Assembly (NCBI GenBank): GCA_947176295.1 | Contig: CAMWQB010000001.1 | Location: 4,760 to 68,759, forward strand | Direction: 5' to 3' | Length of the DNA stretch: 64,000 nucleotides | Source of the DNA: an uncultured Porphyromonadaceae bacterium | Lineage (GTDB): Bacteria; Bacteroidota; Bacteroidia; Bacteroidales; Muribaculaceae | Shown: positions 1 to 64,000 of the stretch, one piece after another | Position numbering within the stretch: the first letter of the stretch is position 1 | How the letters are laid out: every line of letters starts with the position of its first letter | Notes under the pieces: generated by a model | Databases searched by the model: none | What the model was told of the DNA's origin: nothing | Seen by the model: only the letters and a program-made list of their open reading frames with translations | Made by a program: the position numbers and the translations under genes

Positions 1-123
1 GCGCATCTTGCCCGAAATATGAGCCGTGATCTCATGCCCGTTCTCAAGTTCAACCCGGAACATCGCATTGCTCAAAGCCTCTACGATTGTGCCGTCCTGT
101 TCGATTGCTGACTGCTTTGCCAT
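1..123 (-). CDS. infA: Translation initiation factor IF-1, 5' part (runs off the window start)
   Basis: Manual translation [41 protein letters not shown]; follows map as in the spc operon tail. Confidence 0.95.
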
Positions 124-146
124 GTATGTGCCTTTTGTTTGATTCC

Positions 147-929
147 TCAGATAAATCTCTCGCCCAGCGACGCCTCGATATAATCGAAAGTCGTCAGGAT
201 CTCTACCTCATCGTTCCGGATAGCGATCGTATGCTCATAGTGCGCCGAAGGCTTGTGGTCACGCGTCATGCACTCCCACCCGTTCCGGGCGATCACTACA
301 TTACGCGAACCCATGTTCACCATAGGCTCTATGCAGATACACATCCCGTTGCGGATCACAGGCCCGATGCCTCGGCGCCCATAGTTCGGAACCTCTGGCT
401 CCTCATGCATGCTCCGCCCGATTCCATGGCCCGTCATCTCGCGCACAAGCGAATAATTCCGCCGCTCGCAATAAGTCTGCACCGCATTCGCGATATCACC
501 GATACGCCCGCCAACTCGACAAGCACGGATTCCCTCATAGAGAGCCTCCTTCGTCGTCCGGCAAAGAGCCATCTTCTCAGGCGAAATCTCGCCCACCGCA
601 AACGTATAGCAGCTGTCGCCCATGAAACCATCCTTCTCGACTACCGTATCAAACCCCACGATGTCCCCGTCACGCAGCTCATACCCCGAAGGGAATCCAT
701 GAACCACCGTATCGTTGACCTCCACGCAGAGCGTCCCCGGAAAACCGTGGTAGCCAAGACACGCAGGCTTGCCTCCATTGTCCAGGATAAACTCCCGCGC
801 AATCTGGTCAATCCGCCGTGTCGACTCCCCCGGACGCACCCACTTGGCAACCTCGCCAAGCACCTGCGACACAAGCGTAGACGCTCCGCGCATACGCTCG
901 ATTTCTTCCGGTGTCTTAAGATATATCAT
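147..929 (-). CDS. map: Type I methionine aminopeptidase
   Basis: VVHG, GHGIG..HEEP, EPM and EHT metal-site motifs; start moved to MIYLKT (ATG at 929); position after secY. Confidence 0.95.
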
Positions 930-1058
930 CTCGTTTCGATCTTGGGTAATGTTTCTATTTCTTTCGTCCGCTGCCCCCGCAGCCCTTTGCAGCCCCACGA
1001 GCGCGGACACCGGCGGCGAGAAGCCCTGTTCAGCCTCTCACCGCCATTTCCTTTTGTG

Positions 1059-2408
1059 TCAATAAGCCGAGCCGGTCGTGCGTCCCTTGATCTTGCCCTC
1101 CTTCATCAGGCCGTCATAGTGGTGCATCATCAGATGCGACTCAACCTGCTGAAGAGTGTCAAGAACAACGCCCACCATAATCAGCAACGATGTGCCGCCG
1201 AAGAACTGAGCGAAATTCTGGCTTATACCAAAGAAACGCGCAAAAGCCGGTAATATTGCTACGATGCCAAGGAAAATCGACCCCGGCAGCGTAATGCGGC
1301 TCATGATGGCATCAAGATACTCCTCCGTCTTCTTGCCGGGCTTTACACCCGGGATAAATCCATTGTTGCGCTTCATGTTCTCAGCCATATCCTTCGGACG
1401 GACCGTGATTGCCGTATAGAAATACGTAAACGCCACAATCAGAATAAAGAAGACAAAATTATACCAGAAGCCGTTGATGTCCGTGAACGCATGGAAGAAA
1501 CCCGTCTCCCCGCCGCGGAAACCGCTGAAGGCCATCGGGATAAACATGATAGCCTGCGCAAAGATGATAGGCATAACACCCGCAGCATTCACCTTCAGAG
1601 GGATATACTGCCGAGCACCACCATACTGGCGGTTCCCGACGATACGCTTCGCATACTGCACAGGCACCTTGCGCGTGCCCTGCACAAGCAGAACAGCTCC
1701 TACCGTTACGGCAAAAAGAAGAACAATCTCGATGATAAACATCACAAGACCGCCCTGAGAGCCCGATGCTCCCGGCAGACGGCTGATGAACTCATACGAA
1801 AGCGCTCCCGGAAGACGGGCTATGATACCCACCAGAATGATGAACGAAATACCATTGCCGATACCACGGTCAGTGATACGCTCGCCAAGCCACATGATGA
1901 ACATCGAGCCCGCGGTCAGGATAATCGTCAGATAAACCGTCGTCCAGAACCCCATATGGAGCCCGAGACCACCGGCCGCCGACGACGCCTGAATCTGAAG
2001 GTTGATAAGGTACGAAGGAGCCTGAAGGAACAGAATCACCACCGTAAGATAACGAGTGTACTGATTCAGCTTCTGTCGGCCGCTCTCGCCCTCACGCTGC
2101 ATCTTCTGGAACGACGGAAGAATCATCCCGCACAGCTGGATCACAATCGAAGCCGTGATGTAAGGCATAATTCCAAGTGCAAAGATCGACGCCTGAGAGA
2201 AAGCGCCGCCCGAGAACATATCCAGCAGCTGCATCAGACCACTCTTGTTCGTAAACGAAGCAAGAGCATCGATCGCCGACGGAGAAATCCCCGGAAGCAC
2301 CACATAGCAGCCCAAGCGATAGATCAGCACCAGCAGAAGCGTGATGCCGATCCTGTCGCGGAGCTCCTTGATCGACCAGATATTTTTTATCGTGTCTGTG
2401 AATCGCAT
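1059..2408 (-). CDS. secY: Preprotein translocase SecY
   Basis: Multi-TM protein with SIFALGIMPYITASI, GIGNGIS and PGVKPG motifs; start moved to MRFTDT (2408). Confidence 0.97.
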   Translation of the reverse strand: MRFTDTIKNIWSIKELRDRIGITLLLVLIYRLGCYVVLPGISPSAIDALASFTNKSGLMQLLDMFSGGAFSQASIFALGIMPYITASIVIQLCGMILPSFQKMQREGESGRQKLNQYTRYLTVVILFLQAPSYLINLQIQASSAAGGLGLHMGFWTTVYLTIILTAGSMFIMWLGERITDRGIGNGISFIILVGIIARLPGALSYEFISRLPGASGSQGGLVMFIIEIVLLFAVTVGAVLLVQGTRKVPVQYAKRIVGNRQYGGARQYIPLKVNAAGVMPIIFAQAIMFIPMAFSGFRGGETGFFHAFTDINGFWYNFVFFILIVAFTYFYTAITVRPKDMAENMKRNNGFIPGVKPGKKTEEYLDAIMSRITLPGSIFLGIVAILPAFARFFGISQNFAQFFGGTSLLIMVGVVLDTLQQVESHLMMHHYDGLMKEGKIKGRTTGSAY

Positions 2409-2412
2409 GAGA

Positions 2413-2859
2413 TCAGAGGGTGTTTGCCTGGCCGCCGGCTGCCTCGATAGCAGCCTTCGCTGCTGCCGAGAACGCATTTGCTTCCACGGTCAGGGCGCGA
2501 GTTACAGCGCCATTGCCCAGAACCTTGGCAAGCTGGTTGCGACGCAGATAACCTGCAGCACGCAGCTCCTCAAGGCCCACCTTCTCGAGATTCCGGGCCG
2601 TAGCCACTGCCTCGATAAGATCGAGATTGATCGCTTTATATTCTACGCGGTTGATATTCTTGAATCCGAACTTCGGAAGACGACGCTGAAGGGGCATCTG
2701 GCCACCCTCAAAACCGATCTTGCGGCTGTAGCCCGAACGCGACTTGGCGCCCTTGTGGCCGCGGGTCGACGTCCCGCCCTTGCCGCTGCCTGCGCCGCGG
2801 CCAACGCGAGTCTTCCTCTTTACAGAGCCCGGTGCGGGCTGAAGATTGCTTAAGTCCAT
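2413..2859 (-). CDS. rplO: 50S ribosomal protein L15
   Basis: GRGAGSGKGGTSTRGHKG and GFEGGQMPLQRRLPK motifs. Confidence 0.97.
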   Translation of the reverse strand: MDLSNLQPAPGSVKRKTRVGRGAGSGKGGTSTRGHKGAKSRSGYSRKIGFEGGQMPLQRRLPKFGFKNINRVEYKAINLDLIEAVATARNLEKVGLEELRAAGYLRRNQLAKVLGNGAVTRALTVEANAFSAAAKAAIEAAGGQANTL

Positions 2860-2901
2860 CTCTGTTTTTATATTCTTGGTTTATTGTTCGTTAATTATTT
2901 C

Positions 2902-3081
2902 TCAAGCCTCAGTTACAGTTACAAGGTGGTGCACTGCCTGAACCATACCCATCACCGAAGGAGTAGCCTCCTTCACAACAGAATGGTTCATCTTCTTAAG
3001 CCCGAGAGCGTCGAGAGTACGCTTCTGCACTGCAGGACAGTTGATGCGGCTCTTCGTCTGCGTGATCTTTATCTTTGCCAT
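2902..3081 (-). CDS. rpmD: 50S ribosomal protein L30 (59 aa, below the ORF-track cutoff)
   Basis: Manual translation MAKIKITQTKSRINCPAVQKRTLDALGLKKMNHSVVKEATPSVMGMVQAVHHLVTVTEA; lies between rpsE and rplO. Confidence 0.93.
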   Translation of the reverse strand: MAKIKITQTKSRINCPAVQKRTLDALGLKKMNHSVVKEATPSVMGMVQAVHHLVTVTEA

Positions 3082-3119
3082 TGTTGTCTCAAATTTTTTA
3101 GATCGTTTTCATTTCAGGC

Positions 3120-3638
3120 TCAGCCCTTGAACACCTGCTCAACCGAGATGCCGCGGTTCTGCGCTACCTGCGCCGGCGAACGCATCTCATCAAGAGCCGC
3201 AATCGTAGCCTTCACAAGATTGTGAGGATTCGACGAACCCTTGCTCTTGGCAAGAACGTCTGTGATACCGACGCTCTCAAGCACGGCACGCATAGCGCCA
3301 CCGGCCTTCACGCCCGTACCATGGCTCGCAGGCTTCAGGATGATGCGCGAACCTCCGAACTTGGCCACCTGCTCGTGAGGAATCGTACCCTTGTGAACAG
3401 GAACCTTGATCAGATTCTTCTTCGCAGCCTCCACGCCCTTGGCGATAGCTGCCTGCACTTCATTTGCCTTGCCGAGGCCCCAGCCCACGATGCCATTCTC
3501 ATTGCCTACAACGACAATAGCTGCAAACGTGAACGTGCGGCCACCCTTCGTCACCTTCGTTACGCGGTTGATGGCCACAAGACGATCCTTAAGCTCAAGA
3601 TCGCCCGTCGACTTTACACGGTTATTTCTCTTTGCCAT
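3120..3638 (-). CDS. rpsE: 30S ribosomal protein S5
   Basis: [14 protein letters not shown] and [11 protein letters not shown] motifs. Confidence 0.97.
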
Positions 3639-3643
3639 ATCTC

Positions 3644-3985
3644 TTAGAATTTAAGACCGGCCTCGCGCGCAGCGTCAGCCAGCGATTTTACTCGACCGTG
3701 GAAAAGATAACCGTTACGGTCAAATACTACTTCCGTAATGCCGGCCTCAAGGGCCTTCTTGGCGGCTTCCTTGCCTACCTGAGCAGCGATCTCGGTCTTC
3801 GTGCCTTCCTCAAGGCCCTTCGACGATGCCGACACAAGCGTTACTCCTGCCAGATCATCAATGAACTGTACGTAAATCTGCTTGTTGCTGCGGAAGACGG
3901 TCATGCGCGGACGCTCGGCGGTGCCGGAAATCTTGCCGCGGATGCGCATCTTGATTTTATTCCTTCTTTGTATCTTGGAGAACAT
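3644..3985 (-). CDS. rplR: 50S ribosomal protein L18
   Basis: [10 protein letters not shown] and [23 protein letters not shown] motifs. Confidence 0.97.
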
Positions 3986-4003
3986 AGTATGATGCGTTTA
4001 ATA

Positions 4004-4561
4004 TTATTTGGCACCGGCCTTCTTACCGGACTTGCGGCGGATAACCTCGCCGACAAACTTGATACCCTTACCCTTGTAAGGCTCAGGCTTGCGGAGCGAA
4101 CGGATCTTAGCGCATACCTGGCCAAGAAGCTGCTTGTCGTCAGAGCTCAGGATGATCAGAGGATTCTTATTGCGCTCGCTCTTTGCCTCCACCTTCACCT
4201 CAGGCGGAAGCTTGATATAGATTGCATGGGAGAAACCAAGCGACAGCTCCAGCACCTGGCCCGTTGCCGTTGCACGATAGCCCACGCCTACCAGTTCCAT
4301 TTCCTTGCGGTAGCCTTCAGACACACCCACAACCATGTTGTGGATCAGCGCACGGAAAAGTCCGTGCTGCGCGCGATGCTCGCGGTCGTCCGACGGACGC
4401 TTCAACACTACGTGCCCGTCCTCTACCGACACTTCAATATCAGGGCTCACTGCCTGCTTGAGCTCGCCCAGCTTGCCCTTGACGGTTACTACATTATCCT
4501 TGTCAACCGTCACGGTTACGCCTGCCGGAAGAGCAATGGGTGCTTTACCTATTCTTGACAT
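4004..4561 (-). CDS. rplF: 50S ribosomal protein L6
   Basis: MSRIGK start and RKPEPYKGKGI motif. Confidence 0.97.
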   Translation of the reverse strand: MSRIGKAPIALPAGVTVTVDKDNVVTVKGKLGELKQAVSPDIEVSVEDGHVVLKRPSDDREHRAQHGLFRALIHNMVVGVSEGYRKEMELVGVGYRATATGQVLELSLGFSHAIYIKLPPEVKVEAKSERNKNPLIILSSDDKQLLGQVCAKIRSLRKPEPYKGKGIKFVGEVIRRKSGKKAGAK

Positions 4562-4592
4562 AATCTTATTCCTTTTTTAACGGTTGGCTTTA

Positions 4593-4991
4593 TTAATATA
4601 CGTAGCACAGTACTTCGCCGCCTACCTTCAGGTCGGCAGCCTTCTTGTTGGTCATAACTCCCTTCGACGTCGAAAGGATAGCCACACCAAGCCCGTTCAG
4701 CACACGCGGCATGTCCTTGTAGCCCGTATACTGGCGGAGACCCGGACGAGACACTCGCTTCAGCCCCTTGATGGCATTCACGCGGTCTACCGGATCATAC
4801 TTCAGAGCGATCTTGATGACGCCTGCAGGCGTCTCGCCCTCGATAAACTTGTAATTGAGGATATAGCCCTGCTCGAAGAGAATACGTGTAATCTCCTTCT
4901 TAAGGTTCGAGGCAGGAACTTCAACCACGCGGTGGCCCGCCTTGATGGCGTTCCTCAGTCTGGTCAGATAATCTGCTATTGGATCAGTCAT
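4593..4991 (-). CDS. rpsH: 30S ribosomal protein S8
   Basis: MTDPIADYLTRLRNA, SRPGLRQY and STSKGVMT motifs. Confidence 0.97.
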   Translation of the reverse strand: MTDPIADYLTRLRNAIKAGHRVVEVPASNLKKEITRILFEQGYILNYKFIEGETPAGVIKIALKYDPVDRVNAIKGLKRVSRPGLRQYTGYKDMPRVLNGLGVAILSTSKGVMTNKKAADLKVGGEVLCYVY

Positions 4992-5236
4992 TGTTGTTGT
5001 GTTGGTCTTTAAATTGATTGAGCCCTGGCTACGGCCTCCGGATCAAGAGGCTATCCGCCGTAACAGTAGTTGGGAGGAAGGAGCGGAGGCCCCTGCGTCC
5101 GGCCGGCACGTGGCGGCTCAACAATATTTAATAAACTCTCTCTCGATCTTTGGGCTGCGGCCCAATGTCCCCTCCGGGGGATTCTGGCCGCCGCCGGGGG
5201 CGGATCGGGTTCAGCTGGTGCGAGAGCAGGGATTTT

Positions 5237-5548
5237 TTACCAGCTGGCCTTCTTTACTCCGGGAATCAGACCCGCAGACGCCATCTCGCGGAACTGAATG
5301 CGCGAAATGCCGAACTGCCGCATGTAGCCCTTCGGACGGCCCGTGATCGAGCAACGGTTGTGCTTGCGGATGTACGAAGAGTTCTTGGGCAGGCTCTGCA
5401 GCTTCTGCGCAGCCTCGTATGCCTCAGCACGATTCTCCTCGTCCCGTCCCGAATTCACGATCTTCTTCAGCTCGGCACGGCGCTGCGCATACTTGGCCAC
5501 CAAACGGTCGCGCTTCACTTCGCGCGCCTTCATCGATTCTTTAGCCAT
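5237..5548 (-). CDS. rpsN: 30S ribosomal protein S14 (long, zinc-independent type)
   Basis: [24 protein letters not shown]; lacks the CxxC pairs. Confidence 0.96.
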
Positions 5549-5562
5549 AGGGGATGCTTAAT

Positions 5563-6111
5563 TTATTTTTTTGCATTCTTGAAGGGCAGACCGAACTGCT
5601 TCAGCAGCTCATATCCCTCTTCGTCCGTCTTGGCAGACGTTACGAAAGTGATGTTCATACCCATCAGCTTGTTGATGTTGTCAATGTTGATTTCCGGGAA
5701 GATAATCTGCTCGGTGATACCGAGAGTGTAGTTCCCGCGGCCGTCCAGCTTGCCTTCAATGCCCTTGAAGTCGCGGATACGCGGAAGAGCCACACGGATC
5801 AGACGCTCCAGAAATTCATACATGCGGTCGCGGCGAAGTGTCACCATCACACCGATAGGCATCTTCTTGCGTACCTTGAAATTCGAAATATCCTTCTTCG
5901 AGAGAGTAGCAACAGCCTTCTGGCCCGTGATGGCCGTAAGCTCGTTGATCGCCGTCTCGATGAGCTTCTTGTCCTGAGTTGCCGCGCCAAGACCCTGATT
6001 GATGACAATCTTCTCAAGGCGGGGAACCTGCATCACCGTCGAGTAGTTGAACTCCTTCTCAAGGGCAGGTACAATGCGCTCCTTATAGTCTTTGCTGAGT
6101 GTTGTGCTCAT
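5563..6111 (-). CDS. rplE: 50S ribosomal protein L5
   Basis: [20 protein letters not shown] and DGRGNY motifs. Confidence 0.97.
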
Positions 6112-6116
6112 GTCTT

Positions 6117-6434
6117 TTACTTGATTACCTCGTTGGATTTAACTGCCACACGAACCTTCTTGCCGTCCTTGCGCTCGATGCGGATGCGAGTAGGCTTGCC
6201 CGACTTCGGGTCAAGAACTGCGATGTTCGAGATGTGGATGGGTGCCTCCTTCTTGATAAGGCCCCCCTGGGGATACTGGGCCGTAGGCTTCGTAGCCTTC
6301 GTCATCATGTTCACGCCCTCGACAATAGCACGCATCTTCTTGCGGTCTACCTCGAGCACGCGGCCCTGCTTGCCACGGTCCTCACCGGAGAGAACCTGCA
6401 CCATATCCCCCTTCTTAATGTTGATCTTGCTCAT
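6117..6434 (-). CDS. rplX: 50S ribosomal protein L24
   Basis: [18 protein letters not shown] (KOW) and EAPIHISN motifs. Confidence 0.97.
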
Positions 6435-6455
6435 TGCTATAGCTCAAAGGGTAGA

Positions 6456-6821
6456 TTACAGCACCTCGGGTGCCAGTGAGACAATCTTCATGTTCGTGCC
6501 GCGGAGCTCACGAGCTACCGGCCCGAAAATACGTGTGCCGCGAAGCTCGCCGGCATTGTTCAGAAGCACGCACGCATTATCGTCGAAACGGATATATGAC
6601 CCGTCCGGACGACGGATTTCCTTGTTCGTGCGCACTACTACTGCCTTCGATACCGTGCCCTTCTTTACATCAGAGCCCGGAATTACGCTCTTCACAGACA
6701 CAACGATGATATCGCCAACCGATGCATAACGTCGGCCGGTGCCTCCGAGTACGTGGATGCACAATGCTTCCTTTGCGCCGGAATTGTCGGCGACCGTGAG
6801 GCGGGATTCTGTCTGGATCAT
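6456..6821 (-). CDS. rplN: 50S ribosomal protein L14
   Basis: VADNSGA, IRFDDNA and [10 protein letters not shown] motifs. Confidence 0.97.
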
Positions 6822-6823
6822 GT

Positions 6824-7084
6824 TTATTTAACTTTTTCTATGATTTCTACTAATCTCCAGCGCTTGGTCTTGCTGAGAGGACGCGTCTCCATCAGACGCA
6901 CCGTGTCGCCGACCGAGCATTCGTTGTTCTCATCGTGGGCGTGATACTTCTTCGTCTTGTTCACGAACTTTCCGTAGATAGGATGCTTCTCCTTCCACTT
7001 GATCGTTACTGTGATCGACTTGTCGCCCTTGTTGCTGGATACAACGCCGATGCGCTCTTTGCGCAGATTTCTTTTTTCTTCCAT
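6824..7084 (-). CDS. rpsQ: 30S ribosomal protein S17
   Basis: HPIYGK, HAHDE and [11 protein letters not shown] motifs. Confidence 0.97.
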
Positions 7085-7107
7085 TAGTGTTGTAGCGTTC
7101 AGGGGGA

Positions 7108-7305
7108 TTACTTGTTGTTAAGCTCGCGCTGACGAAGCTCGGTCTTCACACGCGCAATCATACGGCGGTCTGCCGTGATTTTTGCAGGATTATCCAGAGG
7201 AGTCACAGCATGATTGATCGTCATCTGACGATACTCCTTCTCCATCTGCACCAGACGCTCACGCAGATCCGCGGTCGTCATCTCTTTGATTTCTTCTTTC
7301 TTCAT
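7108..7305 (-). CDS. rpmC: 50S ribosomal protein L29
   Basis: 65 aa with IARVKTEL; lies between rplP and rpsQ. Confidence 0.93.
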
Positions 7306-7311
7306 GGCCCT

Positions 7312-7743
7312 TTACACGTTTTGAGTCGGATCATAATCGCGGCGTACCACAAACTTCGTGACCACCGGCAGCTTCTGCGCTGCAAGGCGAAGTGCTTCCT
7401 TCGCAATGTCGTAGCTCACGCCCTCGACCTCCAGTATGATGCGGCCCGGAGTTACAGGCGCTACGAATCCTTCAGGATTACCCTTACCTTTACCCATGCG
7501 GACCTCCGCAGGCTTCTTCGTGATAGGCTTGTCCGGGAAGATTCGGATCCAGATCTGGCCCTGACGCTGCATGTAGCGCGTCACCGCAATACGTGCGGCC
7601 TCTATCTGGCGGCCGGTGATCCACTTGCTCTCAAGGGTCTTGATGCCGAACGAACCGAACGCCAGCGAATTCCCTCGCTGCGCATTGCCCTTCATGCGGC
7701 CCTTCTGCGCGCGGCGGAACTTGGTTTTCTTTGGTTGTAACAT
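7312..7743 (-). CDS. rplP: 50S ribosomal protein L16
   Basis: [20 protein letters not shown] and RMGKGKG motifs. Confidence 0.97.
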
Positions 7744-7776
7744 TGTCTGTGAATGTCTTCTTCTGAGGTTCTACTT

Positions 7777-8517
7777 TTACTTTTTGCCACCACGGCTGAA
7801 TCCACCGCGACGGCCGCCGCGCTCGCGACGCTCGCCACCGTTGCTGCGGCCTTCCTTCTGTGTGTTGGTGAACTGAGGCGCAAGATCACGCTTGCCATAG
7901 ACTTCGCCACGGCAGATCCAAACCTTCACGCCGATCACACCCACCTTCGTGTGGGCCTCAACAAGAGCATAGTCGATGTCCGCACGAAGAGTGTGCAGCG
8001 GAGTGCGACCCTCCTTGAACATCTCCGAACGTGCAATTTCAGCACCGTTCAGACGGCCCGAAACCTGCACCTTCACGCCCTCGGCACCCGCACGCATCGT
8101 CGACGCGATAGCCATCTTGATGGCACGGCGGTAAGCCACCTTACCCTCGATCTGGCGAGCAATGCTCGATGCCACGATCTGAGCGTCGAGCTCAGGACGC
8201 TTCACCTCGTAGATGTTGATCTGGACATCCTTGTCCGTGATCTTCTTCAGCTCTTCCTTCAGCTTCTCGACCTCCTGGCCGCCCTTGCCGATGATAAGGC
8301 CCGGACGAGAGGTGCACACTGTGATGGTGATGAGCTTGAGCGTACGCTCGATGACAATGCGCGATACACTGCACTTGGCAAGACGCACATTCAGATATTC
8401 GCGGAGCTTGTAGTCCTCGAGAATATTGGCGGGATATTTGCCCTTTTCAGACCAGTTGGAGTCCCAACCGCGAATCACGCCAAGGCGGTTGCTGATAGGA
8501 TTTACTTTCTGTCCCAT
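7777..8517 (-). CDS. rpsC: 30S ribosomal protein S3
   Basis: [13 protein letters not shown] and [14 protein letters not shown] motifs. Confidence 0.97.
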
Positions 8518-8525
8518 ATCTTAGG

Positions 8526-8942
8526 TTAAGCCTCGCTGGTTTTTACTTTGTTATCAATGGCGTCTACAATCACCGTTACGTGATTGGCACGCTTGCGGAT
8601 GCGGTAGCCGCGGCCCTGAGGTGCCGTGCGCAGACGCTTCAGCATCGGCGCAGGATTCACGAAGATCGTCTGCACGTAGAGCTCGCCGCTCTGTGCCTTG
8701 CGTTCGTTCTTAGCCTCCCAGTTGGCAACGGCGCTCATCAGAAGCTTTTCCAGACGGGCTGCAGCCTCCTTATTGGAGAATTTGAGGATGCCGAGAGCGC
8801 GGAACACTTCCTTGCCGCGGATCATATCGGCAACCAGACGCATCTTGCGCGGAGACGTCGGAACGTTCGTCAGCTTTGCAAAAGCCACGCTCTTCAGCAT
8901 CTCCTTGCGATGGTCGGCTGTAAGTCTTTTTCTTTCACCCAT
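8526..8942 (-). CDS. rplV: 50S ribosomal protein L22
   Basis: [14 protein letters not shown] and [11 protein letters not shown] motifs. Confidence 0.96.
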
Positions 8943-8990
8943 TTTATTTGTTCGTCTTTTTTTTCAATTTAATGATTCGGGTCCCTCGGC

Positions 8991-9260
8991 TTACTTCTTC
9001 TTGTTGCCGGCGTGGCCGCGGAAGGTGCGGGTGGGAGCGAATTCTCCCAGCTTGTGGCCTACCATGTTCTCCGTAACATATACGGGAATGAACTTATTGC
9101 CATTATGCACGGCAAATGTGTGGCCTACGAATTCGGGCGCGATCATAGAGGCACGGCTCCACGTCTTGATGACGTTCTTCTTACCGCTGGCTTCCATGTC
9201 GGCGACTTTCTTCTCAAGCTTCACGCTGATGAAGGGGCCTTTTTTTAATGAACGGCTCAT
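8991..9260 (-). CDS. rpsS: 30S ribosomal protein S19
   Basis: [16 protein letters not shown] and [11 protein letters not shown] motifs. Confidence 0.97.
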
Positions 9261-9282
9261 ACTTTAAATTACGGAGTTAGAT

Positions 9283-10110
9283 TTACTTCTTTCTTCTTTC
9301 AATGATATACTTCGAAGAGTGCTTCTTGGGCGCACGCGTCTTGAGACCCTTGCTGTAAAGACCCTTGCGGCTGCGGGGATGGCCACCGGATGCGCGGCCT
9401 TCACCACCACCCATGGGGTGATCGACAGGGTTCATCACTACGCCGCGGTTGCGCGGACGACGGCCCAGCCAGCGGCTGCGGCCTGCCTTGCCCGAGCGCT
9501 CCAGAGAGTGCTCGCTGTTGCCTACAACACCAATGGTGGCCTTGCAGGTGGCAAGCACCTTGCGGGTTTCGCCCGAAGGAAGCTTGATAATCGCGTAATT
9601 TCCCTCACGGGAGATGAGCTGAGCGAAAGTGCCGGCCGAACGTGCCATGAATGCACCCTGGCCGGGGCGGAGTTCGATGTTGTGGATGACGGTGCCGACC
9701 GGAATCTTGTTCAACGGAAGTGCATTCCCGATTTCGGGGGCTGCTTCAGGGCCGGAAACTACCGTCGCACCTACCTCAAGGCCATTAGGGGCTATGATGT
9801 AGGTCTTGACGCCGTCCACGTAGTACAGAAGAGCGATACGCGCCGAACGGTTCGGATCATACTCGATGCTCTTTACAACTGCGGGGATGCCGTCGCGGTT
9901 TCTCTTAAAGTCTATGATGCGGTATGCCCGCTTGTGGCCACCACCAAGGTAACGAGTGGTGAGGTGTCCTTCGGCGTTGCGGCCGCCGGAGGCCTTTTTG
10001 CCGACTGTAAGAGATTTTTCCGGTGTTGTAGCAGTGATCGTACCTTTGAAAACACCGATAACTTTGTGTCGCTGCCCGGGGGTAGTGGGCTTGAATTTTC
10101 TTACTGCCAT
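9283..10110 (-). CDS. rplB: 50S ribosomal protein L2
   Basis: [10 protein letters not shown] and [14 protein letters not shown] motifs. Confidence 0.97.
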
Positions 10111-10116
10111 TGCTAT

Positions 10117-10407
10117 TTAGATGTTACTGAAAAAGTCGATGGTTTCGCCTTCGCCAACTGTAACGTATGCCTTCTTCCACTCATTGCTCTTGCCGCGGAG
10201 AAGACCGCTCTTGGTCCAGCGGCTCTTGTTCTTGCCACGGACTACGGCTGTGTTGACCTTTGCGACTTTCACGCCGTAGAGACTCTCTACAAGCGCCTTG
10301 ATCTGATACTTGTTGGCCTCGGGGGAAACACGGAACGTGAAGCAATTGCGCTTGTCCGAGCGCTTGGTTGCTCCTTCGGTGATGACGGGCTTGATTGTGA
10401 TATCCAT
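10117..10407 (-). CDS. rplW: 50S ribosomal protein L23
   Basis: PVITE, ANKYQIK and WKKAYV motifs. Confidence 0.96.
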   Translation of the reverse strand: MDITIKPVITEGATKRSDKRNCFTFRVSPEANKYQIKALVESLYGVKVAKVNTAVVRGKNKSRWTKSGLLRGKSNEWKKAYVTVGEGETIDFFSNI

Positions 10408-10428
10408 TGTCTTCTTTCTCCCTTGGGT

Positions 10429-11046
10429 TTAGATGTTATTAATCACAGCAAGGCCACTCTCCGTCAGGACGAGGGCATTGTTGTTCATTACTACATACGT
10501 GTTGATATCCGACGCTGTCATCAGACGCGCGCCGGGCACATTTCGCATCGACAAATATACGTCATTATTTTCTTTTCCCAAAACCACAAGCACCTTTTTG
10601 CCTTCAACTTTAAGATTTTTAGCAAAATTTATATATTCTTTAGTCTTGGGGCCGAACGTCAGGTCTTCAACGACGATGATGTCGCCGGCCTGCGCCTTCA
10701 GCGAGAGTGCGCTCTTGCGTGCCAGCTCCTTGAGCTTGCGGTTCAGCTTGAAACGATAGTCGCGCGGACGAGGACCGAATACTCGGCCACCGCCTACGAG
10801 TACGGGCGAGTTGATGTCGCCGATACGGCTGCCGCCGCCGCCCTTCTGCTTGTGAAGCTTGCGGGTAGAGCCGCTCACTTCCGAACGCTCCTTCGACTTG
10901 TGGGTGCCCTGACGATGGTTTGCGAGGTACTGCTTAACGTCGAGGTAGATGGCGTGCTCGTTGGGAACGATTGCAAACACCTCGTCGTTCAGCGTGGCTT
11001 TGCGGCCCGTTTCCTGGCCCTGCTGGTTGAATACTGCGAGTTCCAT
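10429..11046 (-). CDS. rplD: 50S ribosomal protein L4
   Basis: [16 protein letters not shown] and [11 protein letters not shown] motifs; start MELAV at 11046. Confidence 0.96.
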
Positions 11047-11047
11047 A

Positions 11048-11665
11048 TTACTTCTCAATTAAAACGATTGAACCTTTGCTGCCGGGTACAGAGCCCTTGA
11101 TCATCATAAGGTTGTGTTCGGGAATAATTTTTACAATCTGGAGGTTCTGGACCGTTACGCGCTCATTGCCCATCTGGCCGGCCATACGCATGCCCTTGAA
11201 CACCTTTGCGGGATACGAGCAGGCACCCACCGAACCGGGAGCACGAAGGCGGTTGTGCTGGCCGTGCGTGCTCTGGCCCACACCGCCGAAACCGTGGCGC
11301 TTTACTACACCCTGGAAGCCCTTACCCTTCGACGTGCCTACTACGTCGACGAACTCTGCGCCGTCGAAGAAGTCAACACCGATGGTGTCGCCCGGGGCAT
11401 ATTCGCCCTCAAAACCTTTGAACTCGGCCAAGTGACGCTTGGGTGCTACTCCGGCCTTCTTGAAGTGGCCCAGTTCAGGCTGAGTGAGGTGCTTCTCCTT
11501 CTCTTCCTCGAAACCGAGCTGGATGGCTTCATAGCCGTCCTTCTCCATTGTCTTGACCTGAGTAACGACACAAGGGCCTACTTCGATAACAGTGCACGGC
11601 ACATTCTTACCGTCGGCACTGAACACGGATGTCATTCCGATTTTCTTTCCAATTAATCCTGGCAT
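11048..11665 (-). CDS. rplC: 50S ribosomal protein L3
   Basis: [22 protein letters not shown] and GMRMAGQMG motifs. Confidence 0.97.
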
Positions 11666-11785
11666 TTCTGTGTTGTTTTTAGTCTTTGTTTATTCTCTTG
11701 CCTCCTCGGCCCGGAGCACCTTTCAGCGCCCCGGCCTCGGCGGCTTTTCATATCTGTTCTTTCGTGTTGCAGTCTCTTGGCTGTA

Positions 11786-12091
11786 TCAGCACTTGATTTC
11801 CACTTCCACACCGCTGGGGAGCTCGAGCTTCATCAGAGCGTCCACGATTTTGGGCGTAGCGTTGTAGATGTCGATAAGGCGCTTGTAGCTGGAGAGCTCG
11901 AACTGCTCGCGGCTCTTCTTGTTCACGAAGGTGGAGCGATTGACTGTGAAGATGCGCTTATGCGTGGGCAGGGGGATAGGGCCGCTGATCACTGCGCCGA
12001 TAGACTTCACGGTCTTTACGATCTTCTCGGCGCTCTTGTCGACGAGGCTGTGGTCGTAAGATTTCAGTTTAATGCGAATGATGGGATTCAT
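11786..12091 (-). CDS. rpsJ: 30S ribosomal protein S10
   Basis: [17 protein letters not shown] and KKSREQFE motifs. Confidence 0.97.
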
Positions 12092-12115
12092 ATTGCGGGT
12101 TGAATTTTTATTTTT

Positions 12116-14242
12116 TTACTTCAGAAGGTCGGCGCGGCCGTCGCACTCGGCGAGAACAGCCTTGGCAATCGAGGTCGAGACCTCGCTGTAGTGCGAGAAG
12201 CTCATCGTCGAGGTCGCACGGCCCGAGGTGATTGTACGCAGAGCCGTAACATAACCGAACATCTCGGCAAGAGGTGCCTTAGCCTTCACCACGCGGGCGC
12301 CGCTGCGGCTCGTCTCCATGCCCTCGACCTGACCGCGACGCTTGTTAAGGTCGGAGATCACGTCGCCCATGGATTCCTCGGGCGTTACAACTTCAATCTT
12401 CATGATGGGCTCAAGCAGCACGGGTCCTGCCTTCTCGCATGCCTTCTTGAAGGCCTGAATTGCGCAGAGCTCGAACGAAAGCTGGTCGGAGTCCACGGGG
12501 TGGAACGAACCGTCCAGAACCGTCACCTTCAGGTGCTCGACAGGGAAGCCGGCGAGAACACCGTTCTTCATTGCCGTCGTGAAGCCCTTCTGGATCGAGG
12601 GGATGAATTCCTTGGGAATGTTACCGCCCTTCACTTCGTCGACAAACTGCAGGTTGCCTTCGAAGCCTTCGTCGACGGGTTCCACACGCACGATGATATC
12701 GGCGAACTTACCGCGACCACCGGTCTGCTTCTTGAACACCTCGCGGAGCTCGACGGGACGGGTGATGGCTTCCTTGTAAGTAACCTGAGGACGACCCTGG
12801 TTGCACTCTACCTTGAATTCGCGGCGGAGACGGTCGATGATGATGTCGAGGTGAAGCTCACCCATACCGGAGATAACCGTCTGGCCGGTCTCCTCGTTGG
12901 TCTGAACACGGAAGGTGGGATCTTCCTCGGCCAGCTTCTGCAGGCCCACGCCCAGCTTGTCGAGGTCCTTCTGCGTCTTGGGTTCAACTGCAATACCGAT
13001 CACAGGTTCGGGGAATTCCATTGCCTCGAGAACGATTGGAGCATCCTCGGCGCAAAGAGTGTCGCCCGTGCGGATGTCCTTGAAGCCTACGCCTGCGCCG
13101 ATATCGCCGCAGCCGATCTTCTCCATCGGGTTCTGCTTGTTCGAGTGCATCTGGAACAGACGCGAGATGCGTTCCTTCTTACCCGAGCGTGCGTTCAGCA
13201 CATAAGAGCCGGCAACAACATCGCCTGAATATACGCGGAAGAAGCACAGACGGCCCACATACGGGTCAGTAGCGATCTTGAACGCAAGGGCGCACATCTT
13301 GGCATCGCTCGAAGGCTCGCGGGTCTCGATACGGTCGGGATCGTCCACTGCATGGCCTTCAACCGCACCTGCATCCAGAGGAGAGGGCAGATAAGCGCAG
13401 ACTGCGTCGAGCAGGCACTGCACACCCTTGTTCTTGAACGACGAACCACAGATCATCGGCACAAGATCCATCTTCAGCGTAGCGGCGCGGAGAGCGCGCT
13501 TGATTTCTTCGACAGTGATGGTGGAAGGATCGTCGAAATACTTGGCCATGAGGTCGTCGTCGTATTCGGCAATCTTCTCCAGCATGCTGTCGCGATACTG
13601 CTCGGCCTCATCGCGGAGGGCAGCAGGAATTTCTTCGATAGAATAGTCGGCGCCCATCGTCTCGTCATGCCAGAAGATAGCCTTCATGGCGATGAGATCT
13701 ACAACGCCCTTGAAGGTCTCCTCGGCGCCGATGGGAATCTGGATGGGGCAAGGATTTGCACCAAGCACGTCCTTGAGCTGCCGCACAACTTCGAAGAAGT
13801 TGGCACCGGAGCGGTCCATCTTGTTCACGTAGCCGATACGGGGCACGTTGTACTTATCGGCCTGGCGCCATACGGTCTCGGACTGAGGCTCAACGCCGCC
13901 TACTGCGCAGAACGTTGCGACAGCGCCGTCGAGGATACGCAGCGAGCGTTCTACCTCGACCGTGAAGTCCACGTGTCCCGGGGTGTCGATAAGATTGATT
14001 TTATACTTCTCGTCGAGATACTTCCAGAAGGTGGTCGTAGCTGCGGAAGTAATGGTGATACCGCGCTCCTGTTCCTGCTCCATCCAGTCCATGGTGGCTG
14101 CACCGTCGTGCACCTCACCGATCTTATGGGTCAGACCGGTATAGAAGAGGATACGCTCGGACGTCGTGGTCTTACCGGCATCGATGTGAGCCATGATGCC
14201 GATGTTGCGCGTATATTTAAGAAGTTCGTCAGATTTTGCCAT
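12116..14242 (-). CDS. fusA: Elongation factor G
   Basis: [19 protein letters not shown] and NKMD GTPase motifs; 708 aa. Confidence 0.98.
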
Positions 14243-14285
14243 TATTGATATATGGAAAATAAATATTTACCTGAAAAATCAATTA

Positions 14286-14762
14286 TTAGAAGCGGAAGTG
14301 AGCGAAAGCACGGTTGGCCTCGGCCATCTTGTGCATGTCTTCTTTGCGCTTGTAAGCGCCGCCCTGATTGTTGAAAGCGTCAACGATTTCAGCTGCAAGC
14401 TTGTCAGCCATCGTCTTGCCGCCACGTTTGCGGGCGTATGCGATGAGATTTTTCATGGATATCGACTCCTTGCGGTCCGCACGGATTTCAGTCGGAACCT
14501 GGAAGGTAGCACCACCGACGCGGCGGCTCTTTACCTCTACAGTAGGAGTGATGTTCTCGAGGGCCTTTTTCCAGATATCGAGAGCGCTGAGCTCTTCGTT
14601 AGGCATCTTGGTCTTGACTGTGTCAAGAGCATCGTAGAAAATAGCGAAAGCGGTATTTTTCTTACCGTCATACATGAGGTGATTCACAAACTTGGTCACT
14701 CTCACGTCGTCGAAGACGGGATCCGGAAGGATCACACGCTTCTTAGGCTTGGCCTTTCTCAT
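14286..14762 (-). CDS. rpsG: 30S ribosomal protein S7
   Basis: [12 protein letters not shown] and [13 protein letters not shown] motifs. Confidence 0.97.
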
Positions 14763-14977
14763 TTTTGTTTGCGGGGATGTGTTTTCAGATTGCTTGGTTG
14801 CCTGTTTCTTATCGTCTTCAGCGCGGGCCTCTGCCTCAGCGCTTACTCAACCGTTGTCTGTTAGCTGCAAGAAATCAAAAAACGAGTTTTTAATTTTTTT
14901 GTTGTTAAAATCTCGCGGTGCGTTCAGTTATGATCTTCACCCGGACTTCTCTTCCGTTCGCCGGAAAATACGTCGGA

Positions 14978-15367
14978 TTACTTCTTGGCTGCACCGGCCT
15001 TGGGACGCTTGGCGCCGTACTTCGAGCGACGCTGAGTGCGGTCTTTCACGCCTGCCGTGTCGAGGGTGCCGCGAACGATGTGGTAGCGAACACCGGGAAG
15101 ATCCTTCACACGACCGCCGCGTACCAGCACAATGGAGTGCTCCTGCAGGTTATGGCCTTCGCCGGGGATGTAGGAGTTTACCTCCTTGCCGTTGGTGAGG
15201 CGCACACGAGCAACCTTACGCATTGCCGAATTAGGCTTTTTGGGGGTCGTGGTGTACACACGCACGCAAACACCGCGACGCTGAGGGCACGAGTCAAGTG
15301 CGGGCGACTTACTCTTATCCTCGAGAGCCACACGTCCTTTTCTTACTAATTGCTGAATAGTAGGCAT
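14978..15367 (-). CDS. rpsL: 30S ribosomal protein S12
   Basis: [11 protein letters not shown] and [12 protein letters not shown] motifs. Confidence 0.98.
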
Positions 15368-15513
15368 CTTAGTTCTTTGGTTTGTAACTTGTGTTGATTA
15401 ATTGTATTTCGTTTCTTTCAATTCAAATTTATGCACCCATCAAACGGCAGCTCATCGCTCTATCTATCAGATATTTGCGACAGCCACACATTCAAGGGCC
15501 CACTTTTTCACGG

Positions 15514-15545
15514 CAAAGTTAGCGATTTTATTTCTAAAAACCAAA
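15514..15545 (-). promoter_or_regulatory. Bacteroidetes sigma-A promoter of the str-S10-spc superoperon
   Basis: Minus strand TTTG (15545-15542), 20 nt spacer, TAACTTTG (15521-15514). Confidence 0.75.
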
Positions 15546-15576
15546 CATTTAAGAAAAATTTTTATCCTCCCCTTTT

Positions 15577-16917
15577 TCATCTCTCCGAAATCCAGCTCGC
15601 GATGAGTTCGAGGACTTCAGGCGAAATCGTCTGCGATATGCCGCCATAGTTCATCGACCCGGCCCGCGTCGGCGAGCGTTGGAACATATGGTTCAACCCC
15701 TCCGGCGCAACAGTCTTGGCCCCGGGAAGAACCCCTGCGATGGCACGGAGATTCATCTCGCTGTCCACTTGCACATCCCACGTGCCGTTGAGGGCAAGCA
15801 CAGGGCACTTTACCTTAGCGAGATACTCTCCGGGGTCGAGTTTCACAAAAGCGATATACCACGGCGAGGTCATCGCCGCAATGCCCGCATCGAGTTCCGC
15901 GTCCGAAAAATTCGGATGCAGTTCCTTCATCAAGGGTCGCAGATCCTTTGCAATCGACAGCGAATCCTCTCCCTCGGCAATCGCGCGGAAAGCCTTGCGC
16001 AACGTGCCGACAGCTTCCTCGCCAAGCGGCTCCCCGCGAAGGGCCGTAACTTCTGTATTTTGCTTCACAATCAGGTCTTCGCCCTTCACGGCCATGCCCG
16101 CGAGGCTCACCACGAAGCCCACTTTATCAGGCCACTCTGCCGCATTTATAAATGCCAGAGTGCCGCCCTCGCTATGGCCCAGAATCCCCACCTTCGAAGA
16201 ATTGATTTCTTCGCGTCCGCGAAGAAAATCCACAGCAACCATCACATCCGCAGCATTGTCGGCACTCGTCTCATTGCCCTTCCGGGGACTGCTCTTTCCT
16301 GCTCCGCGGTCGTCGAAGCGCAGGACGGCAATCCCTGAGCGCGTGAGCTTGTCGGCAATCACCGCAAACGGCTTGTGGCCGAAGAGTTCCTCGTCCCGGT
16401 TCTGCACCCCGCTCCCGCTGGCAAGAACCACGGCCGTATACCCGCCCGGCCTCGTCGGGGGCTCCGACGGAATCGTCAGCGTTCCACTCAGCTCCACATC
16501 GCCATTCCGGAAGCTCACCTCCTCCTCGCGATACTCGAAAGGCCCGACAGGCGTCTGAGGCCGATCCGGATACATATCAGCCTCCACACCTCTCGCCATT
16601 TCTATCTGCATGGGAATACCCTGGACAAACAATCCCCTCATCTTGTCGGCACCGGGTCGATACACGCCCCGGAAGCTCGCACCCAGCTTCTTCAGAGATA
16701 TATTGAGGGTATCGCCGTTGACCCGTGCAAAATCGCACGGAATCTCCGATGCGCCTTGGGCCGGCGACGAGAGCGTTGCCGTACTATCGTTCACAACGTG
16801 TATCACCAAAGGCAACTGCCCGAGAAGCATCCCTTTCCACACACCATAAATCTCGCCCCGGACCTGCCCGGCAATCAGACACACAGCCACACAAAGAAAA
16901 GCAAAAATACGTTTCAT
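15577..16917 (-). CDS. Exported alpha/beta-fold serine hydrolase (peptidase S9/S15-like)
   Basis: Signal peptide MKRIFAFLCVAVCLIAG; GHSEG nucleophile elbow, DVQV Asp and LNH His; start moved to 16917. Confidence 0.8.
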   Translation of the reverse strand: MKRIFAFLCVAVCLIAGQVRGEIYGVWKGMLLGQLPLVIHVVNDSTATLSSPAQGASEIPCDFARVNGDTLNISLKKLGASFRGVYRPGADKMRGLFVQGIPMQIEMARGVEADMYPDRPQTPVGPFEYREEEVSFRNGDVELSGTLTIPSEPPTRPGGYTAVVLASGSGVQNRDEELFGHKPFAVIADKLTRSGIAVLRFDDRGAGKSSPRKGNETSADNAADVMVAVDFLRGREEINSSKVGILGHSEGGTLAFINAAEWPDKVGFVVSLAGMAVKGEDLIVKQNTEVTALRGEPLGEEAVGTLRKAFRAIAEGEDSLSIAKDLRPLMKELHPNFSDAELDAGIAAMTSPWYIAFVKLDPGEYLAKVKCPVLALNGTWDVQVDSEMNLRAIAGVLPGAKTVAPEGLNHMFQRSPTRAGSMNYGGISQTISPEVLELIASWISER

Positions 16918-16918
16918 A

Positions 16919-18436
16919 TCACCGACTTTTATAGTTTTCAATCCTTCGATAGACTTTCCCACCAACCGGCAAAGATACAGAATTCGAATCCGCAACAACC
17001 TCTTCATATCCCTCGGCATAATCCGGAATCGACGTCATTCCGGGCGAAATCGCCGAGAGAATCCAGCGCGGCTTAACATGACTAAATTGTACGAGTATAT
17101 CACGGTCGGCACAAGCATCCACCTGACGATGCATCATCTGGAGATAAAAATATTTTCCCGCCGGAGTGTAACCAAGTCTGTTTAACGCGCTTGAAGGTCC
17201 TACCGCCCCATAAGTGTATACGTAATCACGCTCAGCCTCCGGTATAAGTTCAGTTATCGCCTTGACCCAAGATAGTTCGTCGCAATTATTGGCGGTCTGC
17301 ACTTTGTGCCTTATTTCAGACAATCGTGCATGACCGACAAAAAACATCGAAGGCAAAAGTACCACAGAACTAACTACAATCATCCATCTGTATAGCCGAA
17401 CACTACAACACCATGACATCTGAATCACCAGCACAATCATCGGAACCCCCATCATGAAATAATGAAGATAAGTCTCCCCACTCAAAAATACCAAGAACGT
17501 AAGCGCAGCCGGACTTGCAACAAGCGCAAAATACCTTCGCCCCTTCTCCAGTCCATAAATCCACGACACATAGATTGCCAGAGCGCACGGGAGAAGATTG
17601 AATATGTTCATGATATATTTTCCGACGGTCATACCCCCAACAATATCGGGCCATTCCTTCATATAGGAAAGATTGAAGAGGTAATTCGCATACATCATGT
17701 CATCAAGAGCACCTTCAGCATGAAAGTACAGAACGAAGGGAAGGACCGCCAGCGCAAGGCCGCACAAAAAGCTCACAACACTCTTCAGAAGTATCGTATA
17801 CATTCTATATTTCCACATGTACAGCGCCACAACCATGACTATTCCGGCAATAATGCAATTATTGTTAATCCTCAGCACAGCCACACACCCGAAACAAAAT
17901 CCCGTTACAAAAGCTACGCGCCACCACCGGCCATCTTCACCGCTTCGGAAATGACGAAGCACCATATATAGAGGAAGCAATTCCGCCGGAAGGCTCCACT
18001 GCTCCACGGTGTTTCCCCCGTCAAGGTAGAGAGCATAAGCACATATCCCAAACATCAGGGCCACCGCATTTCCTCGGGAAGACGCCTCCAACATCCGGCC
18101 GCAGCGATACATCAGCTCAAACGACACTGTCGCCGCAAGCACACCCAGCAGCCATATGCCCAACTTCCCGTGTCCGAACAACGCGCCAATAATCTGGATC
18201 ACATACAACAGCGGGCCTTTATTGTCGAAAATATCACGATATGGCACAGCACCACGGGCCCATGCATCTCCAACAGTTTTGAACACTGCATAATCGTAGC
18301 TCGCCTGCGGAAAGAGAATACTCGCCTCGGAAGGAAAAACGAGCATAACGAGCACAGCGGCAAGGACAAACACCAAGGCTCGCCTCCAACCCCTCTCAAG
18401 CACATCCGTCCAACGCATCCGAGAACTCAAACCCAT
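16919..18436 (-). CDS. Multi-pass membrane GT-C-type glycosyltransferase (ArnT/PMT-like)
   Basis: About 11 hydrophobic segments, early loop with D-Y and PYRDIFDNKGPLLY, soluble C-terminal domain. Confidence 0.6.
   Translation of the reverse strand: MGLSSRMRWTDVLERGWRRALVFVLAAVLVMLVFPSEASILFPQASYDYAVFKTVGDAWARGAVPYRDIFDNKGPLLYVIQIIGALFGHGKLGIWLLGVLAATVSFELMYRCGRMLEASSRGNAVALMFGICAYALYLDGGNTVEQWSLPAELLPLYMVLRHFRSGEDGRWWRVAFVTGFCFGCVAVLRINNNCIIAGIVMVVALYMWKYRMYTILLKSVVSFLCGLALAVLPFVLYFHAEGALDDMMYANYLFNLSYMKEWPDIVGGMTVGKYIMNIFNLLPCALAIYVSWIYGLEKGRRYFALVASPAALTFLVFLSGETYLHYFMMGVPMIVLVIQMSWCCSVRLYRWMIVVSSVVLLPSMFFVGHARLSEIRHKVQTANNCDELSWVKAITELIPEAERDYVYTYGAVGPSSALNRLGYTPAGKYFYLQMMHRQVDACADRDILVQFSHVKPRWILSAISPGMTSIPDYAEGYEEVVADSNSVSLPVGGKVYRRIENYKSR
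16970..16977 (-). promoter_or_regulatory. Putative -7 promoter element for the hydrolase (inside the upstream gene)
   Basis: TATCTTTG on the minus strand. Confidence 0.5.
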
Positions 18437-18437
18437 A

Positions 18438-19892
18438 TCACTTTCCTGCTGCCTTCAGATAGTCCTCGATTCCGGCAACGATTTTCTGCGCCACGAGGCG
18501 GCGGAAGGCCGGGTCGGCCAGCTTCTCTTCCTCCTGTAGCGAACTCATGAACATCCCTTCCACGAGCACCTCGGGAAATTCCGTTAGCCCGTTTAGGGAG
18601 AAATTAAAATTCTGCACTATCCCGAATAGAGGCAGCCCCGTTTCAAGCAGCCGAGCGGTTACAGCCTCTGCCAACGGCCGACAGAACAGATGCTTATAAA
18701 GAACCGCCGTGCCGGGCGAACTGAGAGCCCCGCCGCCCGAATTATTGTGCACCGAAACTGCGAGGTCCACCCCACCCTCGCGCCATATCCGCTTCCGCTC
18801 CGACATCGACGGGCCCGTGTCGCCGTCGCGGGTCATCACCACCCGAGCCCCCTTGGCTTCCAGCATCGCCTTGACGTGGTTTACAATATCGAGATTCACC
18901 TCCTTCTCCACGAGGCCCGAAGGCGAAATTGCCCCCGGATACTGTCCCCCGTGCCCGGCATCAAGGCCGATTGTAAGATTCTTGAGCGCAAGCGACTGGG
19001 GCCTGTGGCGCACATCAATCACAAGGTTTGTCCCTTCGTATCCCACATGGAAGCCCCACTGCATCCCGGGCTTCAGTCGGAGAATTACACGATAAACATC
19101 GGAATCCACCTGTCGGAAATCCACATACTCGATAGCTCCGAGCGTCAGCGTGCGCTGTGTAATCCAGTTGCTGTTATCGGTCGCGCCGAAAATATCCACC
19201 GTAATAGTGGAAGGCTCGAGCTCTGTGGCATAATGATATGCCAGCCGACGCGGCAGCGAAACACTCACCCTGTCCGTCCGCCCCTCGTCCTTTACACTCC
19301 AGCTGCCCGTATTCACGCTCTCTCCATCACCGGGCGCGACAGCCGTCCTGGAATACTCCTTCGGAAGATACGCCAAACGATTGTGGCCCAGAGCCACGCA
19401 GTAGAGCGAGCCCTTCTCTCCAAGAGCCTTCAATACTATCCCTCCATCGATAAATCCCATCTTGGAGCCCCCGAGCCGATCCTGGCCATTTCCATACTGC
19501 AGATATGCCCCGGGGAGCGTCTCAATATATCGGGGCTCAATAAACCGAGCTTCTGCCGCCGCAGGCTTGGCCTCGCGCTTCGGAGCCGGAATAGTGTCGT
19601 AAAAAATATTCAGGACCTTCCCGGCCTTGCGTGCGCCCGAACTTACTCTCACATCCACCTGATTGAGCCCCGGACGCAAATCGACCTTCGCACCGAAGGA
19701 GCCGGTGCGATAGACATGGACAGACTCTCCTCCAATAGAAGCCTCGGCTCCGGGCTCCGTAACCGCCACTATCGTGGTGGACGCGGTTCGGATCGTATCC
19801 GGGGCCCCGGAATATATCTTCAGCGAAAGAGATTCATCGGCATTTGCCAGGAGCGCCGACACTCCGAATGCAAGGGCAAAAAACTTTTTCAT
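18438..19892 (-). CDS. N-acetylmuramoyl-L-alanine amidase (Amidase_3) with signal peptide
   Basis: GLDAGHGG, EKEVNL, SVHNN and VLVEGMFMS motifs; start MKKFFAL at 19892. Confidence 0.85.
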   Translation of the reverse strand: MKKFFALAFGVSALLANADESLSLKIYSGAPDTIRTASTTIVAVTEPGAEASIGGESVHVYRTGSFGAKVDLRPGLNQVDVRVSSGARKAGKVLNIFYDTIPAPKREAKPAAAEARFIEPRYIETLPGAYLQYGNGQDRLGGSKMGFIDGGIVLKALGEKGSLYCVALGHNRLAYLPKEYSRTAVAPGDGESVNTGSWSVKDEGRTDRVSVSLPRRLAYHYATELEPSTITVDIFGATDNSNWITQRTLTLGAIEYVDFRQVDSDVYRVILRLKPGMQWGFHVGYEGTNLVIDVRHRPQSLALKNLTIGLDAGHGGQYPGAISPSGLVEKEVNLDIVNHVKAMLEAKGARVVMTRDGDTGPSMSERKRIWREGGVDLAVSVHNNSGGGALSSPGTAVLYKHLFCRPLAEAVTARLLETGLPLFGIVQNFNFSLNGLTEFPEVLVEGMFMSSLQEEEKLADPAFRRLVAQKIVAGIEDYLKAAGK

Positions 19893-19915
19893 GGTCGAAT
19901 ACTGTGATTTGAGTA

Positions 19916-19923
19916 CAAATCTA
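19916..19923 (-). promoter_or_regulatory. Putative -7 promoter element of the amidase-GT-hydrolase unit
   Basis: TAGATTTG on the minus strand, 23 nt upstream of the ATG. Confidence 0.5.
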
Positions 19924-19944
19924 CGCTTTTCAATCCGTAAAAAC

Positions 19945-19992
19945 AAAAAAACGGGCATCGTTTCAGGCACAAGACCATGGAAACGACGCCCG
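19945..19992 (-). terminator. Rho-independent terminator after rpsA
   Basis: Inverted repeat cgggcatcgtttc (19952-19964) / gaaacgacgcccg (19980-19992), followed by a T-run on the minus strand. Confidence 0.65.
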
Positions 19993-20048
19993 CTGTTGTT
20001 TCAGCGTCTATGCCCCGGGGGGGGGATAGTTGGGGCACACATCGCAAA

Positions 20049-21833
20049 TTACTTCGAGAGCTTCTCCTTGAGGGCAGCCAGCGAGGCGAGGTCGCCCAGC
20101 GTGGTCTTCTCAAGAGGAGTGGTCTGAGCTGCGGGAGCAGCCTCTTCCTGCTTCTTGGCAGGACGCTTGGCAGCCTTGCGCTCAGCAGCCTTCTCCGCAC
20201 GAGCCGGATCCTCGAAGGTGCGGCTGTGGCTTACGATGATGCGCTTGTTGTCCTTGTTGAATTCGATCACCTTGAAGGGGAGCTTCTCATCCACCTTGGC
20301 CGTGGTGCCGTCTTCCTTAACGAGGTGCTTGGGCGTAGCGAAGCCCTCAACACCGTAAGGCAATGCCACTACAGCACCCTTCTCGAGCATCTCGACGATG
20401 GTGCCCTCGTGAACGGAATCCTTCGTAAATACGGTTTCGAATACGTCCCAGGGATTCTCCTCGAGCTGCTTGTGGCCGAGGGAGAGACGACGGTTGTCCT
20501 TGTCGATGTTGAGAACCTCAACTTCGATGTCGGCACCGATCTGAGTGAATTCGCTGGGGTGCTTGATCTTCTTGGTCCACGAGAGGTCGGAGATGTGGAT
20601 AAGACCGTCGACACCTTCTTCGATTTCTACGAATACGCCGAAGTTGGTGAAGTTGCGCACCTTAGCCGTGTGGCGGCTGCCGATAGCATACTTCGTGTCG
20701 ATATCCTCCCAGGGATCCTTCTTGAGCTGCTTGATGCCAAGGCTCATCTTGCGGTCGTTGCGGTCGAGAGTAAGGATCTGAGCCTCAACTTCGTCGCCAA
20801 CCTTCAGGAAGTCCTGAGCACTGCGCAGGTGCTGGCTCCACGACATTTCGCTCACGTGGATGAGACCTTCAACGCCGGGGGCAACTTCGAGGAATGCACC
20901 GTAGTCGGCCATAACCACAACCTTACCCTTCACGCGGTCGCCAACCTTGAGTTCGGGATCCAGAGCCTCCCAGGGATGAGGGAAGAGCTGCTTCAGACCC
21001 AGGGCGATACGCTTCTTCTCGTTGTCGAAATCAAGGATAACGACATTGAGTTTCTGCTCGAGAGCCACAACCTCCGAAGGATGGTTGACGCGGCCCCACG
21101 AGAGGTCGGTGATGTGAATCAGACCGTCGACACCGCCAAGGTCGATGAACACACCATAGGAAGTGATGTTCTTGACGGTGCCTTCGAGCACCTGCCCCTT
21201 TTCGAGGTGTGAGATGATTTCGCGCTTCTGAGCCTCGAGCTCGGCTTCGATCAGCGCCTTGTGCGATACAACGACGTTCTTGAACTCTTCGTTGATTTTC
21301 ACAACCTTGAATTCCATCGTCTTGCCAACGAACACGTCGTAGTCGCGGATGGGCTTAACATCGATCTGCGAGCCGGGGAGGAAAGCCTCGATGCCGAACA
21401 CGTCGACGATCATACCGCCCTTTGTGCGGCACTTGATGTAGCCCTGGATGATGTCGTTGTTCTCGAGGGCAGCATTGATGCGGTCCCAGGAACGGGCGGC
21501 GCGAGCCTTCTTGTGGCTCAGGATCAGCTGGCCCTTCTTGTCTTCCTGGTTCTCGATGAACACTTCCACCTTGTCGCCGACCTTGATGTCGGGATTGTAG
21601 CGGAATTCGCTCATGGGGATGATACCGTCGGACTTGTAATCGATGTTAACAACGGCCTCACGCTTGTTGAGGGCGATGATCGTACCTTCAATTACGTCCT
21701 TATCCTTTACGGAGTTGAGAGAGTCCTCATAAGCCTTGGTGACCTGTTCGCGGCTCTGATCGCTGACGGTTTCACCGTTCTCATAGGCTGCCCAATCGAA
21801 ATCTTCGATCGGAGAATTTTTCAATTCTGTCAT
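20049..21833 (-). CDS. rpsA: 30S ribosomal protein S1
   Basis: Repeated S1 domains (DLGGVDGLIHITDLSW, VEGLIHVSEMSW, DGLIHISDLSW). Confidence 0.97.
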   Translation of the reverse strand: MTELKNSPIEDFDWAAYENGETVSDQSREQVTKAYEDSLNSVKDKDVIEGTIIALNKREAVVNIDYKSDGIIPMSEFRYNPDIKVGDKVEVFIENQEDKKGQLILSHKKARAARSWDRINAALENNDIIQGYIKCRTKGGMIVDVFGIEAFLPGSQIDVKPIRDYDVFVGKTMEFKVVKINEEFKNVVVSHKALIEAELEAQKREIISHLEKGQVLEGTVKNITSYGVFIDLGGVDGLIHITDLSWGRVNHPSEVVALEQKLNVVILDFDNEKKRIALGLKQLFPHPWEALDPELKVGDRVKGKVVVMADYGAFLEVAPGVEGLIHVSEMSWSQHLRSAQDFLKVGDEVEAQILTLDRNDRKMSLGIKQLKKDPWEDIDTKYAIGSRHTAKVRNFTNFGVFVEIEEGVDGLIHISDLSWTKKIKHPSEFTQIGADIEVEVLNIDKDNRRLSLGHKQLEENPWDVFETVFTKDSVHEGTIVEMLEKGAVVALPYGVEGFATPKHLVKEDGTTAKVDEKLPFKVIEFNKDNKRIIVSHSRTFEDPARAEKAAERKAAKRPAKKQEEAAPAAQTTPLEKTTLGDLASLAALKEKLSK

Positions 21834-21905
21834 TTAAAATTAGTTAGTAAATATGGTTTATTAATTCGCATTGCCCGGTCCCGATAGGCCGGACGCTTTG
21901 CAGCG

Positions 21906-21937
21906 CAAAGATACAACTTTTCCCCCATCCCACCAAA
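21906..21937 (-). promoter_or_regulatory. sigma-A promoter of rpsA
   Basis: TTTG, 20 nt spacer, TATCTTTG on the minus strand. Confidence 0.75.
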
Positions 21938-22025
21938 CATTTACGTAAAAATATACACTCCGCAGATTTTGCTGCATATCAAGGCCGCCTCAACAAGCAA
22001 GTTTCCGCTCAACCCGGCGGATTTT

Positions 22026-22057
22026 TTTGCCCATCTCAAAAATTATCACTACCTTAG
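22026..22057 (+). promoter_or_regulatory. Putative promoter of the Rhs array (variant -7 element)
   Basis: TTTG (22026-22029), 20 nt spacer, TACCTTAG (22050-22057); one mismatch to TAnnTTTG. Confidence 0.5.
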
Positions 22058-22078
22058 AGCGCCCAAATCTCCTCGACC

Positions 22079-23158
22079 ATGAAAAAACGCTCCCTCTTCA
22101 CCTCCAACAGAAGCTCCCAACGCAGCTACGGGCGTATTGTCAACTCGGCCTACTCATCCTATCAGCAAAACTATGTCGCCGGACGTGTCTTCAAAGGCTC
22201 TACTTTGGAATATTCTTACTTCCCCGGCGGATACTTCGATGCCGAGGGCAACGTCCATTACACCATCAACGACTATCAGGGCTCCGTCGTGATGGTTGTC
22301 GATTCCGTGGGCAAAGTCGAGCAACACAATAGCTACTATCCCTATGGCGAGTTGCACCGAAATTCTTCGGGGCAGCGGAGGATGTATATCGGCAAGGAGC
22401 TCGTCGACGAAACGGCCTCCTACGACTATGGCCCGCGAGACTTCCGCTCGGCCGGCCTCTATTGGGAAGCCCCCGACATCAAAGCCGGCGACTATCCCAA
22501 CACCGCCCCATACGTCATGTGCGCCGCAAATCCCATCCGCAATTCCGACCCGACAGGGATGAAAATATGGAAAATGAACGAAACCGGCCAAATATTAGGA
22601 ACCGAGGAAAATGCTGATATTGACGGTGATTATATTTATATTTTTAATAATGACGGTGAAGTTATTGCAAAGTCAAGTAAGCATGAAACCGGAACAATAC
22701 AATTGGATGAATCGGGAACAGTGATCGATCCTAATACAAATGAACCACTCAAGGATAATGAAGGAAAGAAGGTTACATATACATCTCTGAAAGTAAAGGG
22801 CGACGAATCTGGAGAACAGCTCTTCAAATTTCTTGCATCAGAGTTAACTGCAAAAGGATCATATATAGAATTTTCATTAATACAAGTAGGGTTTGAGGGA
22901 ACGGGCTCTAATTTCATAACAACAAGCCATCAGAAAGCCTCAGAAGCCGGAGGTGGACAATTATATAGGAATAAATTAGTAAAGGGATATGTCATTCGTT
23001 CAGATTCTCACTCTCATCCTGATAATAACACCGCAAGTAAGACAGATAAAGACACAAAGGAGCAATTTATTAAAAATCAAAAAACAAAAAATACCCAAAA
23101 ATGCATTCCCAAATTTAGGGTTCTAAACTCTTTAACCAATGATTTTTCCGAATATTAA
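22079..23158 (+). CDS. N-terminally short Rhs-core protein with a C-terminal JAB/MPN-like toxin domain
   Basis: Rhs core (NDYQGSV..EQHNSYYPYGE, YIGKE, YDYGPR, PY..CAANPI..DPTG); tip has a conserved E (YIEFS) plus HSHP..AS..D JAB metal motif. Confidence 0.8.
   Translation: MKKRSLFTSNRSSQRSYGRIVNSAYSSYQQNYVAGRVFKGSTLEYSYFPGGYFDAEGNVHYTINDYQGSVVMVVDSVGKVEQHNSYYPYGELHRNSSGQRRMYIGKELVDETASYDYGPRDFRSAGLYWEAPDIKAGDYPNTAPYVMCAANPIRNSDPTGMKIWKMNETGQILGTEENADIDGDYIYIFNNDGEVIAKSSKHETGTIQLDESGTVIDPNTNEPLKDNEGKKVTYTSLKVKGDESGEQLFKFLASELTAKGSYIEFSLIQVGFEGTGSNFITTSHQKASEAGGGQLYRNKLVKGYVIRSDSHSHPDNNTASKTDKDTKEQFIKNQKTKNTQKCIPKFRVLNSLTNDFSEY
22368..22575 (+). repeat. Rhs-core repeat, copy 1
   Basis: 22368-22551 is identical to 24306-24489; 22368-22575 differs from 25840-26047 at 9 of 208 nt (manual alignment). 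Confidence 0.95.
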
Positions 23159-23759
23159 ATATATGCCTATGAGGTTAATTTTAATTGTTTTTTGCCTTTT
23201 GGCTGAGTGCTTTACCTCCGTTTTTGCACTCGAGCCCAGTCCTGTCATAGCCGAGAAAGTGGAGGTGCGCGACAAGGCCCTTTTCGAAGCGATAGACAGC
23301 CTGATACAGACAACCGACCACAAAATGACAATCAAACCGGAATATCGGGATAAAGTACGCGACTCGTTCAACACCCTTACACTATCCCGAGATGATAGTA
23401 AATATCAAGAATCGACTGAGAATACAGCCGACGATGAATTCTGGCTCTTTGTCTATGCCGGAGAATCGTCCAATCACGATCATATCGGCGATTATTATTT
23501 CACGACACCACACTACAGGTTCGTATCCTATCATTATGATGCCAAACTATTTAAGAAAAAGCTGGGCACTAAGAAATGTATAGGCTATAATTATTTATGG
23601 TTTGATGACATCGGGCCGTCATGGTATTTTAAGATTAAGGACAGTCGGATTCTGGAGGCATATTATCATTACGACGAACTCGATGATTTTAAAGGTGTTG
23701 TTTACGACATCCTGAATAAAAAAATTGTTTCGGAAGGGTACGGAGAAATCTTTAATTAA
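23139..23759 (+). CDS. Putative immunity protein P1 (signal peptide)
   Basis: Overlaps the toxin 3' end; AT-rich; hydrophobic N-terminus (true start may be 23163 or 23169); shares W-x-F-x-I and YDILNK motifs with P3/P4. Confidence 0.6.
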   Translation: MIFPNIKYMPMRLILIVFCLLAECFTSVFALEPSPVIAEKVEVRDKALFEAIDSLIQTTDHKMTIKPEYRDKVRDSFNTLTLSRDDSKYQESTENTADDEFWLFVYAGESSNHDHIGDYYFTTPHYRFVSYHYDAKLFKKKLGTKKCIGYNYLWFDDIGPSWYFKIKDSRILEAYYHYDELDDFKGVVYDILNKKIVSEGYGEIFN

Positions 23760-23770
23760 AAAATTTAGCT

Positions 23771-24247
23771 ATGAAAAAATTATTATTGATCGCAATTCTG
23801 GCGGCAGGCTCAATCACAGCTGTTCCCTCGAAAAACCTTTCGCACGAGTGGAAACTCGTCAAAGACGAGACATTTTTCAACTATATCGATTCCATGCTCG
23901 ACCTGAACGACAGCACCCCCTTTATCGATATGGATCCGTGTGAAAGGCAGATGGTTCAGAGCGCAAAAAGATATTATAGAATCACTATCGATGACGGACT
24001 CCAAAAAGACTCCATTACAATAAATGACGGAAAACCTCACAGAATTCACATCGCACAATTTCGGTGGCTCATGCCTGATGCCAAATCGACCATAAAGCAC
24101 AAGGATCGCGTTTACTTTTTTACAGTGGATCACGCAGACGTCTTCAGGTCTTTCCATCCGAGCATCTCAAAAACTTCTTCAAAGAGCTGCCCCTGCCTTC
24201 CCGGGCAAGAATGGCAATTTGAATACACCGCTCAGGCCCGACCATGA
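23771..24247 (+). CDS. Putative immunity protein P2 (signal peptide; possibly C-terminally truncated paralog of P1)
   Basis: MKKLLLIAILAAGSITA signal; KDETFFNYIDSMLDLND resembles RDKALFEAIDSLIQTTD of P1; ends just after WQF. Confidence 0.55.
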   Translation: MKKLLLIAILAAGSITAVPSKNLSHEWKLVKDETFFNYIDSMLDLNDSTPFIDMDPCERQMVQSAKRYYRITIDDGLQKDSITINDGKPHRIHIAQFRWLMPDAKSTIKHKDRVYFFTVDHADVFRSFHPSISKTSSKSCPCLPGQEWQFEYTAQARP

Positions 24248-24259
24248 TAGCCCCCGCCC

Positions 24260-25138
24260 ATGAACACCCGCCACCGCACTCCTTCACCCCTACCCAGCTC
24301 CCGAGCGGGGCAGCGGAGGATGTATATCGGCAAGGAGCTCGTCGACGAAACGGCCTCCTACGACTATGGCCCGCGAGACTTCCGCTCGGCCGGCCTCTAT
24401 TGGGAAGCCCCCGACATCAAAGCCGGCGACTATCCCAACACCGCCCCATACGTCATGTGCGCCGCAAATCCCATCCGCAATTCCGACCCTACGGGGATGG
24501 ACATATCTGTTAAAAATTCACAAGGAGAACTTTTGTTCGTTTTTCCCTATAAAGAAGACTATACCATTGACCTTCCGGTAGATATTCCTTCAGATCCAGC
24601 CAAAATTGGAATTGGCATCGAATATGCTATAACGGGTAGCACATCAGGTGGAACAAAAATGGAAGGATCGGGAATTGCAGGCGTAGTTGTTTTTCTTGGC
24701 GGCAAAGATGCAGGATATGTTTATTCTTACGCTGGTGGAGAAATTGGTGGTGGTATAGAAGGTTCTGTAGGAGTAGGCATAAGCGTAAATAAATCGATTT
24801 TCGTAACGTATCAATCTAAAGGAGATAAAACCGATCATAATCAATTTTCGGGAAAATATGTTTCTGTCGGTGGTTCTTTTAAAGCTATCTTTGGGAAGTC
24901 CAGCCTTTCTGTGTCTAAAGGTCTACAAGAAAAGGGAACTGATGCTGTATGGACAACAGTTGCTCTATCGGAGGGCTGCGAAGCATTCCTTGGGCTAAAA
25001 TCTCCAATTTCACCTTCCATAAGCATCTGCCGGGGTAAAACAGCATTCCTCCCTGGTCAAGATGTTGGCAAACCAAAAAATTTCGCACAAAAAACTTATA
25101 GCTGGGGAAAACTTATTCAACTATGTCTTCGTAAATAA
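24260..25138 (+). CDS. Orphan Rhs module 2: short core plus a Gly-rich toxin tip of unknown family
   Basis: GQRRMYIGKE...DPTG core identical to module 1, followed by an unrelated AT-rich C-terminus. Confidence 0.75.
   Translation: MNTRHRTPSPLPSSRAGQRRMYIGKELVDETASYDYGPRDFRSAGLYWEAPDIKAGDYPNTAPYVMCAANPIRNSDPTGMDISVKNSQGELLFVFPYKEDYTIDLPVDIPSDPAKIGIGIEYAITGSTSGGTKMEGSGIAGVVVFLGGKDAGYVYSYAGGEIGGGIEGSVGVGISVNKSIFVTYQSKGDKTDHNQFSGKYVSVGGSFKAIFGKSSLSVSKGLQEKGTDAVWTTVALSEGCEAFLGLKSPISPSISICRGKTAFLPGQDVGKPKNFAQKTYSWGKLIQLCLRK
24306..24489 (+). repeat. Rhs-core repeat, copy 2
   Basis: 184 bp identical to 22368-22551. Confidence 0.95.
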
Positions 25139-25149
25139 CCGAATTTATT

Positions 25150-25716
25150 ATGGGCAAACTCTTCAAACTCTATCCTCATAATTCACCTGAGCTCAAACTC
25201 ACACGTAAACAAATGATTATATATCGCATAATTCGTTTTGTTATGGTGGTGATTTTTATAATTGGATCTTTTTTTATGATGACCCACGACATGCGAGTTA
25301 ACGATGAAAAATATAGTCTCTATAAATCACAATCTCAATGGCGCATGCTGGGGCAGATGAAGTCGTTTTCGGGGCCTCTGTATGGAGCGCGAGGGAACAC
25401 TCCGACGCAGGATCTATATCTAATTGAAATTGATGTCGATACAATCGAGTTTTTTCGCAATGATCTTCCGGAGGACAGCCCTTATTACGGTGTATATAAC
25501 AAAAACACCAAGAAGGCTTACATAACTACAACTCTATATAATTCAGAGACCAACGACACATACAAACAATCCGATCCCAAACCATATCTTTATGCAGACA
25601 CAAGAAAATCTTTTGCCCTTATTGGCTCCAACGGATTAAATAACGGAATATATATAAATATGAAACCTGCGCTTGAAGAAATGGCCAAAGACACCGCCAA
25701 CTTCATAAAATTCTGA
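25150..25716 (+). CDS. Putative membrane-anchored immunity protein for module 2
   Basis: Starts 11 nt after the toxin stop; one TM helix (IIRFVMVVIFIIGSFFMM); AT-rich. Confidence 0.6.
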   Translation: MGKLFKLYPHNSPELKLTRKQMIIYRIIRFVMVVIFIIGSFFMMTHDMRVNDEKYSLYKSQSQWRMLGQMKSFSGPLYGARGNTPTQDLYLIEIDVDTIEFFRNDLPEDSPYYGVYNKNTKKAYITTTLYNSETNDTYKQSDPKPYLYADTRKSFALIGSNGLNNGIYINMKPALEEMAKDTANFIKF

Positions 25717-25734
25717 CCGCAATCCTCTCCCCAT

Positions 25735-25766
25735 TTTGCACCTTTCCCGAAAAATCACTATATTGC
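25735..25766 (+). promoter_or_regulatory. Possible internal promoter before Rhs module 3
   Basis: TTTG, 20 nt spacer, TATATTGC; shares an ATCACTA segment with the module 1 promoter; weak -7 match. Confidence 0.35.
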
Positions 25767-25790
25767 ACTCGGAATGCCCTACCTTATGCC

Positions 25791-26054
25791 ATGAAGACCA
25801 ATCGATGCAACACAACTCACTTCTGCCACCGTAATCCGGCGGGGCAGCGGAGGATGTATATCGGCAAGGAGCTCGTCGACGAGACGGCCTCCTACGACTA
25901 TGGTCCGCGAGACTTCCGCTCAGCCGGCCTCTATTGGGAAGCCCCCGACATGAAAGCCGGTGTCTATCCCAACACCAACCCATACGTCATGTGCGCCGCA
26001 AATCCCATCCGCAATTCCGACCCCACAGGGATGAAAATATGGAAAATAGAATGA
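25791..26054 (+). pseudogene. Orphan Rhs module 3 with the toxin tip deleted (DPTG-MKIWKIE-stop)
   Basis: Core repeat, then the same first five tip codons as module 1, then a stop overlapping the next ATG (ATGA). Confidence 0.75.
25840..26047 (+). repeat. Rhs-core repeat, copy 3
   Basis: 199/208 nt identical to 22368-22575. Confidence 0.93.
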
Positions 26055-26869
26055 AGACATTATTTAAGTTTATCCGCTGCAAGGCTTGCTTATGCGCTTG
26101 CCTGCTCGTTAGCGGCTTGGTTTACGGCTCTCCCCAATATAGAGTGGAACAGTCAATTGTGCATGAGGGGGAGGGATATCCGGATGGAAAGCTTTTTTCC
26201 CCTTTTTCAGTCCCCACGAAAATACAGGACGGTGAAAATGCGGGTGGAAACGACATCGTGAAATATCTCGACAAGGACATTCTCCGAGATCTACTCCTCG
26301 CGAATAAAAATGAATATAAGGGGAGTTATTTTCTAACTTCGTACGTAGCAACCAAGCCAAACAGGATCCTTGCGGAAATGATGGAAACCGTGCAGTCTAC
26401 TGATTTAGGGAAGCTGTTCAGACCTGATTGTTATATAGACAACTATCTACTGCTCACCATCTACCCGTATCCGGTCAAAATCATATCGACATTATTTGAT
26501 CCAGGTCAATACAACATCGACTTGAAATCGCCGGTTGACCTGATTTCAGAGGGCGAATATGAGGTATATCTCACCTACTGGCCGTGGCCGCATTGGAAGC
26601 CGGATTATGCGTTTGTGTATGATAATCTTTTGGTCTATACCGAGCAATGGATCAATGATGTGTTCACAGAAGAAACAGGATGCGTTACGGAACTACACCC
26701 ACATAAGCACGATATCTTTGACCGGCGGGCAGTGCGCTGGAAGTTCACAATCCTTAATGGGGAAATTGTCGGGAAATCAGTAATGTCGGAAGGCTTCGAC
26801 TACCGATACGCTGTCGTTTACGATTACAATACAAAGCAATTAAAACGCATAGACGTAAATTATGAATAA
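26051..26869 (+). CDS. Putative immunity protein P3 (signal peptide)
   Basis: Start moved to MKTLFKF (26051); clear paralog of P4 (YAFVYD..QWI..AVRWKFTI..YD..K..RID). Confidence 0.65.
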   Translation: MKTLFKFIRCKACLCACLLVSGLVYGSPQYRVEQSIVHEGEGYPDGKLFSPFSVPTKIQDGENAGGNDIVKYLDKDILRDLLLANKNEYKGSYFLTSYVATKPNRILAEMMETVQSTDLGKLFRPDCYIDNYLLLTIYPYPVKIISTLFDPGQYNIDLKSPVDLISEGEYEVYLTYWPWPHWKPDYAFVYDNLLVYTEQWINDVFTEETGCVTELHPHKHDIFDRRAVRWKFTILNGEIVGKSVMSEGFDYRYAVVYDYNTKQLKRIDVNYE

Positions 26870-27593
26870 GACACTTTTTCACAATTCCGGATTACGGCTA
26901 TATTTTCTGAAACTGACGGCATTCATATTTATTCTGGCATCCTTGTCGGTTGAGATTTCTGCACAAAAATACAGCAACGACGGATACCGACATTCGTTCT
27001 TCGTGTCGAAATATGAATGGGAATCGACAGTGGAACTCTTCCCCGATGAATTCTGCGGATACACTACGAGGCTCAAGTTTGTACATGCTCCGGAAAATAA
27101 CACTCTTTCGAAAATGCTTGACCTGATCGACAACACCGATATATCCACAGTTTCAGATGATACGGCCCACCCATCATTTTTCTATGAAATATTCGTTTAC
27201 GACAAGCCTGTCGTCATGCTATACCCGGCCATAAGTCCTATTCTCGTGGAACAACCGACGGACACCGTCGGACCTCTTGACAAAGGCTTCAAGGAAGTGT
27301 ATATAGAAGTTCAGCCATCGATGGACATAGATGCGAAATATAAATTCGTATACGACGACAAGCTTATGTTTTCCCGCCAGTGGATCGACGGGCTGTTCGG
27401 CAAAGAGATTACCGCTCAGACCCTCATCAGCCAGCCTAAGCTGCTGCCGCATGCTGTTCTATGGAAATTCACTCTAATCGATGGGACAATCAAGCAGTGC
27501 GAAGTATTAGTCGAAGACATGAGCAGGCCCGCTATCTGCATATATGACGTCCTGAACAAATCCATACGCAAAATCGACATGCCCCGACGCTGA
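26862..27593 (+). CDS. Putative immunity protein P4 (signal peptide)
   Basis: Overlaps the P3 stop; YKFVYD..QWI..AVLWKFTL..YDVLNK..KID. Confidence 0.65.
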   Translation: MNKTLFHNSGLRLYFLKLTAFIFILASLSVEISAQKYSNDGYRHSFFVSKYEWESTVELFPDEFCGYTTRLKFVHAPENNTLSKMLDLIDNTDISTVSDDTAHPSFFYEIFVYDKPVVMLYPAISPILVEQPTDTVGPLDKGFKEVYIEVQPSMDIDAKYKFVYDDKLMFSRQWIDGLFGKEITAQTLISQPKLLPHAVLWKFTLIDGTIKQCEVLVEDMSRPAICIYDVLNKSIRKIDMPRR

Positions 27594-27628
27594 CGACCCA
27601 GCCTTAACAAATATTGGGGAACATGGTC

Positions 27629-28678
27629 TTAGTTCTCACTTTCTTCGGGCGCCGGGCGAGATGTCCGGGGCTTGATAAGCTCGTCCTGAGCTGTGAATTT
27701 CGGGAAATATTTTCTGAACAGCGGAATGGAGACCCAACTCAGGAGCAAGGCAAGGACAAAAATCTCCACCGCACTCATCGAGTAGCCGAAACACCTCCTG
27801 CCGAGCTTGGGCACATACACGATATACATGGCGTGCAGCCCAAGGACTATCACCGAATAGCGCCCGAAATACGACACCACCGGCAGCCACCTCACGGCCT
27901 TGCAAACAAGAAGCAGACCGACAACCATCAGCACGGATATAACGTATATTTCAAGTATGTTGCCGTAATGAAGATTAGTCTTGAACTCGATGAATGGAGT
28001 GCCGTAATAAACACAATAGCCCAGGGCGGCGGCCATCCCCGTGAGGCCCGCGACGAGATAAAGGCCGTCGCGACGGGTATGATACAGCAGCGGCAGCTTC
28101 CTCATCAATATTCCAATAAAAAAGAAAGGCATAGCATTGAACCCGGTGCCGAAAAACAAGGGCAGATACACATGGTTATAGCTCATGACAGCTCCGGCAA
28201 CCCCGAATACCACTACGGCCACGGCCTTTCCAATCAAGCTTTTGAAGTAGTTGTTTATCGTGAAATATAGCACGTTCACCCAAAAGAGGCCGGCAAGGAA
28301 CCAAACCGGATAGTTGACGATATGCGGCTCGACAAAGGGCATCAGGAACACGTTCCACAGACTTTCCGACCCCGTCAGCACCACAGGAATAAAACCCAGG
28401 AACACGAAGAAACACAAGGGCACCACGAGCCTGTTTATCTTCCTCAGCAGAAACCGGGCGAAGCCTCCGTAATCCTTGAAAAACAATCCCGCCAGCACAA
28501 AATACAGCGGCATTCTCAGAGCCCTCAGCGACGGCACTTCGGTCATGACATCGGAATGAAAAAAGACGATCAGCAGTATGCACACGCCCTTTGCCAGATC
28601 AATGAACTCGATTCGGCCGGAGTCGTCGGCGGAATTCCGCGACCTCACGAAATTATCCTTCAAAAACTCAAGTATCAT
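27629..28678 (-). CDS. Acyltransferase family 3 (OafA-like O-acyltransferase)
   Basis: RIEFIDLAKG..ILLIVFFH, RMPLYFVLAG and WFL motifs; about 10 TM segments. Confidence 0.85.
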   Translation of the reverse strand: MILEFLKDNFVRSRNSADDSGRIEFIDLAKGVCILLIVFFHSDVMTEVPSLRALRMPLYFVLAGLFFKDYGGFARFLLRKINRLVVPLCFFVFLGFIPVVLTGSESLWNVFLMPFVEPHIVNYPVWFLAGLFWVNVLYFTINNYFKSLIGKAVAVVVFGVAGAVMSYNHVYLPLFFGTGFNAMPFFFIGILMRKLPLLYHTRRDGLYLVAGLTGMAAALGYCVYYGTPFIEFKTNLHYGNILEIYVISVLMVVGLLLVCKAVRWLPVVSYFGRYSVIVLGLHAMYIVYVPKLGRRCFGYSMSAVEIFVLALLLSWVSIPLFRKYFPKFTAQDELIKPRTSRPAPEESEN

Positions 28679-28696
28679 TCCCTGCTCCTCGGTTCA

Positions 28697-30553
28697 TTAT
28701 CGCCCCGGATATTCCGCGATAGCACTCAGAAAGCGACGGCCGTATTTGCGGGCTTTCAGCTCGCCCACTCCGAAGACATCCAGGAATTCGGCCGGTGTTC
28801 GCGGGCGCCGGCGCGCCATGTCCTGAAGCGACGCATCGGAAAAGACCATGAACGGCGGCCGCCCCTCTTCGCGGGCAAGCTCCATGCGCACCTGCTTCAG
28901 GTAGTCGACAAACCTCTCATCCACAGGCATCTCCGAATCGTGCGCCTCCGTCATAGCCCTGGCAGCTTCGCGTGCCGAAACAGCCTGCGAGGCGGCAACA
29001 TATTCCGAGAGCTCCAGACGCTCTTCTCCGCGCAGGATACGCATGCCCAATGGCGTAACCATAAGTACGTTCCCGCGGTCATAAGCCACCTCGAAGACAC
29101 CAAGCTGAATCATCTGCCCCACATAGTCCAGCCACTCTTCGCGGCTCAGGTCAGCCCCCACACCGAAAGTCTTTATCCTGTCGTATCCGTCCCGCCGGAT
29201 TTCCTGTCGCTGCGACCCCCTGAGGATGTCGACAAGCGTAAAGACGCCTATCCGCCCCTGCGTGCGCATCACGCCCGAAAGCGCCTTTTGCGCAAGGACG
29301 GTTCCGTCGATTCGCGCCGGAGGATTCAGACAGATGTCGCAATTGCCGCAGTCGCGCACAGCCTCCTCGCTGAAATAACTCAGCAGAATACGTCTGCGGC
29401 ACACCCGTGCATGGGCATAGGCATCCATCCGCCGCAGCTTTTCAGCATTTACGGCCACGCGGCCGCTCTCCTCCACAAACTGGCGGAGGGTGATGATGTC
29501 GCCATAGCTGTAGAAAAGCGTAGCCTCCGCCGGAAGGCCGTCGCGTCCCGCCCGACCTATCTCCTGATAGTAGCTCTCGATATTCGGGGGCATGTTGTTA
29601 TGCACCACCCAGCGGATATTGCTCTTGTCCACTCCCATCCCGAATGCCACAGTGGCGCACACCACCTGCACCGTGCCGTGCAGAAAAGCCTTATGGGCCG
29701 CCTCGCGCGCAGCCGGGCTGAGCCCTGCATGATAGCAGCACGAGCGGATGCCCCGGGCCCTCAGCTTCTCGTCCATAGCCTCTGCCGAGCGCCTCGAGAG
29801 GCAGTAGGCAAGCCCTGAATCGTGGGGATACTTTCGCACCATGTCCATGATATATCTCAGGCGTCCGGCCGGCCCCGGGTTCGGGAAGGCGCGGAGCGTA
29901 AGGTTCGGACGGTCGAAAGAGCCAAGGTAGCAATAAGGATTGCGGAGCCGCAGCTGGGCCACGATGTCGTCGCGCGTCAGCCTGTCGGCCGTGGCCGTAA
30001 GAGCCACCACCGGCACCCCCGGACGCCGCTCCTTGATGCCCGAAAGCGAAGTATACACCGGACGGAAATCATGGCCCCATTGCGAGATGCAGTGGGCCTC
30101 GTCGATAGCGAAAAGGGACACGGGCATGTCGGGGCTCCAGCGGTCGATATCGGCCATAAGCCGCTCTGGCGATATATACAGGAGCTTGATTTTTCCGGCA
30201 TACACCCCGTCCATCACCTCGCGGTTGTAGGCCTCGGAGTTGTTGGAGTGCACGGCAGCCGCCGGGATTCCGTTGGCAGTGAGAGCCTCCACCTGATCGT
30301 TCATCAGAGCGATGAGCGGCGACACAACCACCGCACAGCCCCGCTCGGCCAAAAGCGCCGGCATCTGATAGCACATGCTCTTGCCGCCACCGGTGGGCAT
30401 AAGCACGACGGCGTCGCGCCCCGAGGCAACGGCCTCGATCACGCCCCACTGCCCCGGACGGAAAGACCTATATCCATAGAATCGCCTCAGCAGCGCAAGA
30501 GCGCGTTCCTCGAGGCTGCCGGGAGCTCCCGGACCCTTGCTTTGCGGAATCAT
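28697..30553 (-). CDS. recQ: ATP-dependent DNA helicase RecQ
   Basis: PTGGGKS, DEAHCISQWGHDFRP, QEIGRAGRDG, Zn-binding Cys cluster, RQC and HRDC domains; start at 30553. Confidence 0.95.
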   Translation of the reverse strand: MIPQSKGPGAPGSLEERALALLRRFYGYRSFRPGQWGVIEAVASGRDAVVLMPTGGGKSMCYQMPALLAERGCAVVVSPLIALMNDQVEALTANGIPAAAVHSNNSEAYNREVMDGVYAGKIKLLYISPERLMADIDRWSPDMPVSLFAIDEAHCISQWGHDFRPVYTSLSGIKERRPGVPVVALTATADRLTRDDIVAQLRLRNPYCYLGSFDRPNLTLRAFPNPGPAGRLRYIMDMVRKYPHDSGLAYCLSRRSAEAMDEKLRARGIRSCCYHAGLSPAAREAAHKAFLHGTVQVVCATVAFGMGVDKSNIRWVVHNNMPPNIESYYQEIGRAGRDGLPAEATLFYSYGDIITLRQFVEESGRVAVNAEKLRRMDAYAHARVCRRRILLSYFSEEAVRDCGNCDICLNPPARIDGTVLAQKALSGVMRTQGRIGVFTLVDILRGSQRQEIRRDGYDRIKTFGVGADLSREEWLDYVGQMIQLGVFEVAYDRGNVLMVTPLGMRILRGEERLELSEYVAASQAVSAREAARAMTEAHDSEMPVDERFVDYLKQVRMELAREEGRPPFMVFSDASLQDMARRRPRTPAEFLDVFGVGELKARKYGRRFLSAIAEYPGR

Positions 30554-30558
30554 ACTTG

Positions 30559-30599
30559 CAAAGGTACACACATTTTTTGAAGAATTTGTTATATCTTTG
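30559..30599. promoter_or_regulatory. Back-to-back divergent -7 elements for recQ (-) and polA (+)
   Basis: TACCTTTG on minus (30566-30559) and TATCTTTG on plus (30592-30599). Confidence 0.6.
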
Positions 30600-30668
30600 C
30601 ACAAACCCTATTTTACCCGCCCGGCCACAGGAAAACGCCGGCGCCTCACCCATAAAAAATATTCGACA

Positions 30669-33485
30669 GTGGCTAAATTTTTCCTTCTCGACGCATACGC
30701 CCTTATTTACCGCGCCTACTATGCATTGGTGCGCTCTCCCCGCGTAACATCCTATGGCCTCAACACTTCCGCCATATTCGGCTTCTGCAACACCCTCGAC
30801 GAAGTCCTGCGAAAAGAAGCTCCCGACTATATCGGCGTATGCTTCGACCCCGCCGGAGGCCACACTTTCCGCCACGAACAATACCCCGAATATAAAGCCG
30901 GGCGCGACAAGCAGCCCGAAGACATCACCCTGTCCATCCCATACATCCGCCGTATTCTCGAGGCCTATCGGATTCCGGCGGTAGAAATTCCCGGATATGA
31001 AGCCGACGACATCATTGGCACCCTCTCGCGCAAAGCCGAAGCCTACACCGATTTCACCACCTACATGATGACCCCCGACAAGGACTACGGCCAGCTCGTT
31101 ACGGACCGCGTGTTCATGTATCGTCCCTCGCTCCGGGGGCAGGGATTCGAGATACGCACCCCCCGAGAGGTGTGCGAGCGCTACGGCATTTCCTCTCCGA
31201 GGCAGGTAATCGACCTGCTTGCCCTCGAAGGCGACGCCTCCGACAACGTCCCCGGCTGCCCGGGCGTCGGCGAAAAAACGGCCGCAAAGCTTATCGCCGA
31301 ATTCGGCTCCGTAGAAAATCTACTTGCGCAAACCGACCGGCTCAAAGGAGCCCTGCGCAAAAAAATCGAGGACAACAAGGAGCAGATTCTGATGTCGAAA
31401 GAACTCGTTACGATCAACACCGATGTGCCTCTCGAAATCGGTCCGCGCGACTTTCTCCGCCGCGAGCCCGACCGCGAGGCTCTCGCAAAGATATTCGACG
31501 AACTTGAGTTCCGCACCATGGCCGCGAAGCTCGGCATCGACAAACACCGCGCCGAAACACCGGCCACTAAACCCGCACCCGCGCCGGCACCACAGACCGA
31601 AGGCGACGGCAGCCTCGGCGGCCTCTTCGACTGGGCCGATGCCGAGGAGGCAACGGCAGCCCCGGCGGAATTCTCTATGGATTCTGCCGAAATCTCTACA
31701 GCCCCTGCGGCCGTGAGCGCTTTTGCGGAGCGTGCGCTCGCCTCGATGCGATCCATAGGCCTCGCCCTCGATGCTCCCGGCGAAGACGCCTTCACCGATC
31801 GCCTCCGCGGCCTCGCCATTTGCCGCCACACCGAAGGCGACAGCTCCGAAACCCTATACATCCCCCTCCCGGCCGCCGACAGTGCCGGCCGGGCAGCCCT
31901 CCTCGAACCTCTGCGCCCGCTTCTCGACACCCCGGCCCTCACCATCGTAAGCCCCGACGTGAAGCGCGACATGATACTCCTGCGGCGCGAAAGCCTCGAA
32001 TGGAAACGCACGGCATGGTTCGACACATCCGTGGCCCATTATCTCGTGGCCCCGGAAATGAAGCACGACATCCCCACCCTCGCCTTCACATATCTCGGAT
32101 ACCGCACGGCCGACTACGACCTCACCGCTACGGAGCGCCGGAAGGCCCTCGCGGCGGCCACAGACCCGGAGGCCGCCGCGCAGCTCATCGGCGAAACAGC
32201 CGAAGCTGCCCTCCGCCTCGAAGCGCCCCTGCGGTCGGACGTAGCCCTCAAGGGCGCGACAAAGCTCCTCGACGAGGTCGAGCTGCCATTCGTCCGCGTG
32301 CTCGCCGAGATGGAATGGACCGGTGTCCGAATCGACACATCCGAACTCCAAGCCATGGCCGGAGGCCTCTCAAAGCGCATCGACGACCTCGAAGCGCAGG
32401 CTTTCGCAATAGCCGGGCACTCCTTCAATGTCGGCTCCCCTACCCAGGTGGGCCAAGTCCTATTCGGCGAACTTGCCATCGACCCCAAGGCAAAAAAAAC
32501 AAAGGGAGGCGCGTGGAGCACCACGGAGGAAGTGCTCGAGAAATATAAAGCCTCGGTGCCGCTGGTGCAGATAATCCTCGACATCCGCGGCCTGCGCAAA
32601 CTTCTCTCCACCTACATCGAGGCCCTGCCCAGAATGGTGAACCCGCGCACGGGCAAAATCCACACCACCTTCAATCAGACCGTAACGGCCACAGGGCGAA
32701 TATCCTCCACCAATCCCAACCTCCAGAATATCCCCATCCGCACGGCCGACGGTCGCGAAATCCGCCGCGTATTCATCCCCGACCCCGGCCACGTAATGCT
32801 CTCGGCCGACTACTCGCAAATCGAGCTGCGCCTCATGGCCCATTTCAGCGGCGACCCCGGCATGCTCGAAGCCTTCCACAGCGGCGAAGACATCCACCGT
32901 GCCACTGCCGCAAAAATTTATCACATACCTCTGGCTCAGGTGGGCGACGACCAGCGCCGGAACGCCAAGACCGCCAACTTCGGAATCATCTACGGAATCA
33001 GCGCCTTCGGCCTCTCCGAACGCCTCGGCATCCCCCGTTCCGAGGCCAAGGCCCTCATCGACGGATACCTCAAGAGCTATCCCGATGTGGAAAAATACAT
33101 ATCCGGCGCCATCGACCGCGCCCGCGAGGACGGCTTCGTCTCGACAATCCTCGGGCGCAAACGCTACCTCCCCGACATAAACTCGCGAAATGCTGTTGTC
33201 CGTGGATATGCCGAGCGCAATGCCGTGAACGCCCCACTCCAGGGCTCAGCCGCCGACATCATCAAGGTGGCCATGATCCGCATCTATCGCCGCATCGGCG
33301 AAATGGGTCTCCGCTCGCGCATGATTCTCCAGGTCCACGACGAACTCGTCTTCGACGTCGTACCCGAGGAGCTGCCGGCCCTTCAGAAAATGGTCATCGA
33401 GGAAATGGAGGGAGCCTTCCCAGGCTCGCGCGTGCCCCTCGAAGTAGGCGCCGGCGTGGGAGCCAACTGGCTCGAAGCCCATTGA
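30669..33485 (+). CDS. polA: DNA polymerase I
   Basis: 5'-3' exonuclease (LLDAYALIYRAY, EADD, TPDKD); polymerase motifs SADYSQIELR, KTANFGIIYG and QVHDEL; GTG start at 30669. Confidence 0.96.
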   Translation: MAKFFLLDAYALIYRAYYALVRSPRVTSYGLNTSAIFGFCNTLDEVLRKEAPDYIGVCFDPAGGHTFRHEQYPEYKAGRDKQPEDITLSIPYIRRILEAYRIPAVEIPGYEADDIIGTLSRKAEAYTDFTTYMMTPDKDYGQLVTDRVFMYRPSLRGQGFEIRTPREVCERYGISSPRQVIDLLALEGDASDNVPGCPGVGEKTAAKLIAEFGSVENLLAQTDRLKGALRKKIEDNKEQILMSKELVTINTDVPLEIGPRDFLRREPDREALAKIFDELEFRTMAAKLGIDKHRAETPATKPAPAPAPQTEGDGSLGGLFDWADAEEATAAPAEFSMDSAEISTAPAAVSAFAERALASMRSIGLALDAPGEDAFTDRLRGLAICRHTEGDSSETLYIPLPAADSAGRAALLEPLRPLLDTPALTIVSPDVKRDMILLRRESLEWKRTAWFDTSVAHYLVAPEMKHDIPTLAFTYLGYRTADYDLTATERRKALAAATDPEAAAQLIGETAEAALRLEAPLRSDVALKGATKLLDEVELPFVRVLAEMEWTGVRIDTSELQAMAGGLSKRIDDLEAQAFAIAGHSFNVGSPTQVGQVLFGELAIDPKAKKTKGGAWSTTEEVLEKYKASVPLVQIILDIRGLRKLLSTYIEALPRMVNPRTGKIHTTFNQTVTATGRISSTNPNLQNIPIRTADGREIRRVFIPDPGHVMLSADYSQIELRLMAHFSGDPGMLEAFHSGEDIHRATAAKIYHIPLAQVGDDQRRNAKTANFGIIYGISAFGLSERLGIPRSEAKALIDGYLKSYPDVEKYISGAIDRAREDGFVSTILGRKRYLPDINSRNAVVRGYAERNAVNAPLQGSAADIIKVAMIRIYRRIGEMGLRSRMILQVHDELVFDVVPEELPALQKMVIEEMEGAFPGSRVPLEVGAGVGANWLEAH

Positions 33486-33532
33486 CCCCCCCCGGTCGCT
33501 GGCCGCCTGCACGGCACCCTTCACGAAGCTCC

Positions 33533-34183
33533 CTACTCCGCATTGTCGCGGAGCCACTTCGTGCGCACGGCGTCGGGCAGATGCTTCACAGTGAAGTCGC
33601 TAAAGGTAACGTTGAACCCTTCGCCATCGGGGCATGCTGCCATCATGCCCACCTTCACCGGGCGATTGGCCTCCATCCACGCATTGCGCATGAGAGTATA
33701 TTCCTTGTCGTCGAAAGAATAGAAAATCTCTATAGCATCCAGACGGCGCACGGCCTTTATCCACACGTGCTTCACCGTCTTGTCCAGGGCTATCACACTC
33801 CAGTCCGACGTATGGTGCGTTACCACCGCGCTCAGATTGTACTTCCCGTCGACATACTCTATGCCCGCCTTGATATAGTTTTCGTTGTCGATGCGGATCA
33901 TCATGCCGGCCTGGTCGAAGCGCACCCTATAGTCGCCCGAAATCTTGACCTTAGCCTCGAATTCGCCCCCATATTCGGCATAGTAGAACGGCGCGTCGTC
34001 CACCGTGAAGCCATAGTGCGAGATGCGCCAATAGTCGCTTTTGGGCGTTACACTCATCGTGAGCTTCCCTTTCGAGATGTTCCACTTCTCAGGCTCATTG
34101 AACCAATTCATCTTTTCAAGGGTCTGCGCACTCATGCCTCCGGCAACCGCCATCAGCATCAACGGGAGAATTATTTTCTTCAT
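33533..34183 (-). CDS. DUF1349-like beta-sandwich protein with signal peptide
   Basis: SDYWR, FDQAGMMIR, IKAGIE and VGMMAACP motifs; start MKKIIL at 34183; TATCTTTG element at 34226-34219. Confidence 0.75.
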   Translation of the reverse strand: MKKIILPLMLMAVAGGMSAQTLEKMNWFNEPEKWNISKGKLTMSVTPKSDYWRISHYGFTVDDAPFYYAEYGGEFEAKVKISGDYRVRFDQAGMMIRIDNENYIKAGIEYVDGKYNLSAVVTHHTSDWSVIALDKTVKHVWIKAVRRLDAIEIFYSFDDKEYTLMRNAWMEANRPVKVGMMAACPDGEGFNVTFSDFTVKHLPDAVRTKWLRDNAE

Positions 34184-34257
34184 ATCCTTATAGTATTTAA
34201 AAGTTTCCATTATCCATGCAAAGATAAGCACTTTCTCCCAAACCGGGAATTCCCCCC

Positions 34258-36711
34258 TTACTTCTCGGAGAGGGTGTAATCGCCGGCGTTGGCTGTTACG
34301 GCGGACTGGAGGTCGGCCAGAGGCAGAACTTCGCCCGAGAACTCAACGACGGCTTCTGCAGGTTCGAGTGTTACGGTAGCCTTCACCCCGGGCACGGAAT
34401 TGAGAGCGCGTTCTACGTGGCCGCGGCAGTGCTGACACATCATGCCGCTCACGCCATAAGTCTTCTTTGTCATAGTGTTTACTTTTATAGGTTTTTGTAT
34501 TTCAGTTATTTTCTTGCGTTTAAGCAGGAGCGAATTCGTCACTACGCTCACGCTCGAGAAAGCCATCGCAGCCCCGGCAATCATCGGATTCAGAAGGAAG
34601 CCAAACGCCGGGTATAGCACCCCCGCAGCCACAGGCACCCCTATCGCATTGTAGATGAAGGCCCAGAAAAGATTCTGCTTCACCGTGCGCATCGTCAGCC
34701 TCGACAGCTCCAGTGCCTGCGGGATTTTAGCGAGGTCAGCGCCAACGATCGTCATCCCGGCCACATCCATCGCTATATCAGAGCCAGTCCCCATCGCAAT
34801 CGAGAGGTCTGCAGCAGCCAGCGCTGCCGAATCGTTGATGCCGTCGCCCGCCATTGCCACCACGCGCCCCTCGCCGCGAAGACGCTCCACAAGCGCAGCC
34901 TTGTCCTGCGGAAGCGCACCGGCCTCCACATGCTCGATGCCGGCCTCACGGGCCACGGCCGCAGCCGCTCGGGCATTATCGCCCGTAAGCATCCACACAT
35001 CCACCCCCTCGCCCCTGAGAGCGGCGATGGCCTCCACAGCCGACGGCCTCACCGTGTCGGCGCAGCCCGCCAGTGCAAGCACCGATGTGCCCGCCCCGAA
35101 AGCCACTGTCGTAAGGCCTGCGGCCTCCATATCGGTAGCCGCCTGAGCCAGCGCAGGGCTCATGTCGAGCCCCTTTTCCGACATCATGCGCAAGCTTCCC
35201 GCACAGTATTCCATCCCGTCGCCCCCACGACCGCATACACCCCGGCCCGGAACAGCCTCGACATCTCCAAGGCTACACTCGACCATAGGATAATAGGCCG
35301 CCACAGCCTCGCCGAGAGGGTGGCCCGAAGCCCCCTCGAGGGCAGCGAACATTCCACGCAGCCCGGCAGAATCAGCCCCGGCTTCCCATACAGCCCTCAC
35401 CACGCGCGGGCGCCCCTCGGTGATGGTGCCCGTCTTGTCGAGGAGTACGGTATCCACCTTTCGGGCAGTCTCGATGCTGTCGGCATCCTTGATGAGTATT
35501 CCCGACGAAGCCGCGCGCCCAATACCCACCATCAGCGCCGTAGGCGTGGCCAGGCCGAGCGCACAGGGGCAGGCAATGATAAGCACCGTAACGGCAGCCA
35601 AAAGTCCATGCACAAGGCCCTCCCCGGGGCCAAGCACGAGCCATGCCACGAACGAAAGCAGAGCAATACCGATTATGACGGGCACAAACACGGCGGCAAT
35701 CTTGTCGACAAGTTTCTGCACCGGAGGTTTCGAGCCCTGGGCTGTCTCCACCATGCGGATAATTCTCGACAGAAGAGTATCACCACCGACGCTCACGGCC
35801 CTGTACGTAAACGAGCCCGTGCCGTTCACCGTGCCGGCAAACACCCGGTCGCCCACGGCCTTGTCGACGGGCACCGGCTCTCCGCTGAGCATACTCTCGT
35901 CCACAAAGGAGCCTCCGCTCTCGACCACGCCGTCGGTGGCCACGCGCTCGCCGGCGCGAGCACGCAGGAGCATCCCCGGGCGGATGTCCGCAATCTCGAT
36001 GATGCGCTCCGTGCCCCCTTCGGCGTCCACCTCCGTAACAGTCCTGGGCTGCAGACCTATAAGGGAGCGTATCGCTGTGGAAGTATTGCGCTTGGCCCGT
36101 GCCTCAAGCGTCCGGCCCAGGAGGATAAAGGCTATTATCACGCCCGCGGCCTCGAAATAGACGTGCGGAGCGATGCCGCGCGACGTCCAGAATTGCGGAT
36201 AGAGCAGGGTGAAGAGGCTGAAGGCCCATGCTATTCCCGTGGACAGAGCCACGAGCGTATCCATATTCGACGACCCGCGGCGAAGCTGCCTCCATGCCCC
36301 CGAAAAAAATTGGCCGCCGAAGCCGAAGAGCACAACCGTGGCCAGGCCGAAGGTGGTCCAGTGCGCCCACGCATCATGCATCCAGCCCATCCCCACAACA
36401 ATCAGGGGCACACAGAAAATCCAGGCGAGCAAGGTGCGCAGCCGAAGCCTGCGGTATCCCGCTTCGGCGGCATCCTCAGCCTCCGAAGCCGCATCCTCGC
36501 CCAGAAGAAGGTCGTAGCCCGCAGCTCGCACCGCAGCCCGCACCGCCTCCGCATCGCATGTCGGTTCAAGCTCGAACGCAGCCTTGGCCGACGCATAGTT
36601 CACACGCGCATTCTTCACCCCCGGCACCGACGCGATGGCCTTTTCCACACGCGCGGCACAGGCCGCACAGCTCATGCCGGACACGGGGTAAGTCTCAGTT
36701 TTCGATGCCAT
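34258..36711 (-). CDS. copA: Copper-translocating P1B-1 ATPase with N- and C-terminal HMA domains
   Basis: GMSCAAC N-terminal HMA, CPC, DKTGT, SGHP, GDGINDS, YN and MAFSS motifs; C-terminal GMMCQHC HMA; start at 36711. Confidence 0.9.
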
Positions 36712-36716
36712 AGCAT

Positions 36717-37127
36717 TCACTTCTTTCGGCAGGACGGGCAAAGCCCTTTTATCACATAATTGGCCGAACTCGCCTCAAACCCCTCAGGCAAGGCCACGGG
36801 AGGGATTGGCTCGGAATCGAGGCAGAAGGTGCGTCCGCAGGACAGGCAGTGGAAGTGGGGGTGCAGATCGGCGTCATGCTCCTCGCCGAAATGGCGGCAT
36901 AATTCATACTTCACCGACCCCGAGCCGTCGTCCACGCTGTGCACCAGCCCTTTGGAGCTGAACAGCACCAAAGTGCGGGTGATGGACGAACGGTCCACCG
37001 TCTCCAAAGCTCTCTCAAGTTCGAGAGACGACACCGGGCGTCCCGCGCCCGCTATAGCCCGCGCCACAAGAATGCGCACAGGCGACGGCCGCAAGCCCGC
37101 TTCGCTCAATATGTGTGAAATCTCCAT
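36717..37127 (-). CDS. Fur-family transcriptional regulator
   Basis: GLRPSPVR..R helix, HPHFHCLSC and GLCPSC zinc motifs. Confidence 0.85.
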
Positions 37128-37136
37128 ATTGCAAAT

Positions 37137-39083
37137 TTAGCTATTTTTTCCGAGACGCAGGGCTGCGAGAGTAAAAATCACCGTGAGCAGCGTTATCCCC
37201 GTGTCCGCGAACACTGCAGCCCAGAGCGTAGCCACCCCGAGTGCTCCGAGAATCATCACGATGAGTTTCACCCCGATGGCGAAGGCCACATTCGTGCTCA
37301 CCACCCTCTTCAGCTTCCGCGAGAGAGCGAAGCCCTCGGCCAGAGCCACGGGCGAGGGCGTGGTCATCACGGCATCGGCCGTCTCCATCGCCAGGTCGGT
37401 GCCTCCCACGCCGATGGCCACACCCACGGTGGCGCCGGCAAGCGATGGGGCATCGTTTATGCCATCCCCTACAAAAACGGTCCTCTTCCCTACCCCTTCC
37501 TCCGAGGCCACAATCGAGGCCTTGTCCTCCGGCATAAGCCCGGCCTCGAATCTGTCGGCACCCACAGTCTTCGCCGTGCTCTCCACGGCCTCCCGCCGGT
37601 CGCCCGACAGCAAGCCTATCGTGCTCACACCCATGCGCCTCAGGGCTTCGAAGCTCGCAGCTACGTCGGGGCGCAGAGTGTCGCTGAGATATATCCGTCC
37701 AATCAAGCGCTCACCAAGAGCCACACACACTTCCGTACCCTCGGCAGAAGACTCTGCCACATTCAGGCCCTTGCTCTCGAGCAGACGGCGCGACCCGACA
37801 AGCACTCGGCGCCCCCCCAGGCGCCCCTCCATGCCGTGGCGCACGGTGCGCAGGTCGGCAAGGGCGACCTCCGAGGTCCGCGGACCGGCATACTCGAGGA
37901 TGGCCCGCGCCAAGGGGTGCGAACTCTCGGCCTCAGCAGCCGCCGCAAGCTTCAGCACGAATCCCTCGTCGAAACCCTCGGATGCCACAACTTGCGAAAC
38001 CCCGAACTTCCCCGCTGTGATTGTGCCCGTCTTGTCGAAAAACACGGTCGTACACCGCCGCAAGGCATCCAGAGCCTCGCTGCTCTTGAATAGAAGTCCG
38101 CGCGAGGAGGCCACTCCTATGGCGGCGAAATAACTCAAGGGCACACTCACCACCAATGCACAGGGACACGAGCACACAAGAAGCACCAGCGACCTCTCGA
38201 GCCACACTCTCCACTCGAACACCCCGCCTCCCCGCAGCGCAACGACCATCGGCACCACAAACAGAAGGGCAGCAGCTGCGAACACCAGCGGTGTGTACCA
38301 GCGCGTGATGCGTCGCAGCAAGGTCTCCGTGCGCGACTTCCGCGAGGCGGCATCATCGATCATCGCAAGGATGCGGCTCATCGAACTTTCGCCATATGGA
38401 CGGCTCACGCGCAGGCGCACGGTGCGATCCACGGGGATAGACCCGGCGGCAACTTCGCCTCCCGGCTCCAGCTCCACGGGCAGGCTTTCGCCCGTGAAGG
38501 CCGACGTGTCGAACGACGCGGCCTCATCCGACAGCAGCTCGCCGTCGAGGGCCACCCGCTCGCCCGGGCGCACCACTATCACCTCTCCGCGACGCACCTC
38601 TTTCGGGTCGACAAGCCCCCGACCCTCCACCTGCGCCCGCTCGGGAAGCTTGCTCAGGAGTGCCCGTATGCGCTCGCGAGAGCGCTCGGTAGCAGCATCC
38701 TCGAGTTTCTCGCCCAGGGAATAAAAAAGCAGGATGGCAACCCCCTCCGGATATTCGCCAAGCGTAAATGCTCCTGCGGCTGCAAGCACCATCAGCGAAA
38801 ACTCATTGAAGAAATCTCCTCGCCGCCACTCTCCCAAAGTCTCCCTCACCACAGGCAGTCCCACAGGCAGGAGCGCAAGAGCGCACACAACCCCCTGCAG
38901 CCACGGGATTGCCGGAAAGACATGAGGCACCGCAAGACCGATGGCAAGCAACACCGCCGACTCTATCTCCGCGGAATATCTACGCACCGACGAGCTGCAT
39001 CCCTCCCCATCGCAATGATGGTGGTGATGGCGGGAGTGCCCGTGGTGGTGGCCATGTTCATGTTTATTATTGCAGCATTCCAT
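37137..39083 (-). CDS. zntA: Zn/Cd/Pb-translocating P1B ATPase (ZntA/CadA-like) with a His/Cys-rich N-terminus
   Basis: SCPCAL, DKTGT, SSHP, GDGINDAP and FAD motifs; N-terminus CCNNKHEHGHHHGHSRHHHHHC. Confidence 0.85.
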   Translation of the reverse strand: MECCNNKHEHGHHHGHSRHHHHHCDGEGCSSSVRRYSAEIESAVLLAIGLAVPHVFPAIPWLQGVVCALALLPVGLPVVRETLGEWRRGDFFNEFSLMVLAAAGAFTLGEYPEGVAILLFYSLGEKLEDAATERSRERIRALLSKLPERAQVEGRGLVDPKEVRRGEVIVVRPGERVALDGELLSDEAASFDTSAFTGESLPVELEPGGEVAAGSIPVDRTVRLRVSRPYGESSMSRILAMIDDAASRKSRTETLLRRITRWYTPLVFAAAALLFVVPMVVALRGGGVFEWRVWLERSLVLLVCSCPCALVVSVPLSYFAAIGVASSRGLLFKSSEALDALRRCTTVFFDKTGTITAGKFGVSQVVASEGFDEGFVLKLAAAAEAESSHPLARAILEYAGPRTSEVALADLRTVRHGMEGRLGGRRVLVGSRRLLESKGLNVAESSAEGTEVCVALGERLIGRIYLSDTLRPDVAASFEALRRMGVSTIGLLSGDRREAVESTAKTVGADRFEAGLMPEDKASIVASEEGVGKRTVFVGDGINDAPSLAGATVGVAIGVGGTDLAMETADAVMTTPSPVALAEGFALSRKLKRVVSTNVAFAIGVKLIVMILGALGVATLWAAVFADTGITLLTVIFTLAALRLGKNS

Positions 39084-39122
39084 ATATATTATATATTCTG
39101 ATTACAATCTATATATCTAACA

Positions 39123-39157
39123 CAAAATTACCCCGAAAGTAATGCACATCATGTGCA
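39123..39157 (-). promoter_or_regulatory. Promoter and candidate operator of the zntA-fur-copA operon
   Basis: TAATTTTG -7 element (39130-39123); ATTAC-N7-GTAAT (39127-39143) and TGCACAT-C-ATGTGCA (39143-39157) palindromes. Confidence 0.55.
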
Positions 39158-39271
39158 GACCCCCGGCTCAACCTCCGAACAATAATTGCCGGCACATGCA
39201 GTTTTTCGGGCAAGGTAGATGTTTTTGAGATTTTTTTAGGGCATTTAGTTGGCGAAATACGAATATTTCAT

Positions 39272-39279
39272 TAACTTTG
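39272..39279 (+). promoter_or_regulatory. -7 promoter element for the S8 protease
   Basis: TAACTTTG. Confidence 0.6.
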
Positions 39280-39341
39280 CACACTTTGTTTGTGCATTTA
39301 CTGCCTTTTTGATTATCACACTTCGAATCTCAACAATCGAT

Positions 39342-41627
39342 ATGAAGAAAATAATACTACTCACTCTTGCTGCAGCGGCCGCAATGACGACGTCCGCTCA
39401 GTCGAAGCTCGACCTCTCGGCAGCTTCGCTCGCCCAGCGTGTTATGGCCTCCGAAGTGCTCAGCCGCAGTGGCGAAAATGTAAAGGCCCTCCCCGCTCCA
39501 GTCGCAATAGACGACAAGGTGGCAGTAGTTGTAACTCTCGCTCCCGGCGAGGATGCCTCCGTTCTCGAAGAACGCGGTTTTGAAGTCCTCACCACCCGCG
39601 AGGATATGGCTATCGTGAGGATGTCGGCACCCGAAATGCTGGCAGCCGCCGAGATGGCCCAGGTCAAGGGCATCGCCCTCAGCCCCGAAGCACACCCCCT
39701 CCTTTATGCAGCCAAGAAGGGCACAGGCGTGAATCCCATCCTCGAAGGCTCGCCCGAAGTCGGAGGCAATGTCTACGACGGCACAGGCATCGTTGTCGGC
39801 CTCATGGACAAGGGTCTGGACGTGAACAACCCCAACTTCCTCAATAAGGACGGCAAGTCTCGTGCCTCGCGCGTGTTCGTAATCACAGGCAACACTGGCG
39901 CCATCACTACCTACGACACCCCTGAGAAAATTGCCAACTTCACAACCGACGACTCCGACGAGACCCATGGCACACACGTGCTCGGTTGCATGGCCGGCAG
40001 CTTCACCGATAAATTCACCAAGGTTGCATTCATCAACGCAAACACCGGCAGCAATCAGATTGCTTCCAACCGTTGGACCTCCGCTACCGACTATCGCGGG
40101 CCGGCCATCGCTGCCGACATCGCTGCTGCCTGCGGCACCACCGAGGGCACAAACATCCTCCTCGCAGCTGAAAAAGTTTACAGCTACGCCAAGAGCCAGG
40201 GCAAGCCTTGCGTGATGAACATCTCGCTTGGCCACAACACCGGCCCCCACGACGGCACCGACGCAAACTCCCGCTACCTCGAAAGCATCGGCAAGGACAT
40301 GATCATCTGCGTGTCCGCCGGCAACGAAGGCACCGACGCTATTTCGCTCCACAAGGAATTCACTGCCTCCTCCAAGGAAATCAAGACCTTCCCCTCAATG
40401 AGTGCTTCCGCGAGCGGCGTTGTCGACATCTGGGGATACGATGCTTCCATTTACAAGGTAACATTCCAGATTTTCGAGCGCGCCACCGGAAAAGTTGTGT
40501 GGAGCTACACCGTCGACAAGAACCTCAATTCCACCGACAAGCAGGAGACGATGGCAATCATCACCAGCTCCAACTACAACATGCCCACCTACATCCACAA
40601 TGCTGCTTTCGACAAGGCTTTCGGCAACAGCTCCGCCGTGTTCATCGCCACCAAAGTGGACCCCTCCAACAATCGCTACAACACTCAGGTAACTCTCCAG
40701 CTCGGCGGCTCGGGTAACGCATATTACCCCGCCATCGCAGTTGAAGGCAACCCCGGACAGAGCGTAGACATGTTCGCATCCGGCCGCCTGGCTTTCTACT
40801 CCAACGGCATCGCCGGCTACACCAACGGCAACCCCGACAACTCCATCAACGGAATAGCCACGGCCAAGAACGTGCTCGCCATCGGCGCATACGTCAACGA
40901 GACCTCCATTCCCACCCTTCAGGGCCTCGCAAGATTAAACACTCGCTACAAGAAAGGCGATATCGCCGACTTCTCCTCCTACGGCACGACTTTCGACGGC
41001 CGTGTGCTCCCCCACGTTGCCGGCCCCGGCATGGCCGTGATTTCCTCGCTCAGCTCCTACTACACCGCCAAGCTCGACCCCAAATCGGATGAAATCGCAC
41101 AGTCCACTGCCTACAAGGACGCTACATTCAACAAGCAGAACCGCACCTACTACTGGTGTCAGATGTCCGGCACATCCATGTCGTCGCCCTTCACCGCAGG
41201 CGTAATAGCCCTCTGGCTCCAGGCCGACCCGACCCTCAAATACGACGACGTGGTGAATATCCTCAACGAGACCTCTGTCCGCGACCAGTATGTCGAAGCC
41301 GCTCCCAACCGCTTCGGCGCAGGACGCCTCGATGCCCTCGCAGGCATGAAGAAGGTGCTCAACCTCACCGGCATCGCCGACATCATGGTTGACGCATCCG
41401 ACTTCATCGTTACGCCCACCGGCCGCCGCTCCTTCGAAGTATTCGCCGCCGGCGCCAACGGCATCCGCGCCGAGCTCTACAGCCTCAGTGGCATGCTCGC
41501 CGCCACGGCTTCCGCTTCCGGCGACACCGCAAACCTCGACGCCTCTGCCGCCACCCCCGGCGTATACGTGCTCCGCAGCACCGCCGACAACGGCCGCGTA
41601 GACTCGCGCAAGATTGTCATCAAGTAA
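39342..41627 (+). CDS. Subtilisin-like S8 serine protease, probable T9SS cargo
   Basis: Signal peptide; catalytic D (GLMDKG), H (HGTHV), S (GTSMSSP); C-terminal domain YSLSG..PGVYVL..RKIVIK. Confidence 0.88.
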   Translation: MKKIILLTLAAAAAMTTSAQSKLDLSAASLAQRVMASEVLSRSGENVKALPAPVAIDDKVAVVVTLAPGEDASVLEERGFEVLTTREDMAIVRMSAPEMLAAAEMAQVKGIALSPEAHPLLYAAKKGTGVNPILEGSPEVGGNVYDGTGIVVGLMDKGLDVNNPNFLNKDGKSRASRVFVITGNTGAITTYDTPEKIANFTTDDSDETHGTHVLGCMAGSFTDKFTKVAFINANTGSNQIASNRWTSATDYRGPAIAADIAAACGTTEGTNILLAAEKVYSYAKSQGKPCVMNISLGHNTGPHDGTDANSRYLESIGKDMIICVSAGNEGTDAISLHKEFTASSKEIKTFPSMSASASGVVDIWGYDASIYKVTFQIFERATGKVVWSYTVDKNLNSTDKQETMAIITSSNYNMPTYIHNAAFDKAFGNSSAVFIATKVDPSNNRYNTQVTLQLGGSGNAYYPAIAVEGNPGQSVDMFASGRLAFYSNGIAGYTNGNPDNSINGIATAKNVLAIGAYVNETSIPTLQGLARLNTRYKKGDIADFSSYGTTFDGRVLPHVAGPGMAVISSLSSYYTAKLDPKSDEIAQSTAYKDATFNKQNRTYYWCQMSGTSMSSPFTAGVIALWLQADPTLKYDDVVNILNETSVRDQYVEAAPNRFGAGRLDALAGMKKVLNLTGIADIMVDASDFIVTPTGRRSFEVFAAGANGIRAELYSLSGMLAATASASGDTANLDASAATPGVYVLRSTADNGRVDSRKIVIK

Positions 41628-41691
41628 GTCCCTTCGACCGAAAGTGGAGAGGAAGCACATCCCTCCACGGCCAAGCCGACATATCAAACCT

Positions 41692-41723
41692 AAAGCGTCT
41701 CCGCATCGCGGAGGCGCTTTTTT
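41692..41723 (+). terminator. Rho-independent terminator after the S8 protease
   Basis: aaagcgtctccgc-atc-gcggaggcgcttt followed by a T-run. Confidence 0.75.
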
Positions 41724-41725
41724 GA

Positions 41726-41757
41726 TTTGGGCAATTGACGGAATTTGATTACTTTTG
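41726..41757 (+). promoter_or_regulatory. sigma-A promoter of the rlmL-like/purD unit
   Basis: TTTG, 20 nt spacer, TACTTTTG. Confidence 0.7.
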
Positions 41758-41795
41758 CACCATAATAGACTTTTGAAAAAACTGACGCTTAAGAT

Positions 41796-43376
41796 ATGAC
41801 ACCAGCACCCACATTCGAGATGGTTGCCAAGACCTTCCAAGGGCTCGAAGACGTGCTTGCCGAGGAGCTCCGCGGCCTCGGCGCGCTCAACGTCGAACCC
41901 GGCCGGCGGATGGTGGCCTTCGAAGGCTCCCTCGAGACCCTCTACCGTGCAAACTTCTGCTGTCGCACAGCCCTCCGGATTCTCAAGCCCTTCTACAAAT
42001 TCCGCGCTTCGACCCCCGACGAGCTCTATCAGCACATAAAAGCCTACGACTGGAGCACGCTTCTCGACCTCGAAAAGACCTTCAGCATCGACACCGTAGC
42101 CTTCGGCGACGAATTCACCCACACACGCTTCGCCACATACCGCGTGAAGGACGGCATCGTCGATTGGTTCCGCGACCACTTCGGCCCCGACAGCCGCCCG
42201 CGTGTGCGCCTCGAGAACGCCGACATAATTCTTAACGTCCACATCCACGGCTCCGACGTTACAGTCTCCCTCGACTCCTCAGGCGAGAGCCTCCACAAGC
42301 GCGGATACCGCCTCGGCGGCCAGACGGAAGCTCCCATCAACGAGGTGCTCGCCGCAGGCATAATCCTCAAAAGCGGATATCGCGGCGACGCTCCTTTTGT
42401 CGACCCCATGTGCGGCTCCGGAACATTCCTCGTCGAGGCCGCCCTCATAGCCGCCAACATATATCCCGGCGTGTTCCGCCAGCACTACGCTTTCGAGACC
42501 TGGCCCGACTTCGACAAGGAGCTTTTCGAAACCATCTTCAACGACGACAGCGCCGAGCGCACCCCGGCCTTCCCCATAATCGGCGCGGACATCTCGCCGA
42601 AAGCAATCGAGATAACTCTGGGCAACCTCAAGGGCGCAGGCGTCAGCCGCTACGTGTCGGCCGAGGTGAAGCCCCTGAGCAAGTGGGAGAGCGCGCCTCA
42701 ACCCGCAGGCATCCTCATCACCAATCCCCCCTACGGCCAGAGAATATCAGCCCCCGACATGGAGGCCCTCTACCGCACCATAGGCACGAAGCTCAAGCAC
42801 GTCTTCACCGGCTACCATGCATGGATCATCGGATATAAGGACGAATACTTCCGCGAAATAGGGCTCGCACCCTCTCAGAAGATGGCCGTGAACAATGGCG
42901 GCCTCGACTGCGAACTCCGCGAGTACGTAATCTTCGAAGGCTCCAAGCGCGACTTCCGCGCAGCCGGCGGCTCGATAAAAGACGAAGAACGCGCCGACGC
43001 ACGCCGACGCCCCGAAAAGAAGAGCTCCGACTTCCGCAAAGACCGCAAGCCCTTTGCTGCCGACAAGCGCGAGAAGCGTCCCTCCGACTTCCGCAAGGAC
43101 CGCAAGCCCTTTGCCGCCGACAAGGACCGCCGCCGCTTCGACAAAGGCACAGGACGTCCCGCCCGCGACCCCGAAGCTCGCCAACCGCGCCACTTCGGCC
43201 GCGGCGAAACGGCTCCGCTTCCCGAGGGAGAGCGGCCCCACCGCCGTCTGCGCCTCGAGGCTTTCGGCCGAGGCCCCAGCATCCCTGCCGACAAGGAAGA
43301 GAAGGCCAGCTTCCGCCCCATGATGGGCTGGCGCAACAAATCCGGCGAAAAAACCGACGGCAAGTCCGAAGAATAA
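41796..43376 (+). CDS. rlmL: THUMP-domain rRNA guanine methyltransferase (RlmL-like) with a charged C-terminal tail
   Basis: LHKRGYR, APINEVLAAG, DPMCGSGTF and NPPYG motifs. Confidence 0.82.
   Translation: MTPAPTFEMVAKTFQGLEDVLAEELRGLGALNVEPGRRMVAFEGSLETLYRANFCCRTALRILKPFYKFRASTPDELYQHIKAYDWSTLLDLEKTFSIDTVAFGDEFTHTRFATYRVKDGIVDWFRDHFGPDSRPRVRLENADIILNVHIHGSDVTVSLDSSGESLHKRGYRLGGQTEAPINEVLAAGIILKSGYRGDAPFVDPMCGSGTFLVEAALIAANIYPGVFRQHYAFETWPDFDKELFETIFNDDSAERTPAFPIIGADISPKAIEITLGNLKGAGVSRYVSAEVKPLSKWESAPQPAGILITNPPYGQRISAPDMEALYRTIGTKLKHVFTGYHAWIIGYKDEYFREIGLAPSQKMAVNNGGLDCELREYVIFEGSKRDFRAAGGSIKDEERADARRRPEKKSSDFRKDRKPFAADKREKRPSDFRKDRKPFAADKDRRRFDKGTGRPARDPEARQPRHFGRGETAPLPEGERPHRRLRLEAFGRGPSIPADKEEKASFRPMMGWRNKSGEKTDGKSEE
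43025..43124 (+). repeat. In-frame tandem duplication with a 57-nt period (SDFRKDRKPFAADK x2)
   Basis: 43025-43067 and 43082-43124 match at 41 of 43 nt. Confidence 0.9.
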
Positions 43377-43421
43377 CCCATCCCGCACTCTCCCCCTACC
43401 ACCATATAACGCTCAACCATC

Positions 43422-44726
43422 ATGAACATACTCCTGCTCGGCAGCGGCGGCCGCGAAGCCGCACTCGCCTGGAAAATCAGCCAGAGCCCTCTGTGCAAAC
43501 AACTATACATCGCCCCCGGCAACGGCGGCACCGGCGCATTCGGCACCAACATCCAAGCATCTCCCCTCGACTTCGACGCCATCGGCGAAATCATCGCCGG
43601 AAAAGCCATCGACATGGTTGTAGTGGGCAATGAAGACCCCCTCGTAGCAGGCATCGTCGACCATTTCCGCGCCATCGACCCGCAGAAGCCCCTCTTTGTA
43701 GGCCCCACCCAAGCAGGAGCCATGCTCGAAGCCAGCAAGGACCACGCCAAGCGATTCATGGCACGCTACGGAATCCCCACGGCCGCATACCGCACATTCA
43801 CGCCCGACACAATCGAAGAAGGCTACGCTTTCCTCGAAACCCTCAAGCCCCCCTACGTCCTCAAGGCCGACGGCCTCGCCGCAGGCAAGGGCGTCATCAT
43901 TCCCGAGACACTCGACGAAGCCCGCAAGACACTCGCCGAGATGCTCGGCGGAAAGTTCGGGAAGGCCAGCTCCCACGTAGTCATCGAAGAGTTCCTCAAA
44001 GGCATTGAATGCAGCGTTTTCGCCCTCACCGACGGCCACGGAGGCTATCGTCTCCTGCCCGTAGCCAAAGACTACAAGCGCATAGGCGAAGGCGACACGG
44101 GCCTCAACACCGGCGGCATGGGCGCTGTGAGCCCCGTTGTCTTTGCCGATGAAGATTTTATGAAGAAAGTCGATGAGCGCATAGTCCGCCCTACGGTCGA
44201 AGGCCTCATCAAAGACGGCACCGACTACCGCGGATTCATCTTTTTCGGCCTCATCAATGTTGGCGGCGACCCCATGGTGATTGAATACAACGTCCGCATG
44301 GGCGACCCCGAGACAGAAGTCGTCATGCTCCGCATCGCATCCGACCTCGTGGAGCTTATGGCCGCAGCCGCACGCGGCTCCCTCGGCGACATGCCTCTCG
44401 AAATCGACCCGCGCGCTGCCGCAACGGTGATGGCCGTGAGCGGAGGCTACCCCGAAGCATATGCCAAGGGCAAGAAAATCGAAGGCGTGCCCGCTCCGGG
44501 CGAAACCACCGTTGTGTTCCACGCCGGCACCAGCCTCGACGGGCCCGCGCTCCTCACATCCGGCGGCCGCGTCCTGGCCGTCAGCTCCTACGGAGCCACT
44601 CCCCGCGAAGCCCTCGCCGCATCATACGCCACACTCGACACCATCCGCTTCGACGGAATGTATTTCCGCCGCGACATTGGCAAGGACCTCCTTGCCCTCG
44701 CCGACTCAAGCACCAACGCAGAGTGA
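43422..44726 (+). CDS. purD: Phosphoribosylamine--glycine ligase
   Basis: GSGGRE, KADGLAAGKGV, NTGGMG, EYNVRMGDPE and GGRVL motifs. Confidence 0.96.
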   Translation: MNILLLGSGGREAALAWKISQSPLCKQLYIAPGNGGTGAFGTNIQASPLDFDAIGEIIAGKAIDMVVVGNEDPLVAGIVDHFRAIDPQKPLFVGPTQAGAMLEASKDHAKRFMARYGIPTAAYRTFTPDTIEEGYAFLETLKPPYVLKADGLAAGKGVIIPETLDEARKTLAEMLGGKFGKASSHVVIEEFLKGIECSVFALTDGHGGYRLLPVAKDYKRIGEGDTGLNTGGMGAVSPVVFADEDFMKKVDERIVRPTVEGLIKDGTDYRGFIFFGLINVGGDPMVIEYNVRMGDPETEVVMLRIASDLVELMAAAARGSLGDMPLEIDPRAAATVMAVSGGYPEAYAKGKKIEGVPAPGETTVVFHAGTSLDGPALLTSGGRVLAVSSYGATPREALAASYATLDTIRFDGMYFRRDIGKDLLALADSSTNAE

Positions 44727-45703
44727 AATACGCCGACCTCACACGATTCGTCCATTCCAAGGGCTTTGCCGGGCTGATGCTCGGCCTGGCCCTTGGCGCA
44801 TTTATACTCACCTACTCTCTCGGGCTCTACACCCCCGTCTCAGCCGACAAAGGCCTCATCCTGCCCTCGGCCAACGAGTGGATAGCCCCGGGGCCGGCCG
44901 ACCTCCTCATCTCGCTCGCCGCAAATGTGGCGCTCGTGCTCGCCGCCGCCCTCACGGCCAAATTCTTCAATATCCTCCGCTCGCAGACCGCCCTCCCGAT
45001 GGCCCTCTTCGCCACCCTGCAGATGGCCACACCGGGCCTCGGCGTCCAGTTCTATACGGGCACGGCCCTCGCCATCGCCGTGGCAGGGTGCCTGATGATT
45101 CTCTTCAGCTGCTACCGCTGCCCCGTGCGCACCCGCAGGATATTCCTCATATTCCTGATTCTCAGCACAGGCTGTGCCACCCAGTATTGCTACGTCCTCT
45201 ACATCCCCGTATTTCTCCTCGGATGCGGACAAATGCGCATCTTCAACAGCCGCACCATCGTGGCCGCGCTTCTCGGCCTCATCACTCCCTGGTGGATAAT
45301 GGGAGCCTGCGGCCTCCTGAGGCCCGACACCATCCACATGCCGGAGCTCGTGAACATCTTTTCGCAGATTCCGTCGGCATCGGCCATCAGCCTGCTCACG
45401 GCCGTGGGTCTCACGGCTCTCCTGCTCGTGGGCAGCTTCACCATGAACGTGATGAAGACCATCGCCTACAACGCACGCGCACGCGCCTATAGCGGTGCCT
45501 TCGCCACCCTCTCGCTCGCCACCCTCATAGGCATGGCCATCGACTATCAGAACCTCATCTCCTACGTGCCCCTGCTCAATTACTGCGCCTCCTTCGAAAC
45601 CGCCGGATACTTCAGCACCCATCGCGGCGAGCGCACAGGCCTCGCCCCAATCATCATTGCCGCCACATATCTCGCCCTCTATCTATGCCAAATCCTTCTC
45701 TGA
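44723..45703 (+). CDS. Conserved Bacteroidales multi-pass membrane protein (DUF6427-like)
   Basis: About 9 TM segments; overlaps both purD and pdxB; host-like codon usage. Confidence 0.55.
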   Translation: MKYADLTRFVHSKGFAGLMLGLALGAFILTYSLGLYTPVSADKGLILPSANEWIAPGPADLLISLAANVALVLAAALTAKFFNILRSQTALPMALFATLQMATPGLGVQFYTGTALAIAVAGCLMILFSCYRCPVRTRRIFLIFLILSTGCATQYCYVLYIPVFLLGCGQMRIFNSRTIVAALLGLITPWWIMGACGLLRPDTIHMPELVNIFSQIPSASAISLLTAVGLTALLLVGSFTMNVMKTIAYNARARAYSGAFATLSLATLIGMAIDYQNLISYVPLLNYCASFETAGYFSTHRGERTGLAPIIIAATYLALYLCQILL

Positions 45704-46719
45704 ACATCATAATCGAGGCAAACGTGCCCTATCTCCGGGGAGTGCTCGAGCCATACGCCTCCAACGTGCACTATCTCCCCGCCGATGAAATCACGCCCAA
45801 GGCCGTGGAAAACTGCGACGCTCTAATCGTGCGCACACGCACCCGCTGCGACGAGGCTCTTCTCGGCCGCTCGCGCTGCCGCCTCATCGCCACGGCCACC
45901 ATCGGCACCGACCATATCGACACCGAGTGGTGCGCTTCCCGCGGCATCGTCGTGGTGAACGCCCCGGGCTGCAACGCCCCGGCCGTGGCCCAATACGTCT
46001 TCGCCTCGCTCATGCAGGTTGTGTGCAAGCCGCTCGGCGCCCACACTATCGGAATCATAGGTGTAGGCCACGTCGGAAGCATCGTCGAGCGTTGGGCTCG
46101 CGCACTCGACATGAAAGTGCTCCGCTACGATCCTCCCCGGCAGCAGGCCGAAGGGGGCGACGACTGGGCCTCGCTCGATGAAATCGCCGAGAAAGCCGAC
46201 ATCATCACATTCCACACCCCCCTGACCCGCACGGGCGAGCACCCCACATTCCACATGGCCGACGAAGCTTTCTTCCGCAAACTCCGCCGCGCACCTATCC
46301 TTATCAACAGCGCCCGCGGAGCCATAGTCGACAATCCCGCTCTGGTGCGCGCACTCGACGAGGGCTTCGTGAGCAAAGCTGTCATCGACTGCTGGGAAGG
46401 CGAACCCGACGTGTCGCGCGAACTCCTCCACCGTGCGGCAATAGCCACGCCACACATCGCCGGATACTCCGCTGCCGGGAAAGTAAGAGCATCGCAACAG
46501 GTGGCCGACGCCGTTACCACCCTCTTCTATCTGCCTCGTGTCCACCTCAACGAGCCTCAGCCCCCGGCCTGCGCCCGCACTGTCTCGCCCACCGGAGTAG
46601 CCGAAAGCTACGACCCCATGGCCGACACGGCAGCCTTCCGCGCCCATCCCGAAGATTTCGAAAAGCTCCGCAACTCTTATCCCCTCCGTGAGGAAGCTCC
46701 CGAAGGGAAAATCGACTGA
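45685..46719 (+). CDS. pdxB: 4-phosphoerythronate dehydrogenase
   Basis: VRTRT, TIGTDHID, APGCNA..VAQY, GVGHVG, FHTPL and TPHIAGYS motifs. Confidence 0.9.
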   Translation: MPNPSLNIIIEANVPYLRGVLEPYASNVHYLPADEITPKAVENCDALIVRTRTRCDEALLGRSRCRLIATATIGTDHIDTEWCASRGIVVVNAPGCNAPAVAQYVFASLMQVVCKPLGAHTIGIIGVGHVGSIVERWARALDMKVLRYDPPRQQAEGGDDWASLDEIAEKADIITFHTPLTRTGEHPTFHMADEAFFRKLRRAPILINSARGAIVDNPALVRALDEGFVSKAVIDCWEGEPDVSRELLHRAAIATPHIAGYSAAGKVRASQQVADAVTTLFYLPRVHLNEPQPPACARTVSPTGVAESYDPMADTAAFRAHPEDFEKLRNSYPLREEAPEGKID

Positions 46720-46720
46720 T

Positions 46721-47608
46721 ATGATGACGAAGATTATGACGACATGCTTTGCCGGACTGCGGCACACCGCCGCTGCCATCCTGCTCATAGCCCTCGCCGC
46801 ACTCGCTGTGCCCGACAAGGCCTTAGCCCAGATTCTCACATCGCCCGAATTCGAAGCCCTCACCACCGACAGCGTGCTTCGCGACTTCTCCAACCAGCCA
46901 TACTTCGGCCTGTATAAGGACAACTACTTCATATTCGGTCCGTCCATAGGCCCTAAACCCACAAAGGAGAATACAAACATCAAGTTCCAGATATCCATCG
47001 CCCAGCGCCTCACCCGCTCCACCCTCCCATGGGGAACATATCTTTATCTCTTCTACACCCAGAAGTGCTTCTGGAACGTCCTCGAGAACTCCATGCCCAT
47101 GACCGACCTCAATTTCAATCCCGGTATCGGCCTCACCAAGCCACTCTTTGTCAAGAACCGGTACATAGGTAAGATGTCGCTCATCCTCGAACACGAGAGC
47201 AACGGACGCGACAGCATCCAGAGCCGTTCGTGGAACAAAGTCTCGCTCGCGGCAAACATCATGGTCTCGCCCAACCTCATGGTCCACGGCAAGGTGTGGG
47301 TGCCTATTGTCGACGGCGAGAACAACCGCGACCTCCTCTACTACACCGGCCTGTTCCAGACCGGATTTCAGGTGATGAGCAACGACCGCCGATTCGTAGG
47401 AGGCGTTACGGTCACAAAGCGCAAAGGCTGGAACTTCAATATGAACACCACCGTAGAATTCTGCTGGCGCATCCTCAAGGGCGACAACCAGTATTTCTTC
47501 GTCCAGTACTACAACGGCTATGGCGAAGGCCTCCTCGCCTACAAGGAATTCCACTCCCAGCTCCGCGTCGGAATTTGTATCAAGCCCAAACTTTTCAGCG
47601 ATTATTGA
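46721..47608 (+). CDS. pldA: Outer-membrane phospholipase A (OMPLA/PLA1)
   Basis: NIKFQIS, YTQKCFW, NFNP and HESNGR..SRSWN catalytic motif; YYNGYGEGL. Confidence 0.85.
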   Translation: MMTKIMTTCFAGLRHTAAAILLIALAALAVPDKALAQILTSPEFEALTTDSVLRDFSNQPYFGLYKDNYFIFGPSIGPKPTKENTNIKFQISIAQRLTRSTLPWGTYLYLFYTQKCFWNVLENSMPMTDLNFNPGIGLTKPLFVKNRYIGKMSLILEHESNGRDSIQSRSWNKVSLAANIMVSPNLMVHGKVWVPIVDGENNRDLLYYTGLFQTGFQVMSNDRRFVGGVTVTKRKGWNFNMNTTVEFCWRILKGDNQYFFVQYYNGYGEGLLAYKEFHSQLRVGICIKPKLFSDY

Positions 47609-47642
47609 GCAACCCTTCAAAATATTTTTCTATTTTTGCAGC

Positions 47643-48353
47643 ATGGAAAACAAATACAGCAAAATACTCCTCAAGCTCAGCGGAGAATCGCTGATGGGGG
47701 CACAAGGATACGGAATCGACACCGAGCGCCTCAACATGTATGCCGCTCAGATCCGCACTATCGCGCAAGCAGGCGTGAAAGTGGCTATCGTCATCGGCGG
47801 CGGAAACATCTTCCGCGGCCTCTCCGGAGCCGCTAAAGGATTCGACCGCGTGAAAGGCGACCAGATGGGAATGCTCGCCACCGTCATCAACTCCCTCGCC
47901 CTCAGCTCCGCCCTCGAGTCGGAAGGACAGCCTGCTGCTGTGCTCACATCCATCGGCATGTTTCCCATCGGCGAACAGTATTCCACCGCCCGCGCCAACG
48001 AGCTCCTCGACCAAGGACGCGTGGTGATTGTAGCCGGAGGCACCGGAAATCCCTTCTTCACCACCGACACCGCCTCCGCCCTCCGCGCCGTCGAACTCCG
48101 CACCGAAGTGATGCTCAAAGGCACCCGCGTCGACGGAATCTACACCGCCGACCCCGAGAAAGACCCCACGGCCTCTAAATTCGACAAAATCACATACGAC
48201 GAGATATACAACCGCGGCCTCCGCATCATGGACCTCACGGCCACCACGCTCTGCAAGGAAAACGGCATGCGTATCGTCGTGTTCGACATGGACACCCCCG
48301 GCAACCTCCTGAAGGTAATAGCCGGCGAACCCATCGGCACACTCGTATACTGA
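47643..48353 (+). CDS. pyrH: UMP kinase
   Basis: [22 protein letters not shown] and VDGIYTADP motifs; start at 47643, preceded by TATTTTTG (47631-47638). Confidence 0.96.
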
Positions 48354-48405
48354 TCATCCCACCCCTGAATCTCAAGAATTTCTCCACCTTCAAAAAAACC
48401 TAACC

Positions 48406-48966
48406 ATGAGCGAAGTCAGCACATACATCAATCCGGCCGAAGAAAAGATGGAAATGGCCGTGGAATACCTCGACGAAACTCTCGCACGCATCCGCGCAGG
48501 AAAGGCTAACGCCAAGATCCTCGACGGCATCAGGGTCGACTACTACGGCTCGGCTGTGCCCGTTTCCAATGTCGCAAACATCTCAGTGCCCGACGCACGC
48601 ACCATCGCCATCACCCCCTGGGAGAAGAGCATGTTCAAGGAAATCGAAAAAGCGATCATCAACTCCGAAATCGGAATCATGCCCGAAAACAACGGCGAAG
48701 TAATCCGCCTCGCTATTCCCCCTCTCACCGAAGACCGCCGCAAAGCCCTCGTCAAGCAGTGCAAGGCCGAAGCCGAGAATGCAAAGGTGAGCGTCCGCAA
48801 CGCCCGCCGCGAAGCTATCGACGGCCTCAAGAAAGCCGTTAAGGCCGGCATGCCCGAAGACGTCGAAAAGGACGCCGAAACCTCCGTGCAGAAACTCCAC
48901 GACAAATATCTCAAACGCATCGACGACATCTTCGCCGCCAAAGAAAAAGAAATCCTCACGGTCTAA
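48406..48966 (+). CDS. frr: Ribosome recycling factor
   Basis: [20 protein letters not shown] and VRNARR motifs; follows pyrH. Confidence 0.96.
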
Positions 48967-49031
48967 GCCATAGCTTACCGCCCACCTCTACCTCTCTCCT
49001 CGCCCCCCCCTTCTACGATTTTTCATCCGGT

Positions 49032-50615
49032 ATGGAAAGAAAATACGACTATCTCGTCATCGGCTCGGGCATTGCCGGGATGAGCTTTGCCCTCAAAGTG
49101 GCCGGAACCGGCCGCGTGGCCCTCGTATGCAAGACTACTCTCGACGAAGCCAACACGGCCCTCGCGCAGGGCGGCGTCGCCTCCGTGACGAACCTCGAAG
49201 TCGACGACTTCGATAAGCACATCCACGACACGATGGTGGCCGGCGACTGGCTCAGCGACCCCGCTGCCGTCGAAAAAGTGGTGAAAGGCGCTCCCGAGCA
49301 GATACGCCAGCTCCTTGAATGGGGCGTAGACTTCGACAAGCGCGAGGACGGATCCTTCGACCTCCACCGCGAAGGCGGACACAGTGAGTTCCGGATTCTC
49401 CACCACGCCGATAACACCGGCTTCGAAATCCAGCAGAGCCTCATACGCGCCGTGCGCGAGAATCCCGACATCGACGTCTTCGAAGGCCACTTCGCAATAG
49501 AGATCATCACACAGCACCATCTCGGAAAGCGAATCACCCGGCGCACCAAAGACATCCGCTGCTACGGAGCATATGTCCTCGACATGGCCACCGGCGAAGT
49601 CGACACCTTCCTCTCCAAAGTTACGATCATGGCCACCGGCGGATGCGGAGCCGTATACCAGACAACCACCAATCCTCTTGTCGCCACCGGCGACGGCATC
49701 GCCATGGTATACCGCGCCAAAGGCACCGTCAAGGACATGGAATTCATCCAGTTCCACCCCACGGCCCTCTTCCACCCCGGCGACCGCCCGTCCTTCCTCA
49801 TCACCGAAGCAATGCGAGGCTACGGCGCCGTCCTCCGCAATCTCCGGGGCGAAGAGTTCATGCACAAGTACGACCCGCGCCTCTCTCTGGCCCCGCGCGA
49901 CATTGTGGCCCGAGCCATCGACTCCGAGATGAAGCTCAACGGCGACGACCACGTCTATCTCGACGTCACCCACAAAGACCCCGAAGAGACCCGCCGCCAC
50001 TTCCCAAACATCTATCGCAAGTGCCTCGAACTCGGAATCGACATCACCCGCGACTACATCCCCGTAGCCCCCGCTGCCCACTATCTCTGCGGCGGCATTA
50101 AAGTCGACGAGCACGGCGAATCGAGCATCCGCCATCTTTACGCCCTCGGAGAATGCTCCTGCACAGGCCTCCACGGCGGAAACCGCCTCGCATCCAACTC
50201 GCTCATCGAAGCCGTAGTATATGCCGACGCCGCAGCCCGACACGCCACTGAAGAAGTGAAGCACCTGAGCCTCCGCACCGACGTGCCCCAGTGGAACGAC
50301 GAAGGCACCCGCTCGCCCGAAGAGATGGTGCTCATCACCCAAAGCGCCCGCGAAGTCGGCCAGATCATGGGCACATACGTCGGCATCGTCCGCTCCAACC
50401 TCCGCCTCGACCGCGCATGGAATCGCCTCGACATCCTCTACGAAGAGACCGAAGACCTATTCAAGCGCTCGAAAGTATCCCGCGAGATATGCGAGCTCCG
50501 CAACATCATCAACGTAGGCTATCTCATCATGCGCCAGGCAAAGGAACGAAAAGAATCTCGAGGGCTCCACTACACCCTCGACTACCCTCCCGTTGCCCGC
50601 GACACACAGTCATGA
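49032..50615 (+). CDS. nadB: L-aspartate oxidase
   Basis: GSGIAG, AQGG, EGGHS, QFHPT, EAMRG, LAPRDIVARAI, GLHGGNRLASNSL and ESRGLHY motifs. Confidence 0.94.
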   Translation: MERKYDYLVIGSGIAGMSFALKVAGTGRVALVCKTTLDEANTALAQGGVASVTNLEVDDFDKHIHDTMVAGDWLSDPAAVEKVVKGAPEQIRQLLEWGVDFDKREDGSFDLHREGGHSEFRILHHADNTGFEIQQSLIRAVRENPDIDVFEGHFAIEIITQHHLGKRITRRTKDIRCYGAYVLDMATGEVDTFLSKVTIMATGGCGAVYQTTTNPLVATGDGIAMVYRAKGTVKDMEFIQFHPTALFHPGDRPSFLITEAMRGYGAVLRNLRGEEFMHKYDPRLSLAPRDIVARAIDSEMKLNGDDHVYLDVTHKDPEETRRHFPNIYRKCLELGIDITRDYIPVAPAAHYLCGGIKVDEHGESSIRHLYALGECSCTGLHGGNRLASNSLIEAVVYADAAARHATEEVKHLSLRTDVPQWNDEGTRSPEEMVLITQSAREVGQIMGTYVGIVRSNLRLDRAWNRLDILYEETEDLFKRSKVSREICELRNIINVGYLIMRQAKERKESRGLHYTLDYPPVARDTQS

Positions 50616-51319
50616 CCCCCCTTCGCCATTCTCTCCTCTCATCGCTCCTGCTCCCGCTCGTCCTGCTCGCCACCTTCTTCCTCGGCGGGCAGACCATCCT
50701 CGCCGCCCCCAAAAAAGCAAGCCCCAAGCCCCCGGAAGCACGCGTCATGACACAAGACGAGCCCATCGACGCAATAAGCGAGTACAAGCCCAAATACATC
50801 CGCGGCTTCAACTGGCGATTCGATGAAAACGGCGATTCAATAATCCACTTCTACCTCCGCGAACTCACGGTCTATCCCCCCATGAAGTTCAAAAACAAGA
50901 AGCAGGAGCAGGAATACTGGCGCACTGTCCGCGACGTGAAGCTCACACTGCCATACGCCAAACTCATAGCCGAAACCCTCATCGAGACATACGAATACAT
51001 CGAGACATTCCCCACCCAGAAAGAACGAGAGGAATACCTCAAGCAAATGGAAGGCGCACTCTTCAAGCAATACAAGCCCATCCTCCGCAAATTCTCCAAG
51101 CGCCAGGCCAAAGTCCTCGTAAAACTCGTCCAGAGAGAGACACACCAAAGCTCATACGACATCGTCAAGGCCTTTCTCGGAGCATTCAGGGCCGGATTCT
51201 GGCAAGGATTCGGAAAACTCTTCGGCGTAAGCCTCAAAAGCGAATTCCGACCCCAAAAGAACGCCGAAGACGCCACCCTCGACCGCATCGCCAGCCTCGT
51301 CGAGCAAGGCACCATCTGA
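50612..51319 (+). CDS. DUF4294-like exported protein
   Basis: Start MTPLRH overlaps the nadB stop (ATGA); VRDVKLTLPYAK, QAKVLVKLVQRET and FWQGFGKLFG motifs. Confidence 0.7.
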   Translation: MTPLRHSLLSSLLLPLVLLATFFLGGQTILAAPKKASPKPPEARVMTQDEPIDAISEYKPKYIRGFNWRFDENGDSIIHFYLRELTVYPPMKFKNKKQEQEYWRTVRDVKLTLPYAKLIAETLIETYEYIETFPTQKEREEYLKQMEGALFKQYKPILRKFSKRQAKVLVKLVQRETHQSSYDIVKAFLGAFRAGFWQGFGKLFGVSLKSEFRPQKNAEDATLDRIASLVEQGTI

Positions 51320-51341
51320 CATCCCCCCCCCACTCCCCGCC

Positions 51342-52232
51342 ATGCCACATATCAAAGGCTACAAGGCATATCTCCTGCTCGAGCGAGGCCTGTCCGAAAA
51401 CACCCGCACCGCATATCTCTCCGACATCGCCAAGCTCACGCAGTGGCTCGAAAGCCGAGGCATCCCCCAAACCGACGCCTCCGCCGACGACCTCCGCCTC
51501 TTCCTCGACGAACTCTGCGACCTCGGCATCGCCCCCGCATCCACAGCCCGTATCCTCGCAGGCATACGGTCGTTCTATTCATATCTCGAGCTCGAAAAAA
51601 TCATCCCCTCCAACCCCGCCGCACTCCTCGACACACCCTCGCGCATCCGACGCCTCCCGCCGGTGCTCTCCCTCGACGAAATCGAAAGAATGATAGCCGC
51701 CTGCGACACCGCCTCTCCCCTGGGCATACGCAACCGCGCCATCATAGAGATGCTCTACGGCTCCGGTCTCCGCGTGAGCGAACTCTGCAACCTCTCGCTC
51801 GGCCAACTCCACCTCGACGAAGGAATTGTGCTCGTCGAAGGCAAAGGCTCCAAACAGCGGCTCGTCCCCCTCAGCGCCACAGCAATCGACGCCCTCCGCG
51901 ACTACATCCCCGACCGCCTCAAAGCCGACACCAAGCCCGGCGAAGAAGGAATACTCTTTCTCAACATCCGCGGCCGGCGCCTCACGCGCGTGATGATATT
52001 CCTCATCGTGCGGCAACTTGCCGAAGCCGCAGGCGTGGCCAAGACCGTCTCCCCACACACCCTGCGCCATTCCTTCGCAACACACCTCCTCGAAGGAGGG
52101 GCAAATCTCCGCGCCATCCAGCAGATGCTCGGCCACGAATCAATAGCCACAACCGAAATATACCTCCACCTCGACACAACCCTCCTCCGCGAAGAAATCC
52201 TCCTCCACCACCCCCGCAACATCCGCAACTAA
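51342..52232 (+). CDS. xerD: Site-specific tyrosine recombinase (XerD-like)
   Basis: GLSENT..AY, YGSGLRVSE, GKGSKQR, HTLRHSFATHLL, LGH and TTEIY catalytic residues. Confidence 0.85.
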   Translation: MPHIKGYKAYLLLERGLSENTRTAYLSDIAKLTQWLESRGIPQTDASADDLRLFLDELCDLGIAPASTARILAGIRSFYSYLELEKIIPSNPAALLDTPSRIRRLPPVLSLDEIERMIAACDTASPLGIRNRAIIEMLYGSGLRVSELCNLSLGQLHLDEGIVLVEGKGSKQRLVPLSATAIDALRDYIPDRLKADTKPGEEGILFLNIRGRRLTRVMIFLIVRQLAEAAGVAKTVSPHTLRHSFATHLLEGGANLRAIQQMLGHESIATTEIYLHLDTTLLREEILLHHPRNIRN

Positions 52233-52348
52233 TCGCCCCGGATTGCACCATCGAAGGAACAATCACACTTTTTGCACCAATCTCGGAACAATTTTCATTT
52301 TTCCTAAATCTCCTCACTTCCGCGTGAGGGAGTTTCGGAGAAAAGTCG

Positions 52349-52356
52349 TAACTTTG
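52349..52356 (+). promoter_or_regulatory. -7 promoter element of the thiamine uptake operon
   Basis: TAACTTTG just upstream of the TPP aptamer. Confidence 0.65.
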
Positions 52357-52370
52357 CCCTCGACAAAATA

Positions 52371-52475
52371 TTTTTAGGGGTGCGACGGCAATGCCCGACG
52401 TCCGGAGGGACGCGGCGCCGAAGCTGAGATCATACCCTTTGAACCTGATCCGGGTAATACCGGCGTAGAGAAAAA
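52371..52475 (+). promoter_or_regulatory. TPP riboswitch
   Basis: GGGGTGC...GCTGAGA...ACCCTTTGAACCTGAT-CCGG-GTAATA-CCGG-CGTAG consensus, upstream of a TonB receptor and pnuC-like gene. Confidence 0.93.
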
Positions 52476-52484
52476 AACTATCAA

Positions 52485-54728
52485 ATGACAAAGAAGATTC
52501 TTTTCTTCCCCGTGGCCGCGGCCGCCTTATTGGCGCCACTCCACGCCCTCGCCGCCGACGAAGCGGCCGACTCATCCATCATCAATCTCCGCAATGTGGA
52601 AGTGCTCGCAAACCGCGCAACAGCCTCCACTCCCGTAGCCTTCACAAACGTATCCAAAAAACAGCTCGACCGCGAAAACGACGGCCGCGACATGCCATTC
52701 CTCCTGGCCATGACGCCATCCCTGCTCGCAACAAGCGATGCCGGCACGGGAATGGGCTACACCGGCCTGAGGATCCGAGGCTCCGGCGCTTCTCGCATCA
52801 ACATCACCACCAACGGCGTCCCCGTTAACGATGCCGAGAGCCACAACGTGTATTGGGTGAATATGCCCGACATCGCATCAAGCGTCCGAGACGTGCAGAT
52901 TCAGCGAGGTGTAGGCACGAGCGCAAACGGCGCCGGAGCCTTCGGCGGCTCAATAAATCTCCTCACCGACGCTCCATCATTCGACCCCTACGCCGAATTT
53001 GCCGGATCCTACGGAATGTACAACACCAACAAGGAGACCCTCCGCCTCGGCACAGGCCTCCTCGGCGACCACTGGAGCGTCGATGCACGCATATCCCACG
53101 CAGGCACCGACGGGTACATCGACCGCGCATTCTCCAAGCTCTGGAGCTACTTCGGCCAGGCAGCATACGTCAACGGTGGAACCTCCCTCCGCCTCATAGC
53201 CTTCGGTGGCAAAGAACAGACATACATGGCCTGGGACTACGCCTCCCGAGAGGACATGGAGAAATACGGCCGCCGATATAACCCCTGCGGAGAATACACC
53301 GACTCAGAAGGCCACACCGCTTACTATCCCAACCAGACCGACAACTACACCCAGCACAACTTCCAGCTCCACTGGGGACAGGACATTGCCCGCGAATGGC
53401 ATCTCAACCTCGCCCTCCACTACACCAAAGGCGACGGATACTACGAGCAGTACAAGACCCGTCGCACACTCATCGAATACGGCCTCGAGCCATACACCCT
53501 CCCCGACGGCACGATCGTAAAAAAATCCGACCTTATCCGCGACAAAAGCCTGCGAAACGGATTCGGAGGAGGATTATTCTCCCTCACATGGCGACACGGA
53601 CGCATCGACGCCACACTCGGAGGAGCCCTCAACAACTTCCGCGGCCACCACTTCGGCACGGTCGAATGGGTCCGCAACTACATTGGCGCCCTCGACCCCT
53701 CGCAGGAATACTACCGCCACATCGGCGAAAAACTCGACGGAAACATATATGCACGCGCAAATATCGACGCCGGCCACGGCCTCAGCGCATACGCCGACCT
53801 CCAGTACCGCGGAATACACTACACCATAAACGGCACATCCGATACATACGACTACAACACCTCCGCACCGCAGCAGCTTGACATCGACAAGCGCTACAAC
53901 TTCTTCAATCCCAAGATAGGCCTCAACTGGGCATCCGCCGACCGCCGCCACCGCCTGTTCGCATCCTGGAGCGTAGCACACAAGGAGCCCACACACGACA
54001 ACTTCACCGACGCCGACCCCGGCCACGAGCCCAAGGCCGAACGGATGTTCGACTACGAACTCGGCTACACCTTCAGCTCCAACATATTCACCGGCGGGGC
54101 CAACCTCTACCTCATGGATTATCGCAACCAGCTCGTCCTCACAGGCCAGCTCTCCGACACCGGCAACCCCATGAGCGTCAACGTCCCCGACAGCTACCGC
54201 GCAGGCATCGAGCTCCAGGCCGCTCTCAAGCCCGTATCCTGGTTCGAGTGGCAAGTCAACGCCACCTTCTCCCGCAACCGCATCAAAGACTTCGTCGAAT
54301 ACATCTACGAAGACGAGTGGACCAATCCCATCGAGATTCCCTGCGGCGACACCCCCATCGCATTCTCCCCCGACATCACCCTCAACAACTCCTTCTCCTT
54401 CCACTGGCGCGGCCTCGACACAGCCCTCGAAAGCCACTACGTGTCCAAGCAATACATGACCAACGCACGAGTCGAAGAGCAGACCCTCCCACACTACTTC
54501 TTCAGCAACCTCTCCGCCGGATGGACCTTCCGCAGCATCCTCGGCATCAAAGAAGCCCGCATCGGAGCCACCGTCTACAACATCTTCAACGCAAAATACG
54601 AAAGCAACGGCTACGCCGGCTCAGGCTACTACATCGACACCGACGGCCAAAAAGTAATATACCGCTACTGCGGATTCGCAGCCCAAGCCCCGGCACACGT
54701 AATGGCCACCGTCAACATCAAATTCTGA
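52485..54728 (+). CDS. TonB-dependent outer-membrane receptor, probable thiamine transporter
   Basis: Signal peptide, plug domain (RINITTNGVP, DVQIQRG, GAFGGSIN), C-terminal F; under TPP riboswitch control. Confidence 0.88.
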   Translation: MTKKILFFPVAAAALLAPLHALAADEAADSSIINLRNVEVLANRATASTPVAFTNVSKKQLDRENDGRDMPFLLAMTPSLLATSDAGTGMGYTGLRIRGSGASRINITTNGVPVNDAESHNVYWVNMPDIASSVRDVQIQRGVGTSANGAGAFGGSINLLTDAPSFDPYAEFAGSYGMYNTNKETLRLGTGLLGDHWSVDARISHAGTDGYIDRAFSKLWSYFGQAAYVNGGTSLRLIAFGGKEQTYMAWDYASREDMEKYGRRYNPCGEYTDSEGHTAYYPNQTDNYTQHNFQLHWGQDIAREWHLNLALHYTKGDGYYEQYKTRRTLIEYGLEPYTLPDGTIVKKSDLIRDKSLRNGFGGGLFSLTWRHGRIDATLGGALNNFRGHHFGTVEWVRNYIGALDPSQEYYRHIGEKLDGNIYARANIDAGHGLSAYADLQYRGIHYTINGTSDTYDYNTSAPQQLDIDKRYNFFNPKIGLNWASADRRHRLFASWSVAHKEPTHDNFTDADPGHEPKAERMFDYELGYTFSSNIFTGGANLYLMDYRNQLVLTGQLSDTGNPMSVNVPDSYRAGIELQAALKPVSWFEWQVNATFSRNRIKDFVEYIYEDEWTNPIEIPCGDTPIAFSPDITLNNSFSFHWRGLDTALESHYVSKQYMTNARVEEQTLPHYFFSNLSAGWTFRSILGIKEARIGATVYNIFNAKYESNGYAGSGYYIDTDGQKVIYRYCGFAAQAPAHVMATVNIKF

Positions 54729-54731
54729 CAC

Positions 54732-55340
54732 ATGGAATTCCTCACATTCGACAAAGCAATGGAAATCGGAGGCTTCATCATCGGCCTCCTCTATCTCTAC
54801 TGGGAATACCGCGCCAACCGCCTCCTGTGGCTCGCAGGCCTCCTCATGCCCTGCATGTCGATGTGGGTTTACTTCCGCGCCGGCCTCTACGCCGACTTCA
54901 CCATGAACATCTACTACCTCGTCATGGCCATCTACGGGCTCCTCGCATGGACTGGCCGCGACAAGGCCCGTAAAAGCGCAGAGGAGACCCCCAAGTCCGC
55001 CCCTCTGCGCATCTCCCGCTTTCCCCTGAGCCGTCTGGCTCCCATCCTCGCAGCCACAACCGCCATATATCTCTTCATAGCCTGGGTGCTAATCACATTT
55101 ACCAACAGCACCGTCCCATGGCTCGACGCCCTCACCACAGCCCTATCCATGGTAGCCACGTGGATGCTCGCCCGAAAATACGTCGAGCAATGGCTCGTCT
55201 GGACCGCCGTCGACATCATCTCCTCCGGCCTCTACTTCTACAAAGGCATCCCCCTCTACGGCATCCTCTACGCAATCTACACCGCCATAGCCATCCTCGG
55301 CTACCGCAAATGGCTCCGCCTGATGCACTCCGGCCACTAA
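54732..55340 (+). CDS. pnuC: PnuC-family transporter, probable thiamine permease (PnuT)
   Basis: DALTTALS..ATWMLARKYVEQWLVW..VD and GYRKW motifs; in the TPP-regulated operon. Confidence 0.88.
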   Translation: MEFLTFDKAMEIGGFIIGLLYLYWEYRANRLLWLAGLLMPCMSMWVYFRAGLYADFTMNIYYLVMAIYGLLAWTGRDKARKSAEETPKSAPLRISRFPLSRLAPILAATTAIYLFIAWVLITFTNSTVPWLDALTTALSMVATWMLARKYVEQWLVWTAVDIISSGLYFYKGIPLYGILYAIYTAIAILGYRKWLRLMHSGH

Positions 55341-55351
55341 TCCCATCCCAC

Positions 55352-55400
55352 AAAAAAAGATTACGTGCAGCAACTCTCACGAGCGGCTGCACGTTTTGTT
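55352..55400. terminator. Bidirectional intrinsic terminator
   Basis: acgtgcagc (55363-55371) / gctgcacgt (55386-55394), with T-rich tails on both strands. Confidence 0.75.
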
Positions 55401-55492
55401 AACCTATGATTCACTTATACTTTCTGTCTGTCGGTACGACCCGTCGGGAGTCCGGCGCCAATCCGGCGGGAGAAACACGCGACCCATACCGC
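55363..55492 (-). ncRNA. Candidate sRNA or sORF transcript
   Basis: TATCTTTG -7 element at 55503-55496 pointing into about 130 nt that ends at the terminator; no annotated ORF. Confidence 0.35.
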
Positions 55493-55611
55493 CTGCAAAG
55501 ATAATCAACTTTTTGTATAAAATCCTAAAATAAACCTAATTTAAGATTTGCTTAAATAATTTTAGCATCTCAACGCCATCAACCTCGTCTTCATCCCTTC
55601 GCAACACCCAC

Positions 55612-55651
55612 AAAAAAAAACATCAGGGTCGCTATCACAGCGACCCTGATG
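55612..55651 (-). terminator. Terminator after tRNA-Gln
   Basis: Perfect 13-bp inverted repeat catcagggtcgct / agcgaccctgatg, followed by T9 on the minus strand. Confidence 0.8.
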
Positions 55652-55681
55652 AAAGGTATGAGAAAATTAATATATTGTCTG

Positions 55682-55752
55682 TAGTCTTACCAGGATTCGA
55701 ACCTGGACAGACAGAACCAAAACCTGTAGTGCTACCATTACACCATAAGACT
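55682..55752 (-). tRNA. tRNA-Gln (UUG), CCA not encoded
   Basis: Cloverleaf: AGTCTTA/TAAGACT acceptor, GTG/CAC D-stem, ACAGG-TT-TTG-GT-TCTGT anticodon arm, CCAGG-TTCGAAT-CCTGG T-arm. Confidence 0.93.
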
Positions 55753-55811
55753 ATCTTAGCGCACACCCTCGCGGGCCCGGGAGCCGCAAACGCAACACCC
55801 TTACGCACCCG

Positions 55812-55843
55812 CAAAGGTAATGAATTTTTTACGATATACCAAA
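55812..55843 (-). promoter_or_regulatory. sigma-A promoter of tRNA-Gln
   Basis: TTTG, 20 nt spacer, TACCTTTG on the minus strand. Confidence 0.7.
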
Positions 55844-55907
55844 AAAAATATTCAAGCTCCCCCAGTTGCACCATCGTTCTCACTTTTTTGGTATCTTTGT
55901 TTCCGTT

Positions 55908-56672
55908 ATGAATCAATCCCAATACACAGCCCACGACATCCAAAGCCGCCTGATGGCACTTCGCGACGACACTCAGCGCGACCACCTCATGAGATTCTTC
56001 AAGACCGGCAAAGGCCAGTACGGCGAAGGCGATCGCTTCTTAGGTCTCAAAGTGCCCCAGACCCGCGCCATCGTCAAAGAAGTCCGCCTCCGGGTGGCTC
56101 TCGAAGAAATCGAACGCATGCTCTACTCCGAGTGGCACGAAGTGAGGCTCTGTGCCCTCCTGCTCCTCGTCGAAGAAATGAAAGCCAACACCCCAAAAAA
56201 GAACGACAGTCCCCACACCCTCGGAATAAAAGAAGAACGACGCCGCGACATCGCCACCTTCTACCTCCGCCACGCACGCCAAGCCAACAACTGGGACCTC
56301 GTAGACCTCTCTTGCGGGTACATCCTTGGCGTCTACATCCGTCTCTCGGCCAGCGAAGACCACGGCATCCTCTACCGGCTCGCCCAAAGCACGAACCTGT
56401 GGGAACAGCGGATAGCCATCGTCTCCACACTCGAACTTATCCGCAACGGAATATATCATCCCACCATTCGCATCGCCGACATGCTCATCGGCCATCCCCA
56501 CGACCTCATCCACAAAGCCGTCGGCTGGATGCTGCGCGAAATAGGGAAACGCGACAGAGCCATCCTCCTCGACTATCTCACCCGCAACTCCACCCGCCTA
56601 CCCCGCACCGCCCTGCGCTACGCCATCGAACACCTCCACGAACCCCAACGCCAATACTGGCTAAAGAAATAA
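55908..56672 (+). CDS. DNA alkylation repair protein (AlkD-like HEAT-repeat)
   Basis: FFKTGKGQYGEGDRFLG..VP, HEVR, NNWDLVD, WEQR and IHKAVGWMLRE motifs; start at 55908 after TATCTTTG (55892-55899). Confidence 0.85.
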   Translation: MNQSQYTAHDIQSRLMALRDDTQRDHLMRFFKTGKGQYGEGDRFLGLKVPQTRAIVKEVRLRVALEEIERMLYSEWHEVRLCALLLLVEEMKANTPKKNDSPHTLGIKEERRRDIATFYLRHARQANNWDLVDLSCGYILGVYIRLSASEDHGILYRLAQSTNLWEQRIAIVSTLELIRNGIYHPTIRIADMLIGHPHDLIHKAVGWMLREIGKRDRAILLDYLTRNSTRLPRTALRYAIEHLHEPQRQYWLKK

Positions 56673-56782
56673 AATCGTATTTAGACCACGTTCCCCCAAT
56701 TATCAAAAAAACCGATGCAGGGGCGTGGGTGGTTTGGGCTTTTTTTCGTAATTTTGCCGAAAATCAAGCCCCTCCCCTCACT

Positions 56783-57100
56783 GTGAACGAGAACGAAAAC
56801 TCACCCCGCCCGTGGGTAAAGCGATTCCTGCCCCTGCCCACAATCATTATCCTTTGCCTCGCGGCATATATCCTCTTCGTCGGCGACAACTCCCTTGTCA
56901 GCCGCATGCGCTACGAACATACCATCGACTCCCTCCGCGTTGAGCTCGAAGCCCAGCGCGACACCATGCTATACTATCAGCGCCTAAACGAAAACCTCGT
57001 CCACGACCCCGAGGTCATGGAACACGTAGTCCGCGAGCAATACAACATGAAGCGCGACAACGAAGACGTATTCGTCTTCGAAACACCTCAGCCAAAATGA
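56783..57100 (+). CDS. Septum formation initiator family protein (FtsB/DivIC-like)
   Basis: One TM helix, coiled coil, then E..REQYNMKRDNEDVF motif; probable GTG start at 56783; TAATTTTG at 56749-56756. Confidence 0.75.
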   Translation: MNENENSPRPWVKRFLPLPTIIILCLAAYILFVGDNSLVSRMRYEHTIDSLRVELEAQRDTMLYYQRLNENLVHDPEVMEHVVREQYNMKRDNEDVFVFETPQPK

Positions 57101-57468
57101 AAGAAAGCAAAAACTTCTCCGAGATGGACGGCCTCGCCACCCTCGGCCTCATCATATTCCTGGTAGCCCTTACCCTACCCCGCTGGCAACCCGTCGAAGT
57201 ATATCGCTGGGTGGCGGCTGCCGGAGCGCTTATTATCCTTGTCAGCCGCATATTCACGCGCTACTCCGGCTCCGACCTCAAGCTCCGTCGCCTCCTGCGC
57301 ATTCAGCTCTGGAGCGGCATTTTCTTCTGCGCCGCCTCCGCCTTCCTCTTCATCCCCGGAGGCACCCTCCGCGACTTCATAGCCTTCACCATGGCCGGAG
57401 CCGCAATCCAGATATACACCTCTATCGCCATCCCGAGGCGCCGCAAGAAACTCAGCGAAAATGGCTAA
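57097..57468 (+). CDS. Small membrane protein of unknown function
   Basis: Four hydrophobic segments; overlaps both neighbours; host-like codon usage. Confidence 0.6.
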
Positions 57469-60097
57469 GAAAATTGTCGAGACGCCTCTGATGAAGCAAT
57501 ACGCCGAGATGAAAGCAAAGCATCCCGACGCAGTGCTTCTCTTCCGCGTGGGCGACTTCTACGAAACCTTCTCCGACGATGCCATCGTCGCATCCGAAAT
57601 CCTCGGAATCACTCTCACCCGCCGAGCTAACGGCGCCGCACAATACGTCGAGCTCGCCGGATTCCCCCACCACGCTCTCGACACCTATCTCCCCAAGCTC
57701 GTCCGTGCAGGCAAGCGCGTAGCAATCTGCGAACAGCTCGAAGACCCCAAACTTACGAAAAAACTCGTCAAGCGCGACATCATCGAGCTCGTTACTCCCG
57801 GCGTAGCCCTCAGCGACAACGTCCTCTCTCGTGGCGAGAACAACTTCCTCGCCGCACTCCACATAGGAAAAGCCCTCTGGGGCGTGGCATTCCTCGACAT
57901 CAGCACAGGCGAATTCCTCTGCGCCGAAGGCACACCCGACTACGTCGACAAGATTCTCGCAAACATGGCCCCGAAAGAGCTCCTCGTGCGCCGCGGCCTC
58001 CGCCAGCGCGTCGAAGACGAGCTCTCCCAGCGCTATCTCATCTTCGACCTCGACGAATGGCTCTTCACCTCCGATGCCGCAAACGAGCGCCTCCTCAAGC
58101 AATTCGGCACAGCCTCCCTCAAAGGTTTCGGGGTCGAGCGCCTCGCACACGGAATCATCGCCGCAGGAGCCATCCTCCACTACCTCGACCTCACAAAGCA
58201 CTCCCACACCTCACACATCAACTCCCTCGCCCGCATCGAAGAAGAGCGATACGTCCGCCTCGACCGCTTCACCGTCCGAAATCTCGAGCTCATCGCCCCC
58301 CTCGATTCTGAAGGAAAAAGCCTCCTCGACGTCCTCGACCGCACAGTCAGCCCCATGGGCTCGCGCCTCCTGCGCCGGTGGCTCCTCTTTCCCCTGAAAG
58401 ACCCCAAAGGCATAAACGAGCGCCTCGATGTAGTCGAACACTTCTTCCGCACCCCCGAAATACGCGAAGAGATAGCCGAACGTCTCAAAAGCATCGGCGA
58501 CCTCGAACGCCTCGTTGCAAAAGTGGCTTGCGAGCGCATCACCCCACGCGAGATGATACAGATCCGCAACGCCCTCACAGCCATAGTCCCCATTGCCGAG
58601 ATGTGCCGCCGCTCAGGCCTCCCCGCCCTCCAGAGCACCGGCGAGCAGCTCAATCCCTGCACCATAATCCGCGACCGCATCACCCGCGAACTACGCGACG
58701 ACGCACAGGGCGGACCCTCCGCACACGGCGAAATCTTAGCATCCGGCGTCGACCCCGAGCTCGACCAGCTCCGCGCAATAGCATACGAAGGCAAAGACTA
58801 CCTCCTCAAGCTGCAGGCCCGCGAAGCAGAAGCCACAGGCATCCCAAGCCTCAAAATCGGATACAACAACGTCTTCGGATACTATATCGAAGTCACGAAC
58901 ACCCACAAGTCCAAGGTTCCCGCCCAGTGGATGCGCAAGCAGACCCTCGTCAATGCCGAGCGATACATCACCCAGGAACTCAAGGACTACGAAGAAAAAA
59001 TCATCGGAGCCCAGGAAAAAATCGAGGCAATCCAGACGCGCCTATATTCCGAACTCGTCCGCGCCCTCGCCCAATACATCCCCGCGCTCCAGCTCAACGC
59101 ATCCCTCCTCGCACGCCTCGACGTCCTCAACTCATTCACCCGCGTATCTCTCGAAAACAAATACGCGCGCCCCATCGTCGACGATTCCCTCGTCCTGCGC
59201 CTCGAAGACGCCCGCCATCCCGTCATAGAGCGCCAGCTCCCACCCGGAGAGCCATATATCGCCAACACCGTCGAGCTCGAAAACGAAGCCACGCAGGTCA
59301 TGATGATCACCGGTCCCAACATGTCGGGCAAGTCAGCCCTCCTCCGCCAGACGGCCCTCAACGTCATCATGGCTCAGACAGGCTGCTTCGTGGCCGCATC
59401 AAGCGCACGGATAGGCGTCGTCGACAAAATTTTCACCCGCGTTGGCGCCAGCGACAACATCTCCCTCGGCGAAAGCACATTCATGGTCGAGATGAACGAA
59501 GCAGCATCCATCCTCAACAACATGAGCCGCCGCTCCCTCATCCTCTTCGACGAGCTCGGCCGCGGCACATCCACCTACGACGGCATCTCGATCGCATGGG
59601 CCATCGTCGAGCATATCGCCACATACGCCGACATGCACCCCAAGACCCTCTTCGCCACCCACTACCACGAGCTCAACGACATGGAAGCCTCCTTCCCGCG
59701 CATTGTCAACTTCAACGTATCCGTCCGCGAAATCGACGGCCGCGTTGTCTTCCTCCGCAAGCTCGCTCGAGGCGGCTCCGAACACAGCTTCGGCATCCAC
59801 GTGGCCAAACTCGCAGGAATGCCCCCGAGCATAATCCGCCGGGCCGACAGCGTCCTCGCCCAGCTCGAAAACGCCGCCGCAGGCGACGGCTCCGGCAGCA
59901 AAGCACGCGTAGCCCCCGCCACAGAAGCCTCCGCAGCCGTTCAGGGCGGAATGCAGCTCAGCTTCTTCCAGCTCGACGACCCCGTCCTCTCCGGCATCCG
60001 CGACGAAATAATAGGCACCGACATCAACAATCTCACCCCACTGCAAGCCCTCACAAAACTCCACGAAATCCGCAAAATCCTCACCGGCAAAGACTAA
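57461..60097 (+). CDS. mutS: DNA mismatch repair protein MutS
   Basis: [39 protein letters not shown] and SFGIHVA motifs. Confidence 0.97.
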
Positions 60098-60184
60098 TCC
60101 CCCCCCGGCCGGACACCATAAATAATATTGTCCGTCCCGTCAGACCTATCACAAGCGCCTGCACTGTATTAATCCCGAAACAAA

Positions 60185-60220
60185 CCGAGCCGCAATATCG
60201 CTTGGGATATTGCGGCTCGG
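60185..60220. terminator. Inverted repeat between the convergent mutS and serS (probable shared terminator)
   Basis: Perfect 15-bp arms ccgagccgcaatatc / gatattgcggctcgg; no clear U-tract. Confidence 0.55.
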
Positions 60221-60243
60221 CGTATTACAGATCTTTCGCGGCG

Positions 60244-61515
60244 TCAATCGATGATATCGAAGCCGGTGTACTTGCGGAGACACTCAGGCACCACGATACC
60301 CTCGGGCGTCTGATTGTTTTCCAGCAGAGCAGCCATTATGCGCGGGAGAGCCAGTGCCGAACCATTGAGAGTGTGGCAGAGCTGAGGCTTCTTATCCTCG
60401 CCGCGATAGCGGCACTTCAGGCGATTGGCCTGGTATGTCTCGAAGTTCGAAACCGACGACACCTCCAGCCAGCGCTTCTGAGCCGCGGAATAAACCTCGA
60501 AATCGAAAGTGATGGCCGACGTAAAGCTCATGTCGCCGCCACACAGACGGAGGATATGCCAGGGCAGCCCAAGCTTCTCCAGAAGCCCCTGCACGTGGTC
60601 CTTCATCTCCTCGAGAGCCGCATACGAATCCTCCGGCTTCTCGATGCGCACGATTTCCACCTTGTCGAACTGGTGCAGACGGTTGAGACCGCGCACGTCG
60701 CGCCCATACGAGCCAGCCTCGCGGCGGAAGCATGCCGAGTATGCGCAGTTCTTGATAGGCAGACGATCGGCAGGGATAATCACATCGCGGTAGAGGTTCG
60801 TTACTGGCACCTCGGCCGTCGGAATAAGGTAGAGCCCGTCAGCGGGGCAGAAATACATCTGGCCCTCCTTGTCGGGGAGCTGACCCGTGCCGTAGCCCGA
60901 AGCCTCGTTCACCACATAAGGAGGCTGCACCTCGAGATAGCCGGCCTTCGAAGCCTCGTCGAGGAAGAACTGGATGAGCGCGCGCTGAAGCTTCGCGCCC
61001 TTGCCAAGATATACCGGAAATCCGGCGCCCGTAATCTTCACACCCAGGTCGAAGTCTATAAGATTATATTTCTTCGCCAGATCCCAGTGCGGGAGAGCAC
61101 CTTCGGGGAGTTCAGGCATCGGGCCGCCCGTCTTCTCCACCACGTTGTCCTCGGCCGTCCGCCCCTCAGGCACCATAGCGCAGGGAAGATTGGGAATATT
61201 CAGGAGCTCCGTGCGGATATCGGCCTCCGTGCGTGCCAGCTCATCGGAATAGCCCTTCTGCTCCTCCTTGAGCGTAGCCACCTCAGCCTTCGCAGCCTCA
61301 GCCTCCTCTTTGTTGCCGGCCTTCATGGCCTTGCCGATAGCATCGCTCATCTTCTTGAGGCGCGCTGCGGCCGTGTCGTTCTTAAGCTGGAGCTCGCGTC
61401 GGCGGTCGTCGAGAGCTATTACGCGGGCGATGGCTTCCTTGCCGTCAAAACCCTTTACGGCCAGACGCGCAACTACGTGTTCGGGGTCGGCCTTGATTTG
61501 CTGTATCGTCAACAT
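60244..61515 (-). CDS. serS: Serine--tRNA ligase
   Basis: LIPTAEVP, FRREAGS, RLHQFDKVE, EVSSVSN and TLNGSALA motifs. Confidence 0.97.
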   Translation of the reverse strand: MLTIQQIKADPEHVVARLAVKGFDGKEAIARVIALDDRRRELQLKNDTAAARLKKMSDAIGKAMKAGNKEEAEAAKAEVATLKEEQKGYSDELARTEADIRTELLNIPNLPCAMVPEGRTAEDNVVEKTGGPMPELPEGALPHWDLAKKYNLIDFDLGVKITGAGFPVYLGKGAKLQRALIQFFLDEASKAGYLEVQPPYVVNEASGYGTGQLPDKEGQMYFCPADGLYLIPTAEVPVTNLYRDVIIPADRLPIKNCAYSACFRREAGSYGRDVRGLNRLHQFDKVEIVRIEKPEDSYAALEEMKDHVQGLLEKLGLPWHILRLCGGDMSFTSAITFDFEVYSAAQKRWLEVSSVSNFETYQANRLKCRYRGEDKKPQLCHTLNGSALALPRIMAALLENNQTPEGIVVPECLRKYTGFDIID

Positions 61516-61557
61516 AGGTTGATAAGAATATATATATTTCCTTTCTGTTTTCTCGTC

Positions 61558-62010
61558 TTATTTAGCCAGAAGCTCGCGCACCTTGGCCGAAATCACCCGG
61601 CCATCGGCGCGGCCCGCGAGAGCCTTCGTCGCAACTCCCATCACCTTGCCCATCTCCGCGGGCGAGCTTGCCCCGGTCTGCTCGATGATTTTGCGCAGCT
61701 CCGCCTCGAGCTCCTCTTCCGTCAGAGCCTTCGGCAGGAATTCCTCGATCACGGCCACCTCGGCCAGCTCAGTCTCCGCCAGCTCAGGGCGGTTCTGCTC
61801 GGCATATATCTTGGCGCTCTCGCGGCGCTGCTTGGCCATCTTCACCAGCACCTTCATAGCCGCGTCATCCGTCAGCTCGCCGTTGGAGCCCGGTGCCGTC
61901 TTGGCCTCGATAAATTCCTTCTTGATGCCTCGGAGTGCCTGCAGGCGCAGCTTGTCCTTGGCCAGCATTGCGGCCTTGATGCCGCCTTCCACTTGTGTAT
62001 ACAGGTCCAT
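61558..62010 (-). CDS. GatB/YqeY domain protein
   Basis: IKAAMLAKD..LRGIK, KQRRESA..Y, LPKAL and MGKVMG motifs; start MDLYTQ at 62010. Confidence 0.88.
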   Translation of the reverse strand: MDLYTQVEGGIKAAMLAKDKLRLQALRGIKKEFIEAKTAPGSNGELTDDAAMKVLVKMAKQRRESAKIYAEQNRPELAETELAEVAVIEEFLPKALTEEELEAELRKIIEQTGASSPAEMGKVMGVATKALAGRADGRVISAKVRELLAK

Positions 62011-62053
62011 ATTTCTCTCTATGGTTATTATTGTTTCATTCGGTCGGTTTTTA

Positions 62054-62752
62054 TTATTTCTGAGCCTCCTTCCCCGTGAGGATGCGGAAGAGCTCACGCA
62101 TCCCCTCCGTGGCCGTGGCGCGAATCACGTGCACGCCCGCCGGCACCTGCGCCGGATTCGGGTCGATATAGTAGACCGGCACACCGCGGCGCACGTACTG
62201 CAGCAGCGCTGCCGCCGGATACACCACCAGCGACGTCCCGATGATCACAAACACATCAGCCTCTTCCGCGAGAGCCGTAGCCGGTTCGAACATCGGCACA
62301 GCCTCCTGAAAAAACACGATATGCGGCCTCACGTGGTGGCCGTCGATGATCGTCGCGGGAGTAGTCTCGAGAGCATCCGGGCGCAGTTCATACACCTTCG
62401 TCTCATCGTCAGTAGCCCTCACCTTCATGAGCTCGCCATGCAGATGCATCACGCGCGACGACCCCGCCCGTTCGTGCAGGTCATCCACATTCTGCGTTAT
62501 CACATACACCTCCCAACCCTCGCTCTCGAGGGCGTGGAGAAGCCTGTGGGCCGCGTTGGGTTGAGCCTTCAGTAGAGCCTTCCTCCGCTCATTGTAGAAG
62601 CGGTGGACGAGCTCCGGATTGCGCACATAGCCATCGTGGCTCGCCACATCCATCACCGGGTAGTTTTCCCAAAGGCCCCCCGCATCGCGGAACGTCGATA
62701 TTCCGCTCTCAGCGCTGATGCCCGCACCTGTCGATACCACAAGCTTTTTCAT
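62054..62752 (-). CDS. cobB: Sir2-family NAD-dependent protein deacylase
   Basis: GAGISAESG..TFR, TQNVDDLHERAG, HLHGE, RPHIVFF and IGTSLVVYPAA motifs. Confidence 0.93.
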   Translation of the reverse strand: MKKLVVSTGAGISAESGISTFRDAGGLWENYPVMDVASHDGYVRNPELVHRFYNERRKALLKAQPNAAHRLLHALESEGWEVYVITQNVDDLHERAGSSRVMHLHGELMKVRATDDETKVYELRPDALETTPATIIDGHHVRPHIVFFQEAVPMFEPATALAEEADVFVIIGTSLVVYPAAALLQYVRRGVPVYYIDPNPAQVPAGVHVIRATATEGMRELFRILTGKEAQK

Positions 62753-64000
62753 CGGTCATCGCGCGAGAAGGATATCACATTCGCTTTCTTCGCCTGAGCC
62801 TGGTCCTGCTGCATGCCCTTGTGGGCCGCCGCAGTAGTCCGTTTCCCGCGAAGGTAAGCCGGCACGCGCTCCATTTTCTCGATAGCCTCGTCGCTGTCGA
62901 GTTCCTCATTCTCGAAGATAATATATTTCTCCGTCTCCTTCTTGCGCCGCAGGTCGTCCACCTTCTCCGAGCCGTAGTTCTCCATCACCTTGTCGTTCAT
63001 GTCCATGTCGGCCTCGGTCAGAACAGGTTTATCGGCGCCCTTTATGATCATCTCGGTCTCATCCTTGCCCGACACAACGGTCTTGCCGTTTACGGTGATG
63101 TCGAAGCCCGAAGCAAGAAGCGTGAACTTCACCTGGTTGCCCAGCGTGTCGTCGTAGCCATAGCCCCAGATCACGTTCACCTCCATGTTCATGTCGCGGA
63201 TAAACTGCGTGATCTCGTTGCTCTCCGCAGCCGTGTATGGCGGGTCGATCGTCCGCGAGAAATAGAAGGCAAACAGCAGGCGCTTCGACGTGTACACATC
63301 GAAATCGCGCATCAGCGGCGAGTGCAGGGCGTTCTGAATTGCCTTGGTCATGCGGTGCTCGCCTTCGCCGTAGCCCACAGAGATCAGCGCCGTCATCCCG
63401 TCGCGGAGCGTCGTGTCCACGTCCTTCATATCGAGGTTGATCATGATAGGCGTCGTGATGATTTCCGAAATCGAGCGCGCAGCCACAGTGAGGATATCAT
63501 CGGCCTTGGCAAACGCAAGGCTGAATTCGAGATCGGGATAGATTTCCGCAAGGCGGTCGTTGTTTATCACCAGCAACGCATCCACATACTTCCCCAGCTC
63601 CTCGGCGCCCCGGAGAGCCATGCGGATTTTGGGCATACCTTCGAAAAAGAAAGGAATCGTTACGATGCCCACCGTAAGGATGCCCTGCTCCTTTGCCGTG
63701 CGGGCCACCACGGGCGAGGCACCCGTGCCCGTGCCCCCGCCCATACCGGCCGTTACAAACACCATGTTGGGCTTAGGCGTCAGAAGCTTGCATATATCAT
63801 CGAAGCTCTCCTCCGCTGCCGCACGCGCAACTTCAGGCTTGCCTCCGGCCCCGAGACCTTCGGTAGTTTCCGGTCCGAGAAGCAGCTTCGTCGGCACGGG
63901 CGACATCTCCAATGCCTGCATATCCGTATTCGCCACCACAAACTGTATGTCGTCCACGTGCTGAGAATACATGTGGTTCACGGCATTGGAGCCGCCGCCG
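62749..64000 (-). CDS. ftsZ: FtsZ-family GTPase, 5' end outside the window
   Basis: GGGSNAVNHM, NTD, GLGAG, GMGGGTGTG, NND and NLD..D motifs; C-terminal VPAYLR. Confidence 0.88.
   Translation of the reverse strand, partial: GGGSNAVNHMYSQHVDDIQFVVANTDMQALEMSPVPTKLLLGPETTEGLGAGGKPEVARAAAEESFDDICKLLTPKPNMVFVTAGMGGGTGTGASPVVARTAKEQGILTVGIVTIPFFFEGMPKIRMALRGAEELGKYVDALLVINNDRLAEIYPDLEFSLAFAKADDILTVAARSISEIITTPIMINLDMKDVDTTLRDGMTALISVGYGEGEHRMTKAIQNALHSPLMRDFDVYTSKRLLFAFYFSRTIDPPYTAAESNEITQFIRDMNMEVNVIWGYGYDDTLGNQVKFTLLASGFDITVNGKTVVSGKDETEMIIKGADKPVLTEADMDMNDKVMENYGSEKVDDLRRKKETEKYIIFENEELDSDEAIEKMERVPAYLRGKRTTAAAHKGMQQDQAQAKKANVISFSRDDR

Follow-up and report, generated by a model that had tools for sequence, protein, structure and literature searches.

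Bacteroidales carry acquired interbacterial defense islands, in which orphan immunity genes lie on a mobile element or beside a recombinase. Orphan rhs toxin/immunity modules formed by C-terminal displacement have been described in Enterobacteria and in Snodgrassella alvi, and the arrays are described there as beginning with a large, complete Rhs gene (PMC5727410); that paper cites Jackson 2009 (PMC2935791) and Koskiniemi 2014 (PMC3967940). Canonical loci in relatives comprise, in this order, a conserved 314–335-aa partner ORF, a DUF6443-Rhs gene of ~1,930–2,090 aa, an immunity gene, and orphans. ORFs of 320–330 aa that consist of a core and a JAB tip lie either 3′ of a 2,006-aa Rhs gene (L169) or as part of a long array of orphans (L164), and Rhs fragments of 507–611 aa are also found in related Muribaculaceae. 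In another species, stand-alone orphan cassettes occur with no long Rhs gene within 10 kb upstream (L002/L006 and L005).

Here we analyze a three-cassette Rhs array in a 64-kb stretch (the window) of a mouse-gut Muribaculaceae chromosome. We consider it probable that the array represents three orphan Rhs C-terminal cassettes produced by C-terminal displacement, which lack a head gene, store tips, and protect the cell.

Results

The cassettes are built on near-identical Rhs-core repeats

The array contains three direct repeats (22355–22575, 24293–24513, and 25827–26047), each of which codes for the final ~67 residues of an Rhs core (...GQRRMYIGKELVDETASYDYGPRDFRSAGLYWEAPD..NPIRNSDPTGM). Copies 1 and 2 align with the same base at every position from 22368 to 22551 (184 bp), which implies a recent conversion or duplication, and copy 3 shows 9 differences from copy 1 across 208 nt. 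A 42-nt stretch is invariant across the three copies, with three exact matches in the window and none in 100 shuffles. The GC content of the repeats is 54–59%, and that of the DNA 3′ of each is 32–45%. Copies 1 and 3 score 37.7 and 38.0 bits against the TIGR03696 (Rhs_assc_core) profile, above its 32.5-bit cut-off, while copy 2 falls slightly below it at 30.7 bits. All three copies terminate in DPTGM, so that the DPxG cleavage motif is present. A PDB sequence search with the core matched only the C-terminal plug region of TccC3 and RHS2. The repeat positions, identities, and alternation of GC-rich and AT-rich DNA given in a first-pass annotation of this DNA were thus reproduced, and its description of an Rhs polymorphic-toxin cassette array on near-identical core repeats is supported. 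The deletions that it envisaged between the copies could be repeat-mediated.

Table 1 Features of the array and of the adjoining upstream DNA, in window positions
Feature	Position	Strand	Remark or basis
Terminator-like hairpin and T7 run	22004–22021	+	just 5′ of promoter-like site
Bacteroidetes-type promoter-like site	22026–22057	+	pattern search
Cassette 1 ORF (ORF1), 359 aa	22079–23158	+	Rhs fragment and intact Toxin-JAB1 tip
Substitution cluster in ORF1	22161–22252	+	window versus same-strain MAG
Core repeat copy 1	22368–22575	+	repeat detection, alignment, shuffle test
imm1a, 206 aa, hydrophobic N-terminus	23139–23759	+	homologs co-occur with imm1b homologs
imm1b, 158 aa, signal-peptide-like N-terminus	23771–24247	+	synteny in relatives
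Cassette 2 ORF, 292 aa	24260–25138	+	leader, core, and tip
Core repeat copy 2	24306–24496	+	inside cassette 2 ORF
imm2, 188 aa, one N-terminal transmembrane helix	25150–25716	+	C-terminal end ..NFIKF
Cassette 3 ORF, 87 aa	25791–26054	+	leader, core, and six tip codons
Core repeat copy 3	25840–26047	+	inside cassette 3 ORF
imm3a, 272 aa, signal-peptide-like N-terminus	26051–26869	+	imm3b paralog
imm3b, 243 aa, signal-peptide-like N-terminus	26862–27593	+	imm3a paralog

The leading ORF is a 5′-truncated Rhs fragment with an intact JAB motif

ORF1 opens with 13 residues of novel sequence, continues through the last ~150 residues of an Rhs shell and the core up to DPTGM (residues 14–165), and ends in a linker followed by a Toxin-JAB1 domain (residues 166–359). 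This domain is its sole Pfam match (PF15659, 64.2 bits, E = 1.5e-17, against a gathering cut-off of 21 bits). The JAB metal-binding motif (E ... HxH ... S..D) is intact, comprising E264, H311xH313, S320, and D323; most JAB-tip homologs share the E...HxH...D core, and the S position is variable.

When six full-length Rhs proteins of 1,931–2,092 aa from related Muribaculaceae were used in tblastn, only their last ~130–290 residues aligned to ORF1, and ORF1 matches no more than the final ~8% of these proteins. The four closest relatives, two of which are long Rhs genes (at least 1,257 aa), all share DNA homology with ORF1 from an abrupt start at 22117/22118. The long YD-repeat shell (roughly at least 1,000 residues) is absent from ORF1; since only ~150 shell residues are kept, the product has no YD-repeat cage and would not be delivered on its own. 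ORF1 also has no hydrophobic N-terminus or signal peptide, and the Pfam search yielded no PAAR match, so that the Pfam, N-terminal, and tblastn results agree with the first-pass annotation in depicting a 359-aa leading ORF devoid of a YD-repeat cage, signal peptide, and PAAR domain.

The promoter-like site TTTG-N20-TACCTTAG, which ends 21 nt 5′ of the ORF1 ATG and has one mismatch to the TAnnTTTG consensus, is the sole such site on the array + strand. Its presence, pointed out previously, is confirmed, but it does not rise above chance: the variant pattern is also reached in 24 of 100 shuffles and is not significant alone. No + strand gene lies ahead of the adjacent hairpin.

Cassettes 2 and 3 carry a different tip and a deleted tip

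The cassette 2 ORF has a 15-codon leader, a 64-residue core fragment, and a 213-aa tip (24497–25138). Database searches found no close homolog of this tip. Tip-2 homologs always lie at the protein C-terminus, several of them after Rhs cores, and an N-terminal-TM protein of a size similar to imm2 follows each of the full-length homologs found in genomes (4/4). The imm2-like TM proteins beside tip-2 homologs in one locus (L174) end in ..NPIKF, compared with ..NFIKF in imm2. Tip 2 is a member of a rare, undescribed, and predicted all-beta C-terminal toxin family.

In cassette 3, a 16-codon leader and the core are followed by six tip codons (KIWKIE) and a stop. Because the first six tip codons (KIWK..) are common to cassettes 3 and 1, cassette 3 is best described as a JAB-type cassette whose predicted toxin is deleted after these codons, with immunity-like genes only. 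Copy 3 is thus not a bare core, which corrects the first-pass annotation.

The immunity-like proteins are exported or membrane-anchored

The putative immunity role of the five proteins was assigned solely from position and synteny; none of the five matched a known immunity or other protein family in profile searches. Homologs of imm1a and imm1b are paired in L002/L006, L007, and L014, where the pair adjoins JAB tips in L002/L006 and L014 and is toxin-less in L007. The imm3b homolog in L007 is a 253-aa ORF immediately 3′ of a full-length Rhs gene with a JAB tip, and imm3a and imm3b share 26% identity (E = 3e-18). Both cassette 3 and the L007 imm1a/imm1b pair have lost toxins and kept immunity-like genes, which suggests selection on immunity. 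All of the putative JAB1 immunity proteins appear to be exported, a pattern pointing to a target in the envelope.

All eight array ORFs are open and tightly packed. Relative to a 67%-identical orphan of another species, core and tip give dN/dS values of 0.06 and 0.14, respectively, dS being saturated. Judged by the open ORFs, JAB motif, dN/dS, and copy 1/2 identity, the cassettes are not decayed. An in-frame ATG lies 15–16 codons 5′ of each core fragment; together with the promoter-like site before ORF1, these ATGs suggest that the toxin ORFs might be translated rather than silent.

The array lies headless in core chromosome and is conserved within the strain

The window is core chromosome, encoding SecY, ribosomal proteins, EF-G, rpsA, recQ, polA, MutS, and FtsZ. 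As stated in the earlier reading, gene content and tblastn reveal no full-length Rhs, VgrG, PAAR, T6SS, or transposase gene across the 64 kb; the six full-length queries find only the three core copies, and neither the DUF6443 part nor the 314–335-aa partner ORF of relatives was found in the window. The gene upstream of the array is rpsA, on the opposite strand, and the array is not headed by a complete rhs gene. No integrase, transposase, or conjugation gene adjoins the array, and the sole tyrosine recombinase in the window, a XerC/D-like protein (51342–52232), is 24 kb away.

The strain is also represented by an independently obtained MAG (GCA_029058335.1), which is 99.94–99.98% identical from rpsA through the array and has the same rpsA-ORF1 junction and cassette order. 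One of its contigs runs gap-free from EF-G through rpsA into ORF1 and a second carries copies 2 and 3 followed by recQ and polA, both ordered as in the window; the contig break falls at 23159–23251. In a further metagenome (X1), a 161-nt contig is an exact match across the imm1b-copy 2 junction. No sequencing run was found to contain the array. The agreement in junction and order indicates that the 5′ truncation is not an assembly artefact. Over 11.2 kb, the window and the MAG differ at seven positions, all inside 92 bp of ORF1, a cluster that hints at a second homologous template. A comparison of organization across strains had been proposed previously; that of the strain's two near-identical genomes is identical, with no rearranged array in either.

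Discussion

Under the displacement origin that we favor, a new tip and its immunity gene would recombine at the conserved core-encoding block and displace older tips downstream, and the leading ORF would itself be a 5′-truncated orphan. On this reading, the array is an ordinary by-product of Rhs tip swapping, unusual only in missing its full-length head gene. At present, the five exported or membrane-anchored immunity-like proteins probably guard the cell against Rhs toxins of the JAB and tip-2 types from neighboring Muribaculaceae. The two intact tips would serve as stored alleles, the reservoir role that the first-pass annotation had raised as one option. RecA-type recombination across the 184–208-bp repeat could rejoin these tips to a full-length Rhs that shares the core, located elsewhere in the genome or incoming, and recombination within the array could remove cassettes.

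It is unlikely that the array is instead an inert relic of a full-length Rhs locus that lost ~5 kb from its 5′ end, the remainder being functionless and drifting to loss. The abrupt truncation at 22118, the toxin already gone from cassette 3, the score of copy 2 under the TIGR03696 cut-off, and the lack of a close homolog of tip 2 in searches would suit such a relic, but none of the eight closely spaced ORFs is interrupted, the catalytic residues of the JAB motif are in place, and protein-level conservation against a different species is strong. The perfect 184-bp identity of copies 1 and 2 further argues for recent recombination, and the retention of immunity after toxin loss in cassette 3 and L007 suggests that immunity has been selected.

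A stand-alone, switchable mini-Rhs, as raised in the first-pass annotation, would make ORF1 a functional short toxin with its own promoter; deletion from copy 1 to copy 2 or to copy 3 would then shift the cell to another toxin state or to an immunity-only one. We find this quite improbable. ORF1 retains just ~8% of the shell found in its 1,931–2,092-aa relatives, aligns only to their last ~150 shell residues and tip from an abrupt start at 22118, and lacks a delivery domain at the N-terminus, a signal peptide, and a partner ORF; in relatives, ORFs of similar size (320–330 aa) are orphans that lie downstream of a full-length gene (L169) or within long arrays (L164). ORF1 and its JAB motif are nevertheless intact, the 184-bp identical repeats are directly oriented, and a long Rhs gene is nearby neither here nor at the related stand-alone L002/L006. 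The promoter-like site 21 nt before the ATG would also favor a mini-Rhs, but its pattern is at chance level, and the two genomes of the strain hold no rearranged state.

We give very little credence to a headless array that is a self-contained, selected state, in which the promoter-like site drives the row, the toxins act cage-free, and RecA mediates heritable switching. The short core-plus-tip proteins would then be made and act with no cage, perhaps after being loaded in trans onto another carrier or released by lysis, and deletions or duplications across the 184–208-bp repeats would switch among JAB-toxin, tip-2-toxin, and immunity-only states. Although Rhs repeats often break or mis-join short-read assemblies and the same-strain MAG contig is broken at one point, there is next to no chance that collapsed or mis-joined repeats conceal a longer Rhs 5′ end or created the three-copy layout, since the separately assembled MAG contigs give the order of the window, gap-free into ORF1 with an identical rpsA-ORF1 junction, and X1 exactly spans a further junction.

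Read as orphan cassettes left by displacement, the array extends a well-known Rhs architecture with an example from Muribaculaceae and suggests that such arrays can persist headless inside a housekeeping region, their immunity genes outlasting the toxins. It fits the idea that gut Bacteroidales retain orphan immunity for defense. Two by-products of the analysis are the undescribed, predicted all-beta tip-2 family with its conserved membrane-anchored partner, and JAB1-type toxins for which every putative immunity protein appears to be exported.

The array resembles the described orphan modules (PMC5727410) in that its rhs fragments are 5′-truncated with the conserved 3′ end of the core kept, a divergent AT-rich tip and an immunity-like gene come after each, and its direct core repeats could recombine. 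It departs from them in having rpsA upstream with no long Rhs in 64 kb, very short core fragments in cassettes 2 and 3 (~67 residues), and no T6SS context. With DUF6443-type loci from Muribaculaceae and further Bacteroidales (L003, L004, L010, L013, and L169) it shares the core family, Toxin-JAB1 tips, the orphan core-plus-tip unit, and immunity families, whereas their partner ORF (314–335 aa) and head Rhs of ~1,930–2,090 aa are absent here. Core amino-acid identity to the array is up to 77% in L005–L008 and 36–60% in the complete Rhs of L003, L004, L010, and L013.

The stand-alone cassettes of L002/L006 and L005 likewise have a short Rhs fragment, a JAB1 tip, imm1a/imm1b homologs, and housekeeping surroundings. 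Each, however, is a single cassette at another chromosomal site, with a fragment 97 codons longer than ORF1 that has a degenerate N-terminus, and with a conserved 221–247-aa lipoprotein upstream that the array lacks. A Flavobacterium locus (L173) is also built of tandem ~300-aa ORFs, each combining a short core with a tip and accompanied by a small immunity gene, and in one cassette a TM protein comes after a domain of the tip-2 family, but it has at least six cassettes, a conserved 79-nt hairpin-containing spacer between each, and core repeats that are 69–85% identical rather than near-identical. Unlike the acquired interbacterial defense islands, the array has neither a mobile element nor a recombinase beside it, intact toxin domains remain in two of its cassettes, and its repeats are Rhs core coding sequence; like them, it keeps immunity-like genes without a deliverable cognate toxin, and its third cassette is immunity-only.

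An orphan Rhs cassette array built on three core repeats

The region is an array of orphan Rhs toxin/immunity cassettes, of the kind that C-terminal displacement gives rise to. Its ORFs are open, tightly packed and on the + strand throughout, and its three direct repeats each code for the final part of the Rhs-associated core domain (GQRRMYIGKELVDETASYDYGPRDFRSAGLYWEAPD..NPIRNSDPTGM). Copies 1 and 2 align without a difference across 184 bp (22368-22551), and copy 3 has 9 mismatches to copy 1 over 208 positions; the 20 nt that follow the 208-nt repeat, GGGATGAAAATATGGAAAAT, are common to copies 1 and 3. A 42-nt stretch invariant across the copies has three exact matches in the window versus none in 100 shuffles. 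The GC content of the repeats, 54-59%, is that of the surrounding chromosome and falls to 32-45% in the DNA 3′ of each. Since positions, alignment and GC values all agree with it, the repeat description in the first-pass annotation (three copies, 184-bp identity, nine differences in the third, AT-rich DNA after each) was correct. Against TIGR03696 (cut-off 32.5 bits), copies 1, 2 and 3 score 37.7, 30.7 and 38.0 bits, and the only match of a PDB sequence search was to the C-terminal plug region of TccC3 and RHS2. Exact searches of species-representative genomes with the 42-nt repeat and of JGI metagenomes with 31 nt returned no match in collections that lack the window's strain.

Features of the array and its surroundings
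Feature	Position	Strand	Description
Perfect-consensus promoter site	21906-21937	-	Upstream of rpsA
Terminator-like hairpin	22004-22021	+	Followed by T7 run; directly 5′ of promoter-like site
Promoter-like site	22026-22057	+	TTTG-N20-TACCTTAG
Cassette 1 ORF (ORF1)	22079-23158	+	359 aa; Rhs shell end and core, then Toxin-JAB1 (PF15659, E = 1.5e-17)
Core repeat, copy 1	22355-22575		Direct repeat
imm1a	23139-23759	+	206 aa; signal-peptide-like N-terminus
imm1b	23771-24247	+	158 aa; signal-peptide-like N-terminus
Cassette 2 ORF	24260-25138	+	292 aa; core fragment and 213-aa tip 2
Core repeat, copy 2	24293-24513		Direct repeat
imm2	25150-25716	+	188 aa; single N-terminal transmembrane helix
Cassette 3 ORF	25791-26054	+	87 aa; core fragment, stop after six tip codons starting KIWK as in tip 1
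Core repeat, copy 3	25827-26047		Direct repeat
imm3a	26051-26869	+	Signal-peptide-like N-terminus; paralogue of imm3b
imm3b	26862-27593	+	Signal-peptide-like N-terminus; paralogue of imm3a
Tyrosine recombinase	51342-52232		296 aa; Phage_int_SAM_1 and Phage_integrase domains, XerC/D-like

ORF1 corresponds to the end of long Rhs proteins

When six long Rhs proteins of related bacteria were used in tblastn, only their last 130-290 residues aligned to ORF1, and no other Rhs remnant was found in the 64 kb. At the DNA level, the match to each of the four closest relatives starts at 22117/22118, so the DNA 5′ of 22118, including the first 13 codons of ORF1, is unrelated; two of these relatives are Rhs genes interrupted by a contig end, with 1,257 aa or more present. 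In relatives, the canonical locus opens with a conserved partner ORF of 314-335 aa and a DUF6443-type Rhs gene (~1,930-2,090 aa), behind which come an immunity gene and, last, orphan fragments. This partner ORF precedes every complete Rhs of the DUF6443-type family examined (4 of 4 loci: L003, 2684-3628; L004, 1986-2954; L010, 4038-5042; L013, 4137-5105). The four versions share 30-45% identity, have no Pfam match on record at the two loci with precomputed annotation, and could be an export or assembly partner. In the window, both the partner ORF and the DUF6443 parts are absent. ORFs of 320-330 aa made of a core and a JAB tip, near ORF1 in size and layout, lie 3′ of a 2,006-aa Rhs (L169) or within a long orphan array (L164). 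All of these observations leave the earlier proposal of a stand-alone mini-Rhs unsupported. Because all 50 sequence relatives of ORF1 measure 220-614 aa, many of them starting inside YD repeats, the database evidently holds an abundance of such apparent orphan fragments. An exact-product look-up of ORF1 returned no record.

A second assembly of the strain, the MAG GCA_029058335.1 (99.94-99.98% identity), bears on whether the truncation is an artefact. One MAG contig extends from EF-G across rpsA into ORF1, and another carries imm1a and copies 2 and 3 on into recQ and polA, with a gene order identical to that of the window over both. As the order is the same throughout, misassembly is rejected as the source of the truncation. 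The rpsA-recQ interval, which the first-pass annotation proposed to compare across related strains, is organised identically in this second assembly of the one strain, and no rearranged allele was seen in these two near-identical genomes. A full-length Rhs of the MAG was sought with the shell of the closest long relative; matches reached at most 32% identity and none came from the MAG, in a search that also missed the query's own source.

All seven differences between the window and the 11.2-kb MAG contig fall inside 92 bp of ORF1 (22161-22252), causing four amino-acid changes, two of them via double changes within one codon; the second contig differs at two positions in total, at its end (23222 and 23246). 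The cluster looks like gene conversion from a diverged homologue, or like a MAG consensus that mixes reads of paralogues or strains, and is indirect evidence of a second Rhs-like template. Mutagenesis by a diversity-generating retroelement is excluded, as the changes are not adenine-specific. Protein sequence has been conserved: dN/dS against a 67%-identical orphan of another species is 0.06 in the core part and 0.14 in the tip (synonymous sites saturated), values that also span any time spent attached to a full-length gene.

JAB-type cassettes and their candidate immunity proteins

The Toxin-JAB1 motif residues are intact in ORF1 (E264, H311xH313, S320 and D323). In another species (L002/L006), imm1a and imm1b homologues are found together behind the JAB fragment; L014 has the two behind an Rhs tip, and L007 has them as a pair with no toxin. 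L007 also encodes a homologue of imm3b, as the ORF immediately 3′ of a long Rhs gene (1,257 aa or more) that ends in a JAB tip. This placement, and the KIWK codons in common with tip 1, identify cassette 3 as a JAB-type cassette from which the toxin has been deleted. imm3a and imm3b are 26% identical (E = 3e-18); homology between imm1a and imm3a is not significant (E = 0.06-0.13). The signal-peptide-like N-termini on all four immunity-like proteins tied to JAB-type tips suggest the cell envelope, not the cytoplasm, as the site of action of JAB1 metallopeptidase toxins.

Tip 2 belongs to a rare putative toxin family

No close relative of tip 2 (24497-25138) was found among 5.8 billion proteins. 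A full HMMER scan recovered 21 distant relatives, 29-44% identical over the matched stretch, in which the domain is always C-terminal, several times after Rhs cores and otherwise on different scaffolds. The family motif is FLGGxDAGYVYSYxGGExG, and no Pfam family or solved structure covering tip 2 was found. Predicted from the single sequence, the structure was of no use (pLDDT 32). With an alignment as input, AlphaFold gave a confident model (pLDDT 86, pTM 0.82) that is all-β overall, with long β hairpins plus a C-terminal helix. Foldseek against the PDB gave no real match to this model, returning generic β-barrel hits at a TM of about 0.2. Tip 2 is a member of a rare predicted C-terminal toxin family. 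At the family loci examined (L171-L174), the gene that follows the full-length homologue in each of four genomes codes for a 170-215-aa protein with an N-terminal transmembrane helix. The partner proteins in L174, present there as four tandem copies, end in ..NPIKF, compared with ..NFIKF in imm2. This imm2-like transmembrane partner suggests a putative membrane target for tip 2.

Chromosomal setting and expression signals

The window is core chromosome (SecY, ribosomal proteins, EF-G, rpsA, acyltransferase, recQ, polA, MutS, SerRS and FtsZ), and its closest proteins come from Muribaculaceae MAGs. As the first reading had it, no T6SS, VgrG, PAAR or transposase genes occur within the 64 kb. The tyrosine recombinase, 24 kb from the array, is probably a housekeeping enzyme. 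An acyltransferase adjoins the array both here and in L002. Since no homology links the two proteins, their position is put down to coincidence and the gene was rejected as an island member. A search for loci coding close relatives of the window's acyltransferase found none, and in other genera the RecQ loci reach no more than 61% identity and lack synteny with the window; the rpsA-recQ interval is therefore not comparable across species.

The promoter-like site that had been reported before ORF1 is present and is the sole one of Bacteroidetes type on the array's + strand, but this variant pattern is not above chance. The perfect consensus, TTTG-N17-23-TAnnTTTG, is clearly enriched in the window (7 sites versus 0.53 expected). 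The terminator-like hairpin has no preceding + strand gene and may be what is left of a cassette or gene that once lay upstream. No sequencing run with the array was found; the single run reached via polA held fragments of related organisms only.

Comparison with known arrays

A junction of ~90 nt is conserved across related orphan arrays, also at array ends without a following toxin (L164: 2082-2173, 6167-6258, 8707-8798 and 11161-11252; L169: 9965-10051 and 11600-11686). It takes in the 3′ end of the preceding ORF (about 217-239 aa) and, from the next core fragment, the ATG and initial codons. Upstream of the fragments in L005-L007 lies a different family, a lipoprotein of 214-247 aa. In Flavobacterium sp. 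28A (L173, 2255-12300), short-core Rhs cassettes, at least six in number, follow one another at intervals of about 1.6-2.1 kb, and a conserved 79-nt spacer with a strong hairpin separates them.

Immunity against neighbours' Rhs toxins is the most likely present role of the array, along with storage of two intact tips, which homologous recombination could bring back into use. The architecture of orphan Rhs toxin/immunity arrays arising from C-terminal displacement has been summarised previously (PMC5727410). The array described here is of the same kind, unusual only in being without a complete head gene, a headless state also seen at a single-cassette locus of a related species.

Follow-up and report, generated by a model that had tools for sequence, protein, structure and literature searches.

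An orphan Rhs cassette with a Tox-JAB-1 tip and two exported partner proteins in a Muribaculaceae-related genome

Tox-JAB-1 is a toxin domain that was defined on RHS proteins, in Bacteroidetes only, with the motif NxxxE, HxH, S and D (Zhang et al. 2012, PMC3482391). Its strict partner in that study, Imm65, carries a signal peptide and a lipobox, and the pairing of such a tip with an exported partner has been known since then and is not new here. The same authors argued that Tox-JAB-1 is not a peptidase of the ubiquitin type, reported that the residues of the Ubl-tail tunnel are not conserved in it, and guessed a nuclease activity by analogy with RadC. No experimental paper on Tox-JAB-1 function was found in our literature search. 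A sister clade of JAB toxins, Tox-JAB-2 (DUF4329, PF14220), is paired with Imm-NTF2-2 (PF15631), and DUF4329 tips are routinely called RNase in the literature. Tox-JAB-2 versions of Salmonella carry PAAR, hence are T6SS-linked, and are found in over 150 serotypes (PMC10469887).

The window analysed here is the whole 64-kb stretch of DNA, and the coordinates below are its positions, on the plus strand unless stated. It contains an array of three orphan Rhs toxin/immunity cassettes between rpsA (20049-21833, minus strand), which is the upstream neighbour, and an acyltransferase gene. Close relatives of the genome are Muribaculaceae MAGs. Pairwise DNA alignment to an unrelated metagenome contig (L002) placed the 5' boundary and leader of the array at 22021..22078: homology to L002 begins at 22021, and the genes upstream of this point are not alike. 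Cassette 1 (22079-24247) encodes an orphan Rhs fragment of 359 aa (22079..23158) and the two partner proteins P1 and P2. Cassette 2 (24260..25716) consists of an Rhs core fragment with a tip of an unrecognised family (24260-25138) and then of a partner that has a single TM helix (25150-25716); this tip/partner pair is also present in L002. In cassette 3 (25791..27593), a core fragment runs into a JAB-type tip (25791-26054) that stops after 7 residues (MKIWKIE). Two exported paralogues follow, P4 (26051-26869) and P5 (26862-27593), and both are homologous to L001_a, the ORF directly after the JAB tip of the long Rhs gene of locus L001.

A repeat search detected three copies of a core repeat, one in each cassette (22355..22575, 24293-24513 and 25827-26047). 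Their mutual identity is 91-100%, and each is followed by a different tip and partner. It is these repeats that serve as the array's substrate for recombination.

The 359-aa ORF of cassette 1 has an ATG start and an intact reading frame, and comprises the last ~160 aa of an Rhs shell/core plus the toxin tip. Its Rhs-associated core domain, which ends in DPTG, covers ORF residues 86-161 (22334..22558; TIGR03696, E=2.2e-9). The ORF aligns to residues 912-1237 of the L001 Rhs protein (partial, 5'-cut, 1257 aa), and its start falls within the shell region of full-length homologues. When it was inspected for a signal peptide and a YD-repeat cage, neither was present, and the 64-kb window contains no Rhs gene of full length. 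Since the ORF is 5'-truncated and lacks the shell and the signal peptide, the toxin could not be delivered from the present locus; since it lacks an export signal and a cage, we regard it as a reserve cassette for recombination. It could instead be that the ORF is expressed and acts alone, as a short toxin or an intracellular enzyme, and is no silent reserve at all. The intact frame with its ATG would fit this, as would the 5' boundary and the leader of ~58 nt, which are also kept in L002 in another genomic context. However, a product that starts inside the shell region of its homologues and has neither signal peptide nor Rhs cage would remain cytoplasmic, yet its partners are exported, and fragment arrays usually arise by C-terminal displacement. 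We therefore consider independent action of the ORF very unlikely and keep to the reserve cassette. In a search of sequencing runs, only one DNA run contained 5% of the sampled words.

The DPTG cleavage motif lies at 22547-22558, the tip begins with Met at 22559, and the stop codon is at 23156-23158. The tip (199 aa, 22559..23155) matched Pfam PF15659 (Toxin-JAB1) with E=1.5e-17 and 64.2 bits (cut-off 21 bits) over profile positions 2-85 of 87, and 426 representative clusters (50% identity level) matched the tip at E<=1e-3. The predicted metal/catalytic site (22868..23047) is formed by E104 in YIEFS (22868-22870) and by the motif HSHP-x5-S-x2-D with H151 (23009-23011), H153 (23015-23017), S160 (23036-23038) and D163 (23045-23047). 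E104, H151, H153 and D163 were invariant in two alignments (28-29 homologues), and S160 was conserved in at least 90% of the aligned homologues; its position is occupied by Gly in the two nearest relatives. The family-specific residues H124 (22928-22930) and R147 (22997-22999) are conserved among homologues as well. Related loci were collected with a 4-sequence alignment, and all 13 titled genome loci are from Bacteroidota. Judged by its sequence, the tip belongs to the known family Tox-JAB-1. The first-pass annotation had noticed a JAB metal-site motif after DPTG and assigned the tip to the JAB/MPN type; the motif is present as described, and the profile match and the invariant residues bear the assignment out.

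The structure of the tip was predicted with AlphaFold (AF2). The model built on 29 aligned sequences had a pLDDT of 93.7 and a pTM of 0.91 (pLDDT 35 from the single sequence). In this model an N-terminal beta subdomain (~1-55) precedes a putative MPN/JAB core (~73-199). E104 is located just ahead of the strand following helix 82-97, the HxH ends strand 146-153, and the S and D open helix 161-176, an order of secondary structure that we take to be the JAMM arrangement. The tip sequence alone gave chance matches only when searched against PDB; with a tip profile, the best three PDB matches were RadC and AfJAMM, aligned over HxHP..PS..D. The best PDB fold matches by Foldseek were AMSH, AMSH-LP, Rpn11/Rpn8, Sst2 and EMC8, all of them weak (E 0.03-0.15, TM 0.29-0.38, none at E<=1e-3), and phage RadC-type JABs came on top in a BFVD fold search, with probabilities up to 0.96. 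The tip is thereby predicted to be a zinc-hydrolase domain of the MPN/JAMM fold, in which the E...HxH...S..D site is intact.

The top fold matches are eukaryotic deubiquitinases, and one family member, P0056, sits on an SpvB/TcdB/FG-GAP/RHS protein. Both observations would suit a host-directed effector of the deubiquitinase type that is carried in a Tc-like Rhs cocoon, with P1 and P2 as accessory or secretion proteins. This is highly improbable in our judgement, because every tip is strictly tied to a fast-diverging downstream partner and because orphan partner genes and poly-immunity arrays occur, all of them hallmarks of interbacterial toxin-immunity systems, and because the Ubl-binding residues are missing according to Zhang et al. 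2012. An interbacterial toxin is the reading we follow below.

P1 (198 aa, 23163..23759) starts 4 nt past the toxin stop and has a Sec-type signal peptide at 23163-23228; P2 (158 aa, 23771..24247) has one at 23771-23821. The N-terminus of P1 reads MPMRLILIVFCLLAECFTSVFA up to the predicted cut site and LEP after it, and that of P2 reads MKKLLLIAILAAGSITA followed by VPS. Export was called by a hydrophobicity heuristic with control genes, in which KD10 is the best 10-residue Kyte-Doolittle hydrophobicity; KD10 was 3.55 for P1 and 2.92 for P2. Each cut site agrees with the -3/-1 rule, homologues retain the leaders, and the signal peptides that had been read on both downstream ORFs in the first pass are confirmed.

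Homologues of the partners are rare: besides its own cluster, P1 has four homologous clusters and P2 has two (among 5.8 billion). Three contigs from two further, independent metagenome assemblies (L043/L044 and L045) show the same order tip-P1-P2. The tip is 62-63% identical there, P1 49-57% and P2 ~69% (P0008 of L045 scored), and P2 is downstream of P1 in every case. Because this order recurs in independent assemblies, P1 and P2 are taken as cognate partners of the tip. Other JAB-adjacent proteins, namely P4, P5 and L001_a, are relatives of P1, which is probably the cognate immunity protein. P2 shares an N-terminal motif with P1 and other JAB partners; its role is either that of a second protein of the immunity type or an accessory one. 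No lipobox-like motif was present near the leaders of P1 and P2, and no conserved YxC was seen in the two families. P1, P2, P4 and P5 had no match in Pfam and NCBIfam, and nothing significant was obtained for P1 and P2 against PDB sequences. Twenty other JAB partners likewise gave no Pfam match and no common family, in a Pfam copy that apparently lacks an Imm65 model.

Export is a general property of the JAB partner set. Each JAB1 tip with sufficient downstream DNA precedes an ORF bearing a signal peptide, and by the hydrophobicity threshold an N-terminal export signal was found in 37/37 distinct ORFs of the set versus 11/39 control genes, which are the other genes of the window (28%). A lipobox-like motif occurs in 6 of these 37 ORFs. 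In the main partner group, Cys residues follow the N-terminal helix and also occur at the C-terminus, a pattern that suggests disulfides. At the sequence level, the JAB partners are too divergent for whole-length unification, and the N-terminal motif is their sole link; an iterative HMM search seeded with a typical partner (L009_a) joined 5 ORFs. A motif HMM made from 12 unrelated partners placed both families ahead of all decoys, with E 3e-4 to 4e-3 for the P1 family, apart from one member at 0.03, and E 0.016-0.13 for the P2 family; the motif was defined after viewing these sequences and is supportive only.

We also looked at exported immunity as a JAB-specific trait within Bacteroidota. This idea was rejected, since most non-JAB tips in the same loci share the trait: 10/11 non-JAB Rhs tips in related Bacteroidota loci have exported or membrane partners too. 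Partner location may reflect the delivery route of the Rhs lineage rather than JAB chemistry. In one related locus (L005), the partner of a TseH-like Rhs tip is a lipoprotein.

Since exported or membrane partners are the rule in these loci irrespective of the tip, there is room for a nuclease that acts in the target cytoplasm, with exported partners that catch the toxin in the periplasm or mask its receptor or translocon, so that it is stopped ahead of the inner membrane. A nuclease was the proposal of Zhang et al. 2012, the best sequence and fold matches of the tip include RadC-type JABs, and the RNase label of DUF4329 tips points the same way. However, the label is a guess for both JAB toxin clades, and the tip keeps the residue set of a JAMM peptidase (E, HxH, S, D). 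Moreover, in E. coli K-12 the JAB and non-JAB Rhs tips are not alike in where their immunity proteins are located. The RhsD tip is DUF4329 (Pfam) and the RhsB tip has, by eye, the H-x-H...S..D look, and their partners YbbC (RhsD) and YhhH (RhsB), both PF15631, have signal peptides, whereas the RhsA partner YibA has none and is cytoplasmic. The nuclease toxins characterised so far have, to our knowledge, cytoplasmic immunity proteins, which also counts against a nuclease. Taking both sides together, we regard a nuclease tip as unlikely.

Immunity proteins are located where the toxin acts, as known from colicin M/Cmi, pesticin/Pim and Tse1/Tsi1. Because the antidotes of the JAB tips are consistently exported, the toxin would attack the cell envelope, and not DNA or RNA as guessed in the literature. 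The tip therefore probably acts in the periplasm. Periplasmic action, which had been put forward in the first-pass annotation, accounts best for the data, tempered by the exported or membrane partners of the non-JAB tips. Isopeptide-like envelope cross-links, suggested there as an example of a target, would be one candidate substrate.

The full-length Tox-JAB-1 proteins we inspected have hydrophobic, signal-like N-termini. In the six that were scanned with Pfam, RHS repeats were combined with DUF6443 or Tc-type modules, and neither PAAR nor VgrG was present. A full-length toxin made of signal peptide, DUF6443, RHS cage and JAB tip would leave the producer via Sec, and the tip would be set free in the envelope of a Bacteroidales neighbour, where it may hydrolyse an amide bond (peptide or isopeptide-type) of a periplasmic or cell-wall component. 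P1 and P2, which would be exported by Sec as well, would bind and block the tip in the periplasm and so may protect against neighbours deploying the same toxin type, and the cassette in the window would be held in reserve until it recombines with a full-length rhs gene. As a whole, this combination of a reserve JAB cassette, a Sec-delivered full-length toxin, a periplasmic amide target and immunity by P1/P2 is our best explanation, and we consider it reasonably likely.

A bolder proposal, which may well turn out to be wrong, concerns the JAB-fold polymorphic toxins as a class: neither Tox-JAB-1 nor Tox-JAB-2/DUF4329, including K-12 RhsB and RhsD, would be a nuclease, and both would be periplasmic zinc amidases or (iso)peptidases cutting an amide bond of peptidoglycan or another envelope component. 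If true, no earlier MPN/JAMM enzyme would be known that works outside the cytoplasm and acts on something other than a ubiquitin-like substrate. All known JAMM/MPN+ and RadC-type members act, as far as we know, inside cells, and we know of no ubiquitin-like substrate to be expected in the bacterial periplasm. Tox-JAB-1 and Tox-JAB-2 are widespread, and the "nuclease/RNase" guess is handed on by databases and papers. Partner export (37 Tox-JAB-1 partner ORFs, two K-12 Tox-JAB-2 pairs) contradicts this guess and points to an envelope target. The cassette in the window is itself an ordinary orphan module.

Among known systems, Tox-JAB-1/Imm65 is alike in the toxin domain (HMM and NxxxE/HxH/S/D motif), the restriction to Bacteroidetes, the position at an RHS C-terminus and the signal peptide of the partner. 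The present cassette differs in being an orphan without an Rhs body (a core fragment only, no repeats), and, compared with Imm65 by its published description, P1 and P2 lack lipobox and YxC and form a rare two-gene partner set. Tox-JAB-2/Imm-NTF2-2 also combines a JAB-fold tip on Rhs with a signal-peptide partner, but belongs to another JAB clade and another phylum, and its partner has an NTF2-like fold. With AMSH, Rpn11, AfJAMM and RadC-type JABs the tip shares the E...HxH...S..D site and the order of secondary structure. Its likeness to JAMM/MPN+ and RadC proteins does not, however, go beyond that of a superfamily (9-17% identity, Foldseek E>=0.03), and compared with JAMM/MPN+ it adds the N-terminal beta subdomain and the family-specific H124 and R147.

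Enterobacterial orphan rhs-CT/rhsI arrays arise by C-terminal displacement. The present array resembles them in its repeated core segments, with a low-GC tip and an immunity gene after every copy, and in one cassette that is reduced to immunity genes alone; it differs in that the parent rhs gene is absent from the window and in being of the Bacteroidota Sec/DUF6443 type, not PAAR/T6SS. T6SS Tae/Tsi, TseH/TsiH and colicin M/Cmi are periplasm-acting toxins with periplasmic immunity. Unlike the present tip, these toxins have established substrates (peptidoglycan, lipid II), and what they have in common with it is that exported immunity marks an envelope target.

The C-terminal part of the 359-aa orphan Rhs ORF (22079-23158, plus strand), whose divergent neighbour is rpsA (20049-21833, minus strand), had been read in the first-pass annotation as a JAB/MPN-type toxin tip starting after DPTG. 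An HMM search bore this out. The 199 residues after DPTG (22559-23155, plus strand) matched Pfam PF15659, "JAB-like toxin 1", with E=1.5e-17 and 64.2 bits (cut-off 21). All of the proposed metal-site residues were found at the checked codons on the plus strand, namely E104 in YIEFS (22868-22870), H151-S-H153-P (23009-23020), S160 (23036-23038) and D163 (23045-23047), and the catalytic residue set is intact. A full-library HMMER search recovered 426 representative clusters of tip homologues at E<=1e-3. Many of the listed matches span nearly the whole tip, beyond the Pfam core, and identity to any cluster, the window's own ORF aside, was at most about 49%. Two alignments, one with 28 homologues and the other with 29, show E104, H151, H153 and D163 as invariant and H124 as near-invariant. 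R147 was near-invariant in one of these alignments and S160 in the other, R147 being conserved in a further analysis as well. S160 is replaced by Gly in the two closest relatives of the tip, from the metagenome contigs L043 and L045, which retain E, HxH and D; judged from these sequences, the JAMM serine may be dispensable in this subgroup.

AlphaFold2 modelled the tip with a pLDDT of 35 from the single sequence and of 93.7 (pTM 0.91) with 29 tips translated from the fetched loci. In the latter model, five short strands are followed by strand 73-80, helix 82-97, strands 106-110 and 117-122, helix 131-138, strand 146-153 ending in HxH, helix 161-176 starting at S160/D163, and two last strands, an order which we take to be the JAMM site layout as in AfJAMM and AMSH. 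As to the MPN fold expected in the first-pass annotation, the model was confident and JAMM/MPN proteins ranked best, and Foldseek returned no PDB match at E<=1e-3. The best-ranked match, a weak one, was AMSH (3rzu, E=0.028, probability 0.84), and other top matches were Rpn8/Rpn11 (5u4p), AMSH-LP (2znv), Sst2 (4msd) and EMC8 (8s9s). Phage RadC-type JAB proteins were prominent in a BFVD fold search (probability up to 0.96), and a tip-family profile placed RadC (2qlc) and AfJAMM/AF2198 on top of the PDB sequences, aligned at HxHP..PS..D with E values of 0.7-1.2. Weak when taken singly, the fold and profile matches are consistent with each other and with the curated Pfam assignment; they do not separate a peptidase-like from a RadC-like JAB. 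By family the tip is a genuine Tox-JAB-1 domain, and its model is of the MPN type.

The Rhs-associated core domain TIGR03696 covers ORF residues 86-161 (profile match, E=2.2e-9) and ends in NPIRNSDPTG, with DPTG at 22547-22558. GC content is about 54% in the core and drops to 39% over the tip and the partner genes. The core segment 22355-22575 has further copies at 24293 and 25827 with 91-100% identity to the first, so the locus is a three-cassette array. In cassette 3 (25791-27593) the tip is reduced to seven residues, MKIWKIE and a stop, similar to the JAB tip start. The orphan ORF lacks the YD-repeat cage, and its N-terminus (MKKRSLFTSNRSSQ...) has no signal peptide. When the long 5'-cut Rhs protein of the fetched locus L001 was compared with the 64-kb window, the three fragments were the only matches, the first aligning with its residues 912-1237, which makes the ORF an orphan truncated at its 5' end. 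As encoded in this genome, the JAB toxin part is undeliverable in its present form and is most likely a reserve cassette, and P1 and P2, the two ORFs directly 3' of the tip, may be the genes that matter to selection. The 5' boundary of the array lies at about 22021, and its first ~450 nt are nearly identical in another locus, L002 (window 22021-22470 versus L002 430-880), where the leading core fragment is joined to the cassette-2 tip, not the JAB tip, in a different genomic context with different upstream genes. As far as sequence comparison can tell, this swapped tip behind a near-identical leader amounts to direct evidence of recent cassette shuffling. The fixed 5' boundary and the likeness to L002 also indicate that the array has recently recombined or been transferred.

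P1 (23163-23759, plus strand) begins 4 nt past the toxin stop, and P2 (23771-24247, plus strand) 11 nt past P1. Both N-termini carry a short charged segment, a hydrophobic stretch and an AXA-type cleavage site (between VFA and LEP in P1, between ITA and VPS in P2), in agreement with the putative signal peptides noted earlier; a lipobox was sought in both and none was found. The two families are very rare: out of 5.8 billion clusters, four beyond its own are homologous to P1 and two to P2. Two metagenome assemblies supplied three short contigs (L043/L044 and L045) on which a P1 homologue (49-57% identity) comes immediately after the 3' end of a JAB tip with 62-63% identity to the window tip and is itself followed by a P2 homologue (69% for P0008 of L045), so the triad has been kept while all three genes diverged. 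This synteny is the decisive result, and it points firmly to P1 and P2 as the cognate exported partners of the tip. P1 is also present without a tip of this type in L001 and L002, with P2 alongside in L001 only, which fits orphan immunity genes retained against the toxins of neighbours.

A P1-family HMM run over 1,431 six-frame ORFs found P5 (26862-27593; with P4, 26051-26869, an exported paralogue in cassette 3) at E=5e-4 and P2 at E=1.4e-3, with no decoy matches. With hhalign on mature sequences, the P1 C-terminus aligned with P4, P5 and L001_a (E=3.6e-5, probability 71%) and its N-terminus with P2 (E=1e-3). L001_a sits directly after the JAB tip of the long 5'-cut Rhs gene in L001. A motif HMM of 32 residues, its training set confined to 12 partners of unrelated loci, gave E values of 3e-4 to 4e-3 for the P1 family (one member 0.03) and 0.016-0.13 for the P2 family, the first decoy standing at 0.44; it is supportive only, because the motif was picked after looking at the sequences. 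These profile comparisons argue that P1 is distantly related to proteins directly 3' of other JAB tips.

Partner export was then surveyed in 13 genome loci (all Bacteroidota, mostly Bacteroidales, including Muribaculaceae) and 27 metagenome loci. Every Tox-JAB-1 tip with sufficient downstream DNA was followed by a same-strand ORF with an N-terminal hydrophobic leader. The leader threshold was passed by all 37 distinct partner ORFs (those 3' of the tips, a number of second ORFs, and the P1/P2 copies orphaned in L001) versus 11 of 39 other window genes, and six of the 37 had a lipobox-like motif. In the largest partner group, a Cys after the N-terminal helix and another at the C-terminus suggest disulfides. 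Its members (L016, L018, L020, L023, L024, L025, L033) are ~160-180 aa long and share h-x-V-x-D-S-x-F-L-x-G-I-D-S-L followed by Cys. The group probably has a disulfide-bonded periplasmic fold, and is possibly Imm65 of Zhang et al. 2012 (PMC3482391). A partner type quite unlike the others, a lipoprotein of 288 aa carrying a Fib_succ_major domain (PF09603, E=6.5e-30), was seen at L007 1576-2442 and L031 674-1537. A poly-immunity array lies 3' of the long JAB-tipped Rhs gene in L001 (3761-8260), in the order P4/P5-type partner, two small TM ORFs, lipoprotein, P1 and P2 homologues without cognate tip, and another exported ORF. The full-length Tox-JAB-1 proteins inspected also had hydrophobic, signal-like N-termini, and the six scanned with Pfam contained DUF6443 or Tc-type SpvB/TcdB modules with RHS repeats, PAAR and VgrG being absent. 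The Tc-toxin-like case was P0056 (1960 aa, representative library), an SpvB/FG-GAP/TcdB_mid/RHS protein ending in a Tox-JAB-1 tip; all others scanned were DUF6443 plus RHS.

Two controls cut in opposite directions. These Bacteroidota loci also contain 11 Rhs tips of non-JAB type (L004, L005, L007, L010, L011, L028, L033, L035 and window 24260-25716), and a signal-peptide, lipoprotein or TM protein follows 10 of them, so an exported partner goes with this Rhs lineage and is not peculiar to the JAB tip. This Sec/DUF6443-type lineage may deliver mainly envelope-acting toxins. Pfam found no family in nine of the ten non-JAB tips scanned, nor in the cassette-2 tip (window/L002); the single recognisable domain was TseH-like, a periplasm-acting cell-wall hydrolase type. 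It belongs to an orphan Rhs tip (L005 6410-8685, PF25218, E=1.1e-28), and the next gene encodes a lipoprotein (MSRSVFRYVLCFLAVFYFMSC...). The two form a clear envelope-targeting pair and share their array with a JAB cassette. In E. coli K-12, by contrast, YibA after RhsA has no leader and is a cytoplasmic-type Rhs immunity protein, whereas the partners of RhsD and RhsB, the PF15631 proteins YbbC (MKYSSIFSMLSFFILFAC...) and YhhH, have clear signal peptides in this small sample. The RhsD tip is DUF4329 (Tox-JAB-2, the sister clade) by Pfam, and the same H-x-H...S..D pattern was recognised by eye in the RhsB tail. A signal-peptide-like leader (MKACLLLFFYFSFICQLHG, ahead of ADV) was also seen in yibG (NC_000913.3 3768177-3768638), after the orphan Rhs fragment yibJ.

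As a rule, immunity proteins reside at the site of action of their toxins; examples are colicin M/Cmi, pesticin/Pim and Tse1/Tsi1. On this ground the tip would work in the periplasm or envelope of the target cell, a reading we consider somewhat favoured. It would be a zinc amidase or peptidase, not a nuclease, and P1, perhaps with P2, would block it by binding. Isopeptide-like cross-links as substrate are reasonable chemistry, though hypothetical. The first-pass observation was confirmed, and its interpretation in part. The JAB tip with exported partner held, and such a pairing has been on record since Zhang et al. 2012 (PMC3482391), where a nuclease function was proposed on the grounds that the residues of the Ubl-tail tunnel lack conservation. 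We found no later or experimental literature on Tox-JAB-1, Imm65 or DUF6443. Our survey reproduces and widens the 2012 record: the export of JAB-toxin partners now has a far wider base, and it also holds for the two K-12 Tox-JAB-2 pairs examined. Each of these points contradicts the putative "nuclease/RNase" label of JAB toxins and brings an envelope target within reach of tests in laboratory strains. In conclusion, the two-gene partner set P1/P2 is rare, and the cassette is otherwise of a known kind.

Follow-up and report, generated by a model that had tools for sequence, protein, structure and literature searches.

A rare family of exported proteins in gut Bacteroidales, most likely antidotes of JAB-type Rhs toxin tips

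Bacteroidales genomes carry arrays of orphan Rhs and CdiA tips with immunity genes, and acquired islands of interbacterial defence (orphan immunity clusters). Among T6SS effectors, those acting in the cell envelope (the Tae/Tai, Tge/Tgi and Tle/Tli pairs) have known substrates and are amidases, glycosidases or lipases. Among the described systems closest to the locus considered here is Tox-JAB-1, which has been strictly paired, by computational prediction, with an exported lipoprotein immunity family called Imm65 (Zhang et al., 2012, PMC3482391). Imm65 is described there as an alpha+beta protein with a signal peptide and lipobox, a conserved YxC and several charged residues. The same study suggested a nuclease function for toxin JAB domains, and paired another of them, Tox-JAB-2 (DUF4329), with Imm-NTF2-2. 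In the literature beyond that study we found no useful mention of Imm65 or of PF15659.

We analysed a stretch of 64,000 nucleotides (the window), in which positions 22079-27593 form a low-GC orphan Rhs tip and immunity island in a Bacteroidales genome. The features of the island are the following:

22079..23158, + strand: M1, an orphan Rhs C-terminal fragment made of the end of the Rhs core, the DPTGM junction and a Toxin-JAB1 tip
22547-23155, + strand: the Toxin-JAB1 tip of M1, with E, HxH and D intact (PF15659 match and nine-tip alignment)
23169..23759, + strand: P1, exported, first gene after the only intact JAB tip and probably its cognate immunity protein (hhalign, locus order, signal peptide)
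23771..24247, + strand: P2, exported, 158 aa, possibly a very divergent family member without the last three strands (hhalign, dN/dS, AF2 order)
24260-25138, + strand: module 2 (M2), Rhs core and a Gly-rich tip of unknown type; context, outside the family
25150-25716, + strand: I2, membrane partner of M2; context, outside the family, to which it bears no similarity
25791..26054, + strand: M3, a disarmed module made of the end of the Rhs core and seven tip codons (MKIWKIE*)
26039 or 26051..26869, + strand: P3, exported family member, orphan immunity candidate (BLASTP against P4, family search)
26862..27593, + strand: P4, exported family member, orphan immunity candidate (BLASTP, family search, AF2 model)

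The sequence-only reading of this DNA had placed four exported proteins, P1-P4, on the plus strand. The four reading frames are where it put them, and the exported look is borne out: each protein opens with a K/R n-region and a hydrophobic h-region, and no TM segment follows. (The P1 frame spans 23139-23759, and the database gene call begins at M11, i.e., at 23169; P3 starts at 26039 in the gene call of a second assembly, L027, and has a second ATG at 26051.) An N-terminal export signal is seen in 27 of 28 sequences by a hydrophobicity scan, on which the export calls rest rather than on a dedicated signal predictor, the lone exception being a truncated gene call. A lipobox-like cysteine is present in the relatives P0021, P0023, P0024 and P0025, is marginal in P3, and is absent from P1, P2 and P4.

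The three modules have the DPTGM junction in common, and the Rhs core model TIGR03696 matches in M1 and M2. The junction reads DPTGMKIWKMNETG in M1, DPTGMKIWKIE* in M3 and DPTGMDISV in M2, and the DNA identity of M1 and M3 stops directly after the MKIWK codons. The M1 tip matches PF15659 (Toxin-JAB1) at 1.5e-17, scoring 64.2 bits against a Pfam gathering cut-off of 21, and the residues of the E...HxH...D metal site (E108, H155, H157, D167) are invariant across nine aligned JAB1 tips. A tblastn search of plasmids with the JAB tip gave no match. We know of no experimental test of a Tox-JAB-1 toxin and found none in the literature. The earlier observation that P1-P4 follow only modules with MKIWK-type tips is correct: they stand behind M1 and M3, and M2 is followed by I2, a membrane protein in which no similarity to the P1-P4 family was found.

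As in other orphan tip-immunity arrays of Bacteroidales, the truncated toxin cassettes here have nearly the same core repeat, a stretch of 190 bp at 22370-22560. Immunity genes are retained where a functional toxin is missing, and the GC content is low and the DNA mobile-looking. The island differs in that all its orphan immunity genes except I2 are of one family, directed to a single toxin fold, and in that neither a recombinase nor a full-length Rhs was found within the window.

By sequence comparison, P3 and P4 are true homologues, and P1 is remotely homologous to both over its full length. BLASTP aligns 191 aa of P3 and P4 with 26 % identity (E 2e-17). For P1, pairwise BLASTP gives E 0.036, which is below significance and confined to the C-terminus, and it is in profile comparison that the relationship emerges. 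The P1 family matched the P3/P4 family with an hhalign probability of 88 % at first. Inclusion of a divergent homologue raised it to 95.9 % (P 5e-9, 149 columns, mature sequences). In a shuffle test the observed score was 44.5, and column shuffles gave 13.2 +/- 2.6. The P1-like protein of locus L020 bridges the two, with hits to both HMMs (P1, 4e-34; P3/P4, 1e-7). The motifs that had been quoted (Y-x-FVYD...QWI...F, AV-x-WKFT...G-x-I and YD...K...ID) are present in the sequences, and each of the four proteins does have its N-terminal helix with a final T/N-D; conserved in the family are helix-T/N-D, Y-x-F, QW, W-x-F and YD..K. Members are 185-270 aa long, and in their predicted body an antiparallel beta-sheet comes after the N-terminal helix with T/N-D at its end. 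The proposal of one family for all four proteins therefore holds for P1, P3 and P4, and is suggestive for P2. That P3 and P4 are paralogous is right as to homology, but capture as cassettes is a likelier origin for them than local duplication, since they are deep lineages (about 26 % identity) and are not sisters in the tree. Tandem duplication is habitual in the P1/P3/P4 family, and the dN/dS of P1 is 0.22. The exported proteins behind two distant JAB1 tips (L025, L026) have motifs that look similar by eye; hhalign, with scores of 10-13, did not bear this out, and they served as negative controls.

The neighbourhood evidence comes from about 15 independent loci. A P3/P4-type member directly follows a PF15659 tip in eight of them (L001, L004, L005, L012 and L015-L018, the Rhs of L001 being full-length), and the order JAB tip, P1, P2 is found in three (the window, L013 and L020). 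Members thus lie directly behind a PF15659 tip in 11 loci and directly behind no other type of tip. Their genes overlap the stop codon of the toxin or start within a few bases of it, which is the canonical position of immunity genes; the stop codon of the disarmed M3 overlaps the ATG of P3, as ATGA. In several places the toxin has been lost and the member kept, by the deletion in M3, by a frameshift in L011 and by an IS insertion in L019, and tandem arrays of members without any toxin are found in L006 and L008-L010. Identities of tips and of their neighbours co-vary (Mantel r 0.86, 0 of 5000 permutations), to which the linkage of adjacent genes may contribute. The exported partners of four other JAB1 tips are unrelated, and JAB1 tips thus have several immunity families.

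These observations bear on whether P1-P4 protect against the toxins at all. They could instead belong to the Rhs system as exported accessory factors or cargo, or be unrelated proteins of the cell surface that ride along in the variable region, a reading favored by the rarity of exported immunity proteins among Rhs toxins and by the preference for a nuclease role of toxin JAB domains (Zhang et al., 2012, PMC3482391). Once its toxin is gone an accessory factor would serve no purpose, but members outlast deleted, frameshifted and IS-disrupted toxins and populate toxin-less arrays. Their place next to the toxin stop codon and their co-variation with the tip also argue against this reading, which we consider very improbable. 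The predicted immunity function of P1, P3 and P4 is well supported, and the three most likely belong to one rare family of antidotes of JAB-type Rhs tips in gut Bacteroidales. The suggestion that the family is specific for JAB-type tips accordingly stands for P1, P3 and P4, on the strength of the profiles, the loci, the toxin losses and the co-variation; for P2, membership itself is only suggestive.

The family is tiny, with 14 representatives in 1.84 billion proteins. Word-indexed searches for homologues returned only five proteins for P1, one for P4 and three for P2, and the P1 alignment had no match in the JGI metagenomes. In hmmscan searches of Pfam-A and NCBIfam P1-P4 matched no family, a PDB profile search gave no credible match, and Foldseek found no PDB fold neighbor of the P4 model (AF2, alpha+beta, pLDDT 77, pTM 0.69). 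The proteins had been called unrecognised. This is so for sequence searches of Pfam, NCBIfam and PDB, but not for the concept, as exported immunity to Tox-JAB-1 is already in Zhang et al. (2012, PMC3482391).

Judged against the published description of Imm65 only, the P1/P3/P4 family could be Imm65 itself or a sister family. Should it simply consist of divergent Imm65 copies missed by curated models, the novelty would reduce to extra members. The two share much: a JAB-fold tip borne on Rhs as partner, an immunity gene immediately 3' to it, an export signal, the alpha+beta class as modelled for P4, restriction to Bacteroidetes and strict association of toxin and immunity, and four relatives have the lipobox-like cysteines mentioned above. 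Against identity, neither P1-P4 nor 16 P3/P4-type members matched an immunity family in hmmscan of Pfam-A up to E 10, in a Pfam copy whose Imm65 model is unconfirmed; no member has an entry in its precomputed Pfam field, and no curated model matches P1-P4 or their relatives. In place of the published YxC, the family has the five motifs listed earlier, among them Y-(C/x)-F, the middle position being Cys in most but not all members; YxC was not seen. A plain signal peptide stands in place of the lipobox in most members, including the copies in the window, of which P3 alone has a marginal lipobox-like cysteine. The unrelated exported partners of the four JAB1 tips mentioned above also speak against identity. 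On balance we think it rather unlikely that these are Imm65 copies and nothing more. The immunity family, which is strictly tied to Toxin-JAB1 tips and has no name in any database, now has a sequence-level definition, an alignment and a model of moderate confidence. The sister clade Tox-JAB-2 is likewise a JAB-fold toxin on Rhs proteins but has a wider taxonomic range and an immunity protein of NTF2 fold; no similarity of P1-P4 to the Imm-NTF2-2/Tox-JAB-2 pair was detected.

How might the antidotes work? P1, P3 and P4 would be immunity proteins against Rhs-delivered Toxin-JAB1 tips, which have the fold of JAB/JAMM zinc hydrolases. A Sec signal peptide (a lipoprotein signal in some relatives) would take them to the periplasm, where, we infer, the exported protein binds and blocks the incoming toxin domain. 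P1 would be cognate to the intact tip of M1, P2 its conserved partner under purifying selection, and P3 and P4 orphan immunity genes retained behind a deleted toxin, guarding against the JAB toxins of competitors. We hold this account as a whole, with an exported anti-Toxin-JAB1 family at its center, with fair confidence. It would explain four hypothetical genes and make the island mainly a store of protection against competitors' JAB toxins.

If immunity proteins act after export to the periplasm, the toxin by implication acts in the cell envelope, and the export of every complete member offers independent support for an envelope target of JAB1 toxins. A periplasmic immunity protein fits poorly with the nuclease proposal of Zhang et al. 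The arrangement would resemble that of the envelope-acting T6SS pairs, whose immunity proteins are exported or lipid-anchored into the compartment of the toxin. The P1-P4 family has no sequence or fold relation to those pairs, whose toxins, unlike Tox-JAB-1, have known substrates. A more far-reaching version, which we regard as doubtful, holds that members inhibit JAB/JAMM-fold enzymes in the periplasm and are new in structure, that P1 and P2 form a two-protein immunity unit and that, given the universal export of members, Tox-JAB-1 toxins are envelope-acting (iso)peptidases and not nucleases. Such toxins could, for example, cut a linkage in peptidoglycan or in lipoproteins.

The position of P2 is less clear. 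A first profile comparison found no similarity. Later ones gave P 1.2e-4 against P1, in the region of the N-terminal helix, and P 3.4e-3 against the P3/P4 family, at the middle strands and collinear with the separate P1 similarity. Against the merged family, P is 8.7e-4 and the hhalign probability 23 %, below accepted thresholds. P2 could be an exported protein from outside the family, acting as a second immunity protein or as an accessory factor, with a likeness to P1 confined to one amphipathic helix. The low hhalign probabilities (9-23 % against the P3/P4 and merged profiles) and the blank first comparison are in keeping with this, as are the absence of the C-terminal WxF...YD..K half beyond one strand and an AF2 model (pLDDT 52.7) too poor for a fold search. 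On the other hand, there are two separate, collinear similarities; with the merged profile P2 scores 27.9, more than any of 150 shuffles (maximum 21.4) or of 13 natural control proteins from the same type of island (9.7-15.3); the predicted secondary-structure elements, in spite of the low-confidence AF2 model, are collinear with those of P4; and the family habitually duplicates in tandem. We put the chance that P2 is an outsider somewhat short of even. Membership in the P1/P3/P4 family is suggestive, and by a narrow preference P2 is probably an ancient, C-terminally shortened duplicate, whose role as a second immunity specificity or a co-factor we infer.

Selection on P2 is purifying (dN/dS 0.08). 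None of the public sequencing runs searched contains the stretch. M1 with P1, and with P2 if it belongs, makes an intact and compact pair that is directly testable. P2, always accompanied by P1, follows it in four of five distinct P1 loci and is absent in the fifth, L003, where the pair of M2 and I2 recurs.

The island of orphan Rhs tips and candidate immunity genes is set apart by a GC content of 43-46 % (22000-28000) as against 55-60 % across the remaining window. With its flanks it comprises:

20049-21833, minus strand: rpsA, one flank of the island
22079-23158, plus strand: M1, tip Toxin-JAB1 (Pfam PF15659, 1.5e-17), Rhs core TIGR03696
23169-23759, plus strand: P1, small exported protein
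23771-24247, plus strand: P2, small exported protein
24260-25138, plus strand: M2, Gly-rich tip
25150-25716, plus strand: I2, membrane partner of M2
25791-26054, plus strand: M3, ending seven codons into the tip (MKIWKIE*)
26039 or 26051-26869, plus strand: P3, small exported protein
26862-27593, plus strand: P4, small exported protein
27629-28678, minus strand: Acyl_transf_3 gene, the other flank

The three Rhs C-terminal modules (M1, M2 and M3) share a near-identical core repeat ending NPIRNSDPTGM, and the E...HxH...D metal site of the M1 tip is intact. Since the window holds no full-length Rhs, the region is an orphan cassette island. The gene order is identical in a second assembly (L027; L001-L027 are related loci elsewhere). 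The DNA of M3 matches that of M1 exactly up to the end of the M3 tip, where the M3 stop and the P3 ATG overlap as ATGA (26039-26054). The truncated toxin ORF may serve merely for translational coupling into P3. Another in-frame ATG lies 12 nt upstream of that of P3 and is the one chosen by the gene caller in L027. The M2 tip, which is Gly-rich after DPTGMDISVKNSQG, and I2 match no Pfam family; the pair (24260-25716) recurs in L003 (482-2140).

The sequence-only reading had proposed that P1 to P4 form one unrecognised paralogous immunity family specific for JAB-type tips. The underlying observation is upheld. The motifs it quoted all occur, and P3 and P4 are 26 % identical over 191 aligned residues (BLASTP E 2e-17). 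The same program aligns P1 with P4 at the C-terminus alone (E 0.036) and finds no significant match for P2. All four have a charged n-region and a hydrophobic h-region and lack a later membrane segment. The interpretation as one immunity family largely stands for P1, P3 and P4, by profile comparison and gene context, with P2 a possible member.

A full HMMER search of 1.84 billion representative proteins with a P3+P4 profile gave 14 proteins at E <= 1e-3, P3 and P4 included, and word-indexed searches gave five P1-like and three P2-like proteins. The named records holding family members are Bacteroidales MAGs. The profile-profile comparison bears out the similarity of P1. The 14-member P3/P4 family and the 5-member P1 family align over the C-terminal 83 columns (hhalign 88 %, P 2.8e-6), and with signal peptides removed the score is 44.5, compared with 13.2 +/- 2.6 (maximum 24.3) for 100 column shuffles. 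A metagenome scan for JAB tips found L020, where the gene after the tip encodes a divergent P1-like protein (4e-34 to the P1 HMM, 1e-7 to the P3/P4 HMM). With this protein added, the alignment extends over 149 columns, starting at the T/N-D helix and reaching the YD..K end (95.9 %, P 5e-9). P1 thus belongs to one family with P3 and P4. In the tree, a long-branched P1 clade is sister to a star-like P3/P4 clade, in which P3 and P4 are not sisters. The dN/dS of P1 (23169-23756) and its closest relative (L003:2275-2859, 69 % identity) is ~0.82, which suggests that selection on the orphan copy is relaxed or diversifying; in another P1 pair it is far lower, 0.22.

The membership of P2 we rate at slightly better than even. 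By hhalign, mature P2 resembles P1 in the helix region (P 1.2e-4) and, across the middle strands, the P3/P4 family (P 3.4e-3), where DSITINDG-HRIHI...AKSTIKHKDRVYFFT aligns with DTV-LN-G-K-IYI...AKYCFAYG-RL-FT. A merged P1+P3/P4 profile gives P2 a score of 27.9 (P 8.7e-4, probability 23 %), with a collinear alignment that begins at the helix and reaches the W-x-F strand. This score exceeds all of 150 column shuffles (11.9 +/- 2.5, maximum 21.4), reversed P2 (9.8) and 13 unrelated proteins of the same island kind (9.7-15.3). AlphaFold2 models P2 poorly (pLDDT 52.7), yet the predicted helix and strands follow the order of the aligned P4 elements, the last three strands being absent. P2 is a real gene under purifying selection (dN/dS 0.08, L013 vs L001). 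P1 is followed by P2 in the window, L001/L002, L013 and L020, and homologues of both share one 1574-nt contig.

No Pfam family is matched by the P1-like, P2-like or P3/P4-type proteins (16 of the last scanned singly up to E 10); NCBIfam had nothing for P1-P4, and a PDB profile search likewise gave no match. A moderately confident AlphaFold2 model of P4 from 16 sequences (pLDDT 77.3, pTM 0.69) has, besides the signal helix and a short N-terminal segment, the T/N-D helix (residues 80-91) and some nine beta-strands. Foldseek found no PDB neighbour for it (top match E 0.21, TM ~0.15).

Gene neighbourhoods agree with the proposed link to JAB tips. In eight loci (L001, L004, L005, L012, L015, L016, L017 and L018) a tip above the Pfam Toxin-JAB1 threshold is immediately followed by a P3/P4-type member, whose start usually overlaps the toxin stop; the Rhs of L001 is full-length (at least 1257 aa). 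Three loci (the window, L013 and L020) have a JAB tip followed by P1 and then P2. Among the loci examined, no family member lies directly behind another tip type. Tip and neighbour identities co-vary across ten toxin/neighbour pairs (Mantel r 0.86, 0/5000 permutations).

Members are also retained where the toxin is deleted (M3), frameshifted (L011) or interrupted by an IS in its 3′-end (L019). P1 and P2 occur without a toxin in L001, an orphan P1 homologue comes behind the M2/I2-type pair in L003, two tandem family copies adjoin an Rhs remnant in L006, and L008-L010 have four. In L019, an IS4-like transposase gene (519-1622, minus) sits inside the JAB toxin gene (3-530), and the family member downstream (1856-2578) is intact; L005 and L018 have the uninterrupted arrangement. 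The four tandem genes (L008:129-3236 and its counterpart in L009 and L010) form a single clade, as expected of genes duplicated locally. L008 has a frameshift in the fourth gene, which is intact in L009 and L010, and these contigs begin ~128 nt upstream of the array in non-coding DNA.

The position of the family genes, their co-variation with the tip and, above all, their retention after toxin loss are judged characteristic of immunity genes rather than of accessories to secretion. Given the export signals on all complete members, these proteins would on the simplest model bind the incoming JAB domain in the periplasm and block it, some of them being lipid-anchored. With a periplasmic immunity protein, the toxin target would lie in the envelope. 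Since the M1 tip retains its E...HxH...D site, M1-P1 would probably be an active pair if ever recombined onto a full-length Rhs.

Tox-JAB-1 was defined as a Rhs-borne, Bacteroidetes-only family, strictly paired with Imm65, a family of exported immunity lipoproteins (Zhang et al., 2012, PMC3482391). Our family is like the published description of Imm65 in toxin partner, phylum, export and fold class; that it is Imm65 itself is judged less likely than not. It departs from that description in three respects: the motif is Y-(C/x)-F instead of YxC, the signal peptides are mostly plain, unlike those described for Imm65, and no curated model matches the family. As an exported immunity family for JAB-1 tips is already published as a prediction, what is new is a new or newly delimited family within a known type of system. 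It is useful for annotation and supplies a compact pair with which a Tox-JAB-1 toxin could be put to experiment for the first time.

Four more distant Toxin-JAB1 tip loci have exported or lipobox-bearing partners:

L022:1026-1997
L024:3494-4297
L025:1156-1806
L026:857-1555

These partners have no Pfam match and are unrelated to the P family by hhalign, so there seem to be several unrelated exported immunity families for the Tox-JAB-1 fold. A conserved lipoprotein with an LSGC lipobox and no Pfam match immediately precedes the P1/P2 block in L001 (5398-6012) and the M1-like module in L013 (3798-4532); its gene, too, may be an orphan immunity gene.

Follow-up and report, generated by a model that had tools for sequence, protein, structure and literature searches.

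An orphan Rhs cassette in a Muribaculaceae chromosome that has probably lost its JAB-type toxin and kept two immunity-position genes

The last of three Rhs C-terminal cassettes in a Muribaculaceae chromosome stops seven codons after its DPTG cleavage motif and runs directly into two further genes, P3 and P4. Was a toxin once encoded at this point, how was it lost, and what do the two genes do? The preliminary description of this DNA proposed that a JAB-type toxin had been removed from module 3 while its immunity-position genes were kept, and the synteny of five related loci supports that proposal. The best overall explanation, which we hold with good confidence, is that module 3 (nt 25791–27593) is a toxin-excised cassette that would serve as an antidote-only defence.

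The array and its genomic setting

At nt 22079–27593 the window (the whole stretch of DNA analysed, 64,000 nucleotides) carries an array of orphan Rhs C-terminal cassettes, three modules long. Its features are the following.

nt 22079–23158, + strand: module 1, in which a truncated Rhs core (homology over about 146 aa, TIGR03696) is joined to an intact Toxin-JAB1 tip (Pfam PF15659, 1.5e-17)
nt 23166–23759, + strand: P1, immunity-position gene of module 1
nt 23771–24247, + strand: P2, immunity-position gene of module 1
nt 24260–25716, + strand: module 2, comprising an Rhs core fragment whose glycine-rich tip is unclassified (24260–25138) and a membrane protein (25150–25716)
nt 25735–25766, + strand: promoter-like site of Bacteroidetes type, TTTG (25735–25738)-N20-TATATTGC (25759–25766), in the 74-nt spacer before module 3
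nt 25791–26054, + strand: remnant ORF of module 3, 87 codons, consisting of a degraded Rhs core end, five toxin-tip codons, two more codons and a stop
nt 25827–26030, + strand: Rhs core repeat, common to modules 1 and 2, ending in DPTG (26019–26030)
nt 26031–26047, + strand: MKIWK plus 2 nt (17 nt); the same 17 nt open the Toxin-JAB1 tip of module 1
nt 26048–26054, + strand: tail A-GAA-TGA, in which stop and start overlap as ATGA; probably the 3′ terminus inherited from the lost toxin gene
nt 26051–26869, + strand: P3, a 272-aa signal-peptide protein of a JAB1-linked immunity-position family (profile search, alignment and synteny)
nt 26862–27593, + strand: P4, a paralog of P3 with 243 aa and a signal peptide; its start lies 8 nt inside the end of P3

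The protein of module 1, named in the database as a Muribaculaceae hypothetical protein, has a tip that starts MKIWKMNETGQ. The core of module 2 scores 30.7 bits with TIGR03696, slightly below the cut-off, and module 2 matches no Pfam family. Modules 1 and 2 are likewise orphan fragments; no full-length rhs or RHS-repeat protein occurs among the large ORFs within the 64-kb window, and the Rhs shell is absent from it. A delivery-competent toxin is missing here from the entire array and not just from module 3.

On its 5′ side the array borders rpsA, which lies on the other strand, and on its 3′ side an acyltransferase gene and recQ. These flanks of ribosomal, replication and repair genes keep the same gene order in a second, near-identical assembly (GCA_029058335.1, 99.9% identical), which also carries the same module 3 junction; the sequences are metagenome assemblies. 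No recombinase or mobile element is found at the array, and a search of a plasmid collection gave no match for the locus. A CRISPR-, integron- or recombinase-based reading of the locus was rejected because of the housekeeping genes on its flanks. The GC content of P3 and P4 is 0.418–0.464 (42–46%) against 55–63% in the flank, a composition foreign relative to the host.

The junction of module 3 and the probable loss of its toxin

The remnant ORF, annotated in the second assembly as an 87-aa gene, translates as ...NPIRNSDPTG-MKIWKIE-stop, in agreement with the preliminary description. It keeps the last ~65 residues of the Rhs core: TIGR03696 (Rhs_assc_core) matches with 38 bits (cut-off 32.5), residues 17–81 covering model positions 13–76 of 76, and the domain ends precisely at residue 81 of the 87. 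Between a shared anchor at 25841 and 26030 (190 nt), the core is identical to that of module 1 at 181 positions and to that of module 2 at 180. From the ATG at 26031 follows the 17-mer ATGAAAATATGGAAAAT. The window holds exactly two copies of it, the module 1 copy at 22559 and this one, against 0.01 expected by chance, and DPTG immediately precedes both. The identity claimed earlier with the beginning of the JAB tip in module 1 is therefore real, and MKIW fits M-[DK]-x-[WF], the conserved start of related JAB1 tips. P1, the gene in immunity position behind that module 1 tip, is of another family or a very distant one. The two modules seem to stay alike a little beyond the 17-mer (GAAYGAA, 1-nt gap). 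As an alternative breakpoint this stretch was set aside, being too short to tell from chance or microhomology.

Beyond DPTG no toxin domain is detected in module 3 with Pfam, only the seven codons MKIWKIE. The JAB-like domain with its HxH...S..D motif, present in module 1 and in the toxins upstream of P3/P4 relatives, is absent. Module 3 thus shows two of the features of an orphan Rhs cassette, a core ending in DPxG and an immunity-position gene directly downstream, and lacks two, a variable toxin domain and a full-length rhs upstream (within the 64-kb window). The remnant's TGA (26052–26054) overlaps the ATG of P3 at 26051 as ATGA, and the overlap of P3 with P4 noted earlier is also seen.

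A search for homologs of P3 and P4 beside intact toxins, the check proposed with the preliminary description, was successful. In five independent loci a gene of the P3/P4 family lies directly downstream of an intact Rhs-core-DPTG-Toxin-JAB1 gene (family members P0004, P0005, P0007, P0012 and P0011 in loci L004, L005, L007, L017 and L018, respectively), which is the position of a cognate immunity gene. The immunity-position gene overlaps the toxin stop in four of the five; P0007 in L007 starts 1 nt after it. The upstream tips read ...DPTG-M[D][VLG][WF]..., with starts that resemble MKIWK (for instance MDVWV and MDGWA), and score 22.6–33.3 bits as Toxin-JAB1, all above the Pfam cut-off of 21. 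The toxin gene of L018 encodes a full-length Rhs (at least 1251 aa) with a core, HRNPAGQRR..., that closely resembles that of module 3. At their C-termini the five toxins read YLYWHKK, YHRWKK, YIYWN, YKLWHPKK and IVTWVPD, and the remnant reads IWKIE; W-x(1-4)-stop ends every one of the five, and W-K-I-E-stop ends the remnant likewise. The L004 junction has the layout of module 3, namely W, three codons and TGA/ATGA (WHKK-stop/ATGA), while the L005 junction, TGGAAAAAATAG, which overlaps its immunity start, has the module 3 counterpart TGGAAAATAG. No close ortholog of P3 or P4 with an intact toxin was found, the relatives being just 22–30% identical, and the ancestral state is therefore inferred from synteny at the level of the family.

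Other members of the family stand without a toxin. Two tandem members follow an Rhs remnant in L006/L008, and four occur in tandem in L010–L015, the fourth paralog being split by a frameshift in L010 and L013. L018 carries in addition a pair of genes orthologous to P1 and P2 (49% and 66% identity) without a toxin. Toxin loss with the immunity-position genes kept recurs in the P3/P4 family. Fragments ~90–95% identical were found in a relative. On a contig of run X1, from a relative, a P2-like end is followed after 151 nt by a P3-like gene whose 5′ end differs (MRLLL...) and which has no core remnant in front of it.

We propose that one in-frame internal deletion removed ~190 codons (~0.6 kb) of a JAB-type toxin gene. 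It would have fused the N-terminal codons M-K-I-W-K to the native C-terminal W-K-I-E-stop, and the native ATGA stop/start coupling to P3 would have outlived it. Microhomology between short direct repeats around TGGAAAA(T) might have mediated the deletion, a tentative suggestion to which we give a little less than an even chance. The breakpoints are placed approximately. The earlier claim that the toxin was removed just after the cleavage motif and thereby coupled to the immunity genes stands as to the place, seven codons after DPTG. The coupling, however, is probably ancestral rather than made by the deletion, because L004 has the same layout and the five related toxins end in W-x(1-4)-stop. 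Since the P3-like gene of X1 has another 5′ end and no core remnant, the history may involve recombination instead of one simple deletion.

Alternatively, no deletion took place, and P3 and P4 are earlier orphan immunity genes of a poly-immunity island, in front of which illegitimate or short-homology recombination put a module-1-type 5′ end (core plus MKIWK), so that the lost tip was never their cognate toxin. The 17 nt past DPTG do match module 1, with its P1-type immunity gene, and the P3-like gene of X1 sits 151 nt behind a P2-like gene, lacks a core remnant and begins with codons unlike those of P3. An island of toxin-less immunity genes also lies downstream of the main Rhs gene in L018, and homology-facilitated illegitimate recombination has been proposed for immunity arrays of Vibrio (PMC5361080). 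Yet the tail of the remnant and its ATGA reproduce the native layout of toxin end and immunity start (5/5), which is unexpected of a random junction. The N-terminus of P3 (MKTLF) resembles that of P4 (MNKTLF), so the 5′ end of P3 looks native, and module 3 has its own copy of the core, which at 95% rather than 100% identity to module 1 is not a recent duplicate. We consider such a recombinational origin unlikely. It is far less probable still, to the point of being scarcely credible, that repeats were collapsed or mis-joined in assembly and that the short tip exists in no cell. Three ~200-nt repeats do occur in the region, the Rhs core copies being the only repeats, and in the NCBI assembly a contig break falls within the array. 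Nevertheless, the junction lies outside the long repeat, is in frame with a native-looking ATGA overlap kept, and is identical in two assemblies that differ in contig structure and carry strain-level SNPs elsewhere.

P3, P4 and their predicted role

P3 and P4 are intact divergent paralogs (E 3e-18, 26% identity). An alternative in-frame ATG for P3 at 26039 (MENRMKTLF...), within the 17-mer, was chosen by the NCBI annotation (276 aa). A profile built from both proteins retrieved 12 further clusters among 1.84 billion representatives, 14 in total, with E-values of 1e-19 to 4e-4. The family, defined in this analysis, is small and previously unnamed. Its alignment shows a conserved KYCFxYGxxLxFTxQWIxxLF and invariant F188, Q199 and W230. 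The family is defined by a C-terminal domain of ~190 aa with a conserved W-[RK]-F and a preceding signal peptide, and P3 and P4 both have these. All members carry a hydrophobic N-terminal leader, and several a lipobox-like Cys. With the family profile, hmmsearch recovers every tandem paralog in the relatives' loci examined.

The family is remote from described ones. No Pfam or NCBIfam model matched P3, P4, P1 or the 12 relatives at E<=10, and the AF2 model of P3 (pLDDT 73.8) found no match in the PDB by Foldseek with E<0.1 (TM<0.2). When P3, P4 and the module 1 tip were used as queries in word-index protein searches, nothing but the queries themselves came back. In GTDB representative genomes and JGI metagenomes, no relative was found with the P3 protein as query or with the degenerate patterns DPTGMKIWK and YCF[AS]YG...F[ST]xQW, and the module 1 JAB tip found L001 alone; the family is therefore visible only in Logan, ENA and NCBI metagenome assemblies. 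The sole non-member matched by the profile is P1 (hmmsearch E 0.0017, among 2073 ORFs). In hhalign the family of 14 sequences aligns with P1 at E 5e-4 over 148 columns with a probability of 32%, and at E 0.04 with two sequences per side; BLASTP of P3 and P4 against P1 gives E 0.005–0.06. A distant homology of P3/P4 to P1 is suggestive, not established. The single-sequence AF2 model of P1 (pLDDT 42) is unusable.

Tox-JAB-1 has been described as a Bacteroidetes-specific toxin linked to RHS, whose immunity partner is a secreted protein or a lipoprotein (Zhang et al. 2012, PMC3482391). The present toxins are similar in being RHS-linked JAB toxins of Bacteroidetes only. The published partner, Imm65, is an alpha+beta protein that is exported and carries a signal peptide or lipobox (PMC3482391). 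The P3/P4 family has these traits, a signal peptide or lipobox (the lipobox-like Cys in several members) and strict Tox-JAB-1 adjacency, the latter in five loci, and it has a conserved Y-C motif. The comparison with Imm65 is one by description, the presence of an Imm65 model in the library searched at E<=10 being unconfirmed. Since no Pfam or NCBIfam model matches, the P3/P4 family would be either a second immunity family of Tox-JAB-1 or a lineage that has diverged beyond the reach of the existing model.

The promoter-like site upstream of module 3 is present where it had been described. Module 1 has a counterpart, TTTG (22026)-N20-TACCTTAG, and the relaxed pattern TTTG-N19-21-TAnnTT is rare, with seven + strand occurrences in the whole window; two of these fall in the array's two real intergenic gaps. 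Shuffling of the 74-nt spacer gives P ~0.001 for the pattern, and the site scores 9/12 in a sigma-70-type scan; judged by its sequence, it is beyond chance. The ATCACTA said to be common to the two promoter regions is a real 7-mer, but it is no sign of common origin. Homology of the two regions was rejected, as their alignment score of 29 falls within that of shuffled sequences (24.8 +/- 4.3). For P3 and P4 having remained expressible, the promoter-like motif is the sole indication. Under the proposed toxin excision, the cassette would be transcribed from the site at 25735, the remnant ORF translated, and P3 and P4 translated by coupling. P3 and P4 would then be exported via their signal peptides and neutralise incoming JAB1-type Rhs toxins of neighbouring Bacteroidales, the cassette thus acting as orphan, defence-only immunity. 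In the literature no experimental test of any member of the P3/P4 family or of any Toxin-JAB1 toxin was found.

The cassette could instead be a decaying relic, in which P3 and P4 are no longer expressed or useful, have simply escaped disruption so far and confer no defence. A full-length Rhs is missing from the array within the 64 kb, the related arrays contain the frameshifted members mentioned above, and the family is rare. Decay is nonetheless not what the genes themselves look like: both ORFs are intact and of full family length, all invariant and motif residues are kept, and the promoter-like site and the overlapping start and stop codons are preserved. The structure is identical in two strains that differ elsewhere, the ~90–95% identical fragments occur in a relative, and retention of immunity genes after toxin loss has happened repeatedly in the family. 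A relic is accordingly an improbable reading. P3 and P4 might also be secreted accessory or cargo proteins that travel with JAB1 toxins and are not immunity proteins at all. Their immediate downstream position, with stop/start overlap in four of five loci and a distance of 1 nt in the fifth, speaks against this, as do the arrays of tandem paralogs, the extreme divergence and the toxin-free persistence. Together these traits are the signature of polymorphic-toxin immunity genes. On the side of a cargo role, P3 and P4 match no known immunity family and no fold in the PDB, and they are exported, yet JAB toxins have been suggested to be cytoplasmic nucleases (Zhang et al., PMC3482391). However, Imm65, the published partner of Tox-JAB-1, is likewise a signal-peptide lipoprotein (PMC3482391), and we hold a cargo role to be highly improbable.

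A bolder reading joins two propositions, that the dead toxin gene is reused as a leader for coupled translation and that P3 and P4 represent a structurally new exported immunity fold for Tox-JAB-1. In its leader half, the promoter, the 87-codon ORF and the native ATGA would have been kept because they now drive translation of the orphan immunity genes. This phylum starts translation largely without Shine-Dalgarno sequences. Taken jointly, the two propositions are speculative, with perhaps a modest minority chance of both being right. If the new exported fold is true, the target of Tox-JAB-1 would lie in the periplasm or envelope and not be nucleic acids, as first proposed.

Relation to known orphan immunity and biological meaning

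Orphan rhs-CT/rhsI and cdiA-CT/cdiI modules are reportedly found downstream of Rhs and CDI genes in Enterobacteria (work attributed to Jackson in 2009, Poole in 2011 and Koskiniemi in 2014, the last of these cited in PMC5361080). Those modules resemble the present array in being tandem cassettes that start with a conserved core fragment up to DPxG, followed by a variable tip and an immunity gene, with a tip GC below that of the host and a repeated core that allows recombination. They differ in that the host here is a Muribaculaceae (Bacteroidota) and that a full-length rhs is absent from the locus and the 64-kb window. In module 3, moreover, an internal loss in frame appears to have cut the tip to seven codons and spared the core fragment and both immunity-position genes.

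In T6SS clusters of Vibrio cholerae, orphan immunity arrays arise via sequential effector displacement, and such multi-immunity arrays are thought to be protective against kin that still carry the toxin (PMC5361080). Common to both is that the old effector is gone and the old immunity gene is retained downstream. In Vibrio, though, an incoming effector-immunity module replaces the effector, whereas in module 3 the toxin would have been cut from its own cassette with both ends left. The delivery context also differs, Rhs here and a T6SS auxiliary cluster in Vibrio.

[quoted passage not shown] By the rAID-1 criteria of the same work, the 5′ XerD-like recombinase is absent here, the 5′ neighbour being rpsA. 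The genes (>=2) are co-directional, although a GC of 0.418–0.464 across P3/P4 is over the 41% cut-off. The repetitive, integron-like intergenic sequences are missing, as the genes of module 3 overlap without spacers. Unlike AID-1, the array is not on a mobile (integrative conjugative) element, and it has housekeeping flanks and Rhs core remnants. The locus is not an AID or rAID cluster; it lacks a recombinase and sits between rpsA and recQ. The likeness to acquired-immunity arrays suggested in the preliminary description is hence one of function, and does not extend to a recombinase or mobile element. L001, unlike the window, looks rAID-like.

The module 3 locus is a further case of known orphan Rhs immunity and no new kind of system. 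Keeping an antidote after the poison is discarded is an already known habit, of which module 3 is a clear example, and its molecular scar is unusually legible, the two ends of the toxin gene apparently surviving joined in frame. Orphan immunity is believed to influence which strains can live together in the gut. It has been documented chiefly in T6SS loci of Bacteroides, in Vibrio, and in Rhs and CDI loci of enterobacteria, and the pattern is now extended to Rhs arrays of Muribaculaceae. The analysis also provides a newly defined family of exported proteins tied to Toxin-JAB1, for which L004, L005, L007, L017 and L018 offer concrete candidate pairs of toxin and antidote. P3 and P4 themselves would be a natural antidote-only pair with which to ask how broad such protection is.

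Anatomy of the array and of the module 3 junction

The host chromosome around the array has a GC content of 55–63%, and the array consists of eight co-directional ORFs with low-GC bodies, flanked by rpsA and by an acyltransferase gene with recQ. Three of the eight ORFs open with a block of ~200 nt (GQRRMYIGKE...NPIRNSDPTG) that represents the last part of the Rhs-associated core domain (TIGR03696).

Modules of the array and its neighbours
20049–21833, minus strand: rpsA, array neighbour
22079–23158, plus strand: module 1, Rhs core end then Toxin-JAB1 (PF15659, 1.5e-17), followed by P1 and P2
24260–25138, plus strand: module 2, Rhs core end then an unclassified glycine-rich tip, followed by a membrane-protein gene
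25791–26054, plus strand: module 3, Rhs core end through DPTG, then MKIWKIE-stop
27629–30604, minus strand: acyltransferase and recQ, array neighbours

Over the 190 nt from a shared anchor to DPTG, modules 1 and 2 are identical at 188 positions, and module 3 matches module 1 at 181 and module 2 at 180. Since no full-length Rhs, T6SS genes or recombinase occur among the large ORFs of the 64-kb window, all three modules are orphan fragments. Module 1 is itself a truncated Rhs with a new 13-residue start, its homology to the Rhs of locus L018 beginning at residue ~14 (QRSY...), and an intact JAB1 toxin is thus encoded without Rhs shell or export signal. In 21990–22078 it has its own promoter-like site, TTTG-N20-TACCTTAG, 3′ of a hairpin. 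In 24260–25716, the module 2 tip is ~210 aa long (GGTKMEGSGIAGVVVFLGG...); neither it nor its 188-aa membrane-protein partner belongs to a Pfam or NCBIfam family, and the two are possibly an uncharacterised membrane-active toxin/immunity pair. Elsewhere in the window, a 1233-codon ORF (58378–62079, plus strand) with no Pfam match overlaps mutS (57461–60097, plus strand, another frame) and serS (60244–61515, minus strand); a long ORF of this kind in a GC-rich region is most likely spurious.

Each feature listed in the preliminary description was confirmed. Translation of 25791–26054 ends seven codons past DPTG, and no toxin domain is present in it. The 17-mer after DPTG is the same in modules 1 and 3 and occurs only at 22559 and 26031 (chance expectation 0.01). 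The stop of the remnant and the P3 start share an ATGA, and the last 8 nt of P3 are also the first of P4; an alternative P3 start at 26039, in frame and within the 17-mer, is used by the NCBI annotation. A second assembly (GCA_029058335.1) shows the identical junction; elsewhere it has a few clustered SNPs relative to the window. All seven differences between the window and the NCBI contig L002 lie in the module 1 Rhs fragment, within a stretch of 92 nt (22161–22252), the remaining 11 kb being identical, a clustering that suggests a local recombination or gene-conversion patch.

The promoter-like TTTG-N20-TATATTGC said to precede module 3 is present at 25735–25766. The array has two real intergenic gaps, and each holds one (22026 and 25735) of only seven plus-strand matches in the window to a relaxed Bacteroidetes-type promoter pattern; for the module 3 site, shuffling the 74-nt spacer gives P ~0.001. 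The motif ATCACTA is indeed common to the promoter regions of modules 1 and 3, but it does not speak for a shared origin: aligned with each other, these regions score no better than shuffled sequence. Transcription from 25735, translational coupling, and export of P3/P4 are predicted.

The P3/P4 family and its toxins

P3 and P4 are paralogs (E 3e-18, 26% identity), both with a hydrophobic N-terminal leader. Word-index searches and Pfam/NCBIfam scans returned nothing for them. An exhaustive profile search among 1.84 billion representative proteins added 12 clusters (E 1e-19 to 4e-4), forming with P3 and P4 a coherent yet very divergent family with 17–24% identity to P3, the motif KYCFxYGxxLxFTxQWIxxLF and three invariant residues. 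The AlphaFold model of P3 on the family alignment (pLDDT 73.8, pTM 0.67) predicts with moderate confidence a leader helix, a disordered insert, and an alpha+beta domain turning beta-rich; Foldseek found no PDB neighbour. Among 2073 ORFs of the window and the loci compared with it, the only non-member matched by the family profile is P1 (E 0.0017). In hhalign the two align over 148 columns (E 5e-4), though at a low probability of 32%; P1 and the family may go back to a distant common ancestor, but this is not established.

The genomic context of the P3/P4 homologs was examined, and at five loci a family gene lies directly 3′ of an Rhs core-DPTG-Toxin-JAB1 gene whose JAB1 domain scores above the Pfam cut-off. 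The refuting condition named earlier, that the homologs never stand next to toxins, therefore fails, and the proposal that module 3 lacks a JAB-type toxin it once had is backed by synteny, beyond the 17 nucleotides.

Loci with a family member behind an intact Rhs-Toxin-JAB1 gene
L004, L005 and L007
L017 (L016 is a variant)
L018/L019

The family gene overlaps the toxin stop in four of the five loci and starts 1 nt after it in L007. In L018 the toxin is carried by a full-length Rhs (at least 1251 aa), whose core end (…YYPYGEQHRNPAGQRRLYIGKE…DPTGMDGWALDENGNIVG) is close to those of modules 1 and 3. In L004 another Rhs core fragment starts 3′ of the immunity gene, the same array architecture as in the window. 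In L016 (~300, vs ~55 in L017) a homopolymer that differs as A6/A7 between the two loci shifts the frame of the JAB1 toxin upstream of the family member P0012; this is a sequencing error or else one more inactivated toxin before an intact immunity gene.

Toxin loss with retention of immunity recurs in the family. L006/L008 carry two tandem members behind only a 62-codon Rhs remnant, YTWNDAGLMTSDS, whose counterpart in L007 lies ~200 residues upstream of DPTG. In L010–L015 four paralogs stand in tandem, and the 128 nt available 5′ of them hold no toxin; the fourth paralog is split into two ORFs in L010 and L013 (2449–3233) and is intact in L011 (2464–3237), from the same study. In L018, toxin-less homologs of P1 (49% identity) and P2 (66% identity) lie downstream of the armed Rhs gene. 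There, in the related MAG GCA_964493495.1, the segment 3761–8260 behind the full-length Rhs-JAB1 gene and its P3/P4-family partner holds, without a toxin, six or seven small genes for membrane proteins or lipoproteins, P1 and P2 orthologs included, and is thus a poly-immunity island. At L006 3–338, an Rhs core segment (…YSYGVMANPLKVKRWGV) is joined directly to the mid-portion of a JAB1-like tip (AYVTSSKEVGAENA…) without the HxH motif, followed by a 218-aa multi-pass membrane protein; here a toxin of the same class has apparently undergone another, different internal deletion.

Probable loss of the module 3 toxin

Related tips begin M-[DK]-x-[WF]-x-[LM]-[ND]-x-x-G (MDVWVLNNYG, MDGWALDENG, and MKIWKMNETG in module 1). 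All five related toxins end in a tryptophan plus one to four residues (YLYWHKK, YHRWKK, YIYWN, YKLWHPKK, IVTWVPD), an ending not found in the tips of module 1 and L001, which are paired with P1-type proteins. The remnant M-K-I-W-K-I-E-stop reads as a tip start and a tip end with one W in common. The L004 junction is laid out as in module 3 (W, three codons, TGA, ATGA overlap with M-K-x-L-[YF]), and L005 has TGGAAAAAATAG overlapping the immunity start where module 3 has TGGAAAATAG. From the joined tip start and end and these matching layouts, we infer that one in-frame internal deletion of ~190 codons probably removed the toxin. It may have occurred between short direct repeats around TGGAAAA(T), a tentative placement; no close ortholog was found that has an intact tip and would fix the breakpoints. 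The loss described earlier is supported, but the direct coupling to the immunity genes appears native, having outlived the deletion rather than been created by it.

A less likely alternative is that P3/P4 were already orphans when the core fragment came to sit in front of them. Its main support comes from a gut metagenome (X1) with fragments ~85–95% identical to the array. On one X1 contig 151 nt separate a P2-like end from a P3-like gene, without a core remnant, and the start of this P3-like gene (MRLLL...) differs from that of P3. In another, the module 3 promoter region (window 25734–25816) directly follows an rpsA-side hairpin (…CCGCCCACCCGGCGGATTT|TTTTGCACC…) resembling that upstream of module 1, so that a module-3-type unit may head the array in some relative, modules 1 and 2 being absent or elsewhere. 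The X1 fragments hint that the history was more complex and involved recombination. The toxin-less module 3 is real, and its interpretation as loss of a JAB toxin is essentially right.

Relation to known systems

In the description by Zhang et al. (PMC3482391), Tox-JAB-1 is confined to Bacteroidetes, linked to RHS, and has the alpha+beta lipoprotein Imm65 as its partner. The P3/P4 family fits this picture by location and export signal, yet matches no Pfam/NCBIfam library model. A literature search found no experimental test of any JAB1-toxin or P3/P4-family member. The locus would function like the orphan immunity of Vibrio arrays (PMC5361080) and the AID/rAID clusters of Bacteroidales (10.1101/471110). 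The suggested likeness to the acquired-immunity arrays of gut Bacteroidales holds for the predicted function but not for build: unlike rAID clusters, the array has no 5′ XerD-like recombinase, no intergenic repeats and a GC content above 41%, and unlike AID clusters it is not located on a mobile element. A layout that looks rAID-like was seen in L001 of an uncultured Bacteroidetes MAG (2185–7086), where two adjacent ORFs, recombinase-like (tyrosine type) as read from sequence, lie ~1.8 kb upstream of an orphan core-fragment/JAB1 toxin/lipoprotein cassette, with another Rhs-type fragment next. The closest match to the array is the orphan Rhs-CT/immunity array of the enterobacterial kind, from which it differs by the lack of a resident full-length rhs in the 64-kb window and by the probable excision of one tip.

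Module 3 is a clear new member of a well-known kind of system, not of a new one, and adds to it a precise scar. P3/P4, which would protect against incoming JAB1 toxins, represent a newly delineated Tox-JAB-1-linked immunity family without a structural neighbour, and the loci of this family supply testable toxin/antidote pairs.
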